DNA from: Eledone cirrhosa
Lineage: Eukaryota
Direction of reading: 5' to 3'
Assembly (NCBI GenBank): GCA_964016885.1
Contig: OZ024741.1
Coordinates: 283,836,001-283,900,000 of the forward strand
Length of the DNA stretch: 64,000 nucleotides
Part shown: positions 1 through 64,000 of the stretch, piece after piece
Layout: every line of letters begins with the position of its first letter
Numbering within the stretch: the first letter of the stretch is position 1
The notes under the pieces: generated by a model
Databases searched by the model: none
Told to the model about the DNA's origin: nothing
What the model saw: the letters and a program-made list of their open reading frames with translations, nothing else
Made by a program: the position numbers and the translations under genes

Positions 1-1057
1 GAAGTGGCCACAAAAATAGATTAGAATATATACCTTCTACTAAAAATACTAAAAACATACAACCTAATATTACCAACAAACACCAAATGAAAAGTACACA
101 CCTAAATGCCACCCACACTATACCCCAAAATACCAAATCTTCTAATATAAAATATAGTAACTCTCAAAAAACTACTCATCATACAACTCTAATAAATATT
201 AATAATAAAACTCCTAATAAAAAAGATAAAACACCTAAATCTACAAATATAACTAAAAATGGTTGTGGTGAGATCATTAACATTAATCCTCCTAGTAAAC
301 ATCACGATACAACCTATAAAAATAATAAAAATAATAAACAACATAGAAACCGTAATAGACGGGTTACTTGGTATAATGCTCCATTTAACTTACAAATTAA
401 GGATAATATTGCTAAAAAATTTTTTTATATCCTAGAGAAAAACTTCCCGCCAAACCACAAATACCATCAAATCTTAAATAGGTCTACAGTTAAATTCTCA
501 TACTCAACAACAAATAACATAAAACAAAATATAAGTGCCTATAATGCATATAATGTAAGAAAACCATAAGTATACCACCAATACATCAAACTAACCATAA
601 TATCTCCTCAAATACAGAATTAACGAAAGGTTGTAACTGTAGAAACAAAGCAAACTGCCCATTAAAAGGGAATTGTCTTGTTAACAACATAGTCTATAAA
701 TGTAATGTTAAAACTAAAGATTCTATTTGCTCATATATAGGAGCTACTTCTAACAATTTTAAGACAAGGTTTAATACCCACAAGAATAGTTTTAAAAATG
801 CCGCACTAGCTAATACAACATCTCTAGCAGAAAAAATCAATAGTTATAAAAATAAGAATATAGAATATGATTTGACCTGGAGTGTGCTCAAAAGAGCCAC
901 CCCTTATCAAAATAATAGAAATGAATGTAGATTATGTTCCCAAGAACTATTTGAAATAATGAAATCTAAGGATATCCTATTAAATAAACGACAGGAATTA
1001 ATTATATCGTGTAATCATAAACTAAAAAAAACATTTAAATATTATAAACCTAATTAA
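1..1057 (+). mobile_element. Penelope-like retroelement, disrupted C-terminal linker and GIY-YIG endonuclease
   Basis: WYNAPFN..NIAKKF..NFPPNHKYHQILNRSTVKFSYS; CNCRNKANCPLKGNCL; IVYKC..YIGATSNNFKTRFNTHK; CRLCSQE..LLNKRQELIISCNH. Confidence 0.85.
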
Positions 1058-2149
1058 TAACATTATTTTAGAAATTAATATATAATTTAATTTAAATGTT
1101 AGTTAACCTATAAATTTAATTTAATTAAAATTCTACTACAGATGAGAATATAAAATATTGTGTAATCATAAATTGTGAAAAACCTTTAAATATTACTAAT
1201 ATATACTTAGTAATTTAATTTATAGATTAATTTTAATTTATTTAACCCTTTATTAAAATTCCTTTACAGATAAAATATAACAAAATATCGTGTATTCAAT
1301 GACAGAGAAATAATTTTTAGTATTATAGACCTAATTAATATACATTTTAGAAATATATTTATAATTTGGTTTTAAATTTAGTCAACCTAAAAATTTAATT
1401 TAATTGGCTTAAAATTAGTATCCTAATACTGACGGATTGCAGAGTGTCATGTAATCATAGAATGGGATGTGTTTTGGATGTATACCTAGTTAATATATTC
1501 TTTGCAATTTTTGAAAAAATATGTATATGTATGTATGTATATGTATATGTATGTATGTATATATATGTGTATATATATATATGTATATATATGTATATGT
1601 ATATGTATTGATTTTGATTTTTGTTTGCATATAATTATATTCTGCTATTGATAAAATACAATATCTGTTTTATTTATTATATACCTAATTAACATATACT
1701 ATAGAAATTAATATATAATTTTTAATTTAGTTAACCTATAATTTATATTCTACTACCGATGTAATACTTTATTTGTTTTTTCCCTATTACTAAATTCATT
1801 TCCTAATATTGATACCATAACGTTAATAATTTTAATTTAGTTATACTATAATTAATACTCTACTACTATTTAACTTCAAAATTCTGCTTCAAATATTATA
1901 AACCTAACTAATTTACACCTTAGAAATCAATATGTTAACTATCTTTAGTTTAGTTAACCTATAATTAATGGTATACTTATATTGAAATGCATAATTTTGC
2001 CTTATTTCTTGCATTTCCTAACACTGAAACTATGTAAAAACATATATTGAGATCCAAATACAGATTAATATTCTATGTTTCTTGAAACATATATTTACTA
2101 TAATCCCCTTCTCCACCCCCCCTTTCCCCCATACTATTATTATCTGTAT

Positions 2150-2266
2150 TTGTAAGCGTATATGTATGAATATATATGTAGGTAGGTGTATATTTGTTTG
2201 GGTGTTTATATCTGAGTATAAAAATACATATATGTGCATGCAAATAAGGATGTATGATTGTATGTC

Positions 2267-2297
<31 letters not shown>

Positions 2298-3167
2298 GTA
2301 TGTATATATATATATATGTATGTGTGTATATATATATGTGTATATATGTATGTGTGTGTGGGCATGTATGTGTGTGTGTATATATATGTGTGTATGTATG
2401 TGTGTGTATATATGTGTATGTATATGTATGTCTCTCTATATATATGTGTATCTTCGTATCTATGTGGGTATATGTGTGTATGTACATGTATGCACATGTA
2501 TATGTTTATGTGTATATGTGTGTATGTGTTTATGTGTACGTGTGCGCACATATATATGTGAGTGTGTGTGTGTGTGTATATATATATGTATGTCTATGTA
2601 TATGTATATATTTGTATGTGTATATATATATATATTATTTATTATTATAATATAACTTATGTGTATATATATATATATGTGAAGGTGTGTATGTGTATAT
2701 ATATATATATGTAAATATATATGTGTATGTGTGTTTTTGTGTGTGTGTATATATATGTATATATGTGTGTATGTATGTGTTTGTATGTGTGTTTAGGGTT
2801 GTATGCGTGTGTGGGTATATATATATATGTATGTATATATATATATATGAGTATATGTATCTCTATTTATGTGTGTATATATGTATATGTATATACCTTT
2901 TTCTTTGTATGTCTGAGTTGTGTGAGAGTGTAGTGGTGTTTGTATGTATATACGCATATATGGATGCGTATGTATTTGTATATATGCGTATATGTAAGTG
3001 CGTATGTGTGTGTGAATATATATCTATGTCTATGTATGAGTATGTATGTGTGTGTATGTATGTGTGTTGTGTATGTATGTATGTGTGTATGTGTGTATAT
3101 ATATGTGTGTATATGTATGTATGTATGTGTATGTATGTATGTATGTATGTGTATGTATATGTATATA

Positions 3168-3204
<37 letters not shown>

Positions 3205-3342
3205 TATATATGTGTGTATGTGTATGTGTGTATATATATCTTTATATATGTGTATGTGTATGTATGTGTAGGTGTGTGTGTGTGTGTGACTATATATGTA
3301 TGTGTGTGTATGTGTATGTATGTATGTGTATGTGTGTGTACA

Positions 3343-3391
<49 letters not shown>

Positions 3392-3619
3392 GTATATGTA
3401 TATATATATGTATATGTATCTCTATTTATGTGTGTATATGTGTATATGTATATACCTTTTTCTTTGTATGTCTGAGTTGTATGAGAGTGTAGTGGTGTTT
3501 GTATGTATATACGGATATATGGATGCGTATGTATTTGTATATATGCGTATATGTAAGTGCGTATGTGTGTGTGAATATATATCTATGTCTATGTATGAAT
3601 ATGTATGTGTGTGTATGTA

Positions 3620-3650
<31 letters not shown>

Positions 3651-3733
3651 CTATATGTATATGTGTGTATATATATGTATGTATGTGTATGTCTGTATGT
3701 ATATAAGTATGTATGTGTATGTATATGTGCGTG

Positions 3734-3766
<33 letters not shown>

Positions 3767-3890
3767 ATATATGTGTGTGTGTATATATGTATATATGTGT
3801 GTATATATATATATATGTATGTGTGTATATGTGTGTGTATATATATATGTATACGTTTATATATGTGTGTGTGTGTGTGTTGTATGTGTG

Positions 3891-3926
<36 letters not shown>

Positions 3927-4260
3927 CTTGATATATTTCTTTTTTCTTTTTCTTTTCTTTTCTTTTTTATTTCTAAGTTTATAGATACATCTATAAATAA
4001 GCAGTCTGCCGAAACCGTTGAACACTGACCTCTCCCCCCCCCCTCCCACCTAATTTCTGTATCTTGATCTAAATGTGTGTGGCAGTGTTTATGTGCGTGC
4101 ATTAATATCCATATGCTTATGATAATGCTATATCCACATATATATGTGTGTGGGGGTGTGTGTGTGTATGTATGTTCGTAATTATGTGTATGTTTATGCA
4201 TATACGCGCGTGTGTGTGTGAGTGTACGGATATGTGTGAGTATGTGAATATGTGTATACA
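2150..4260. repeat. Compound (TA)n/(TG)n/(TATG)n microsatellite field with an internal ~560-bp tandem duplication (about 2855-3060 vs 3415-3620)
   Basis: Direct reading; source of the YIYI/CVCV ORFs. Confidence 0.95.
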
Positions 4261-4530
4261 TTTATTTCATATTTATGTATCTATACGCATTTTATCTGTG
4301 GATTATAAACTTACAGAGACATTAGCCTTTAATTTTTGTATTTGCATACATCTTTTTGGTAGCGTATGCATGTGAGCATATATCTTTGTATAAATATGTG
4401 TACGAAGTTAATTACATGTATATACACACACCAAACTGCATAAAATTTTTTGTATTTTCATTGGTCAATTTGAACTCCGTTCCCAAACGGACCTGAAATT
4501 TTGAATTGTTGTTATTATCAATAAATATAT

Positions 4531-4685
4531 TTCATTATTTCTGAAGACGGCATATATGTGTGTTTGGTATGTATATTTAATCTTGATAGTTTGTATAATT
4601 TTGTATAATTTTGTACATAGATCTGTTGAATATGCATGCCAATTCTAACACATATATATCCTAGAAACGATCGTTAAATAATGAA
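4531..4685 (+). ncRNA. Type I hammerhead ribozyme motif, probably in the pseudo-LTR of the upstream Penelope-like element
   Basis: 10-bp stem I TTCATTATTT/AAATAATGAA, CTGAAGA (4541-4547), long stem II, GAAA-CGATCG-TT palindromic stem III. Confidence 0.7.
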
Positions 4686-4878
4686 CTTTTTTTGTGTAAT
4701 ATAAGGAACTGTTTCATTGTTTTATTCATTATTTTTTTAATATTTTATCTTGACTCTGTATTCCGTTTATCTTTCACCGAAAGTGATTTTTCATTGCATC
4801 TCTTCTTTCCATGATATCCGGAATACATTGAGTTCTTCATACGGATTGGACACTACCGTAAACTCTTGGTAGATTTAT

Positions 4879-4910
<32 letters not shown>

Positions 4911-5029
4911 GCGTAGATTAGAAAGAAACGAAGCCTGCATGCTCTGATGGATGTGTAATAGTAATATACGCGAACGGCAAAGCATAAATGAATTGAGAGA
5001 GAGACTGAGCATAATTGGAATCAAATGCT

Positions 5030-5576
5030 GTGTGCAGGAGAGGTGGTTGCATTGGTATGGACATGTGATGCGTATGAAGGATCACAACTGCATAAAAAGG
5101 TGCAGAGCACTAGAAGTCGATTGAAACCGTGGAGTGGGGAGACCCAAGAAGACCTGGGATGAGGTGATAAAAGCCGACCTAACCCAATTACACTTCTCAA
5201 AGGCAATGACACACATCCGTGACCTCTGGCATCACGCAGTAATACAGAAGACTTGACTCCCCACGGGTACAAGCCGAAGCTGAAGTACATAGACAATATG
5301 CCCCACTGCAAAGTGGTCGTGGAGGTGCCACGGAAAAAACGCACCCAACCCACACTGTAAAGTGGACGTGTAGGCGCCACGGAAAAAAAGCACCCAGCAC
5401 TCACTGTAAATGAGGTTGGTGTTAGGAAGGGCGTCCAGCTGTAGAAATTAAGCCAGAATCAGTTCCCGTATGAGCAAGACAAGGTCAGCCGACCGGACAC
5501 TGCCCACAACAGCACAACCCGTCTAACCTATGCTAGCGTGAAAGAACGGACGTAAAACGGTGATGATGATGATGAT
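5030..5576 (+). mobile_element. RTE-clade LINE 3' fragment with (GAT)n tail
   Basis: RLHWYGHVMRM...GRPKKTWDEVIKADL C-terminal motif; 3' UTR shared with SINE at 38215-38548. Confidence 0.8.
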
Positions 5577-5642
5577 ATATAAATACAGATACACACATTT
5601 AATAACAACAGCAGGCTGGACTGGAAACATTCTTTGAAGTTT

Positions 5643-5835
5643 TAATTTTGAAAAAACACTATACGTATTTCGATGGCCCAGTTTCATCATTTGTTCATGA
5701 TGTAAGACTTAGGCAATTTCATCAGGTGTGGATTGCAAAATTAGTTATATAAAATAACAGGATTACAGCAAACACAAACAGAGAATAAAGGATGTATTTG
5801 GTTCGGAGATGGCTTACCAACTCAGTGCTATTGTA
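5643..5835 (-). repeat. Left arm of a ~190-bp inverted repeat (partner 9186-9370) containing a hammerhead-like motif on the minus strand
   Basis: Reverse complement aligns to 9186-9370; CTGATGA...CGAAATACGTATAGTGT. Confidence 0.8.
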
Positions 5836-7250
5836 ATAATAATAATAATGAAATTATTGTGTAAAGTGCTCAGGTGCACTACAACTCATCAAAGGTGCAT
5901 GTATAGTACATAGAATAATATACAAATGTCAGGGAAGTGAATAGTGTATGAGTCATGATATACATGTGTGTATGTGTATGGAGGGGGAACATTAGGTGTA
6001 GTGTTGGCGAATCTTGGGAAGCATGGAGGTTTTAAAGGATGCAGTGTCTCGACAGCTAACAACTGATACAGGTAGTTTGATCCATGCTTCAGCAACTCTG
6101 AGCATGAAAAAATGTTTCCGAAAGTCATGGGAACTGTGCTGTTTTCTGACTTTGTGGGCATGTCCACGTGTGTTAGACACATGGAAATCAAAAAGGTACT
6201 CAAGGTTGTTGTTGGCAAGATGGTTAACAATTTGTGGGTGTTTACCAAGTCAGTTACCAGGCGTTGGAGCTTCAATGTATCCATGCCCAGGGAAGCAAGG
6301 CATTCAGAGTATGGTAGATACCTGATGGTGGGTATTCGCTTGGTTGCACGTCTCTGAACAGTTTCCAGGTGGTCAATGTTCTGAGCAAGATAGGGATTCC
6401 AGACTGGTGATGCAAATTCTAAGTGTGGCCGCACCATAGCCATGTACATACTTAAATAGATAGCTGGAGAGCGGCTGACAAAGGTCTTGCTGAGTGATGC
6501 TAAGACACCCTCAGCTCTCTTGACAATTTTAGAGATGTGCTTCGTCCAACGCAAATCGCTGCTGACCGTAATGCCCAGGTCACGTTCACAAGAGGAGTTC
6601 TTGATATTAGTGCTGTGGAGGGAGTAAGTGGATGCTGGGTTTTTACTCCCAAAATGCATGGTGGTGCACCTGTCCACAGCTAGCTTGAGTTGCCAGTCTG
6701 AGATCCATTATTGCATTGTGTCCAGGTCAGACTGCAAGCAAGATCTATAGTGTTCAGGATCTGTCCTTTTTATCTCAAGGTACAGCTTGATGTCATCTGC
6801 GTACTTTAGTACTGTAGCATTCTTTAAGTTGGCATCTATGTCATTAATATATGCCACAAACAAAAGGGGGCCAAGAACAGATCCCTGTGGTACACCAGAT
6901 GACATCTCATATGGTGAGGAATGCTGTCCCAGAACCGTGACTACCTCTCTTCGACTGAGAATGAAGGACTTCAATCAATGAAAAAGATCATCCTTCACAC
7001 CCATTGCAGAGAGTTTTGCCATAAGCCTTTTGTGTGGCACAGAATTGAAAGCTTTCGCAAAGTCAAGGTAAACAGCATCCACCCATGAGCCACCATCAGT
7101 GATCCGGGTGATGTCTTCAAGAAACTCGATAAGTTGATCACAGCAGCTGGAGTTGGGGATAAATTCAAATTGCAATCCAAATTGCAAACCATTCCTGAAT
7201 GACACTCATGCAACAATGCTAGGCATTGTGGACTGGTAGATGTGATAAAG
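5833..7250 (-). mobile_element. CR1/L2-group LINE, degenerate reverse transcriptase and 3' end with (TTA)n tail
   Basis: VDAVYLDFAKAFNSVPH, GVPQGSVLGPLLF, KYADD, ERDLGI, VRPHLEFASPVWNP, LETVQRRATK. Confidence 0.9.
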
Positions 7251-9185
7251 CGGGGGTTGGGTGCTGTTAGGTGGTGACAGAAATTCTACTGTCCCAAGAA
7301 AATGCCACTCATCAATCAGAACCAAGCATTCCACTGTTACAAAAGGTCAGGGGTACTAAACTTTGTGTCAGCAGACACTGGCTGAAAACCAGTGTAGCGT
7401 GATGGTGGAAATTTAAAGGGATATAAGTGATATAAAAGTGTACAAGATTATAGGAATTGTATAAAATAATAAAAAGTTATAAAATTATAAAACATTATAA
7501 AATTAACAAAAATTATAAAAATTTCAAAACAATCATAAAAATTAGGGGTGAGTGTTTCGTTAATTAAATTAAGAAAAATGAATTAAAAAAAAGGAAATAA
7601 GAGAAGATAAATTGTGAAGAAATATAAATATTAAAGTCTTGATAGTGAACTGTTACAAAGGAGGGTAATTAAAATCTTAATGTAAAAGATTCACTAAAAG
7701 TAAATAATTGAATGATTGAGGGGTAATCAAACTATTTCACGCATATATTTGTTTACATTGTGGAAGAAAAAGGCAAATGTGATTTGGCGTACCCATGAAA
7801 CTGACGTAACAGTCCTCCTCATCTCTGCAAAGTCTAAAACAATAGGTTACTAATGACTAAGTATATTGAAATAGTGAAGGGAGGGGAAAATGAATGAATT
7901 AATTAATTCCAAGCACTCAATGTATAGAACCGAATTTCATGTTACTCAGAGGGCCACAAGTGGTCAATTGATGGCTTAATGCATGCCAGATAATGTTAAC
8001 ATTACTAACAATAATGATATGATGATAGCTAGATAACACATTACCTATTATTTTTCTGTCTATGGTACTGTAGATTAAATGGTAGAGATAACTAATTATA
8101 TATAACTATACTTAGGTAGAAAATGCAAGTACATAGTTGAAAATAAAATAAGCAATTACATAGAATAAAATTGAAATTAAAATCAAATTAAATTGGTAGC
8201 TATTATTGAATAGATGGCGTCATTTAATGTTAAATTACATTTGGAATATACTATGGGATGTAACATAATGTAATTAACTTAATTATATGCTATAAGATGA
8301 AATAGGAAAAATATAAACGTATAAAAATAAGGTGCCGATTTAGTTATAATATAAATGAACTATAATGAAAATTAAGAAGTAAATAAATTACAGGGTGGAT
8401 AATTAAATGTTTAATCTAGCTAGGAAGTAAGAGAGGTGGCAAAAAACAATTGATAATTGATATATAACACAATACATAGTTGAAGAAAGTCAGTCATTAG
8501 CTAGGTATGTGAAATCATAATTATACATGTTACACATGAATTATATCATAACCATTAAACTATAGAGTAAGGTATACTCCTCCTATATAAGTAATGTATA
8601 TACTACTAAAACTCTATGATTGTGTGCTTGGCTGTAATTTAGTACAACCAAAACGGCACATAATGGGAAAATACTTGAAAGGAGGTTGCTCCTGAAATGG
8701 GAATACAAATGGAATAAAACAAGTTTCGAATAAATCGGAGCATGGGTTCCCGAGATACATGGTTTTTCTGGGTACCTTAATGAATAGTGAGAGAGAAAGA
8801 TAGAAAGAAAGTGATAGTGGTTGTGAGAGAGTAGATTGAAAGAGAGACATAGAGAGAGAGAGAAGGAGACAGAGAAAGAAAAACGAAGAGAGAAAGAGAG
8901 AGCTGGTGGTGTTGTTGAATGAAATTATAACACACACGTATATATATGGGCCTTCCAATTTCGTTTTACATTATATACATGTCTGTGTATATTTTAATTA
9001 TTTAAAAATTATTTTTAAGTGAACATGATTTTAAAAAAATATTTTTAGGTGTACGTGACCCGTTGGGTCATGGTTGGTCTAATATAATATAAAATCAAAA
9101 TCACATAAAATCAAATGAAATGTAATGTAAGGTATAAAATGTAACACTCAAAATAAATACCTGATAAACATTAAACATGGTTTTC

Positions 9186-9370
9186 CATTACAATAAGAGG
9201 CCACTCCTAAAACAAATATATCCTCTATTTTCTGTTTGTGTTTGCTGTAATCCTGTTATCTTATATAAATAATTTTGCAATCCACACCTGATGAAATCAC
9301 CTAAGTCTTAAATTAGGAACAGATGATGAAACTGGGCCATTGAAATACGTATAGTGTTTTCACAAAATTA
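9186..9370 (+). ncRNA. Right arm of inverted repeat with type I hammerhead-like motif (core 9284-9357)
   Basis: ACAC-CTGATGA ... GAAA-TACGTA-TA-GTGT, with outer AATTTTG/CAAAATT pairing. Confidence 0.6.
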
Positions 9371-9394
9371 TACTCAGCAATAAATGATACTCAC

Positions 9395-9556
9395 TCATGG
9401 AAAGATTTTCTCCATACAGCCTTATTGTACATTGGCTGTTTTTATTTAAGATCTTAACCATGTTTCCCTTAATGGGTGAATGACATTTGACATCATTACC
9501 ATCTGGGATAAATGAGGCACACTCCTGTAGTTGTTCTTGATATCCTATTTGAACAT
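9395..9556 (-). CDS. Module 1 exon A (162 nt): DVQIGYQEQLQECASFIPDGNDVKCHSPIKGNMVKILNKNSQCTIRLYGENLSM; last visible exon
   Basis: tttttcaacag acceptor, GTGAGT donor, open frame; not in the ORF track. Confidence 0.88.
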
Positions 9557-9599
9557 CTGTTGAAAAAAATAATATTGAATGATGTCGATGAAAACAATG

Positions 9600-12500
9600 G
9601 TTGTTATTGTGAGTGTTGTGGTAGCAGAGAGACGGGAGGTGTTATTGTGAAGGTAGTGGCAACAGGTAGAGAGGGTGTTATTGTGAGGGTAGTGGTAACA
9701 GTGAGAGAGAGGTTGTTATAGGGAGGTAGTGGTAGCAGATATAGAGAGAGAGGTTGTTATAGGGAGGTAGGGGTAACAGATAGAGAGGGTGTTATTGTGA
9801 GTGTTGTGACAACAGAGAGGGAGAGGCTGTTATTGTGAGGTAGTGGTAACAGATAGAGAGGGTGTTATTGTGAGGTAGTGGTAACAGAGAGAGGAGGTGT
9901 TATTGTGAGGTAGTGGTAACATATAGAGAGGTGGTGTTATTGTGAGGTAGTGGTAACAGATAGAGAGGTGGTGTTATTGTGAGGTAGTGGTAACAGATAG
10001 AGAGGGTGTTATTGTGAGGTAGTGATAACAGAGAGAGAGGTTGTTATTGTGAGGTAGTGGTAACAGAGAGAGGAGGTGTTATTGTGAGGTAGTGGTAACA
10101 TATAGAGAGGTGGTGTTATTGTGAGGTAGTGGTAACATATAGAGAGGTGGTGTTATTGTGAGGTAGTGGTAACAGAGAGAGGAGGTGTTATTGTGAGGTA
10201 GTGGTAACAGAGAGAGGAGGTGTTATTGTGAGGTAGTGGTAACAGATAGAGAGGGTGTTATTGTGAGGTAGTGGTAACAGATAGAGGAGGTGTTATTGTG
10301 AGGTAGTGGTAACAGATAGAGAGGGTGTTATTGTGAGGTAGTGGTAACAGATAGAGAGGTGGTGTTATTGTGAGGTAGTGGTAACAGATAGAGAGGGTGT
10401 TATTGTGAGGTAGTGGTAACAGATAGAGAGGTGGTGTTATTGTGAGGTAGTGGTAACAGAGAGAGGAGGTGTTATTGTGAGGTAGTGGTAACAGAGAGAG
10501 GAGGTGTTATTGTGAGGTAGTGGTAACAGATAGAGAGGGTGTTATTGTGAGGTAGTGGTAACAGATAGAGAGGTGGTGTTATTGTGAGGTAGTGGTAACA
10601 GATAGAGAGGGTGTTATTGTGAGGTAGTGGTAACAGATAGAGAGGTGGTGTTATTGTGAGGTAGTGGTAACAGAGAGAGGAGGTGTTATTGTGAGGTAGT
10701 GGTAACAGAGAGAGGAGGTGTTATTGTGAGGTAGTGGTAACAGATAGAGAGGTGGTGTTATTGTGAGGTAGTGGTAACAGAGAGAGGAGGTGTTATTGTG
10801 AGGTAGTGGTAACAGATAGAGAGGTGGTGTTATTGTGAGGTAGTGGTAACAGATAGAGAGGTGGTGTTATTGTGAGGTAGTGGTAACAGAGAGAGGAGGT
10901 GTTATTGTGAGGTAGTGGTAACAGATAGAGAGGTGGTGTTATTGTGAGGTAGTGGTAACAGAGAGAGGAGGTGTTATTGTGAGGTAGTGGTAACAGAGAG
11001 AGGAGGTGTTATTGTGAGGTAGTGGTAACAGAGAGAGGAGGTGTTATTGTGAGGTAGTGGTAACAGATAGAGAGGTGGTGTTATTGTGAGGTAGTGGTAA
11101 CAGAGAGAGGAGGTGTTATTGTGAGGTAGTGGTAACAGATAGAGAGGTGTTATTGTGAGGTAGTGGTAACAGAGAGAGGAGGTGTTATTGTGAGGTAGTG
11201 GTAACAGAGAGAGGAGGTGTTATTGTGAGGTAGTGGTAACAGAGAGAGGAGGTGTTATTGTGAGGTAGTGGTAACAGATAGAGAGGGTGTTATTGTGAGG
11301 TAGTGGTAACAGATAGAGAGGTGGTGTTATTGTGAGGTAGTGGTAACAGAGAGAAGAGGTGTTATTGTGAGGTAGTGGTAACAGATAGAGAGGGTGTTAT
11401 TGTGAGGTAGTGGTAACAGAGAGAGGAGGTGTTATTGTGAGGTAGTGGTAACAGATAGAGAGGGTGTTATTGTGAGGTAGTGGTAACAGATAGAGAGGTG
11501 GTGTTATTGTGAGGTAGTGGTAACAGAGAGAAGAGGTGTTATTGTGAGGTAGTGGTAACAGATAGAGAGGGTGTTATTGTGAGGTAGTGGTAACAGAGAG
11601 AGGAGGTGTTATTGTGAGGTAGTGGTAACAGATAGAGAGGGTGTTATTGTGAGGTAGTGGTAACAGAGAGAGGAGGTGTTATTGTGAGGTAGTGGTAACA
11701 GAGAGAGGAGGTGTTATTGTGAGGTAGTGGTAACAGATAGAGAGGTGGTGTTATTGTGAGGTAGTGGTAACAGATAGAGAGGTGGTGTTATTGTGAGGTA
11801 GTGGTAACAGATAGAGAGAGGTGTTATTGTGAGGTAGTGGTAACAGAGAGAGGAGGTGTTATTGTGAGGTAGTGGTAACAGATAGAGAGAGGTGTTATTG
11901 TGAGGTAGTGGTAACAGAGAGAGAGAGGTTGATATTGTGAGGTAGTGGTAACAGAGAGAGGAGGTGTTATTGTGAGGTAGTGGTAACAGAGAGAGGAGGT
12001 GTTATTGTGAGGTAGTGGTAACAGATAGAGAGGTGGTGTTATTGTGAGGTAGTGGTAACAGATAGAGAGGTGGTGTTATTGTGAGGTAGTGGTAACAGAT
12101 AGAGAGGGTGTTATTGTGAGGTAGTGGTAACAGAGAGAGAGGTGGTGTTATTGTGAGGTAGTGGTAACAGATAGAGAGGTGGTGTTATTGTGAGGTAGTG
12201 GTAACAGATAGAGAGGTGGTGTTATTGTGAGGTAGTGGTAACAGATAGAGAGGTGGTGTTATTGTGAGGTAGTGGTAACAGATAGAGAGGTGGTGTTATT
12301 GTGAGGTAGTGGTAACAGATAGAGAGGGTGTTATTGTGAGGTAGTGGTAACAGAGAGAGAGGTGGTGTTATTGTGAGGTAGTGGTAACAGATAGAGAGGT
12401 GGTGTTATTGTGAGGTAGTGGTAACAGATAGAGAGGTGGTGTTATTGTGAGGTAGTGGTAACAGAGAGAAGAGGTGTTATTGTGAGGTAGTGGTAACAGA

Positions 12501-15500
12501 GAGAAGAGGTGTTATTGTGAGGTAGTGGTAACAGAGAGAAGAGGTGTTATTGTGAGGTAGTGGTAACAGAGAGAGGAGGTGTTATTGTGAGGTAGTGGTA
12601 ACAGATAGAGAGGTGGTGTTATTGTGAGGTAGTGGTAACAGAGAGAGGAGGTGTTATTGTGAGGTAGTGGTAACAGATAGAGAGGTGGTGTTATTGTGAT
12701 GTAGTGGTAACAGAGAGAGGAGGTGTTATTGTGAGGTAGTGGTAACAGATAGAGAGGTGGTGTTATTGTGAGGTAGTGGTAACAGAGAGAGGAGGTGTTA
12801 TTGTGAGGTAGTGGTAACAGATAGAGAGGTGGTGTTATTGTGAGGTAGTGGTAACAGAGAGAGGAGGTGTTATTGTGAGGTAGTGGTAACAGATAGAGAG
12901 GTGGTGTTATTGTGAGGTAGTGGTAACAGAGAGAGGAGGTGTTATTGTGAGGTAGTGGTAACAGATAGAGAGGTGGTGTTATTGTGAGGTAGTGGTAACA
13001 GAGAGAGGAGGTGTTATTGTGAGGTAGTGGTAACAGATAGAGAGGTGGTGTTATTGTGAGGTAGTGGTAACAGAGAGAGGAGGTGTTATTGTGAGGTAGT
13101 GGTAACAGATAGAGAGGTGGTGTTATTGTGAGGTAGTGGTAACAGAGAGAGGAGGTGTTATTGTGAGGTAGTGGTAACAGATAGAGAGGTGGTGTTATTG
13201 TGAGGTAGTGGTAACAGATAGAGAGGGTGTTATTGTGAGGTAGTGGTAACAGATAGAGAGGTGGTGTTATTGTGAGGTAGTGGTAACAGATAGAGAGGTG
13301 GTGTTATTGTGAGGTAGTGGTAACAGAGAGAGGAGGTGTTATTGTGAGGTAGTGGTAACAGATAGAGAGGTGGTGTTATTGTGAGGTAGTGGTAACAGAT
13401 AGAGAGGGTGTTATTGTGAGGTAGTGGTAACAGAGAGAGAGGTGGTGTTATTGTGAGGTAGTGGTAACAGATAGAGAGGTGGTGTTATTGTGAGGTAGTG
13501 GTAACAGATAGAGAGGTGGTGTTATTGTGAGGTAGTGGTAACAGAGAGAGGAGGTGTTATTGTGAGGTAGTGGTAACAGAGAGAGGAGGTGTTATTGTGA
13601 GGTAGTGGTAACAGATAGAGAGGTGGTGTTATTGTGAGGTAGTGGTAACAGAGAGAGGAGGTGTTATTGTGAGGTAGTGGTAACAGAGAGAGGAGGTGTT
13701 ATTGTGAGGTAGTGGTAACAGAGAGAGGAGGTGTTATTGTGAGGTAGTGGTAGCAGATAGAGAGGTGGTGTTATTGTGAGGTAGTGGTAACAGATAGAGA
13801 GGGAGGTTGTTATTGTGAGGTAGTGGTAGCAGATAGAGAGAGGTGTTATTGTGAGGTAGTGGTAACAGATAGAGAGGTGGTGTTATTGTGAGGTAGTGGT
13901 AACAGAGAGAGGAGGTGTTATTGTGAGGTAGTGGTAACAGATAGAGAGGTGGTGTTATTGTGAGGTAGTGGTAACAGATAGAGAGGTGGTGTTATTGTGA
14001 GGTAGTGGTAACAGAGAGAGAGGAGGTGTTATTGTGAGGTAGTGGTAACAGATAGAGAGGGTGTTATTGTGAGGTAGTGGTAACAGAGAGAAGAGGTGTT
14101 ATTGTGAGGTAGTGGTAACAGAGAGAGGAGGTGTTATTGTGAGGTAGTGGTAACAGATAGAGAGGGTGTTATTGTGAGGTAGTGGTAACAGATAGAGAGG
14201 AGGTGTTATTGTGAGGTAGTGGTAACAGAGAGAGGAGGTGTTATTGTGAGGTAGTGGTAACAGATAGAGAGGGTGTTATTGTGAGGTAGTGGTAACAGAT
14301 AGAGTGGTGGTGTTATTGTGAGGTAGTGGTAACAGATAGAGAGGGTGTTATTGTGAGGTAGTGGTAACAGATAGAGAGGTGGTGTTATTGTGAGGTAGTG
14401 GTAACAGATAGAGAGGGTGTTATTGTGAGGTAGTGGTAACAGAGAGAGAGGTGTTATTGTGAGGTAGTGGTAACAGATAGAGAGGAGGTGTTATTGTGAG
14501 GTAGTGGTAACAGAGAGAGAGGAGGTGTTATTGTGAGGTAGTGGTAACAGAGAGAGAGGAGGTGTTATTGTGAGGTAGTGGTAACAGAAGGAGAGGTGTT
14601 ATTGTGAGGTAGTGGTAACTGAGAGAGGAGGTGTTATTGTGAGGTAGTGGTAACAGAGAGAGAGGAGGTGTTATTGTGAGGTAGTGGTAACAGATAGAGA
14701 GGTGTTATTGTGAGGTAGTGGTAACTGAGAGAGGAGGTGTTATTGTGAGGTAGTGGTAACAGAGAGAGAGGTGGTGTTATTGTGAGGTAGTGGTAACAGA
14801 GAGAGAGGTGGTGTTATTGTGAGGTAGTGGTAACTGAGAGAGGAGGTGTTATTGTGAGGTAGTGGTAACAGAGAGAGAGGAGGTGTTATTGTGAGGTAGT
14901 GGTAACAGATAGAGAGGGTGTTATTGTGAGGTAGTGGTAACAGATAGAGAGGAGGTGTTATTGTGAGGTAGTGGTAACAGAGAGAGAGGAGGTGTTATTG
15001 TGAGGTAGTGGTAACAGATAGAAAGGAGGTGTTATTGTGAGGTAGTGGTAACAGAGAGAAGAGGTGTTATTGTGAGGTAGTGGTAACAGATAGAGAGGTG
15101 GTGTTATTGTGAGGTAGTGGTAACAGAGAGAGGAGGTGTTATTGTGAGGTAGTGGTAACAGATAGAGAGGTGGTGTTATTGTGAGGTAGTGGTAACAGAG
15201 AGAGGAGGTGTTATTGTGAGGTAGTGGTAACAGAGAGAGAGGTGGTGTTATTGTGAGGTAGTGGTAACTGAGAGAGGAGGTGTTATTGTGAGGTAGTGGT
15301 AACAGAGAGATAGGAGGTGTTATTGTGAGGTAGTGGTAACAGAGAGAGAGGTGTTATTGTGAGGTAGTGGTAACAGAGAGAGAGGTGTTATTGTGAGGTA
15401 GTGGTAACAGAGAGAGGAGGTGTTATTGTGAGGTAGTGGTAACAGATAGAGAGGTGGTGTTATTGTGAGGTAGTGGTAACAGAGAGAGAGGTGGTGTTAT

Positions 15501-18335
15501 TGTGAGGTAGTGGTAACAGAGAGAAGAGGTGTTATTGTGAGGTAGTGGTAACAGATAGACAGGAGGTGTTATTGTGAGGTAGTGGTAACAGAGAGAGAGA
15601 GAGGTTGTTATTGTGAGGTAGTGGTAACAGAGAGAGGAGGTGTTATTGTGAGGTAGTGGTAACAGAGAGAGGAGGTGTTATTGTGAGGTAGTGGTAACAG
15701 AGAGAGGAGGTGTTATTGTGAGGTAGTGGTAACAGAGAGAGGAGGTGTTATTGTGAGGTAGTGGTAACAGATAGAGAGGAGGTGTTATTGTGAGGTAGTG
15801 GTAACAGAGAGAGGAGGTGTTATTGTGAGGTAGTGGTAACAGATAGAGAGGAGGTGTTATTGTGAGGTAGTGGTAACAGAGAGAGGAGGTGTTATTGTGA
15901 GGTAGTGGTAACAGAGAGAGAGGTGTTATTGTGAGGTAGTGGTAACAGATAGAGAGGGTGTTATTGTGAGGTAGTGGTAACAGAGAGAGGAGGTGTTATT
16001 GTGAGGTAGTGGTAACAGATAGAGAGGTGGTGTTATTGTGAGGTAGTGGTAACAGATAGAGAGTGTGTTATTGTGAGGTAGTGGTAACAGAGAGAGGAGG
16101 TGTTATTGTGAGGTAGTGGTAACAGAGAGAGAGGTGTTATTGTGAGGTAGTGGTAACAGAGAGAGGTGTTATTGTGAGGTAGTGGTAACAGAGAGAGGAG
16201 GTGTTATTGTGAGGTAGTGGTAACAGATAGAGAGTGTGTTATTGTGAGGTAGTGGTAACAGAGAGAGAGGTGTTATTGTGAGGTAGTGGTAACAGAGAGA
16301 GGAGGTGTTATTGTGAGGTAGTGGTAACAGAGAGAGGAGGTGTTATTGTGAGGTAGTGGTAACAGAGAGAGAGGGTGTTATTGTGAGGTAGTGGTAACAG
16401 AGGGAGAGGGAGGTTGTTATTGTGAGGTAGTGGTAACAGAGAGAGGAGGTGTTATTGTGAGGTAGTGGTAACAGAGAGAGGAGGTGTTATTGTGAGGTAG
16501 TGGTAACAGAGAGAGGAGGTGTTATTGTGAGGTAGTGGTAACAGATAGAGGAGGTGTTATTGTGAGGTAGTGGTAACAGATAGAGAGGTGGTGTTATTGT
16601 GAGGTAGTGGTAACAGAGAGAGGAGGTGGTGTTATTGTGAGGTAGTGGTAACAGAGAGAGGAGGTGTTATTGTGAGGTAGTGGTAACAGAGAGAGGAGGT
16701 GTTATTGTGAGGTAGTGGTAACAGATAGAGAGGTGTTATTGTGAGGTAGTGGTAACAGATAGAGGAGGTGTTATTGTGAGGTAGTGGTAACAGATAGAGA
16801 GGTGGTGTTATTGTGAGGTAGTGGTAACAGAGAGAGGAGGTGTTATTGTGAGGTAGTGGTAACAGATAGAGGAGGTGTTATTGTGAGGTAGTGGTAACAG
16901 AGAGAGGTGGTGTTATTGTGAGGTAGTGGTAACAGAGAGAGGAGGTGTTATTGTGAGGTAGTGGTAACAGAGAGAGGTGGTGTTATTGTGAGGTAGTGGT
17001 AACAGAGAGAGGAGGTGTTATTGTGAGGTAGTGGTAACAGATAGAGAGGAGGTGTTATTGTGAGGTAGTGGTAACAGAGAGAGGAGGTGTTATTGTGAGG
17101 TAGTGGTAACAGAGAGAGGAGGTGTTATTGTGAGGTAGTGGTAACAGAGAGAAGAGGTGTTATTGTGAGGTAGTGGTAACAGAGAGAGGAGGTGTTATTG
17201 TGAGGTAGTGGTAACAGAGAGAGGAGGTGTTATTGTGAGGTAGTGGTAACAGATAGAGAGGTGGTGTTATTGTGAGGTAGTGGTAACAGATAGAGAGGGT
17301 GTTATTGTGAGGTAGTGGTAACAGAGAGAAGAGGTGTTATTGTGAGGTAGTGGTAACAGAGAGAGAGGTGGTGTTATTGTGAGGTAGTGGTAACAGAGAG
17401 AGGAGGTGTTATTGTGAGGTAGTGGTAACAGAGAGAGGAGGTGTTATTGTGAGGTAGTGGTAACAGAGAGAGAGGTGGTGTTATTGTGAGGTAGTGGTAA
17501 CAGGGAGAGGAGGTGTTATTGTGAGGTAGTGGTAACAGATAGAGAGGAGGTGTTATTGTGAGGTAGTGGTAACATATAGAGAGGTGGTGTTATTGTGAGG
17601 TAGTGGTAACAGATAGAGAGGTGGTGTTATTGTGAGGTAGTGGTAACAGAGAGAGAGGAGGTGTTATTGTGAGGTAGTGGTAACAGATAGAGAGGTGGTG
17701 TTATTGTGAGGTAGTGGTAACAGAGAGAGGAGGTGTTATTGTGAGGTAGTGGTAACAGAGAGAGAGGAGGTGTTATTGTGAGGTAGTGGTAACAGAGAGA
17801 GGAGGTGTTATTGTGAGGTAGTGGTAACAGATAGAGAGGTGGTGTTATTGTGAGGTAGTGGTAACAGAGAGAGGAGGTGTTATTGTGAGGTAGTGGTAAC
17901 AGAGAGAGAGAGAGGTTGATATTGTGAGGTAGTGGTAACAGAGAGAGAGGGTGTTATTGTGAGGTAGTGGTAACAGAGAGAGGAGGTGTTATTGTGAGGT
18001 AGTGGTAACAGAGAGAGGAGGTGTTATTGTGAGGTAGTGGTAACAGAGAGAGAGGGTGTTATTGTGAGGTAGTGGTAACAGAGAGAGGAGGTGTTATTGT
18101 GAGGTAGTGGTAACAGAGAGAGAGGGTGTTATTGTGAGGTAGTGGTAACAGATAGAGAAAGAGGGTGTTATTGTGAGATAGTGGTAACAGAGAGAGAGAA
18201 GTTGTTATTGTGAGGTAGTCGTAACAGAGAGAGAGGTTGTTATTGTGAGGTAACAGAATGAAAGGGGGTTATTGTGAAGGTAGTGGTGAGAGAAAGAGAG
18301 AGGTTGTTGTGAGGTAATGGTAACAGAGAGAGGGG
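9600..18335. repeat. Intronic minisatellite array, unit ~35-37 bp GGTGTTATTGTGAGGTAGTGGTAACAGA(G/T)AGAG..., ~8.7 kb, roughly 240 copies
   Basis: Direct reading; invariant ~28-bp core plus variable (GA)n segment; degenerate edges. Confidence 0.97.
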
Positions 18336-18699
18336 GGGGAGTAGTTTCAGTGGCTATCCATTGATTTTGACAAAGAATATTCTAGATGTTTGATCAATGA
18401 AACCACCTATTTGTGAAACTAACGTGTAAGTGGCTGAGTATTCCACAACCATATGAACCTTTCATATAATTCCCAGGCAAACACATTATGTAACATAGAT
18501 AGATCACTGAATTACAGGTACAGTCCATCTGACTAACTTCCAAACAATTTCCTTTTATCCCGTTTTACTTATAGATTTGGCTGAAGGTGAAGCTATTGTA
18601 AATGATATTTGTCTAAGATACCATACAGTGGAATTGATCCTATGAACTCAGAATTGGGAAGCAAGCTTCTTAATCTCTCAGCCATGCTTGAGTCAACTT

Positions 18700-19115
18700 G
18701 TAGCTATGATGCTAGTTGTTGATGTAGTAATTATGATAGTGCTAGATGTAATAGTATTTATGCTGGAGTTAGTGTCTGCTAAAGTAGTTATGACAATGAT
18801 GTGAGCTTTAATAGTAGTTATGATGGTGTTGGTTGTTTTATTAGTAGTTATGACGGTGTACATAGTTGCAGTAGATGTTATGACAATGCTAGTATTTGTA
18901 ATATTAGTGATAAAGATGGTGGTGGCTATAATAGTAGTTATGAGGATGGTGGTGGCTATAATAGTAGTTATGAGGAAGGCAGTGGATGTAATAGTTAGTA
19001 AGATGCCCATTGTAATAATAATGAGAGCACTGGCGGCTGTAATACTAGTAACAAGGATGGTAGGATCTGTAATAAAAGTTATGATGAAACTAGTGGGTGC
19101 AATAGCTTTATAATG
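18700..19115. repeat. Degenerate 30-bp tandem repeat (GTAATAGTAGTTATGATG...); homologs at about 44335-44845, 45865-46495, 46940-47420, 59610-59900
   Basis: 30-nt periodicity gives T/I-rich and V/M-rich pseudo-ORFs. Confidence 0.8.
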
Positions 19116-19294
19116 ATACTGTTGGCTGAAAGAGTAGCACAGTTTAATATTTTTTACATTGTTAAAGTTGGGACCACTCAGTGAGATTTCAATACCTAAG
19201 TAGAATTTGAACCCAGACTGCAAAGTTCCAAAACAGATCCTTGCAAGGCATCACACCCAACACTTAATAATTCTGCCAATCTGTCATCTTGAAC

Positions 19295-19430
19295 TGGTAA
19301 TTTATTTTATCAGCCATGAAATCATGAAAGTCAAAGTTGACCTTGGAGGGATTTGAACTCAGAGCACAGAGAGCCAGAACAAATACCACAAGATCTTCTG
19401 TCTGATGTTATAATGACTCCACCAATTCAT
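19295..19430 (-). mobile_element. Old Nin-domain SINE fragment at the homologous intron position in all four modules (also ~36665, ~47880, ~60285)
   Basis: TTTATC...ATGAAAGTCAAAGTTGACCTTGGAGGGATTTGAACTCAG matches reverse complement of the SINE at 46081. Confidence 0.7.
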
Positions 19431-19686
19431 AGAATATTGTATATTTATCAAGAGACATGATTTCCTCCTCACACATACTTTTTACACTTTAACCATTTCA
19501 TTACCATATTTCTTATGAAAGACATTGATTATGGTATTGAAATAATTTTGAAACTAATCAATTATTTGGATAGAATTGGTAATATAACTAACTTTCTCAT
19601 TATTAATCTGGTGTTTGGGACAAAACTTAAGAAATTTTTATACATACAGTGGAAGCTTTTAGATTGATATAAACACTTTAAATAAA

Positions 19687-20540
19687 TTTGTTTTGTCAGG
19701 TTTTTTTATATAAAATCATGTATTGAAACAAATATTGTCACATTTGGGGAGGGTCATGTTATGATATTTCCAGAAATATATAGTAAAACACACTCACAGT
19801 TTGGTTTGTTTCTCGCTTCAGTATATTTAATATTTCTATAATCAATTCAGTTGGGAATCAATGTTTATCGTAGATTGACCAACAGTTAAAAATATAGATA
19901 TAAATACAGAAAAGACAGTTTGGTACTATACAAACATGCCAGACTAAGACTTGATGGTATTATAGACAACATAGAAATTAAAATAATATCCAAACATAGG
20001 AATGACTCAACAAGTAAACAAATTAGGGAAGCAACTGAAATAGATTTAAGAAAACCGAGACTGAACAGAAAACGTGAATGGAATAACAACAGCCATACAC
20101 AAACACAATAGTTACAGATACAATAACAACACCCACACATAAACACTTACTAGTGACCAAAGTTAGAATACAAATACACACAGACTCAGACATGAACATA
20201 CACCAAACAGAAAAACATGCACACAAACAGAGACAACAATAAATAAATAAATTAATAAATAAATAAAATAGAATAAGAAAACATTACAGCAATACAATGG
20301 GAGGAAACATTATGATATCACTGATGATGTCACAAGTATGTAACAAAAGAACACTTTGAGAAACGATATTTATATCTATATTTTCAACTGTTGGTCAATC
20401 AATGATAAACATTGATTGTCAGCTGAATTAATTATAGAAATATAAAATATACTGAACCGAAAACCAAACCAAACAGTGAGTGTGTTTTACTATATATTTC
20501 TGGCAATATTATAACAACATGACCCTCCCTAAATATAACA
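19687..20540 (+). mobile_element. 5'-truncated Penelope-like element with inverted pseudo-LTR arms (about 19735-19905 / 20367-20540)
   Basis: GIY-YIG C-terminus (KQIREATEIDLRKPRLN); degenerate CTGATGA...GAAAC at 20321-20364; flanking ACTTTAAATAAA duplication; empty site in modules 2-4. Confidence 0.75.
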
Positions 20541-20658
20541 ACTTTAAATAAAGTTTTGTTCTATAAAACCAGAGGCAGTTTTAGGCAGTTTGGTTAAGAA
20601 AAAGTTAAGTAAATATGCCAAAACAAACAACTATTTGATAAACTAAAGAAAAACTTAC

Positions 20659-20727
20659 CAATGGTTTTCCCAGAACAATTAATTGGACGAACATAAAATA
20701 CCTGGTAGGGGTTATTAAGTTTATACA
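20659..20727 (-). CDS. Module 1 exon B (69 nt; one-codon deletion): VYKLNNPYQVFYVRPINCSGKTI
   Basis: ccttccttctttcag acceptor, G|GTAAGT donor; indel versus paralogs is exactly 3 nt. Confidence 0.85.
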
Positions 20728-21505
20728 CTGAAAGAAGGAAGGTAGACTGGTGATTAGTTTTGTGATAACATAATTAATGTAGTGATGCAGGAAGTTTTAA
20801 TTAGAATTAAATACCTTGTAAATAAACAATAATAATTATTTTCACAATAAACTCTGATCAATAAAGACAAGGGTGACAACTCTGGTATTTCAATTAATTA
20901 AAATTAAAGAAAAATAGAATGCATTAGGGGGAGTTGGTATTATCTAACCTTTAGTAGTGTAGTGACAATTCAAGACATGTTTGTATATTGTCAGACCTCT
21001 TCTGAAAAGCATGGTCCAACTGGAGCTGTTGGATTTTAAGCTATTTATTATTTTACGCTTTTACTTACTGAACTACTGCTTGATTTAGTCAATCATATCA
21101 ACCCCAGTATATCATTTTTCAAATTTGATACATATTTTATCAATCTCTCTTTCACCAACTTGCTAAGTTATAAAACAAACACACACAGACACAAATGTTA
21201 AAACAGCCATACACACACATATATATATGACACGCTTCTGTATTTGTAGTTTCCATCTAACAAATTCCACTGACCAGGTATCAGTCAACCTAAGGCTATA
21301 GGAGAGGACATTTGCCCAAGGGGTCATGCAGCAGGTTTGAACCCAGAATCAACTGGCTGCAAAGTAAACTCTGTAACCACTCATCCATGCCTGCAATTAT
21401 ATATATATAAACAGATTATTTTATTGTGACACCAGTACTATCACTTTACAGAATGTACTGGGTGTATTTTAACATGGTACTAGCACTAAGGAGGTTGTCC
21501 TATAC

Positions 21506-21529
21506 TCAGCCAGATACTACCTGTTAATA
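21506..21529 (-). CDS. Module 1 candidate micro-exon: 9 nt (21521-21529, VLT) or 24 nt (VLTGSIWL)
   Basis: Long pyrimidine tract cctcttttccctttgatctctgtttcag; donors CAG|GTAGTA or GA|GTATAG; paralog at 62257-62280. Confidence 0.45.
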
Positions 21530-22649
21530 CTGAAACAGAGATCAAAGGGAAAAGAGGAATCCATTATCCTCTCAATAGGGCAATAACAAGACTTAATAAA
21601 CCTAGACATACCACTTCCGTTTTGAGCTGGTCACTATCAAATTCTCTGCTGTTCTCAGTGCCTGGGTTTCTTTTTGTGCTGGCCACTATCAAGATCTCTA
21701 CTGTCATGATCCCTGTACTGCTATTTAAATAAAAGTGGGGGGAGTGTATCCCACCTAAGGAAGGAGCCCTGTAAGGTGGAGTGGCTGATGCAGCCAGTGA
21801 CACTGGCTGTTCTCTGTAACAATACCTTTAGTATTTTGTCTACAGGGAGCAGCTGAGACATATCACATAGACAGGGTGTAGAGTCTGCTAATCCCTTCTT
21901 TTACTTTCACCATTTAATAGTTTTCTTCTCTTTCTTTAATTTATAAACACACATTATATAATGGAACTGAAATTTGATGAATAAAGTTTTCCCCTATTAA
22001 CTTTTACTGGCTGTGTGGTTATTTGAAGTTGTGGAATTGATCTGGAGATTTGGAATAATGACAATAAAACAGCTGAAGGTATATTACTGATAATAGACTA
22101 AAGTAAATAGAAAATACTTCTTTAACAAGAAATGTATACTGCCAACATTACATTACTTTCATACTTATACCGCTAGTTCAACCTTTATATTAATACCGCT
22201 AGTACAACCTGTAAAGTAGTTGGTGAAAGGAAGAGCATATAGTTGTGGAAAGCCTTTCAAACAAATGGTTGGGAGAGTTTTTTGGCTTCCCTAGTGTTTG
22301 TGTCATGATAAAATGCACTTCCTAGAATATGGGTTTGTATGCCAGGCTCCTGGACCACATGGAAATCAAATGTGCTACATGAGTACTGATAAGTCTGTGA
22401 CATCATATCTAATACTTGTTAATGGGAAAAATGGTTGTTAAATGATGATGATGACAATGGCAGCTAGTTTAGACAAGATAAAGAGGATTCCCATAATAAT
22501 TGAATATTAAATAATCTAACAATTTTAGAATTAAAGTATGATTTTACAAGACAATAAGTATAACACCACTATTTAGCTCCCAATATTTACATCGGATAAG
22601 AACATAGCTTAGATCAGAACATAGCTGCATCAGAACTACTTCATACCTT

Positions 22650-23680
22650 GCAATAACAATATTTCATATGTGATTTGGTTAAATAAACCAATCATATTAG
22701 ATCGTGTATGATCGTGTATGAATACATTGTCGTGTATGAATACATTGTCGCCTCTTCCTCGTAAATCCACCTAGTTCACCAGAGAGATGACCTTGGCCAG
22801 CAAGATGAAAATATGTACTACAGAATAGCGCTTACATATTCCTCATATTTTCCTGTGAAGAGGAACTAAATATTTATCAACGAGACCTATTCAACATTTC
22901 AGGAATTGTTCTATTATGTTATCAACATGAAATATTCAACGTTTCCTGTTTTGTTCAAGAAAGTTTCTGCCTAGCTTCAATCTAATGGCCAGTAATTGCT
23001 TTCATTTCTTATATCCTCCTGTGTGTATATAAAATTGGCCTTCAAAAAATAAATATGAATTTATATCGAATTGAGTGTTAAAAATATAATTATTTATACA
23101 TGGATGTCAGAAGCCTGTCGCTGCAAGTAAAAGAAGAAAGACCACACTAAACAAGGTCTATAAATGTTTCAACCTGTAATTATTAATAGATATTTAACTC
23201 TCTTTTCATTATAAAATGGTGACCCCAACAACAACGAACAATTTTTCTTCGCTCATGGAAATTTCATTCAATATTGCCACCTACTTTGTCTTCGTCATGG
23301 TCTTTTCACGCATTTTCGGGACACAAAACTTTTTTTTCCAAAATGGCGTCTTGTTCACCTGTCCTGCACCTTCGTTTTGGTTTGAACATGCGCAGTGAGT
23401 GTGCACTCCAGACTTACAAACTTGAGTGACAAACTTTCTCTCTCTCTCTATCAAATCGGTGTATTTTTATGGAAACAAAGAAAGACATTTTGTTTTTCTT
23501 TCTGCCAAGAATAGCAACCCTTACAATATCATTAACAACGGGAAGCAACTCTCAACCAATGTATATAGGTGATGTTCGAATTTGGCTCGCACAAATGGAA
23601 TCTTATTTTCTGGCCAATAATATATCTTCAGATACTCGAAGATACATTATTGATATATACTCAAACATAGCTAAGTTCAG
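22650..23680 (+). mobile_element. Ty3/Gypsy LTR-retrotransposon remnant (putative LTR, PBS, gag start); boundaries approximate
   Basis: TGGTGACCCC at 23217-23226 resembles a tRNA-Trp primer-binding site; downstream DVRIWLAQMESYFLANNISSDTRRY resembles gypsy gag N-terminus. Confidence 0.55.
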
Positions 23681-23684
23681 AGGA

Positions 23685-23810
23685 TAGCTTACATTAGAGC
23701 ATAGCTTAGATCAGAACATAGTTTAGATTAGAATATAGCTTAAATCAGGTCATAGCTTAGATTAGAATGTAGCTTAGATAAGAATGTAGCTTAGAACAGA
23801 ACATAGCTAT
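23685..23810. repeat. 17-bp tandem repeat (AGAACATAGCTTAGATC); further units at about 22597-22635
   Basis: Direct reading; array appears split by the gypsy remnant. Confidence 0.75.
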
Positions 23811-24037
23811 GAGATTCATTCCCCACTTCTTGTACTGAAAAACCCACCACCACCACTTTCTGATTTAAAAATGGAAGCATAAGAATGACACAAGATATCC
23901 TGCTCTGAATTAGTTTCATCTATTCTCATTTTGATGAAGAGATTTTACTCTGAAATATGAAAGACTATTAAACACCTCTTAGGAAACATTCCAGCATCTT
24001 TCTAATCATCATTTTTAACCATTTAATGTCCCACATA

Positions 24038-24291
24038 AAGAATGGAATTTACGTATAAGCTAAACAAACTATAGCTTAGGGCCCCCACTTTCTTGGGGCC
24101 CCGAAAAAATTGAAAAAAACGGTGTGTACATTTCCAAAATTTAAGATAAAAAAGAACTAAAATAATGCAATAGTTTTAAACAGTTTTCTGCTTTAATATT
24201 GAACGTTTTGCAGTTTTTATAACATTTTTTTTATAACATATAAAGGGCCCCATTATAGCTTAGGGCCTCATCAAATCTAAATCCAGCCCTG
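24038..24291. mobile_element. hAT-type MITE with 8-bp target-site duplication CCCACATA
   Basis: TSD at 24030-24037 and 24292-24299; right terminus reads CAGGGCTGGATTTA on minus strand; GGGCCC subterminal motifs; empty site in module 4 (~63235). Confidence 0.75.
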
Positions 24292-24495
24292 CCCACATAC
24301 ATTGCTGTAGCCATCTAATAATACACCTTATTTTCTAATTCATTTCTTTTTAGTAAGTACATAAAATACAGTTAAGATAAATCATATGCTTCATTCTGAT
24401 CAACACAGAAAAATTATTCAAAATACTACACACAATGCATTGCATTTATGCTAACAGAGCTACCAAGTAAAAGAAAATTAAATGGCATTACTCAC

Positions 24496-24540
24496 CTTGT
24501 TCATACATTTCATTTCTAGGTAAAATTGAGGATAAATTAG
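24496..24540 (-). CDS. Module 1 exon C (45 nt): ANLSSILPRNEMYEQ
   Basis: ttttcag acceptor, CAAG|GTGAGT donor. Confidence 0.8.
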
Positions 24541-24571
24541 CTGAAAATATATAATAATAATAATAATAATG

Positions 24572-25457
24572 ATTTCATTTATTAGCCACCAGGGCCGACA
24601 TGTAGGGGACAATACAAAGACAGGGACAGTGGGGGTTTACAATAAGGTGGAGTAAAAGTGCACAATGGCAAGACTAATTTAACAATGAAAATATAAAAAT
24701 ATAAAATAAACTATGCATAAATATAACAAAATAAATTCCCCGATAGGGGGTGGACGACCCTGGGGTGATTCGGGTACCCCACCAATCCTGAACTACCCTG
24801 CGCTTCTAGGGCACCCAGGGAGAGCACCCCTCTCCTCAAGTTAGCTAGCCTATAGGCGCATGGTCAGAGTAGGCCCATTCACACGAGCCATTCTCGCCAC
24901 ATTCACCCACCTTTTAGCAAATGTACTGGGGGGCAGCACTTCTCTCTCCACCCTCACCTTCCTTTCCAGGTGAAACTTGAAGAAGTTGATGAGGGATTGG
25001 CCGAAGAGAAAAGTGTCTGTCTTTAGTCCCTTCAACCTGGTCCACCATATAATCTCTTTCGCAACTGCCACCAGACAGAGGAAAATTTCCTGCTCTTCCT
25101 GACCTAAGGAAGGCGGTGGATCGATCTGCACTATGGACTCGGCCGATAGCCGGATTCGTTCCACACGCGACAGTAGCTGTTCGACATAACTCCACAAGTC
25201 AGTAATGCCCGGACATTGGACAAGTGCGTGCAGAACGGTTTTGTCTTTCTGTGCGCATCTTGGGCAGGTCCGTCTGACAGCACTTCCGTGCCTGTAGAGT
25301 TTCTCCCGAACCGGCAGTGCCCCCCGGTAGCACTGCCAAGCGAGGGATTTCTGGAAATTGTCCATCGTCCCCGACTCAAAAGTCCTCCGGTACAGACTGG
25401 TCAGTTTGACTTCGTCGAGGCCCAAAGCTTCTCCGAGTGCGTCATCGCACTTGCCCA
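24572..25457 (-). mobile_element. Tx1/L1-clade LINE 3' fragment flanked by (AAT)n on both sides
   Basis: FQKSLAWQCYRGALPV...CPRC...TVLHALVQC (zf-RVT-like C-terminus). Confidence 0.85.
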
Positions 25458-25484
25458 ATAATAATAATAATAAGGAGAAGAAGA

Positions 25485-26045
25485 AGAATTGGTGGGAGCA
25501 TCAACCACCTCCCATACTTGAAAAAGATCACATCTCAATCTTGTGGAACTTTAGCATCCAAACAGACCGAAAAATAGATGCAAACAGACCTGATATAATA
25601 TTGAAAGACTTTCAAAAGAGGGTATGCCTGCTAATTGATATGTCTGTTCCAATAGACAAGAATGTATCTATAAAAACATTTGAAAAATTGAGCAAGTATA
25701 AGGACCTGGAGATAGAAATTGGAAAAATGTGGAAATTGAGAACTAAAACAATACCAGTGGTTGTAGGCGCTCTGGGAATGATACCTAAGGGGTCTAATGA
25801 TTACTTATCGCAAATCCCAGGAAACCCGCGTATAGGAGAAATACAAAAGATAGTACTAATGGGAACTGCCCATATACTAAGGAAGATTCTGTCAATATAA
25901 GTACATCACAAGTCTAAACACTAAAGATGCATGTGTGAGTATGTATGTTCTTTCTTGAACATGGCAGACCTTGTTGTCTCTTGAGGTCACTGGTTGTGAC
26001 TTGGTGATAACTCGTATGAACATAAAGCAAGATAAATGCAACCAT
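25485..26045 (+). mobile_element. Dong/R4-clade LINE 3' fragment (restriction-like endonuclease)
   Basis: LWNFSIQTDRKIDANRPDII..CLLIDMSVP..KLSKYKDL..IPVVVGALG; ends in (TAA)n. Confidence 0.85.
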
Positions 26046-26063
26046 AATAATAATAATAATAAT

Positions 26064-29045
26064 AATGCTTTCTTTATTAACCACAAGGGTTTACACAAAG
26101 TATAACATTAAGGACAACACAGGACAATACAAATGGACATTTCTGCGTGTAAAAAAAGACAAAAACAGAGTGTGACAAAAGGAAACAATGAAAAATTCCC
26201 AATAGGAGGGGGGGGGGGAGTGACCTCCGAGGGTTGCTCGTGGAGAAAGTCCACAAGAAAAGCCACAGTTACCCTGACTGCTAGGGCAAATGCCTTCTTC
26301 CAGTTTTCCTCCTACAATACTACAGGTACACGCTCAGAGTAGACCCATTCACACGGGCCATGCTTGCCTCTCTCACCCACCTTTCAACAAACTGGCTGGA
26401 GATCAGCCCTTCCCTCTCCACCCTGAATTTTCCTCTTCAGGTGAAACCTGAAAAAGTTAATTAGGGCGTCACCGAAGGGGAAAGTACCGGTCTTCAACCC
26501 TTTCAGACGTGTCCACCATACAATCTCTTTTACCATGGCCACCAGGCAGATAAAAACTGCCTGCCCTTCTCGGCTAAAGGAAGGCGGCGGGGCAATCTTC
26601 ACGATGGACTCAGCTGATAACTGGATCCGTTCTACACGTGAGAGCAGGTGTTCGGCATAAACCCACAAATTAGCAATGCTCGGACACTGGACGAGTTCGT
26701 GCAGGACGGTTTCATCGGCCTGTGCACATCTCGGACAGGCTTGGCTGATGGCACTTCCATGGCTGTAGAGTCTATCCCGAACTGGCAAAGCTCCTCGGTA
26801 GTACTGCCAGGCCAGGGATTTCTGGAAGTTGTCCATGGGCCCCAGCCCGAAAGTTCTCCCGAAGAGATTGGCTAGTTGGTTTTCATCGACGCCTAGAGTC
26901 TCCCCAAGGACGTCATTGCTCTTTCCTTCCACTAATCCGCTATAGAAAGCCAAGGTGGAGTTTCCAGCGATTGTATTCTCGACTGGTCAAGGGCTGTAAG
27001 CGCCTGAAGATATTCTAATCTCCAAGCCCTTTCTCTCGGTCTTCACTTGACCCAGGACTGCAGCTCCGTCAAGGAGACAAGCTGGGGAAACATGTGTCTA
27101 GCAAAGGGCGACCACACCTGATCACTCTCGAGGGTGTTGACAGCAGATGGACCGCCTGACCATCGGAGCACATCCCTTCCACAAAAAGCGAAAGAGCAAA
27201 CGCTCCAGTGCAGTCAGGCAAGGCTTAGGACAAGGCATGACGGTCAGGCGGTAGTAGATGACAGACGCAATGTATGCATTCACCACCTCCGCTTGACCTT
27301 TCAGGGATAGCTTCCTCTCGGCCCATTTCTGGGTGAGAGAAAACACTTTGCTCGTGACCTCCTCCCAGTTTTTGTCTATCTGGAGGTCCGGACCGAACCA
27401 GACCCTAGCAATTTAACCGGTCCATCCATCCAGCACCATGTTGGGCGGCATGGACCTGCCTCTCCAGATGCCGAGTTGCAGGCCTACTGATTTTTCCTGG
27501 TTGGTCATTGCTCCTGTCACTACCTCGTATTCTTAGTGTGGTGCCGATTGCCTCGATGTGTTTGGAGTTCGACACCACTACGGTGATGTCGTCTGCATAA
27601 GCTGACACTGTTCTTCCACATCCTAGTTCACGTAGATCCCCTTCAACATCTCCAGTTCGTGCAGTAATGGCTCAAGAGTCAATACGTACAAGGACGAGAG
27701 AGGACATCTCTGGCGGATCGAGCGCATGATGTTGAACGGTTCTGAAAGGTGACCGTTCATTCTCACCACAGAGCAGATGTCGCTGTGCATGGCAGCAATC
27801 CAGCCTCTGAAGACAGGACCAAAGCCAGCTGCTCTTAGGAGGACTGCTGCCAGATAACAATGGTCAACCCTATCGAAAGCTTTTGACTGATCTAAATTGA
27901 TCAAAGACCCACCCATGCCAGGTTCCCTAGCTACCCTCTCTACGATGTATCGCATGAGGTGGAGGTTGTCATGGATAGATCTGTCTGGAATGGTGCATGT
28001 TTGCGCCTCTCCCACCAGACCACCAATAACAACCTCTTTGCTATCACCTTAGCCAAAATCTTTAAGTCTGTGTTTAGCAGAGTTATGGGCCTGAAATTTT
28101 CTGTTATCCCCCTGTTCGGATCCTTTCTCAGCAGTGCCACCGCTCCTCGGCTCACAGAGCTGGGAATTCTCCCGTTCTGCTGCCAGTTGCAGTAGATGTC
28201 TGCCAAGAGGTCTTCGAACAATTCTGGCATATGTATGTAAAATTTGTAGGGCAGACCATCCAAACTAGGTGATTTACCCATTGTGCGGCTAGTCATTGCC
28301 TCCTGTACTTCAGCAGCTGTTATCAGCCTTTCGCAACACTCCGCCTCAGTGGCCGAGAGCCACGGCAGAACGTCGAGGTAGGCACTGAAGACCATTCCGT
28401 AATGCAGCCCACCATTGCCCCTGAATAGCTGAGTAAAATGCCGCTGAAAAGCCGCACACATCTGCCCGGGATCAAGTATCATGTGCCCGTCGTGGTTCGC
28501 CAAAGACCAGACCATGGCTTTGTTTCCACAACGCGCCACCGTCACCCAGGCCCATTGAACGGCTTTTGTCCACTCGTGTCTGAGAGCACGCACCCTAGCT
28601 CTGACAATGCAGCCTTCGTGCTTAGCGTTGAAAAATTGGTCAAGAGCCAATTTCGACGCAAGCACGTCAGTCGCGATGCCTTTACTAAGTGCCTCGTCTA
28701 ATTTGCTAACTAGATTTCCTTCTGCTCTATTTTTTTCTGTTACTAGCGCTTTACTAAACCTAATGGATTCTATTCTAATCGTTCTTTTCAGGGCAAACCA
28801 CCATTTGTTGTTGACGATAGCCCTTGCAACGCCCGCTTAACTAATTCGCTAATCCGGTCTCTGTAAGCTTTGTGCACTGTTAACAACGAGTTTAGTTTCC
28901 AGTAGCAGGGTCCCTGTCTATGAAGCCTATCTAAGTCAACCCACAGATCACAAATTTATGGTCCATGTAGCTGACTATCTTGAATTGTGGACAGCCTATC
29001 TATTTCCCTACAAAATACTCTATCTAGATATGATCTGGATGACCC

Positions 29046-29046
<1 letters not shown>
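26064..29046 (-). mobile_element. Tx1/L1-clade LINE, degenerate ORF2 (endonuclease end, RT, C-terminus)
   Basis: GKSPSLDGLPY, NFRPITLLNTDLKILAK, LDQSKAFDRVDH, SAYADD; multiple frameshifts; (AAT)n at both ends. Confidence 0.9.
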
Positions 29047-29078
<32 letters not shown>

Positions 29079-29239
29079 GACTGATTTGATGACCCGGTCA
29101 AAAAATCAAAAAACCAAAAATCAAAATCAAAACAGCACAGCAGCAACGAAAAACGTAAAGAAAAGAAAAAAGAAAAGAAAAGCAGACAGACAGACAGACA
29201 GACTGGGGGGGGGGGGGGGGGGGCGGTTTACCTATTTGT

Positions 29240-31632
29240 TTGTTTATGTTCATCTACAGCGTGATAGTGCCACACTAAAATCTCCGGGGGTGATGAAATC
29301 ACCGGTGGTTATGTAACCATACATTCACCAATCCTCGATAAGAGTGTTTAAATGTCAAACCTAAACAGTTCGAATAACGGTGAAGTGGAGACTGGAATGT
29401 CATGTGACAGACTCTCACCCAGCAGGTGCTCTCTGGCTCAGCAGCAGGGACCTGGCTGTCAACCAAATACTGCTGGTGTCGGAGGAAGAAGAAGAAGGAA
29501 AGGGACCAGAACCAACTGGATGAAAGAATTGAATAGAACTGTTATGCAATGTTACCTGAAGAGTAACCCCAAGGAGAAAGGCTATAGGAAACGGATGCAT
29601 AACATCTGAAACGAGATTGGTCTATTTAAATTAGATGAACAAAAATTGGCCGGGCAGGCTCGGGTAATAAGAACTAATGGGTGGATAAGCGAGCTGGAAC
29701 TGGAGGAACTGAGCAGAGAGATTAGCTTGGAGTATGCCAGGCAAACGAGCCAGTGGGAAATGAAGGTGAAGAGGTTGAGAGAACGGAAGAACCATCCGAA
29801 GCAGACAATGATCTGAATGCTGAAATAAATAATACCTGGAACAAAGATACGGCCATTGAGGAGATGAATGCTGACGGGCTAGGACAAGATTTGGTTGATA
29901 TCCTAAACTTAGTGGTAGATGAAATGAACAATGATAGTGGGAAACCTATGAACCTAAGATTTGTAGACAGGAAAAAGTTAAAAGAAACAACAGCTAAGGT
30001 AAACAAAGTCATCCCATACCTTGAGGGCGAGGAGCCTTCACCAGTGCAACAATATCCTCAAAGCAACAGCAAATGCGGTGAGGAAATTACGTGGTATAAA
30101 AGCAAGAGGATACAACAAACAAGAAAGATCAGAACCTTGGTGGAAGAAACGACTGAATGGTCAAATCGGCGAAATGAGAAATCACATTGGAAAGCTTGAG
30201 TCCCTACTGAATGGGACACTAAAAAACATAGACACTAAAAATAGACTGGAAATAAAGTACAAAACTAGGAGGAAAAAGCTAAATATTATCATAGAGGAAC
30301 TGAAGCAACTCATTGTAGCAAAAAGTGCAAAGATTAGGCAGTATGAGAACAGAGTTAGTCAGTATAGACAGAACCACATGTTTGACAACAACCAGAAGAT
30401 GTTGTTTGGACAGCTTGAAAGGAAAGAAAGAGGCAACGACTTGATCCCTGAGGCGGAACAAATTAAGACATTCTGGAGAGGAATATGGGAGCAGGATGTT
30501 AAACATAATGGCCAGGCAGTGTGGATTGAGACAGTACAAAAGGAGATTAGTGAACAGGCACACAAACAAACTGATTTGAGTATCACAGTTGAAACTCTTA
30601 AGGGGCAGGCCAAAAAACTAACCAACTGGAAATCACCAGGCCCAGATGGTGTATTGCATTAAAAATATAACATCCCTCCACCCGAAACTGACAACCATGT
30701 TCAATGACTGCTTGATGTCAGGTGAGGTGCCAGAGTGGTTGACAAAAGGTACCACAGTTCTGGTAATGAAAGACCGAATCAAGGGTAATAATGTTACCAA
30801 CTATAGACCTATCACATGTCTGTCCGTAATGTGGAAACTGTTGTCAAACATTGTGTCTGAGGAAATCTACCATCACCTCCACACAAACAACTTGTTACTG
30901 GATGAACAGAAAGGATGCCGAAAGAAGTCCCGTGGTACAAAGGACCAGTTACTTATTGATAAGATGGTAATGAGGAATTGCAAGAGGAGACACACTGGTC
31001 TTGCCATGGGATGGATAGACTACAAAAAGGCATTTGACATGGTGCCTCATTCTTGGATCACCAAAAGCCTAGAGATCTTCTAGGTGGCAGCTAACATCAG
31101 ACAGTTGTTGAGCAAAAGTATGAAGTCCTAGAAAACAGAGTTAACATCAGCTGGAGAATCCTTGGGAGGCGTGAAGATCAAGAGAGGTATCTTCCAGGGA
31201 GATAGTCTGTCCCCTCTGTTGTTTGTCCTTGCCCTGATGCCCCTGACCATTATACTGCGAAAAGTGAGAGCAGGATACAAGTTGGGAAAGGGAGAGCTTA
31301 CCATCAATCATATTTACAAGGAGGAGGCTAGCCCACTGTGCAGGATCTGTGGAGAGAGAGAGGAGACTGTGGCTCACATTGTATCCGAGTGTAAACACCT
31401 AGCCCAGACTCACTATAAAAGCTGGAGACATGATGTGATGGGCAGGGTGATCCACCGGCACCTATGCAAAGTAAACAATTTACCACATTCTGAGAAGTGG
31501 TATGAGCATAAGCCAGAGTCGGTGATAGAAAACGATCAGGTGAAGGTGCTGTGGGATTTTAGGATACAGACGGACAAGAAACTGGAACACAATAGACCTG
31601 ACATGGTGGTTTTGGACAACTTTTTTCTTTAA
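29240..31632 (+). mobile_element. Dong/R4-clade LINE including 5' end, with internal deletion near 31310
   Basis: GYRKRMH, NWKSPGPDG, NYRPITCL, WIDYKKAFDMVPH, GIFQGDSLSPLLF joined directly to CRICGEREETVAHIVSEC and RPD. Confidence 0.9.
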
Positions 31633-31669
31633 ACAGCAAAGAAACAACAAATTCAAAAATCTCAATACA

Positions 31670-32950
31670 CAGAGGAATATTCCAGGGAGATTCCTTATTC
31701 CCCCTCCTCTTCTCTATAACATTAATTTCTTGTTCTCATGAACTAAGGAATTCTACCTATGGCTACAAAATTAAAGAAAGTCTTTTCAGCCATCACTTCT
31801 ATATGGATGATATTGAGCTCTTCGCTAAAGATGATAACAAATTAGAGGGTCTGCTTAAGATAGTAAAATATTTTAGTGATGACATAGACATGGACTTTGG
31901 TCTTGATAAGTGTGCAAAACTGTCTTTGAAGAAAGGCAAAGTAACTCAAGTTCCAAGATAGACTTGGACATAAACACACAAATGAGACAACTTGATCAAT
32001 AGGACAGCTACAAATATCTTGACATCTCTGAATGCGGGGGAATAAGTCACACCCAAATGAAGGAAAAAGTCAGAAAAGAATATTATAGATGAGTGGGACT
32101 TATCTTAGACACGGAACTCAATTCAAAGAACAGAATATCCATGAAAAAACAACTTAGCAGTACCTGTTGTTCAATACAGCTTTAATATAGTTAAATGGAC
32201 AGTATAGGATATCAATAGATGGATACTAAGATCACATGTCACCCTATGTACCACCCTAAAGCAGACGTTGAGCGATTTTACCTGCCCAGATCTAAGGGAG
32301 GCAGAGGTCTAATCCAATTAAAGCTCTCCTACAAGACAACAACAATTGGCCTGCAACAATATCTTGAAGTAACTAATGAATGGATGAGGGGCAAGCAGTA
32401 AAACAGTATAAAGCCAGCAAAAACTTTAATTCTGTGATAAAAGAAAGCACCAAATATGTGCGCGAAATAAATCTAAGTGCAGATGTGATACAAGAAACTC
32501 CTCTTCCACCAACAGTGTCAGCAAAGTCTAAAAAAACAAAGCAAAAGAAGCAACTATTGATCACATGAAGGAAAATGGCAAAATAAGCCACTACATAGCC
32601 AGTATCGGACTTGAATCAGGGAAGCTGATGTAAACAAAACCCAAACCCATCAGTGGCTGCAGAGTTTAGGACTGAAATCTGAAACAATATTTCATACTGG
32701 CTGCACAAGACCTTGATACAAAAAAATGATCATGCAAACATATTGGGTATAAACATAATGACCTAAAATGCTGGTTCTATGACAGAAATACTGAAACAGT
32801 GGATCACCTAATATCTGCCTGCACCACCTTAGCACCATATTAATATAGAAAAACACACGACAGAGTGGGGAAGAACATACACTGGAAAATATGTGAGTAC
32901 CATGGAAAAGATGTAACAAAAAATCTGGTAACAACATCATCAAGACCTGG
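31670..32950 (+). mobile_element. Second, more degenerate Dong/R4 family fragment (RT C-half)
   Basis: HHFYMDDIELF..., FGLDKCA, HPKADVERFYLPRSKGGRGL. Confidence 0.75.
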
Positions 32951-32971
32951 TATCTGAAATTAGTAATGTAA

Positions 32972-34205
32972 AAATGAGAAAAGACATTGGAAAGCTTGAG
33001 TCTTTACTGAATGAGACATTACAAAACATAGACACTAAAGATAGATTGAAAATAAAATACAAAACTAGGGGAAAAGAGCTAAATGTTATCATAGAGGAAC
33101 TGAAGCAACTCATTGTAGCAAAAAGTGCAAAGATTAGGCAGTATGAGAACAGAGTTAGTCAGTATAGACAGAACCACATGTTTGACAACAACCAGAAGAT
33201 GTTGTTTGAACAGCTTGAAAGGAAAGAAAGAGGCAACGACGTGATCCCTGAGGCGGAACAGACTAAGACATTCTGGAGAGGAATATCGGAGCAGGATGTT
33301 GAACATAATAGTCAGGCAGTGTAGATTGAGACAATTCAAAAGGAGATTAGTGAATAAGCGCACCAACAACCTGATTTGAGTATCACAGTTGAAACTCTTA
33401 AAAAGCAGGCCAAAAAACTAACCAACTGGAAATCACCAGGCCCAGATGGTGTGCAGGGGTATTGGATTAAAAATATAACATCCCTCCACCCGAAACTGAC
33501 AACCATGTTCAATGATTGCTTGATGTCAGGTGAGGTACCAGAGTGGTTGACAAAAGGTACCACAGTTCTGGTAATGAAAGACCGAATCAAGGGTAATGAT
33601 GTTACCAACTATAGACCTATCGCATGTCTGTCCGTAATGTGGAAACTGTTGTCAAGCATTGTGTCTGAAGAAATCTACCATCACCTCCACACAAACAACT
33701 TGTTACTGGATGAACAGAAAGGATGCCGAAAGAAGTCCCGTGGTACAAAGGACCAGTTACTTATTGATAAGATGGTAATGAGGAATTGCAAGAGGAGACA
33801 CACTGGTCTTGCCATGGGATGGATAGACTACAAAAAGGCATTCAACATAGTACCTCATTCGTGGATAACCAAAAGCCTAGAGATCTTCAAGGTGGCAGAT
33901 AAGATCAGACAGCTATTGAGCAAAAGTATGAAGTCCTGGGAAACAGAGTTAACATCAGGTGGAGAATCCTTGGGAGGCGTGAAGATCAAGAGAGGTATCT
34001 TCTATGGAGATAGTTTGTCCCCTCTGTTTTTGTCCTTGCCCTGATACCCCTGTCCATCATATTGCGAAAAGTGAGAGCAGGATACAAGTTGGGAAGAGGA
34101 GAGCTTACCATCAACCACCTCCTCTTCATGGACGATGTTAAACTCTTTGGGAAGAGTGAGAAGGAGTTGGATGTACTTGTTGACAATGTCCGTATTTTCA
34201 CCAGA
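32972..34205 (+). mobile_element. Dong/R4 LINE fragment, highly similar copy of 30175-31310
   Basis: Near-identical translations; continues to HLLFMDDVKLF. Confidence 0.9.
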
Positions 34206-34499
34206 TACCTCCCATCATTAAGGAAACCACAAGTCTGATGAGCTATTGATTTCAGAGTCAGGTGTATCCTATACTGATCGTACCTTGAGCTGATCAATCA
34301 TGAAATGTGTATCACACATGAATAAATATAATGATGATACTATGACACCTCCTTCTTACTCATTATTATTATTAACACTCTGTTTATGAAGGAGACCAAC
34401 CATAGTGTAACACAAAGGAAATGAAAATAAGCAGAAAGAAGACATTCTAAATACACAATAATTTAGGGGTTAAGGAGAGAAACACTTTTTATGAATGAA

Positions 34500-35533
34500 A
34501 TTTATAACTGGAAATGAATTTTTCTAGATTTCTTGACTCACATGGTGTAAGCTTAAGTTGTTCTTTGAACAGAACTATCTTGATTACATATATGGCCTTA
34601 GACATCCAACGAGCCTGGTACAAGGGCCTGGGACTAAGAAAGAAAGCTGGGGAGATGACCAACAACCAAGATAAAGAAGGGAGAGCTTTATGAACTTGAC
34701 AGTCTTCTCAGGAATGATCTCCAGAAAGTAGTACAGTCAGTAGATATTCAGCCATCTCTTCCCTCTTTTGCTTGTAAAAATCTTCCATGGGCTCATCATT
34801 GTCCAGGATAGTTTGATAATGAGACTTATTGATGGACTCCCAATGTTCCTTGAACTTTTTGAATATTAGGATACCGGGATAGATGATGGGAAAAAAATCT
34901 TGAAGACTTTCTTCAAAACAAATTGAAGAATGTGATGGCAGCCAGCCACAAAAAGTATTTTTTCAGAGCTGCTTCAATTTTTGTATTAGCTCCTTGGTGT
35001 GAGCCAGTGGTACTGGCCAGTGGTGTTGAAGGACATACCGATTATTTTATCCTCAATTTTGAGTCATTGAATTTTCTTCAAAACAACTTCACTGATTTGT
35101 TGTTTAGCTCCATCACTTGCAATGTAAGAGCTCCTCCTTTAATTGTAATTAAAACTGCAATCCAATCTTTGAGTGTGCTGGATTGGGAAGCCAATGGTAA
35201 TAATTCTCTCTCCCAGTGGAGGACTAGCCAAGATCTGTTTTCAGGTCTGAAAGTAGATAACTCGATTTCCTGAACCATCTTTTCACAGTGACTTGCATAG
35301 CATTAAAAAAGCACCAAACTATGAAAACCTTAAATATATTCATATCTCCACATATTTTTGCCTGTGCAGCTTTCATGTAAAATAAATAGGGGCACAGTTG
35401 GCATGAAGTGATTTCAACAAAAAATGTTCCCTATAAATATGAAAAATTCAAGACATTAAAATCACTGATCTCCAATACATGGCTAATAAGAAGGGATATG
35501 TCCAGGTATTTCTGTTGCTCTTGTCCTGAGCAC

Positions 35534-35536
<3 letters not shown>
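34500..35536 (-). mobile_element. Degenerate DNA transposase remnant, hAT-like (probably hATm)
   Basis: Across frameshifts: DKIIGMSFNTT..TGSHQGANTKIEAALKKYFLWLA.CHHILQFVLKKVF (DTTASNTG and CxxH-like motifs); TGGGTG-like terminus near 35536. Confidence 0.55.
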
Positions 35537-35599
<63 letters not shown>

Positions 35600-35604
<5 letters not shown>

Positions 35605-35975
35605 TCATACAAGGAACAAAGATGCTACTCATAGTTTCAAGGTCCAAATTTGACCATAACTCAAGAAAACAAGAGGCACCAAATTAATGACTTTATAAGC
35701 TCATAATAATTGTTTCTACTTTTGGCACTTTATTTTATCGACCCCTTATGGATGAAAGGTAAAGTTAACCTCGGCGGGATTTGAACTCAGACCGTAAAGG
35801 GCCGTAACTATGCTGAAAAGCATGGTGTCTGCCTCTCTACCGATACTGCCAATCCACTGCCCTTAAACTCATAATAATGCCTGAAGAAAGGTCACTAATT
35901 TGATGCCTCTTGTATTCTGGAGTCAAATTTGGGCCTTGAAACTTAGGGTAGTGCCTTTGTTCCTTGTATGAACAT
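35600..35975. repeat. ~100-bp palindrome (35600-35700 / 35878-35975) carrying a hammerhead motif, split by a SINE
   Basis: Arms are reverse complements; right arm ATGC-CTGAAGA-AAGGTC...GGCCTT-GAAACTTAGGGTA. Confidence 0.7.
35710..35867 (-). mobile_element. tRNA-derived Nin-domain SINE with CTCATAATAAT target duplication
   Basis: Reverse complement of the 46081 SINE family. Confidence 0.8.
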
Positions 35976-36123
35976 AAAAAAGATAATACAATATTTCTGC
36001 TCTCTTCCCAATTAAGCACTGTTTTCCTTTTTCCACCTATGGATATTGCTATATATACATACATATATATATTGCTTTTTACTCTGTATATGATACTTGC
36101 TTTTTACTTTCTCTCTATATATG

Positions 36124-36175
<52 letters not shown>

Positions 36176-36399
36176 GAAAGTGGGAGATGTATAAGTTATA
36201 TCTACATATACATGTGTGTGTATGTGCATGTGTGTCTGTATTTATGTTCTGTTTGACTTGAAAAAATAAGTACACATATCTATCTATTGATATTTCTCTG
36301 GTGTTGGTGAAATGTAATCAAATAAATCAAGCTGGTACATCAGTATGACTGCAGTCTAACAATCAAAAGCAATAAATAACAGCAATAAATGATACTTAC

Positions 36400-36561
36400 C
36401 CACAGAAACATTTTCTCCATACAGACTTATTCCACATTGGCTGTCATCACTTAAGACTTTAATCACATTTCCCACAATTGGTGAATAACAGTTGACATCA
36501 TTACCATCTGTGATAAACGAGGCACACTCCTGCATTGTTGAGTTATAACCAATTTGAATAT
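36400..36561 (-). CDS. Module 2 exon A (162 nt): DIQIGYNSTMQECASFITDGNDVNCYSPIVGNVIKVLSDDSQCGISLYGENVSV
   Basis: Canonical splice sites, open frame, conserved Cys. Confidence 0.88.
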
Positions 36562-37131
36562 CTGTTGAAAAAAATAATATTGAATGATATTGATGAAAAT
36601 ATTGACTGTTATTGCAAGGCATCACATACAACACTTAATAATTCTTCCAATCCATCACCTTGAACTGGTAATTTATTTTATCAGCCATAAAAGTCAAAGT
36701 TGACCTTGGAGGGATTTGAACTCAGAGCACAGAGAGCCAGAACAAATACCACAAGATCTTCTGTCTGATGTTATAATGACTCCACCAATTCATAGAATAT
36801 TGTATATTTATCAAGAGACATGATTTCCTCCCCACACATACTTTTTACACTTTAACCATTTCATTACCATATTTCTTATGAAAGACATTGACTATGGTGT
36901 TGAAATAATTTTGAAACTAATCAATTATTTGGATAGAATTGGTAATATAACTAACTTTCTCATTATTAGCTGAGGTGTGGACATACAGTGGAAGCTTTTA
37001 GATTGATATAAATACTTTAAAATAAAGTTTTGTATCATAAGAACAGGGGGAAGTTTTAGAGAGTTTGGTGAAGAAAAAGTAAGTAAATATGCCAAAACAA
37101 ACAATTATTGATAAACTGAAGAAAAACTTAC

Positions 37132-37203
37132 CAATGGTTTTCTGCAAGCAATCAGCCGAAGGACGAACATAAACCACACGAAAGAGGTCATCAAGTTCAT
37201 ACA
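37132..37203 (-). CDS. Module 2 exon B (72 nt): VYELDDLFRVVYVRPSADCLQKTI
   Basis: cttcctttctttcag acceptor, G|GTAAGT donor. Confidence 0.85.
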
Positions 37204-37688
37204 CTGAAAGAAAGGAAGATAGACTGTTGATTAGTTTAATGCAAACCTAATTAATGTAGTGAACCAAGAAGTTTTAATTAATTAAAAATTAAGCACCTTG
37301 TAAATTAACAATAAACTCTAGTCAAGAAAGGTAAGAGAAACAACTGTGGTATTTCAATTAAATCAGAACATAGCTTAGAATACATACCATGTGATCCATT
37401 CACCACTTTCTGTATTTAAAAAAACCCCCACTACTTTCAGATTCAATTACACAAGATATCCTGCTCTGAATTAGATCATCAATTCTTCTTTTGACGAAGA
37501 GATTTTTCCCCTGAAATATTAAGGACTATTAAACAACCCCTAGGTAACACTCCAACATCTTAAGTCATGTGCTTCATTCTAGTATCTAAACAATACAGCA
37601 AAATTATACAAGATACTACCCACAATGACCTACAATTATGCTAACACATCTACCAACAGATAAAAGAAAACTAAATAGCTATACTCAC

Positions 37689-37733
37689 CACGTTCATACA
37701 TTTCATTTCCAGGTGTACTTGAGAATAATTTAA
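37689..37733 (-). CDS. Module 2 exon C (45 nt): VKLFSSTPGNEMYER
   Basis: tttttcag acceptor, G|GTGAGT donor, phase 1-1. Confidence 0.8.
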
Positions 37734-38214
37734 CTGAAAAATATAACACATTGAATCAATGGAAGAAAAACAATGTATGATCAATTTGTAGTGAAATCTG
37801 TCCATGCCTTGAACCTTGGGTGACACCTAAAAGTTAAATTCTAGGTCACCATCCTTTTTCGGCGGGGACAGGTTCATGCGTGGGCGATCCCTCGAGGCAG
37901 AGAGACAGAAAGCGACAGGTATATAAAGTCTATATTTTCCCACGTTTTACACAGAGAAATCGGAGCATTACACTAGCAAATAGCTATGTGAAAGATTCAC
38001 TGCTACCTACAGGCCTCTGAGGTTTACAGACAACTGCAGACCATTACTCGCTCTCTCTCCTGGTCTCAGACTACACCAGCCTCATGAACCAATAACAAAA
38101 TAACATCGTCAACCTTCACAACTCGTGGTAACTTGTTTATTGTTCTTTTTGACTGAAGTGAAGTAAACCTTTTTATATATAAAGTAAATCAGCTATTCTT
38201 GTTATTTCATCTAA

Positions 38215-38548
38215 TAGTGGTTAGAGCATTGGCCTTGCAATCGAAAGGTTGTGAGTTCAATTCTCAGACCGGGTGATGTGTTGTTTCCTTGAGCAAGACA
38301 CTTTATTTCACATTGCTCCAGTTTACTCAGCTGTAGAAATGAGGTGATAGGACTGGGGTCCCTATCATTCCACTGCAAAGTGGTCGTGGAGGTGTCATGG
38401 CAAAAAAGCACCCAGCACTCACTGTAAATGAGGTTGGTGTTAGGAAGAGCATCCAGCTGTAGAAATCAAGCCAGAATCAGTTTCCGTCCCACCCTTGCAA
38501 GCAGGGAAAAAGCGGACGTAAAATGAAATGATGATGATGAAATGATGA
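38215..38548 (+). mobile_element. tRNA-head CORE-like SINE with RTE-derived 3' tail
   Basis: A box GTGGTTAGAGC, B box GTTCAATTC, CCTTGAGCAAGACACTT core; tail matches 5300-5576. Confidence 0.75.
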
Positions 38549-38589
38549 ACTACAACCATGAACTACCCTTCGTTACAAATTCATACCTG

Positions 38590-39363
38590 AAATGTGGAGA
38601 CAGTTGACAAAGATAGGAAAAGTGACTTAAAAATTGAACCTGGAGCTCTTATTTTTGCAGCCCAGGAAAAGGCACTGACAACGAACTATATCAAGTTGAG
38701 TATTGACAAGTCAGTGAATTCCCCACTTTGTAGGTTGTGTGGTGAGAAAGGTGAAACAATAAACCACATAATTAGTTTGCTCAGAAAGAGAAGAGAAGGC
38801 ACAACAACATTGCCAGATTGGTTCACTGGAAGTTCTGTCATAAGTATGATATGAGCAGAAGTGAGAAATGGTATGAGCACCAACTGGAAAGGGTGCTGAA
38901 AACAAACAGTAGAAGATCTTGTGGGACATAACCATCCTGTGTGACTATTTTATTGTGGTTAGAGAGCCTGACATTGTTGTTGTAGAAAAGAAGAATAACA
39001 AGGCATGTATTGTGGATATTGCTTCGCCATGGGAACACAGGGTGAATGAGAAGGAAAGTGAGAAAGTTGAGAAATACCAGGAGCTGTAGAGAGAAATCAG
39101 GAAACTATGGAGAATCAGTAGAAGTGGTACTGATTGTCATTGGTGTACTGGGAGCAGTTAGTAAAAGGTTGGATGTATGGCTTGAGAAGCTAGGAATTAC
39201 CATCAGGACGGGATTGTTGCAGAAAACAGTCTTGCTAGGAACAGCAAGGATTCTAAGGAGGGTGTTGGAAAGTTGAAGGAGAAGAAATAACCCAAAGGAT
39301 CTTTAGCCATTGGCTATAGCTCGCTCTTTTAGGTATAACATCTGCCAGAACAAAAGCATTACG
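38590..39363 (+). mobile_element. Dong/R4 LINE 3' fragment
   Basis: IFAAQE, CRLCGEKGETINHI, VLIVIGVLGAV, LQKTVLLGTARILR; ends at (TAA)n. Confidence 0.85.
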
Positions 39364-39383
39364 AATAATAATAATAATAATAA

Positions 39384-41680
39384 CAATGCTTTTTTTATTA
39401 ACCACAAGGGTTTACACAAAGTAGACATTAAGGACAGTACAATACAGGATGGTACAAATGGGCATTTCTGCGTGTAAAAAAAACAAAAAACAGAGGATGT
39501 AACAAAAAAGAACAATGAAAAATTCCCCAATAGGGGGGAGACTTCCGAGGGCCATCGTGGAGAAAGCCCATTAAAAAAGCCACAGTGACCCTGACCACCA
39601 AGGCAAGTACCCTCTCCCAGTTTTCCACCTTCAATTTACAGGCATTCTTGCCTCTCTCACCCATCTTTCAACAAAAAGCTGGGAAGAGAGCACTTCCCTC
39701 TCTACCCTGATTTTCCTTTACAAATGAAATTTGAAAAAGTTAATCAGGGCATCACCGAAGAGGTAAGTGCTCGTCTTGAGCCCTCTCAGATGCGTCCACC
39801 ATACTATCTCTTTCGCCATGGCCACCAGACAGATAAAAACTGCCTGCCCTTCCCGGCTAAAGGAAGAGGGTGGGGCAATCCTCACGATGGACTCAGCTGA
39901 TAGCCGGATCCGTTCTACACGCAACAGCAGATGTTCAACATAAACCCACAAGTCAGCAATGCTCGGACACTGTATGAGTGCATGCAGGACGGTTTTGTTG
40001 CCCTGCGCGCATCTCGGACATGCCCGGCTGATGGCACTTCCATGCCTGTAGAGTTTATCCCGAACTGGCAAAGCTCCTCGGTAGCACTGCCAGGCCAGGG
40101 ATTTCTGGAAATTGTCCATGGGCCCCGGCCCAAAAGTTCTTCCGAAGAGAATGGCTAGTTGATTTTCGTCGATGCCTAGAGTTTCCCCAAGTACGTCGTC
40201 GCTCTTTCCCTCTACTAATCCTCTATAGAACGCTGAGGTGGAGTTTCCACTGATCACATTGCCCGACTGGTCGAGGGCTGTGAGCACCTGAAGACATTCC
40301 AGTCTCCAAGCGCTCCCTCTCGGTCTTTGCTTGACCCAGGACTGCAGCTCCGTCAAGGAAACGAGCTGGGTAAATACGTGTCTAGCAAACGGCGACCACA
40401 CCTGGTCACCGTCGAGGAAAAGGTGGAGATGTCGTAGCCTGAGCGTCTGTCTGCGCATCATCAGCTACGGCATGCCCAGCCCTCCACCTAGCGGGTGTTG
40501 ACAGCAGATGGACCGCCTGACCATCGGAGCACGTCTCTTCCACAAAAAGCGAAAGTGCAAACGCTCCAGCGCAGTCAGGCGAGGCTTAGGACAAGGTACG
40601 ACGGTCAGGCGGTAGTAGATGACAGACGCGATGTACGCATTCACCACCTCCTCTCGACCTTTCAGGGATAGCTTCCTCTCTGCCCATTTCTGGGTGAGAG
40701 AAGCCACTCTGCTCATCACCTCATCCTATTTTTTGTCCGTCTGGAGGTCCGGACCGAACCAGACCCCTAGCAATTTAACTGGTCCATCCATCCAGCACCC
40801 GACGACGCTGTTGGACAGCATGGACCTGCCTCTGCAGGTACCGAGCTGCAGGCCCACCGACTTTTCCTGGTTAATCATTGCTCCAGTCACCGCTTCGTAT
40901 TCTCTTAGTGTAATGCCGATCGCCTCGATATGTTTGGCGTTTGACACCACTACGGTGACATCGTCCGCATATGCTGACACGGATCTTCCGCATTCTAGTT
41001 CATGCGGAACCCCCCTCAACATCTCCAGTTTGTGCAGTAATGGCTCGAGAGTCAATACGTACAAGAGGGACGAGAGGGTACATCCTTGGCGGACCGAGCG
41101 CATGATGTTGAACGGTTCTGAAAGGTGACTGTTCACTCTCACCACAGAGCAGATGTCACTGTGCATGGCAGCAATCCAGCCTCTGAAGACAGGCCCAAAG
41201 CCAGCCGCCCTTAGGACTGCTGCCAGATAACGATGGTTGACCCTATCGAAAGCTTTCGACTGATCTAAATTGATCAAGGATCCACCCATGCCAGGTTCCC
41301 TAGCTACCCTTTCCACGATGTATCACATGAGGTGGAGTTTGTCGTGGATGGATCTGTTGGGAATTGCGCATGTCTGCGCCTCTCCCACCAGACCACCAAC
41401 GACAAGCGCCAACCTCTTTGCTAGCACCTTGGCCCAAATCTTGAACTCTGCGTTTAGCAGAGTTATGGGCCTGAAATTATCTATGCTATCCCCCTTGTTC
41501 GGATCCTTTCTCAGCAACGCCACCGCTCCTTGGCTCACAGAGCTGGGAATTCTCCCGTTCTGTTGCCAGTTGCACGCACCCTAGCTCTGACAACGCAGCC
41601 TTCGTGCTTTGCATTGGGGCCAATTTCGCCGCAAGTACGTCGGTCGCGATGCCTTTGCTAAGCGCCTCATCTAATTTTCT
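39384..41680 (-). mobile_element. Tx1/L1-clade LINE, same family as 26064-29046, internally deleted
   Basis: RT motifs LDQSKAFDRV, SVRQGC, SAYADD; matching 3' UTR; (AAT)n at both ends. Confidence 0.9.
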
Positions 41681-41699
41681 TAATAATAATAATAATAAA

Positions 41700-41850
41700 A
41701 ATAATGTTTCTACTTTTGGCACAAAGCCAGCAATTATCCCAGTGCATTACTGGTGCTTTATTTTATCGACCCCATAAAGATGAAAGGCAAAGTTAACCTC
41801 AGCAGGATTTGAACCCGACTCTCTATCAATACTGCCAATCCACCAAATAA
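41700..41850 (-). mobile_element. Nin-domain SINE fragment
   Basis: Matches 46081 family. Confidence 0.7.
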
Positions 41851-41939
41851 TAATGATAATAAAAACAACAACAGCCAAATGCTCTGTGCTCAATATGAAA
41901 AGAGGGAAAAAAATAGTCTGTAATGGATTAATGCTGCCA

Positions 41940-42360
41940 TAGGGGAACCGGAAGATAGTTGATACAAGTATTTGGGGATTTTAGTACTGGGTGACATTTT
42001 ACATGCAAAAATAAAAGACAAGTTTAGAGAGATATTTAAAATGAGTAAAAATGATTTAAAAGTCAAATCTGAATGCAAAGAATCTAGTCACTATAATGAA
42101 TATTTGGGCAGTTGCAGTAGTTAGATATAATGTGTCCATTCTCAGATGGACTGAAAAATAAATAGCAAAGTTGGATAGAAAGATGATATTGTATGGAGCT
42201 GTACACCCTAAAGCAAATATAAATAGATTGTACATGAAAAGAATGGTGGTAGAGGCTCATCTATGTGGATTATTGTATAAGGAGTGAAAGGAGAACACTT
42301 GCAGAATATTTGGTAAACAGTGACAAAGAGTTATTGCAATATGCAGCAGGATTATACATG
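41940..42360 (+). mobile_element. Degenerate Dong/R4 RT fragment
   Basis: YKYLGI, NIWAVAVVRY, HPKANINRLYMKR..GRG. Confidence 0.65.
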
Positions 42361-42709
42361 TAACACCTGCACTTTGTTATTATATATACATAAATATTGA
42401 AATTATAGTGAGGTCTGATACTTGGTTGACGAGAGGGGACTAGTGACATGTTTGTCACATGTGCCTTTATTTTGATGTGTATGTGCGTGTGTTAGTGTGT
42501 ATGAGTGAGTGTGTGTGCCTGTGTCTATGTTTATGTCCTGTAACGAAATAGTTTGACAAAAAGAAAACAGTAGAAAAACACAAAACTTGAAAAAATAAGT
42601 ACACATCTATATCTATTGATATTTCTCTGGCGTTGGTGAAATGTAATCAAATAAATCAAGCTGGTACATCAGTATAACTGCAGTCTAACAATCAAAAACT
42701 GATACTTAC

Positions 42710-42871
42710 CCACAGTAACATTTTCTCCATACAGACTTATTCTACATTGGCTATCATCACTTATCATTTTCACAAACTTTCCCACAATCTGTGAATAACA
42801 GTCGACATCATTACCATCTGAGACAAACGAGGCACACTCCTTCATTGTTGAGTTATAACCAATTTGAACAT
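42710..42871 (-). CDS. Module 3 exon A (162 nt): DVQIGYNSTMKECASFVSDGNDVDCYSQIVGKFVKMISDDSQCRISLYGENVTV
   Basis: Canonical splice sites, open frame, conserved Cys; not in the ORF track. Confidence 0.88.
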
Positions 42872-42911
42872 CTGTTGAAAAAAATATTGAATGATATTGA
42901 TGAAAGCTTTG

Positions 42912-43800
42912 GTTGTTATTGTGAGGGTAGTGGGGAGAGAGGAAATGTTATTGTGGGGGTAGTGGTGAGAGAGGAGATGTTATTGTGAGGTAGTGGTGAG
43001 AGAGATGTTATTGTGAGGTAGTGGTGAGAGAGGAGATGTTATTGTGAGGGTAGTGGGGAGAGAGGAAATGTTATTGTGGGGGTAGTGGTGAGAGAGGAGA
43101 TGTTATTGTGAGGTAGTGGTGAGAGAGAAGGTGTTATTGTGGGGGTAGTGGGGAGAGAGAAGATGTTATTGTGGGGGTAGTGGTGAGAGAGGAGATGTTA
43201 TTGTGGAGGTAGTGGTGAGAGAGAAGATGTTATTGTGAGGTAGTGGTGAGAGAGGAGATGTTATTGTGAGGGTAGTGGGGAGAGAGAAGATGTTATTGTG
43301 GGGGTAGGGGTGAGAGAGGAGATGTTATTGTGGGGTAGTGGTGAGAGAGAAGATGTCATTGTGAGGTAGTGGGGAGAGAGAGGATGTTTTGAGGGTTGTG
43401 GGTAGAGAGAGGATGTTGTTGATGTGAGGTAGTGGTAACAGAGAGAGGGTGCTATTGTGTAGTAATGGTAACAGAGGGATAGGGAGAGGATGCTGTTGTG
43501 AGGATAGTCATGACAGAGAGAGGGGGGAGAGGATGTTGTGAGGTGATGGTGAGAGAGAGAGAGAGAAGCAGAGTATTTAGTTGTGAGGTAGTGGTAACAG
43601 AGACATGGGTTGTTGGTGTGAAGTAGTTGTAACAGAGAGAGAGGGGGTGTTGTTGTGAGGTCATGGTAACAAAGAGAGGGAGGGTGTTTTTGTGAGGTAG
43701 TGGTAAAAGAGAGAAAGAGAGGTTGTTGTGAGGTAGTGGTAAAAGAGAGAAAGAGAGGTTGTTGTGAGGTAAAGGTAACAGAGAAAGGGAGGAGTAGTTT
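42912..43800. repeat. Diverged short (~33-bp unit) version of the intronic satellite in module 3
   Basis: GATGTTATTGTGAGGTAGTGGTGAGAGAGGA-type units at the homologous position. Confidence 0.9.
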
Positions 43801-44844
43801 CAGTGGTTATTATGGATCCTCCATTGATTTTGACAAAGAATGTTCTAGATGTTTGATCGATGAAACCACCTATTTGTGAAACTAACATGTAAGTGGCTGA
43901 GTATTCCACTACCATATGAACCTTTCTCATAATTATCAGGGAGAATTACTGTGACACAGTGTGTAACATAGATAGATCAATTACAGGTACAGTCCATCTG
44001 ACTAACTTCCAAATAATTTCCTTTTATCCAATTTTGCTAATAGACTTGGCTGAAGGTGAAGCTATTGTAAATGATATTTGTCTAAGATACCATACAGTGA
44101 AATTCATCATCATCATCGTTTAACATCTATTTCCCATGCTAGCATGGGTAGGACGGGTTGACCCTTTGGGAGAGAATCAGGTCAGAGGACTGATATATGC
44201 CATAGCTCAAGCATATGGGAGGGTGGGTCTTCTGTAGTACTGCATAGTACTAGAGGTTGCAGCCCTGTGTCCTGTGAACTCAGAATGGAGAAGCCAGCTT
44301 CTTAACCTCTCAACAATACTTTGGGTTCACTCATAGTAATAATGGTACTTTTAGTTGTCATAGTTGTTATGATGATACTATTCGTTATAAGAGTAGGTAT
44401 GATGATGTGTTGGTTGTAATAGTAGTTGCAATGGTGCTAATGTTTGTAATAATATTTGTAACAAAGCTAGTAGTTGTAATTGTATTTATGACTATGTTAG
44501 TGGTAGAAACAGAAGTTATGAGAGTAATAGTGATTGTAATAATAGTTATAATGATGATAATATATAATAGTAATTATGATGATGATGCTTTAATAGAAGT
44601 GATAATAATGTTAATGGCTGTAATATTTGTTATGACAACACTCGTGGCAGTAATTGTAGTTATAAAGTTGTTTGTGATAATAATTATAACAGTGCTAGTG
44701 ATTATAATAGTTATATGATGTGATAGTGTTTATGATAATTCTAGTATTTGTAATAGTAGTTATGACAGTATTAACTGTTGTAATATTAGTTAGTAACACG
44801 GAGGCTACTGTAATAGATCTTGCGAGGTTATTAATGGTTATAAT

Positions 44845-45863
44845 AACTAGCAGAAAAACTACCCTCCAGACTATTTTCTGCTAGCATGTGTAGTGTGCGT
44901 ATTGATATTATATGCAAATATATATGCATGTAGATATGATACGTCAAATAAAAATTAAATTGAGAATATGCACAGAAATTAAAGAGAGACTGTATTACAC
45001 CCTCTTCTGTAATCAGTAAAGTAATCCATGATACATTAAAAGAAGATATCTTATATAAACTGCATTACGGCAAAATGTTAGGAAAATGGAAAAGTAGAAA
45101 AAAGGGATTAGCAACAGAAATATAAACATTATGATAGAACGAGGCGAATATAGCGTACAGTGAAATGTTGTGATATAACGGACACTCCTTGTGATATTGT
45201 TATCTTTTGCTCTGGTAGTGGTTCGTTTGTCCACTCACTTTTGCTTGCCTTTTGTTGTATGTGGTCCTAGATGTATACTTGCTTGTGTGTTTTATTATGT
45301 TTTCCTTTCTCTTTTCTTTTTTTTTGTTTGTAAAACAATAAAATAAAACTACATTTGTAACAGTATTTACACAACTGTAAATAAAATCGTAATTGACAAT
45401 ATGCACAGAAATTGAACAAAGACTGTTACACTTTCTTCTGCAATCAGTAAAGTAATCCATGATACATTTGAAAAAGATGATATTATATTTAAACAGTATT
45501 ATGGTGAAATGTTATGTTATTTAAATGGCATTACAGTGAAATGTTATGTTATTTAAATGGCATTATGGTGAAATGTTATGAAAATGGAAAAGGAGAAAAT
45601 GAGATTTAAATGTTATGATAGAAGGAATGCTAACAGAAGTGTTGTCATTTGAAAATTTTAAAAGAAGTGAATCTTGAAATAAGCAATACATTTTATATAT
45701 AAGAATATTTATGTTTAATCAAGAGCTATGAAATTTAGTACATAAATATTCATTCATGCTTTATTCAAAGTAATCCAATTTATTTTAATAACGTGTTAAA
45801 AAAAAAAATAAAATAAATAAAAAGGTCACAGTCTCGTAGTTCACCATTTATTATATTTTAGAT
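44845..45863. mobile_element. Probable Helitron/Helentron-like non-autonomous insertion with internal ~200-bp direct repeat
   Basis: Interrupts the 30-bp repeat; begins ACTAGCAG, ends TTATATTTTAGAT; repeats at about 44945-45140 and 45375-45620. Confidence 0.45.
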
Positions 45864-46080
45864 AGTTGTGATGGTGCTAAGGTTTGTAATAATATTTATA
45901 ACAAAGCTAGTAGTTGTAATAGTATTTATGACAAATCTAGGGGTTATAATAGTAGTTAAGACAATGCTAATGTTTTTATTACTAGTTATGATAAAGCTAT
46001 TAGTTGTAATAGTAGTTATGATGATACTTCTATTATTGGTTATGGATATACTTACAGCCTGTCATTAATTAAGAAGATAC

Positions 46081-46270
46081 TAAGGGCGGTGGATTGGCAG
46101 TATCGGTAGAGGGTCGGACGCCATGCTTTCCAGCATAGTTACGTCCCTTTACGATCTGAGTTCAACTCCCGCCGAGGTTGACTTTGCCTTTCATCATTAC
46201 GGGGTCGATAAAATAAAGTACCAGTAATGCACTGGGTAATTGCTGGCCTTGTGCCTAAAGTAGAAACAAT
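46081..46270 (+). mobile_element. Full-length tRNA-derived Nin-domain SINE with ~19-bp TSD
   Basis: A/B boxes, GTTGACTTTGCCTTTCATC...GGTCGATAAAATAAAGTACC; flanking ATTAATTAAGAAGATACTA duplication. Confidence 0.85.
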
Positions 46271-46492
46271 TAATTAAGAAGATACTAGTTGTCATATTAG
46301 TTATGACAATGTTAATGTTTGTTATGTTAGTTATAATGAGGTTGGTGGCTGTAATAGTAGTTATGTAGTTATAATGATTCTAGTGTTTATAATAGTATAA
46401 ATTATGAGGATACTGGTTGTTGTGTTAATAGTTATGATTATGTTGGTGAATATTATTGTAGTTATTTGGGTACTAATGGCCTTGTTATAATG

Positions 46493-46935
46493 ATAATAAT
46501 AATGAAAATTATTGTGTACAGGTGCATTACAACTCATCAAAGGTACATGTATAGTACATAGAATAATGTACAAATGTCAGGAAAGTGAACAGTGTATGAG
46601 TCATGATATACACACAGATAAATGTGTGCATGTGTATTGAGGGGGAATATCAGGTGTAGTTTTGGTGAATTTCAGGAAGCATTGAAGTTTTGAAGGATGC
46701 AGTGTCCCAACAGCTAACAACTGATGCAGGTAGTTTGTTCCAGGGTTCAGCAACTCTGAGTGTGAAAAAATGTTTCCAAAAGTCATGGGAGCTGTGCTGT
46801 TTTCTGATTTTGTAAGCATGTTCACGGGTGTTAGACACATGGAATTCAAAAAGGTGTTCAGGGTTGTTGTTGGCAAGATGGTTAATTATTTTGTGGGTGT
46901 CTACAAAGTCAGTTGCCAGACATCGGACCTTTTTC
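46493..46935 (-). mobile_element. CR1/L2-group LINE 3' fragment, same family as 5833-7250
   Basis: Colinear with about 5835-6270. Confidence 0.88.
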
Positions 46936-48368
46936 AGAATGGTAGTGGTTATAATAATAATTACGATGAGGCTGGGGGCTGTAATAGTAGTTATGATGGT
47001 GCAAGTTATGATAGTATTTGCAATGGTGCTGATATCTGTAATAATATTTATGGCAATGCTACTGGTTGCAATAGCAGTTATGACAATGCTGATGGTTGTA
47101 ATAGTAGTTATGAGGGTGGATGAGGTGGTAATAGTAATTACAACGATGTTAGTGGTTCTTATGTTTGTTCTGACAATGCAAGAGGCTGTAATAAAAATTA
47201 TGATGATATTAGTGTTTGTAAAAGTGTTTATCATGATGCTAGTGATTGTAATAGTAGTTATAGAGATACTGGAATTTGTTATAGCAGATATAGCATTGCT
47301 AGTAGTTCTAATAGTAGTTATGACAGTGCTAGTGGTTGTAAAAGTTATTCTGGAGGAGGCTGTAATATTAGTCATGACAATGCTAGTGATTGCAATAACT
47401 CTTATGATGATGGTAGTGGCAGTAAGCGTAGCAAAGTTTGTTTTGGTATTTTTGCCGCATAGTCAGCAGAATAATTAGATCCCCTATATTTATCAGGGCC
47501 TCTGAGATTGCTAAGAGGCAGGTAAAATGTTAATCTTAGACAGTAAGACCTGGTCTGAATATTTGGAACTATGGACTGTCCTAACAGCATCCATGAAGCC
47601 AGGAGATGGATTAAGTCACCACTAAACAACAGGATCATCCACCAACTCTGCTGAGCTCCCTACCACATAAATATTTCTTTCTTCCATTTATGATCTGGAA
47701 ACATGATTTGCTGAGGATGTCTATCAAGTTGTGACCTCATTATCAGATAGCTGGCCTTGTCAATTGGTGATATTTCAATACCTAAGTTGAATTTGAACCC
47801 AGATTGCAAAGTTCCAAAACAGATCCTGCAAGGCATCACACCCAACACTTAATAATTCTGCCAATCTGTCATCTTGAACTGGTAATTTATTTTATCAGCC
47901 ATGAAATCATGAAAGTCAAAGTTGACCTTGGAGGGATTTGAACTCAGAGCACAGAGAGCCAGAACAAATACCACAAGATCTTCTGTCTGATGTTATAATG
48001 ACTCCACCAATTCATAGAATATTGTATATTTATCAAGAGACATGATTTCCTCCTCACACATACTTTTTACACTTTAACCATTTCATTACCATATTTCTTA
48101 TGAAAGACATTGACTATGATGTTGAAATAATTTTGAAACTAATCAATTATTTGGATAGAATTGGTAATATAACTTTTTCATTATTAAGCTGGTATTTGGA
48201 ATATAATTTAAGAAAGGTTTATACATACAGTGGCAGCTTTTAGATTGATATAAACACTTTTAAATAAAGTTTTGTATCATAAGAACCGGGAGTAGTTTTA
48301 GGTAGTTTGGTTAAGTAAAGGTTAAGTAAATATGCCAAAACTATTTGATGAACTAAAGAAAAACTTAC

Positions 48369-48440
48369 CAATGGTTTTCCCAAAACACTCAGTTGAAGGA
48401 CGAACATAAACCACACGAAAAAGTTTATTAAGTTCATACA
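48369..48440 (-). CDS. Module 3 exon B (72 nt): VYELNKLFRVVYVRPSTECFGKTI
   Basis: ttttcctttctttcag acceptor, G|GTAAGT donor, open. Confidence 0.85.
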
Positions 48441-49254
48441 CTGAAAGAAAGGAAAATAGACTGGTGATTAGTTGCTAACATGATTAATGTTGTGAAACAA
48501 GAGGTTTTAATTAATTAAAAGTGAAATAACTCATCAAATAACAATAATAACAGTCTTGAAGATAAACTCTAGTCAAGAAAGGCATGAGAGACAACTCTGT
48601 CTTTTCATTTAATTAAAATTACAGAAAAATAGATTGCAATAGAAACAGGGGCCATTATCTAATCTTTGGTTGTTTAGTGATAATCTTGAATATGTTTCTT
48701 TATTATCAGACCCCTTCAGCAATGCATAGCCTAGCAAGGGTTGCCGGATGTTAAGATGAAATACAGATATATATATATTCTAAGTGAGTAAAGTTCAGCC
48801 CTGTCAGATTACTTCCTTGGTTTAGTTAATCATATTTGTGCCTGTACGTATTTTTCAAGTTTCATACTAATTTCATCAATGTCTCCTTTGTCAAGTTATG
48901 GAACATAAACATAGGCAAACACAAATGTAGACACAGACACACATCCAAACACACATATATTAATGTATATATAATAGGCTTCTGCAGATTCTCTTTACTA
49001 AAATCCACTTGCAAGTTATTGGTTAATCCGAGGCTGTAGACACTTGCCTACAGTCCTACACAGTGGGATTCAACCCAGAATCAACTTGTTTTTTCGTAAA
49101 TACATAAGACAGTTAAAATTAATCAAGTGTTTCATTCTGGTTGACACATGAGTCTAAGCAATGCAGCAAAATTATACAAAATGCTACCCACAATCACCTG
49201 TATTTATGCTAACGCGGCTACCAACAAAGAAAAGAAATAGACAGTGACACTCAC

Positions 49255-49299
49255 CTAGTTCATATCTTCTATAACTAGTTTGACTTTGGAATAAATTAT
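49255..49299 (-). CDS. Module 3 exon C (45 nt): DNLFQSQTSYRRYEL
   Basis: ttttcag acceptor, TAG|GTGAGT donor, phase 1-1, open. Confidence 0.8.
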   Translation of the reverse strand: MIYSKVKLVIEDMN

Positions 49300-49319
49300 C
49301 TGAAAATTACAACAACAAT

Positions 49320-49470
49320 AATAATAGTAATAATTTCTGATTTGGGCACAAGGCCAGCAATTTTAGGTGAGGGGAAAGTCGATTAAATCAACCCAGTGTA
49401 TTACTGATGCTTTATTTTATCGACCTTGTAAGTATGAAAGGCAAAGCTCACCTTGGCAGGATTTGAACAA
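49320..49470 (-). mobile_element. Nin-domain SINE 3' fragment in the AAT tract upstream of exon C3
   Basis: TTTATTTTATCGACC...GAAAGGCAAAG...GGATTTGAAC. Confidence 0.7.
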
Positions 49471-49829
49471 TAATATCAATAATAATATGATAACAAAAAA
49501 AAAAACAGCCAAGGAAATCAAACAATTACAATGATGCCCATGCCACCACAACCATGACTATCGCAACCATAGAAGCATTTGAAAGAAGTAACAATTTAAA
49601 AAATGATAATAAAGATTTCATCATTAGCCACACAGGACTCACATTAAGAAAACATTAAAGACGGCACTAAGATCTTTAATTGGGATAATGATAAATGTCA
49701 CATAAATTGCCCCAATCAAGTGATGGTGTCACGTTAAAAACACTGGTGTTAGTGCAACATTAAATTCAATAATCTTCTTTATGAGTGTTGAAATATGAAA
49801 CCTAAATAGTTCAAATAATGGTGAAAAGG

Positions 49830-52800
49830 AGTCTTGTGAAGGAATCTCCCCCAGCAAGTGTTCCCTGGCCCAGCAGCAGGAATCCAGCTGTCATCCAAAA
49901 ACTGTTGGTTTTGGAGGAAGAAGCAACTGGACAAAGGAATTGATATCAATATTGGTCTATTTAAATTATAGGTGAACAAAAACTAGTGAGTCAGGCTCAT
50001 GTAATAAGAACGAATGGATGGATAAGCAGGTTGGAATTGGAGGAACTGAGTAGAGTGATTAAGCTGGAAATGGAAAGTGGGTTAGATCAGGCAAATGAGC
50101 CTGTAGAAAGTGGATTGAATCAGTGAGTCAATAGAAAATGGAGGTGAAGCAGTTGTGTGACCTTAGGAAGTGACTGACAAAGACAATGATCTAAATGTTG
50201 AAATAAATAACATCTGGATTAAAGATATGGGCATTGAGAAAATGAACACTGATGGGCAAGATTTTGTTGATATTTTGAATTTAATGGTGGATGAAATGAA
50301 TAATGATAGTGGAAAATAAATGAATCTAAGATCTATAGAAGTTAAAAGAAATGTCAGCTAAGATAAACAGGGTCGTCCCATACCTTAAGGTGAAGAATCT
50401 TCACCAATGCAATATCCTCAAAACAGCTGTAAATGTGGTGAAAGGATTGCTTGGTATAAAATCAAGAGAAAACAGATAAGAAAGGATAGAACTGTGGTGG
50501 TAGCAGTGTTTGAATGGTCAAATAAAAGAAATAAGAAAGGACATCAGGAAACTTGAATCTTTATTAAATGGAACATTACAAAACACAGATACTAAGGATA
50601 GATTGACAAGGGAATACAACACAAAGAGAAAAGGTCTAAATGTTATAATAGAGGAACTAAAGCAATGTGTCACAGCCAAAAGTGCAAAAATTAAAAGATA
50701 TGAGAGATGAGTTAGCAAATGTAAACAAAACTGCATATTCGACAACAACCAGATGTTATTTGGACAGATTGAAGAGAGAAAGAAGCAATGGTGTTATTCC
50801 TGAGACTGAATGGACTAACACATTTTGGAGAGGGATACAGGAGCAGAATATTGAGCATAATAGTCGGGCAGAGTGATTTGAGACTGTTAAAGAGGAAGTT
50901 AATGACCAAGTACACCAATTTAAGTATTATAGTTGAAGCCCTTAAAAAACAGGCCAATAAATTAACCAACTGGAAATCACCAGGCCTGTATGGTGTACAA
51001 GGATATTCAACTAAAAATATGTCTGTCCACCCAATACTGACGGCCATGTTCAATGATTGCTTGGTGTCGAGTGAAGTACCACAGTGTTTGACAAAAGATG
51101 CCCGGTTCTAATAATGAAAGACCAAGCCAAATGACATTATTAACTATAGGCCTATCACATCTCTGTCCTTGATGTAGAAATTACAAACAAGTATTATGTC
51201 AGAGGAAATCTACCACCACCTCGACATAAACAACCTCTTGTTGAAGGAACAGAAAGGATGCTGAAAGACATTGCATGGTACAAAAGACCAATTACTTATT
51301 AACAAGATGATAATAAGGATATGCAAGAGGAGGCATACTGGTCTAGTCATGGGATGGATAGGTTACAAGAAGACATTCGACATGGTTCCTCATTCTTGGA
51401 TAATCAAGTGTCTGGAAATCTTCAAGGTAGCAGACAACATCAAACTGTTATTAAGTAATAGCAGGAATACTTGGGAGACAGAGTTAATATCATCGATAGA
51501 ATCCTTGGGAGGAGTGAAAATCAAGAGAAGTATCTTCCAAAGAGAGAATTTGTCTCCTTTATTGTTTGTCCTTACCATAATGCCCTTGTCCCTCATATTG
51601 CGAAAAGCGAATGCAGGATACAAACTGGGGAGAGCTTACCATCGACCACCTCCTCTTCATTGATGGCCTAAAACTCTTCGAGAAGAGTGAGGAGTTTGAT
51701 GTACTTGTTAACATTGTTCATATTTTCAGCAATAATATATATATATGGAATTAAGTGTTAATAAGTGTGGAGTCCTAGTGGTGAGGATAGGTAAATTGAA
51801 GAGAAGCAAAGGAATTGAGGTATCTGTGAGTGAGGTGATAAAGGAGATCATCGCCAAAGAAGGATGTAAGTGTTTGGGTGTTCTGAAAGCAGGTAACATC
51901 AAGGACAATAAAATGAAGATGATAATATCTGAATATATAAGGAGAGTAAGGAATATACTAAAATCACATCTGAACAGTAGAAATGCCATATGAGCAGTAA
52001 ATTCCCGAGCTGTGTCTATTATTAGGTAGAGTGCAGGAATTCTTAAATGGAATGTAGATGAGCAAATAGAACTAGATAGAAAGATAAGGAATTAATGTCT
52101 ATCTACAGTATGTTTCATAAGAAGGGTGATGTTGATAGACTGTACTGAAAGAGATATGAATGTATAAGAGGCCTTATCAGTGTGGAGGACTGTGTTCAGA
52201 TGGAAAAGAGCTGTTTACGCAAATATATGTCTGAGAGTAATGAGCCAATGTTTAAGGCTGTATTGAAAGAGGAGACACTAGATTAGGGGTGTCCAAGAAA
52301 GAAGTAGCAACTAAGAGGAAGAACAACCTGAATGAAAAGGCCCTTTACGGCATCTTTTTGAAGAAACCAGAATTTAAAGATCCACAGACATGGGATGGTT
52401 AAAGGAAAGGGACTTTAAAAAAGCTACAGATTGAATCCTACAGGCTGCAAGCCTTTAGAACGAAGTGGATGAAACATCATAATGACAAGGAGGATAGCCC
52501 ACTTTGTAGGATCTGTGGAGAGAGAGAGAGAGAGAGAGAGGAAACTGTGGCTCACATCATGTCCGAGAGTAAACACATAGCCCAGAATCACTATAAAGGA
52601 TGGAGGCATGATATCATAGAAAAAATGATTCACTGACATTTATACATTTATACAAAATGAATAATTTACCTGATTCTGAAAAATGATGTGAGTATAAGCC
52701 AGAGTTGGTCATAGAAAACGATCGGATGAAGGTGGTGTTGTATTTCAGGATACAAACAGACAAAGAATTAGACAATAGGCTTGACCTCGTGGTGTTTGAC

Positions 52801-53165
52801 AAGAGAAAAAGAACTTGTTTGATTATAGATGTAGTTTGCCCCTTTGACATAAGAGTGTAAGGACAGGAAAGGGAGAAAATTAACTGATACCAGGATCTAA
52901 ATTGGAAACTGAAAAGGATTTGGGACTGTCATGAGATCAAGGTCGTCCTCATCATCATAGGAGCACTAGGTACTATCTTGAAGAGCTTCAAAGGCTGCTT
53001 AAAGAACATTAGCCCAGCCCTCTTTTTTGGAACATTTGAAAAGGCATGCTTACTGGGAACAACAAGAACCCTCCGATACATCTTGAATATCTAAGGCTGC
53101 GGGTAGCTGCTTGATGTTTATTAGGGCAAATTTTCTGGTTAAATAACATCCATGACGGAGATATC
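49830..53165 (+). mobile_element. Near full-length, heavily decayed Dong/R4 LINE (family of 29240 element)
   Basis: Colinear from 5' region through RT, zinc knuckle and RLE; many stops and frameshifts. Confidence 0.85.
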
Positions 53166-53179
53166 AAATTCATAGTAAT

Positions 53180-53370
53180 TACTTCTACTTTTGGCACAAG
53201 GCTAGTAATTACCCCAGTGCATTATTGGTGCTTTATTTTATTGAGCCCGTAAGGATGAAAAGCAAAGTTAACCTCGGAGGGATTTGAACACAGACCATAA
53301 AGGGCTGTAACTCTATGCTGCAACGCATGGCATCCGACCCTCTACAGATACTGCCAATCCACCGCCCAAT
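53180..53370 (-). mobile_element. Nin-domain SINE
   Basis: Matches 35710/46081 family. Confidence 0.8.
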
Positions 53371-53389
53371 CAAATTCATAATAATAATG

Positions 53390-54445
53390 ATAAAAGAGCA
53401 CAATAGAAGCGTGGAGTGGTTGACTAACATCAAAAATAACATTGGCGATAATCAACAGGTAGAATTGGAGATAACAACTGTTATGGTAACTATCCAGTGT
53501 AAAAAGATGTCAAATTAGAAATCTCCTGGCAGAGAAAGTGTTCAATAGTTCTGAATGAAAAAGCTGGGGGCACTTCATGGGAGAATTGTTGAGCAACTGA
53601 ATAAGATCTTGAATGAAGAGAGGTTGCCAGAATGGATAACCTTTGGGAGAATGATTTTGTGTTTGAAGGACCCCAGCAATGGAAATGCAGTTGACAAATT
53701 TTGACCTATCTCTTTCCTCCCTCTTATATGGAAGCTTATGAGAGGTGTCATTGCTAAGGCAATGTATGACTACCTGAAAAGCAGAAGGGATATAAGAGAT
53801 GAAGTTAGGGGACTAAGGATTAATTGTTGATGGTGGAGAGAGTACTTTGCTGTCTAAATCCAATCACAGCAGCATCTTCTGAGGTGCATAAGGGAGCTAT
53901 GACTAATTACTTGAAGGCTGAGGTTAGAAGAGCAATTAAAGAGTTCAAATGTGGCATGGCCAGTGGGGTGGATGAAATTAAGCCTGAGATGTTAAAAGCC
54001 TTAAATAGCAAAGGTATTCTCTGGCTGAAATGTTTTCAGTGTGGCTTGAATCTTTGGAAAGGCACCTAAGCAATAGCAAACAGGAGTGATAATCCCAATT
54101 TTCAAAAGAGAAGACGAGATTGCTCCAATTATAAAGTGATCTACTTGTTAAGCCTCCTTGGTAAAGTCTATGCTGTGTCTGGCAAAGAGATGTAGGGAGA
54201 TTGTCGAGTCCAAGCTAGCTAATTAACAGTGTGGTTTTTGCCTCAGACACAGCACAGCTGACAAAATATCCACAGTGTGGCAGATCTTTGAGAAATCGTG
54301 GAAGTATTACCATGAAGTGTATTCTTACTTTGTAAACCTCGAAAAGGTATATGACTGCATTCCATGGGACTTGCTGTGGAAGGTTCTGCAGGAGTATGGA
54401 ATCAATGATCAGCTTCTTGTTGCCCTGATGTCTCTATATGAATGC
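53390..54445 (+). mobile_element. Adjacent LINE RT fragments: Dong/R4-like (to ~53850) then RTE-like (~53880-54445)
   Basis: [19 protein letters not shown]; EVRRAIKEFKCGMASGVDEIKPEMLK, FVNLEKVYDCIP. Confidence 0.65.
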
Positions 54446-55650
54446 AATTTGCTACTCCCGCAGTTGATTATTACCTCCTGCATTTCATGAATTGCTATCA
54501 TTCTTTCACAGCACTGCACATCTTTGAGAGCTTTCCTCCTTTTGTGTCTCAGAGCAAGCATCATATTTCTGACAATGCATCCTTCATATTTCACATTGTT
54601 TATGTGCCAATCTCACTGAGTGCATGTCAGTCACAATAACTTTCTTAAATTCCTCTTCTAGCTTCCTGACTAGCTCTCGCTCTAGTATAGTTTCTTCTAT
54701 CACTACTAATTTACTGAACCCTAACAATCCAACTCTAATCACTCTTTTCATGGTGAACCATCATTTGTTATGGATGAAAGTCCCCATCAACACCTGGTTA
54801 ACTAATTCACTAATCCAGTTTCTGTAAGTTTTGAGTTCTAAGAAAGACATGTTCAGTTTCCTGTAACTAGGTCCCTGTCTACATTAAATTGTGGACAATC
54901 TTGCTAACCTTATCTACTTCTCTACAGAATACTCTATCTAGATACAATCTGGATAACACAAAGTGGTTTGACCAGGTCCACACTGGCTCATCCAAGTAAT
55001 CTAGTTCATAACTGCCAGACAGTTGGAAATGTCTGAGTAGGTTTGTGATGTGGTTTTTGCACCCTCCTCCCCTGTCTACTAGCCCCCACACGTTCCCATC
55101 ATATATCCAAGAAAGTGTTCCAATTGCTGACTATCACTAAAATTCCTAGAAAGATTTCCAGATACCTAAAGAAGTCTAGCTATCCTATCACTGTTGACAA
55201 AGAATGTCCTTCCCTACTGGCCACCAACTTTTGAAAACAACACAACAATCACTGACAGGCTGGAGATGTGTACATCACACAGTCCCCAAAAAGGGTGCAA
55301 AGGCTAGAGCCTGAAATATTCTGGTTTTGATGATGGCCACCACATCTATATTAAGTGACTTGTAGTAGTTGAGTAGGTAGACCTGCTTCCAAGACAACTC
55401 CAAGCAGGCCATATGCATTTACACTGCTTATCCTGAGTAAGGCCATGTTTAATGAAGAGGAAGAAAAATGAAAAGGATTCTTTACCTAAATTGTGTGGAG
55501 AAAGAATGGTTGTATTTGTATAATTTGTATGTGAGGTTGATCTGATTTGGGGAAAGATGTAATCATTTTGTGTGATATTTGTGTTGTTGTGCTGTATGCA
55601 GTGCAAGATTTTTGTTGTTTGTTTTTTATGGCTGTGTAATTTGTGCAGTT
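54445..55650 (-). mobile_element. Old Tx1/L1-like fragment (endonuclease/linker region)
   Basis: WTWSN...SRLYLDRVF; YEGCIVR similar to the 28600 region. Confidence 0.6.
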
Positions 55651-55832
55651 TCACAAAAAGAAATTAATAAAGAAAGTAAAAGACTTGAAAAAAAAGTATA
55701 CAATCCTATCTATGGATAGTTCTTTGGTGTGGTGAAAATTGATCATCCCAACTGAGGTAATACACTAGCATTGTGGCACTCTAGCTATCAAAAACAGAAA
55801 ATAGATAACAGCAATAAATGATATGTACTTAC

Positions 55833-55994
55833 CCACAGAAACATTTTTTCCATACAGGCTTATTGTACATTGATTCTCGTTACTTTTAACTCTCACAAAG
55901 TTTCCCACAATTTGTGAATAACAGTCGACATCTTTACCATCTGCGATAAATGAGGCACACTCCTGTAGTTGTTCTTGATATCCTATTTGAACAT
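55833..55994 (-). CDS. Module 4 exon A (162 nt, phase 1-1): NVQIGYQEQLQECASFIADGKDVDCYSQIVGNFVRVKSNENQCTISLYGKNVSV
   Basis: tttttcaacag acceptor, G|GTAAGT donor, three conserved Cys, four paralogs of identical length. Confidence 0.88.
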
Positions 55995-56036
55995 CTGTTG
56001 AAAAAATAATATTGAAAGATGTTGATGAAAACAATG

Positions 56037-59000
56037 GTTGTTATTGTGAGTGTTGTGGTAGCAGAGAGACAGGAGGTGTTATTGTGAGGTAGTGGTAACA
56101 GAGAGAGAGTGGTTGTTATTGTGAGTGTTGTGGTAACAGTGAGGCAGGAGGTATTATTGTGAGAGTAGTGGTGAGAGAGACAGAGAGAGAAGTGTTATTG
56201 TGAAGGTAGTGGTAACAGAGAGAAGAGGTGTTATTGTGAGGTAGTGGTAGCAGATAGAGAGAGGTGTTATTGTGAGGTAGTGGTAACAGAGAGAGGAGGT
56301 GTTATTGTGAGGTAGTGGTAACAGAGAGAGGAGGTGTTATTGTGAGGTAGTGGTAACAGAGAGAGGAGGTGTTATTGTGAGGTAGTGGTAACAGAGAGAA
56401 GAGGTGTTATTGTGAGATAGTGGTAGCAGATAGAGAGAGGTGTTATTGTGAGGTAGTGGTAACAGAGAGAGGAGGTGTTATTGTGAGGTAGTGGTAACAG
56501 AGAGAGGAGGTGTTATTGTGAGGTAGTGGTAACAGAGAGAGGAGGTGTTATTGTGAGGTAGTGGTAACAGAGAGAGGAGGTGTTATTGTGAGGTAGTGGT
56601 AACAGAGAGAGGAGGTGTTATTGTGAGGTAGTGGTAACAGAGAGAGAGAGAGGTTGTTATTGTGAGGTAGTGGTAACAGAGAGAGGAGGTGTTATTGTGA
56701 AGGTAGTGGTAACAGAGAGAGAGAGAGAGGTTGTTATTGTGAGGTAGTGGTAACAGAGAGAGGAGGTGTTATTGTGAGGTAGTGGTAACAGAGAGAGGAG
56801 GTGTTATTGTGAGGTAGTGGTAACAGAGAGAGGAGGTGTTATTGTGAAGTAGTGGTAACAGAGAGAGAGGTGTTATTGTGAGGTAGTGGTAACAGAGACA
56901 GAGGTGTTATTGTGAAGTAGTGGTAACAGAGAGAGAGGTGTTATTGTGAGGTAGTGGTAACAGAGAGAGAGGTGTTATTGTGAAGTAGTGGTAACAGAGA
57001 GAGGAGGTGTTATTGTGAGGTAGTGGTAACAGAGGGGTAGAGGGTGTTATTGTGAGGTAGTGGTAACAGAGAGAGAGGTGTTATTGTGAAGTAGTGGTAA
57101 CAGAGAGAGAGGTGTTATTGTGAGGTAGTGGTAACAGAGAGAGAGGTGTTATTGTGAAGTAGTGGTAACAGAGAGAGGAGGTGTTATTGTGAGGTAGTGG
57201 TAACAGAGAGAGGAGGTGTTATTGTGAAGTAGTGGTAACAGAGAGAGAGGTGTTATTGTGAGGTAGTGGTAACAGAGAGAGAGGTGTTATTGTGAGGTAG
57301 TGGTAACAGAGAGAGAGGTGTTATTGTGAGGTAGTGGTAACAGAGAGAGAGGTGGTGTTATTGTGAGGTAGTGGTAACAGAGAGAGAGAGAGGAGGTGTT
57401 ATTGTGAGGTAGTGGTAACAGAGAGAGGAGGTGTTATTGTGAAGGTAGTGGTAACAGAGAGAGAGGTGTTATTGTGAGGTAGTGGTAACAGAGAGAGGAG
57501 GTGTTATTGTGAGGTAGTGGTAACAGAGGGGTAGAGGGTGTTATTGTGAGGTAGTGGTAACAGAGAGAGAGGTGTTATTGTGAGGTAGTGGTAACAGAGA
57601 GAGAGGTGTTATTGTGAGGTAGTGGTAACAGAGAGAGAGGTGGTGTTATTGTGAGGTAGTGGTAACAGAGAGAGAGAGAGGAGGTGTTATTGTGAGGTAG
57701 TGGTAACAGAGAGAGGAGGTGTTATTGTGAAGGTAGTGGTAACAGAGAGAGAGGTGTTATTGTGAGGTAGTGGTAACAGAGAGAGGAGGTGTTATTGTGA
57801 GGTAGTGGTAACAGAGGGGTAGAGGGTGTTATTGTGAGGTAGTGGTAACAGATAGAGAGGTGGTGTTATTGTGAGGTAGTGGTAACAGAGAGAGAGGTGT
57901 TATTGTGAGGTAGTGGTAACAGAGAGAGAGGTTGTTATTGTGAGGTAGTGGTAACAGAGAGACAGGAGGTGTTATTGTGAGGTAGTGGTAACAGATAGAG
58001 AGGGTGTTATTGTGAGGTAGTGGTAACAGATAGAGAGGTGGTGTTATTGTGAGGTAGTGGTAACAGAGAGAGGAGGTGTTATTGTGAGGTAGTGGTAACA
58101 GATAGAGAGGAGGTGTTATTGTGAGGTAGTGGTAACAGAGAGAGGAGGTGTTATTGTGAGGTAGTGGTAACAGATAGAGAGGAGGTGTTATTGTGAGGTA
58201 GTGGTAACAGAGAGAGGAGGTGTTATTGTGAGGTAGTGGTAACAGAGAGAGGAGGTGTTATTGTGAGGTAGTGGTAACAGATAGAGAGGTGGTGTTATTG
58301 TGAGGTAGTGGTAACAGAGAGAGGAGGTGTTATTGTGAGGTAGTGGTAACAGAGAGAGGAGGTGTTATTGTGAGGTAGTGGTAACAGAGAGAGAGGGAGG
58401 TTGTTATTGTGAGGTAGTGGTAACAGAGAGAGGAGGTGTTATTGTGAGGTAGTGGTAACAGATAGAGAGGGTGTTATTGTGAGGTAGTGGTAACAGAGAG
58501 AGAGAGAGGTTGTTATTGTGAGGTAGTGGTAACAGAGAGAGGAGGTGTTATTGTGAGGTAGTGGTAACAGAGAGAGGAGGTGTTATTGTGAGGGTAGGTG
58601 TAGTAGAGAGAGGAGGTGTTATTGTGAGGTAGTGGTAACAGAGAGAGAGAGGTTGTTATTGTGAGGGTAGGTGTAGTAGAGAGAGGAGGTGTTATTGTGA
58701 GGTAGTGGTAACAGAGAGAGGTGGTGTTATTGTGAGGTAGTGGTAACAGAGAGAGAGAGAGGTTGTTATTGTGAGGTAGTGGTAACAGAGAGAGGAGGTG
58801 TTATTGTGAGGTAGTGGTAACAGAGAGAGAGAGAGGTTGTTATTGTGAGGGTAGGTGTAGTAGAGAGAGGAGGTGTTATTGTGAGGTAGTGGTAACAGAG
58901 AGAGAGAGAGGTTGTTATTGTGAGGGTAGGTGTAGTAGAGAGAGGAGGTGTTATTGTGAGGTAGTGGTAACAGAGAGAGGAGGTGTTATTGTGAGGTAGT

Positions 59001-59600
59001 GGTAACAGAGAGAGAGGTGGTGTTATTGTGAGGTAGTGGTAACAGAGAGAGAGAGGTTGTTATTGTGAGGTAGTGGTAACAGAGAGAGAGAGGTTGTTAT
59101 TGTGAGGTAGTGGTAACAGATAGAGAGAGAGAGGTTGTTATTGTGAGGTAGTGGTAACAGAGAGAGAGAGGTTGTTATTGTGAGGTAGTGGTAACAGAGA
59201 GAGAGAGGTTGTTATTGTGAGGTAGTGGTAACAGAGAGAGAGGTTGTTATTGTGAGGTAGTGGTAACAGAGAGAGAGAGGTTGTTATTGTGAGGTAGTGG
59301 TAACAGAGAGAGAGAGGTTGTTATTGTGAAGTAGTGGTAACAGAGAGAGAGAGGTTGTTATTGTGAGGTAGTGGTAACAGAGAGAGAGAGGTTGTTATTG
59401 TGAGGTAGTGGTAACAGAGAGAGTGAGGTTGTTATTGTGAGGAAGTGGTAACAGAGAGAGAGGTGTTATTGTGAGGTAGTGGTAACAGAGGGAGAGAGAG
59501 GTTGTTATTGTGAGGTAGTGGTAACAGAGGGAGAGAGAGAGGTGGGAGGAGAGATGTTGTTGTTGTTGTGAAGTAGTGGTAACAGAGAAAGGGAGATTGA
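56037..59600. repeat. Intronic 35-39-bp minisatellite array in module 4 (~3.5 kb)
   Basis: Same unit as 9600-18335. Confidence 0.97.
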
Positions 59601-60936
59601 GAGATGATGTTGTAATAGTAATTATGATAGTGATAGTGTTAGTGATTGTAATAGTCATTATGATGATGCTGGAGGCATGAAGTTTCTACTAGTTGTAATA
59701 GCAATTATGAGTGTACTAGAGGTTGCAATAGTTATTATTACTATGCCTGTGGTTATAATAGTGATTACAACACTACTGGTGACTGTAATAGTAGTTATGA
59801 GGATATTAAAGCCTGTAATAGTTATGATGGTGTTGGTGGTTGTAATAGGAGCTATGAGGGTGGTAGAATCTGTAATATTAGTGATGACATCAATGGTGGC
59901 TGTAAGAGAAGGAAAATTTGTATTTTGATCATTTCTATGCCATAGTCAGCAGAATAATTTGATTCCCTATAATATTTATCAGGGCCTCTGAGATTGCTAA
60001 GAGGCAGGTAAGAGCTGGTCTGAATATTTGCAACTGTAGACTGTCCTAACAGCATCCATGAAGCCAGGAGATGGATTAAGTCACCACTGAACAACAGGAT
60101 CATCCACCAACTCTGCTGAGCTCCCTACCACATAAATATTTCTTTCTTCCATTTTATGATCTGGAAACTTGATTTGCTGAGGATGTCTGTCAAGTTGTGA
60201 CCTCATTGTCAGATGCCTTGCCTTGTCCATTGGTAATATTTCAATACCTATTTCAATACCTAAGTTGAATTTGAACCCAGACTGTTTTATCAACCATGAA
60301 ATGATGAATGTCAAAGTTGACCTTGGAGGGATTTGAATTCCACCAATTTATTGAATATCATCAACATTTAATGTCCACTTTCCCTGGTCATCCACTTTCC
60401 CTGAACAGGTCGTCACTGACTGTGTCAGTACTGAAGTAGGTTTACTAACCTCCTAAGTGAACTTTAGCATGGCACCAGGCTCTCTGGTAACTGAGGGTAT
60501 TTATCTCACATGTATTCTTAGTGCTTACATTTTTCTGTGCATCTGCCACATACAGAGTCTATCTTAACTGTTAGCATGCCTGAAATTCCACTAGATCTCT
60601 TGTGCATCCATAGATTACACCTTATAGAATTTCTGTCCACTCCTTTCTGATAATGAATGACACTGACTATGATGTTGAAATAATTTTGAAACTAATCAAG
60701 TATTTGGATGGAATTGGTAATATAACTAACTTTCTCATTATTAACTGGCATTTGGAACATAACTTAACAAAGATATACACATACAATTATATTAGAAGTT
60801 TTTAGATTAATATAAACACTTTAGAATATAGTTTTGTATCATAAAACCAGAGGCAGTTCTATACAGTTTTGTTGAATGAATTTCAAGTAAATATGCCGAA
60901 ACAAACAACTATTTCATGAACTAAACAAAAACTTAC

Positions 60937-61008
60937 TAATGGTTTTTCTTAAACAATCAGCTGAAGGACGAACATAAACCACCTGGTAGAGGTTGTCAAG
61001 TTGATACA
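60937..61008 (-). CDS. Module 4 exon B (72 nt, phase 1-1): VYQLDNLYQVVYVRPSADCLRKTI
   Basis: cctttttttcag acceptor, GTAAGT donor, open frame, four paralogs. Confidence 0.85.
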
Positions 61009-61324
61009 CTGAAAAAAAGGAAGGCGGGCTGGTGTCACTTCGGTGATAGCATAATTAATACAGTGAATCAAGAAGTTTTAATTAATTAAAAATTAAATAC
61101 CTCCATAGATAAACAATAATAATAGTCTTAACAATATATTCTGATCAAGGCAAGAGAGACAACTTCAGCAAAGCATGATCGGTCTAACTGGGACTCTTGG
61201 ATGTTAAGAAACATATACATATATATATATATATTCTTTTATTGTTTTACTTATTTCTGTCAGTAAACAATGGTCATGCTGGAGCACAGCCTTCATTTAG
61301 TCAATCATATCAACACCAAGTAGT

Positions 61325-61640
61325 CACTCCAGGTAGAGCCTACTATTTCTCCGAATTGAGAGATCACAGCTCCGATACTATGGGCATGTGGTTAGAATGT
61401 CTCAGGGAAGAATCGCTAGACAGATTTTACAGACAAAACCAACAGGTAGGAGACCCAAGAGTAGACCCCGAGTAAGATGGTTGGATAGCATCCATGAGTT
61501 TGACTGGTCACACTCGGGGATCCACACTTGGGGATCAGTTAGAGATGGTTGCTTCTTACATGACTCACTGGGGGAAGTGTTTGAGGGTTCTGCCCCAACG
61601 ACCCTCCCAGAAATAAGAGGGCGAAGAAGGAGAAGAAAAA
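61325..61640 (+). mobile_element. RTE-clade LINE 3' fragment
   Basis: GHVVRMSQGRIARQIL..PTGRRPKSRPRVRWLDSI; (GAA)-rich tail. Confidence 0.75.
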
Positions 61641-62256
61641 GGAAATATCAACACAAGTATGTACCTTTCAAGTCTGATATTTATTTTACTCTTTTCAAAC
61701 TGCTAAGCATTGGAACATAAACATAGACACAAACATAAACACACACACACATATATACATATATACATATATATATATGACAGGTTTCTGCAGCTTCCAT
61801 CTCCCAAATTCTTCTTACAAAGCAACGGTCAACACAAGGATAAAGTAGAAGACACATGTCCAAGGTATCACAGCAGGATTGAACCCAGAATCAATTGGTT
61901 GCTAAGCTAACTCATTAACCACTCAGCCACGATTGCACCTATATATATATGCACATATATAGAGAGAGTCACAGTTTGTTTCTCTATAGTAGCTGCTGCA
62001 CAGTTTTTTCTGTGTATAGAAATATTTTACCTGATTTTCTAATGTTTTGTTCATGGCTATATTCCTGTTTGAGATTTTTTACATTTCTAAACATGTCAAC
62101 TAACTCAATGCTTCAATGTTTATTTACAATATATATATATTTGTTTAATGTAAAGAAACACTGAATGTATTTCTTTGTGGCACAAGTACTACCACTTTAC
62201 AGAGTTTACTGGGTGCATTTTATCATACTACCAGCACTAGAGAGGTTGTCATATAC

Positions 62257-62280
62257 TCAGCCAGACCCTACCTGTTAATA
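62257..62280 (-). CDS. Module 4 candidate micro-exon: 9 nt (62272-62280, VLT) or 24 nt (VLTGRVWL), both phase 1-1
   Basis: Acceptor ttgatctctctttcag; donors CAG|GTAGGG or GA|GTATAT; paralogous copy at 21506-21529. Confidence 0.45.
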
Positions 62281-63446
62281 CTGAAAGAGAGATCAAATGT
62301 AAAAGGGGAATCTATTATCCTCTCAATATGACATTAACAAGACTTGATAAAACTTGACTGACTACATCCTTTTTTTTTGTGCTGGCCACTATCAAGATCT
62401 CTACTGTCATGATCCCTGTACTGCTATTTAAATAAAAGTGGGGGGAGTGTATCCCACCTAAGGAAGGAGCCCTGTAAGGTGGAGTGGCTGATGCAGCCAG
62501 TGACACTGGCTGTTCTCTGTAACAATAGCTTTAGTATTTTGTCTACAGGGAGCAGCTGAGACATACCACCTAGACAAGGGTGTAGAATCTGTTAATCCCT
62601 TCTCCTTTTACTCTCTTTCACTGTTTATCATTTTTCTTCTCTTTCTTTAATTTATATACATACATTATATAATCCAACTGAAATTTTTATGAATAAAGTT
62701 TTCCCCTGTTAACTTTTACTGGCTGTGTGGTTATTTGAAGATGTGGAATTGATCTGGAGATTTGGAATAATGAAAATAAAACAGCTGAAGATATATTATA
62801 TAGACTAAAGTAAATAGAAAATACTTCTTTAACAAGAAATATATACTGCCAACACTTTATAGTAATACAGCTAGTACAACCTGTAAAGTGGTTGGTGAAA
62901 GGAAGGGTATCTACTTGTGAAAACCTTGGGAAAGTTCTTTGGCTGAGGTATAGACATGACAATTCCCTAGTGTTTGTGCCATGATAAAATGCACTTTGTC
63001 AAGTGTGGGTTTGTATGTCAGGCTCCTGGACCACATGACAACATGTCCAATCCTTGCTAACAGGGAAAATGGTTATTAAATGACATGAGAATAACACAAG
63101 ATATCCTGCTCCTAATTAGTTTCCTCAATTTTTCTTTTGATGAAGGGATTTTACCCTGAAATATTAAAGGCTATTAAACAATACCAAGGTGAAATTCCAA
63201 CATCTTTCTAATGCTTATTTTTAACATTTAATGTCTCGCATACATTACTGTAGTCTTCTAATAAAATATATTCTTTTAATAATACACCCTATTTTCTAAT
63301 TTATTTATTTATTTAGTAAGTACATAAAATACAGTTAAGTAAGAGATTAAAATAGGTTGACACATGACTAAGTAATACAACTGAATTATACAAAATACTA
63401 CCCACAATGCCCTGCAGAGAAAGGAAAATGTCATTACAACACTCAC

Positions 63447-63491
63447 CTTGTTCATATGACTCTTTACTATGTATTATTGAGGGTAAAAGAA
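63447..63491 (-). CDS. Module 4 exon C (45 nt, phase 1-1): xLLPSIIHSKESYEQ; most 5' visible exon of the tandem-domain gene
   Basis: Minus strand: ttttcag acceptor, CAAG|GTGAGT donor; same length and YE motif as three paralogous exons. Confidence 0.8.
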
Positions 63492-63568
63492 CTGAAAAAT
63501 ATAATAATAATAATATTGATAATAATAACAAATAATAATACTATTAATATTCATTATAATAATATTAA

Positions 63569-64000
63569 TAATGCTTTCTTTATTAACCACATGGGTTTAC
63601 ATAAAGTAGACATTAAGGACAGTACAGGACAATACAGGACGGTACAAATGGACATTTCTGCGTGTAAAAAAACAGAGGATGTAATAAAAAAATAACAATG
63701 AAAAATTCCCCAATAGGGGGGAGACTTCTGAGGGACATTTGTGGAGAAAGCCCATTAAAAGGCCACAGTGACCCTGACCACCAGGGCAAGTGCCCTCTCC
63801 CAGTTTTCCACTTTTAATTTACAGACAGATACTCAGAGTAGGCCCATTCACTCGGGCCATACTTGCTTCTCTCACCCATCTTTCAACAAAATGCTGGGAA
63901 GAGAGCACTTCCCTCTCTACCCTGATTTTCCTTTTCAAATGAAATTTGAAAAAAGTTAATCAGGGCATCACCGAAGTGGTAAGTGCTCGTCTTCAGCCCT
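63569..64000 (-). mobile_element. Tx1/L1-clade LINE 3' end (continues beyond window)
   Basis: 3' UTR matches 26064 and 39384 copies; abuts AAT-rich tract. Confidence 0.88.

What the first reader, a model, noticed from the sequence alone, without database searches (positions are those of the whole stretch)
36400..48440. Exons diverge by amino-acid replacements while neighbouring intron blocks stay nearly identical
Hand count: exons A2 and A3 differ at 14 codons, 13 non-synonymous and 1 synonymous. Exons B1 and B3 differ by 14 substitutions plus a 3-nt indel in 72 nt, mostly replacements. The four C exons share only L and YE. By contrast the intron block ~19190-19600 is almost base-for-base identical to ~47770-48180, and in part to ~36630-36965. 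Lengths, frame, Cys and splice sites are preserved. Inference: positive/diversifying selection, as seen in immune, venom or gamete-recognition proteins.
Basis: partly seen in the sequence, partly recalled or inferred. Interest (0 to 1): 0.8.

Follow-up and report, generated by a model that had tools for sequence, protein, structure and literature searches.

The report
Octopus surface protein, nine shuffled modules
These exons are repeated modules of an undescribed octopus-type gene predicted to encode a cell-surface protein: its nine copies have swapped DNA patches and stayed intact while their amino acids changed about as fast as silent sites, likely giving a varied set of binding domains, although selection for that variety is only weakly supported.

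Summary
The exons belong to a ~167 kb minus-strand gene: a predicted signal peptide, nine B+A modules with twelve C linker exons (30 exons, all in frame, no stop), PLAT-type domains, a Thr-rich stalk and a mollusc-type membrane anchor. It lies among five related loci. Counted per site, A2 versus A3 gives dN/dS 1.19, and A and B average about 1. Flanking introns diverge about as much as the exons. The near-identical block is a local tract in the B-A intron of four of nine modules, most likely gene conversion. The modules are mosaics (PHI p=0.0005; the A and B trees reject each other). Purifying selection is clear: no stops against 12 expected, four invariant cysteines, radical changes halved. 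Positive selection is borderline: M2a p=0.014-0.056 on whole exons and 0.17-0.34 after splitting for recombination; 1 of 59 null simulations reached the real value. Best reading: a lineage-specific adhesion or recognition protein whose modules are shuffled by conversion and evolve under loose, probably mildly diversifying selection, resembling oyster bindin. Expression and ligand are untested.

The parts
36400..36561 (-). Exon A2 (162 nt, phase 1-1): second half of the module domain, three invariant Cys
37132..37203 (-). Exon B2 (72 nt, phase 1-1): first half of the module domain, one invariant Cys
37689..37733 (-). Exon C2 (45 nt): inter-module linker
42710..42871 (-). Exon A3
48369..48440 (-). 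Exon B3
49255..49299 (-). Exon C3
55833..55994 (-). Exon A4
60937..61008 (-). Exon B4
63447..63491 (-). Exon C4
9395..9556 (-). Exon A1 (last module); mosaic, 48 nt identical to A4 and 36 nt identical to A8
20659..20727 (-). Exon B1 (69 nt, one codon shorter)
24496..24540 (-). Exon C1
19181..19696 (.). Homogenised intron block, module 1 copy; 3-4% divergent from the copies in modules 2, 3, 7 and 9-10% from module 9; partly made of dispersed-repeat remnants
36612..37033 (.). Homogenised intron block, module 2 copy
47767..48275 (.). Homogenised intron block, module 3 copy
9602..18332 (.). 35/36-bp minisatellite, about 244 copies, just before the A1 acceptor
42914..43784 (.). Related 32-36-bp minisatellite just before the A3 acceptor
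56039..59533 (.). Same minisatellite, about 97 copies, just before the A4 acceptor
1..64000 (-). The whole window lies inside the predicted gene. Outside it, in window numbering continued: modules 5-9 with linkers C5-C12 at 66207-110022 (18 exons); candidate first exon 112757-112589; nine exons from -1838 to -43962 (the one at -17094 passes the Pfam PLAT cut-off; one small linking exon not found); Thr-rich exon at -47731; terminal membrane exon -54477 to -54817

Best explanation
The exons are nine tandem modules of one gene predicted to encode a single-pass cell-surface protein; the modules are mosaics of one another, likely through gene conversion, and selection keeps their frame and cysteines while amino acids change at about the silent rate, likely with mild selection for variety. 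Shown: 30 symmetric phase-1 exons without a stop, mosaic ancestry, an intron tract shared by modules 1, 2, 3 and 7, and purifying selection on frame, cysteines and radical changes. Inferred: the gene model (signal peptide, nine degenerate galactose-binding-like beta-sandwich modules with Ser/Thr linkers, about five PLAT-type domains, stalk, membrane anchor); that a single ancestral module, still single in two neighbouring paralogs, was amplified; that exchange in the B-A intron recombines half-domains; that the array presents varied binding surfaces for adhesion or recognition (gamete, microbe or self). Because all exons are symmetric, alternative splicing could vary the module number; this is untested.
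For: ORF of 876 codons across 30 of 30 exons. Only 9 A and 9 B matches in the genome, all in this locus. Neutral simulation: 12.0 stop-bearing columns expected, 0 of 2000 runs with none; four invariant Cys P=0.0005; 21 of 76 invariant columns against 11.9, P=0.004. A-exon replacements are conservative (mean BLOSUM62 0.77 against -0.43; 0 of 5000 draws); radical dN/dS in A+B 0.5-0.6, p 0.004-0.04. Mosaicism: PHI p=0.0005 in A; AU tests reject each exon's tree on the other's data, p<0.001; A2 is 3.7% from A5 while B2 is 19% from B5, and B5 is 9.7% from B8 while A5 is 22% from A8. Tract core 0-2% divergent among modules 2, 3, 7, rising to 15-17% in exon B. Some excess of replacements: whole-exon M2a vs M1a p=0.014, 0.056, 0.016 and M8 vs M8a p=0.002, 0.008, 0.002 under three frequency models; 1 of 59 mosaic-tree null runs reached the real statistic; conservative dN/dS 1.67, reached by 3 of 190 null runs. 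Architecture: PLAT hit E=1.1e-5, 26.5 bits against a cut-off of 23; terminal exon resembles unnamed Mollusca clusters, score 0.93, and has 15 matches in the genome, five within 0.85 Mb; two neighbours share the PLAT exon and carry single B-like and A-like exons in the same order.
Against: With segment-specific trees the site tests weaken: M2a p=0.17 and 0.34, M8 vs M8a p=0.03 and 0.07. Under the GY model conservative dN/dS (1.29) is not significant, p=0.23. The upstream flank of B is as divergent as exon B (16-21% against 15-17%), so there is no two-sided divergence peak. The fold assignment is weak: no significant Pfam, PDB or database hit for A, profile comparison probability at most 10%, model pLDDT 48.7. 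One exon of the model is missing. Expression is untested.
Confidence: 0.6

Rival explanations
1. Relaxed constraint only: the modules are a spacer or stalk that must fold and stay in frame, but their sequence drifts neutrally; conversion explains both the intron tract and the apparent site signal.
For: M0 dN/dS 0.89 (A) and 0.74 (B); partitioned M2a not significant; flanks diverge like exons; a PAML guide states that high recombination inflates false positives in site tests (PMC10127084, passages).
Against: Radical changes are suppressed while the overall rate stays near 1, so conservative changes run at 1.3-1.9; 1 of 59 recombining null runs matched the real value; C linkers have M0 dN/dS 1.5-2.1, though not significant on their own by M2a.
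Confidence: 0.27
2. Strong diversifying selection: selection removes conversion events that would homogenise exons, so introns stay alike while exons race apart.
For: The tract fills most of the 570-663-nt B-A intron of modules 2 and 7 yet fades towards exon B and stops short of exon A; divergence peaks amid conversion are a described signature of selection (PMC3924837, passages).
Against: No return to identity on the far side of exon B; exons are themselves shared in identical patches of 36-104 nt; the fast site class is only 1.6-1.9.
Confidence: 0.1
3. Pseudogene or assembly artefact: dN/dS near 1 reflects dead copies or collapsed or falsely duplicated repeats.
For: dN/dS near 1; modules 5 and 6 are 98-99% identical; one linking exon not found.
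Against: No stop or frameshift in 30 exons; the three length changes are 3, 3 and 15 nt; 0 of 2000 neutral runs stay open. Collapse would make copies identical, not 10-25% apart. Module 6 was left out of the codon models.
Confidence: 0.03

Closest known systems
Oyster sperm bindin (tandem F-type lectin repeats), as described in review PMC5712786 (passages read)
   Same: Tandem carbohydrate-binding-like repeats; an intron of very variable size in the middle of each domain where recombination shuffles halves (here 223-11102 nt); a purine/pyrimidine-skewed satellite just before an exon acceptor; fast amino-acid change.
   Different: Bindin is an acrosomal protein with 1-5 full ~140-aa F-type domains; here nine ~78-aa modules lack the fucose-binding motif and are followed by PLAT-type domains and a predicted membrane anchor. 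Selection here is weak and unproven.
Octopus F-type-lectin/EGF receptor tyrosine phosphatases (P0004-P0014)
   Same: They carry a short degenerate beta-rich domain of similar length and Cys spacing before their F-type domain (alignment over 65 columns, probability 10%), and related loci lie on the same contig.
   Different: No EGF repeats were seen and no phosphatase match lies near this gene; the similarity is not significant.
PLAT/LH2-domain proteins (PF01477), including polycystin-1/REJ receptors (family layout recalled, from no call)
   Same: One exon passes the Pfam PLAT cut-off; paralog exons match just below it.
   Different: Here the PLAT region precedes the single predicted membrane helix and the frame stops shortly after it; no multi-pass channel region follows.
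Duplicated genes under conversion plus selection, such as the human red/green opsins (PMC3924837, passages)
   Same: Homogenised intron next to divergent exon.
   Different: The peak is one-sided here, and the units are modules inside one gene.

Membership tests
F-type lectin domain | Fucose-binding motif H-x24-R-x-D-x4-(R/K) (PMC5712786) | tested here: not met
   No R-x-D segment in any of the 9 B exons at the matching place, read by eye
F-type lectin domain | About 140-aa domain matching F5/8 or F-type Pfam models | tested here: not met
   Modules are 76-78 aa; no such Pfam hit for 9 of 9 A exons or for the 2 of 9 B exons scanned, each singly
Galactose-binding-like (F5/8 type C) fold | Jelly-roll beta-sandwich fold | tested here: inconclusive
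   ESM features list DUF5000 and F5/8 clusters at 0.89, a lead only; profile probability 2-10%; the A-only model has pLDDT 48.7; the spliced module was not folded
PLAT/LH2-domain protein | PF01477 match above the curated cut-off | tested here: met
   1 of 8 exons scanned (26.5 bits, cut-off 23); the other downstream exons do not match and are called PLAT-type from exon phase and pattern only
Polycystin-1/REJ family | PLAT domain after the first membrane helix, followed by a multi-pass region (recalled) | tested here: not met
   PLAT precedes the only hydrophobic helix seen, and the terminal exon stops soon after it
Receptor tyrosine phosphatase | Cytoplasmic PF00102 domain | tested here: not met
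   0 of 88 genome matches lie near the locus; stop after the membrane helix
Gene under positive selection | Site class with dN/dS above 1 that survives control for recombination | tested here: inconclusive
Gamete-recognition or immune receptor | Expression in gametes or immune tissue, and ligand binding | not testable with these tools

The most novel reading that the evidence does not exclude
An octopod membrane receptor that builds a combinatorial binding repertoire inside one gene: nine half-domain-shuffled lectin-like modules diversified by selection and, through symmetric exons, spliced in variable numbers, a membrane-anchored counterpart of oyster bindin used in gamete or microbe recognition.
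Probability: 0.2. Interest if true: 0.75.

Novelty: new variant of a known kind. Interest (0 to 1): 0.45.

Why it matters
Cephalopod gamete-recognition and diversified recognition proteins are little characterised (my recollection; the paper searches listed nothing on this gene). This locus supplies a concrete candidate with an architecture not found in the searches run (nine degenerate lectin-like modules, PLAT-type domains, mollusc-type anchor) and a small paralog cluster for comparison. It is also a clear teaching case: a 13:1 codon count plus a conserved intron looks like strong selection but is mostly neutral expectation plus a conversion tract.

Tried and rejected
Homolog searches for the A alignment found nothing real: 0 of 2142 candidates at E<=0.1 among longer proteins, and one ankyrin-repeat-like protein at E=5.9e-4 among 1.84 billion representatives, judged chance; PDB sequence hits had E>=0.35. 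The PLAT exon found 0 of 13 candidates. These searches with short exons are weak evidence of absence, and the spliced protein was not searched. AlphaFold on exon A alone was uninformative, so no fold search was run. RNA: no RNA holder listed, no evidence either way. DNA contigs of three runs of one sample: contigs over modules 5/6 had depth about 10-22 against 5-16 in the window, but depth is no copy number, so the reality of the 5/6 duplication is unsettled. Receptor phosphatase and polycystin readings were rejected (membership table). A young-transposon explanation of the intron block was rejected: other genomic copies of its repeat part are 75-86% alike, the module copies 96-97%. ESM search with a paralog A-like exon gave no usable hit. 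The module profile against the paralog's B+A-like exons ranked 15th among 1001 with shuffles, weak. The missing small exon was sought three times without a convincing hit; an 85-nt candidate at -4548 has the right phase but a non-significant score. The primary bindin paper was not held. Earlier scan findings near this place or like the terminal exon: none.
Full report
Setting. The window lies on a 416-Mb contig of a 3.0-Gb genome. An F-type-lectin exon from this genome has Octopus proteins as its best relatives at about 60% identity, so the animal is inferred to be an octopod; I did not determine the species. Coordinates outside 1-64000 below continue the window's numbering.

Observation. Their weight does not. 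Only about 22% of sites in these AT-rich exons are synonymous, and codons with several changes hide silent differences. A2 vs A3 has 18 differences, of which 3.5 are synonymous by pathway counting, where about 4 are expected by chance; dN/dS is 1.19. Over all pairs pS and pN are equal for A and B, and pN is higher in C (0.37 vs 0.23).

The gene. Genome searches found 9 A and 9 B matches, all in one ~100-kb array. With 12 C exons they give 30 exons between 110022 and 9395, each a multiple of 3 long, phase 1 at both ends, AG/GT bounded, and open over 876 codons. The repeating unit in transcript order is B-A followed by one to three C. Upstream lies a candidate first exon (112757-112589) with a predicted signal peptide; its hydrophobic part may alternatively be a polypyrimidine tract before an acceptor at 112708. 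Downstream lie nine exons (-1838 to -43962) alternating phase 1-0 and 0-1, one of which passes the Pfam PLAT cut-off (1 of 8 scanned), a Thr-rich exon (-47731), and a terminal exon (-54477) with a Cys cluster, a basic segment, a hydrophobic helix and a stop. The part up to the first downstream exon translates to 991 residues without a stop and with 24 N-glycosylation sequons; the remainder to 624 residues and the stop. One small exon joining the two parts was not found. The model is ab initio. The terminal exon resembles unnamed Mollusca clusters (the tool's recognition value was below its threshold, so weak) and has 15 genome matches, five of them within 0.85 Mb. Two neighbours share the PLAT exon at 37-43% identity and have single B-like and A-like exons in the same order, identified by eye. 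This suggests that one ancestral domain was amplified ninefold in this paralog only.

What the module is. No significant database, Pfam or PDB hit. The pattern resembles the C-terminal two thirds of a galactose-binding-like jelly roll (resemblance recalled); ESM features give F5/8 and DUF5000 clusters as leads at 0.89, and profile comparison with Octopus domains gives 2-10% probability. The fucose-binding motif of F-type lectins (PMC5712786, passages) is absent. The fold call is a hypothesis.

The intron block. It is present in modules 1, 2, 3 and 7 at 3-4% pairwise divergence and in module 9 at 9-10%. Among modules 2, 3 and 7 divergence runs 16-21% upstream of B, 15-17% in B, 7-11% over the next 200 nt, 0-2% in the core and 0-5% beyond. 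It is partly built of dispersed-repeat remnants whose other copies are 75-86% alike. It is therefore a valley in one intron, most simply a conversion tract, not a general property of the introns: 120-nt flanks diverge about as much as exons. It does fade towards the exon, which is compatible with selection against homogenising the exon (signature described in PMC3924837, passages), but there is no return to identity on the other side.

Mosaic modules. PHI-type permutation p=0.0005 for A and for B+A, 0.24 for B, 0.04 for C. A and B trees reject each other (AU p<0.001). Modules 5/6 combine a B8-like with an A2-like exon, so the breakpoint falls in the B-A intron, as the review reports for oyster bindin.

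Selection. Codon models were my own implementation, not codeml: branch lengths from M0, then rescaled; A6, B6 and C5 dropped as near-duplicates (8 of 9 A, 8 of 9 B, 11 of 12 C sequences), C6 padded with gaps, one inserted A8 codon removed. Purifying selection is clear (stops, cysteines, invariant columns; radical changes in A+B about halved). Overall dN/dS is 0.93-1.24 by model. Whole-exon site tests on A+B+C: M2a vs M1a p=0.014, 0.056, 0.016; M8 vs M8a p=0.002, 0.008, 0.002; fast class 1.6-1.9 on 43-71% of sites; A+B alone and C alone do not pass M2a (p 0.08-0.19). Recombination can inflate such tests (PMC10127084, passages). With six segment trees: M2a p=0.17 and 0.34, M8 vs M8a p=0.03 and 0.07; segment trees overfit and may cost power. 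Null data simulated on those mosaic trees and analysed with whole-exon trees reached the real statistic (7.8) in 1 of 59 runs and the nominal 5% level in 2 of 59; real mosaicism may be finer than simulated. Conservative replacements in A+B run at 1.29 (p=0.23), 1.67 (p=0.017; 3 of 190 null runs) or 1.85 (p=0.004) by model, and radical ones in C at about 2 (p 0.03-0.15). These several tests were not corrected for multiplicity. Verdict: loose constraint is well supported, mild diversifying selection is somewhat more likely than not, strong selection is not shown.

Mechanism. Shown: module amplification with symmetric exons, sequence exchange among modules, retention of frame and cysteines. Inferred: a membrane-anchored, glycosylated rod presenting nine variant beta-sandwich modules, serving adhesion or recognition. 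Ligand, tissue and splicing are unknown.

Literature. Searches (listings and abstract starts only) showed no paper on this gene or architecture; the library lacks most subscription papers, and no supplements were read, so annotation tables there could name it. Two unreviewed AI notes from other octopus genomes describe similar exon-versus-intron patterns in other domain families; they are leads, not support.

Score. A real, apparently undescribed gene with an unusual architecture and a bindin-like pattern of shuffling, but the headline claim is only weakly supported and the processes are known: interest 0.45.

Noticed in passing
window 9602-18332, 42914-43784, 56039-59533; continued numbering 106265-106757: The same 35-37-bp minisatellite sits just before the A acceptor in 4 of 9 modules, from 0.5 to 8.7 kb long; pyrimidine-rich on the coding strand, so it might affect splicing or exchange.
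   Followed up: partly
window 18638-19145, 44270-44783, 45863-47418, 59600-59886: Degenerate ~30-bp repeats in the same B-A introns.
   Followed up: no
L001 (continued numbering 64599-72396): Modules 5 and 6 are a 98-99% identical ~4.4-kb tandem duplication with identical A and B exons; recent duplication or assembly artefact unsettled.
   Followed up: partly
window 26044-28900, 39365-41680, 29616-34200, 49951-53100: Retroelement-like fragments shared between several C-A introns at 73-94% identity; judged by eye, not classified.
   Followed up: no
G000:C2:283.57, 284.03, 284.24, 284.41 Mb: Four neighbouring paralogs with the same terminal membrane exon (49-57% identity); two share the PLAT exon and single B/A-like exons; an apparently unstudied cluster.
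   Followed up: partly
G000:C2:230.9-261.9 Mb (L030-L034): Five F-type-lectin exons, several near tyrosine-phosphatase matches, on the same contig; relatives of Octopus receptor phosphatases.
   Followed up: partly
L040 (G000:C2:284.050-284.059 Mb): A long ~47-bp tandem array inside the span of the next paralog.
   Followed up: no
C exons, e.g. window 37689-37733: The 14-codon linkers, not the folded modules, show the highest dN/dS (1.5-2.1) and no preference for conservative changes, while keeping the terminal Y-E-x pattern in most copies.
   Followed up: partly
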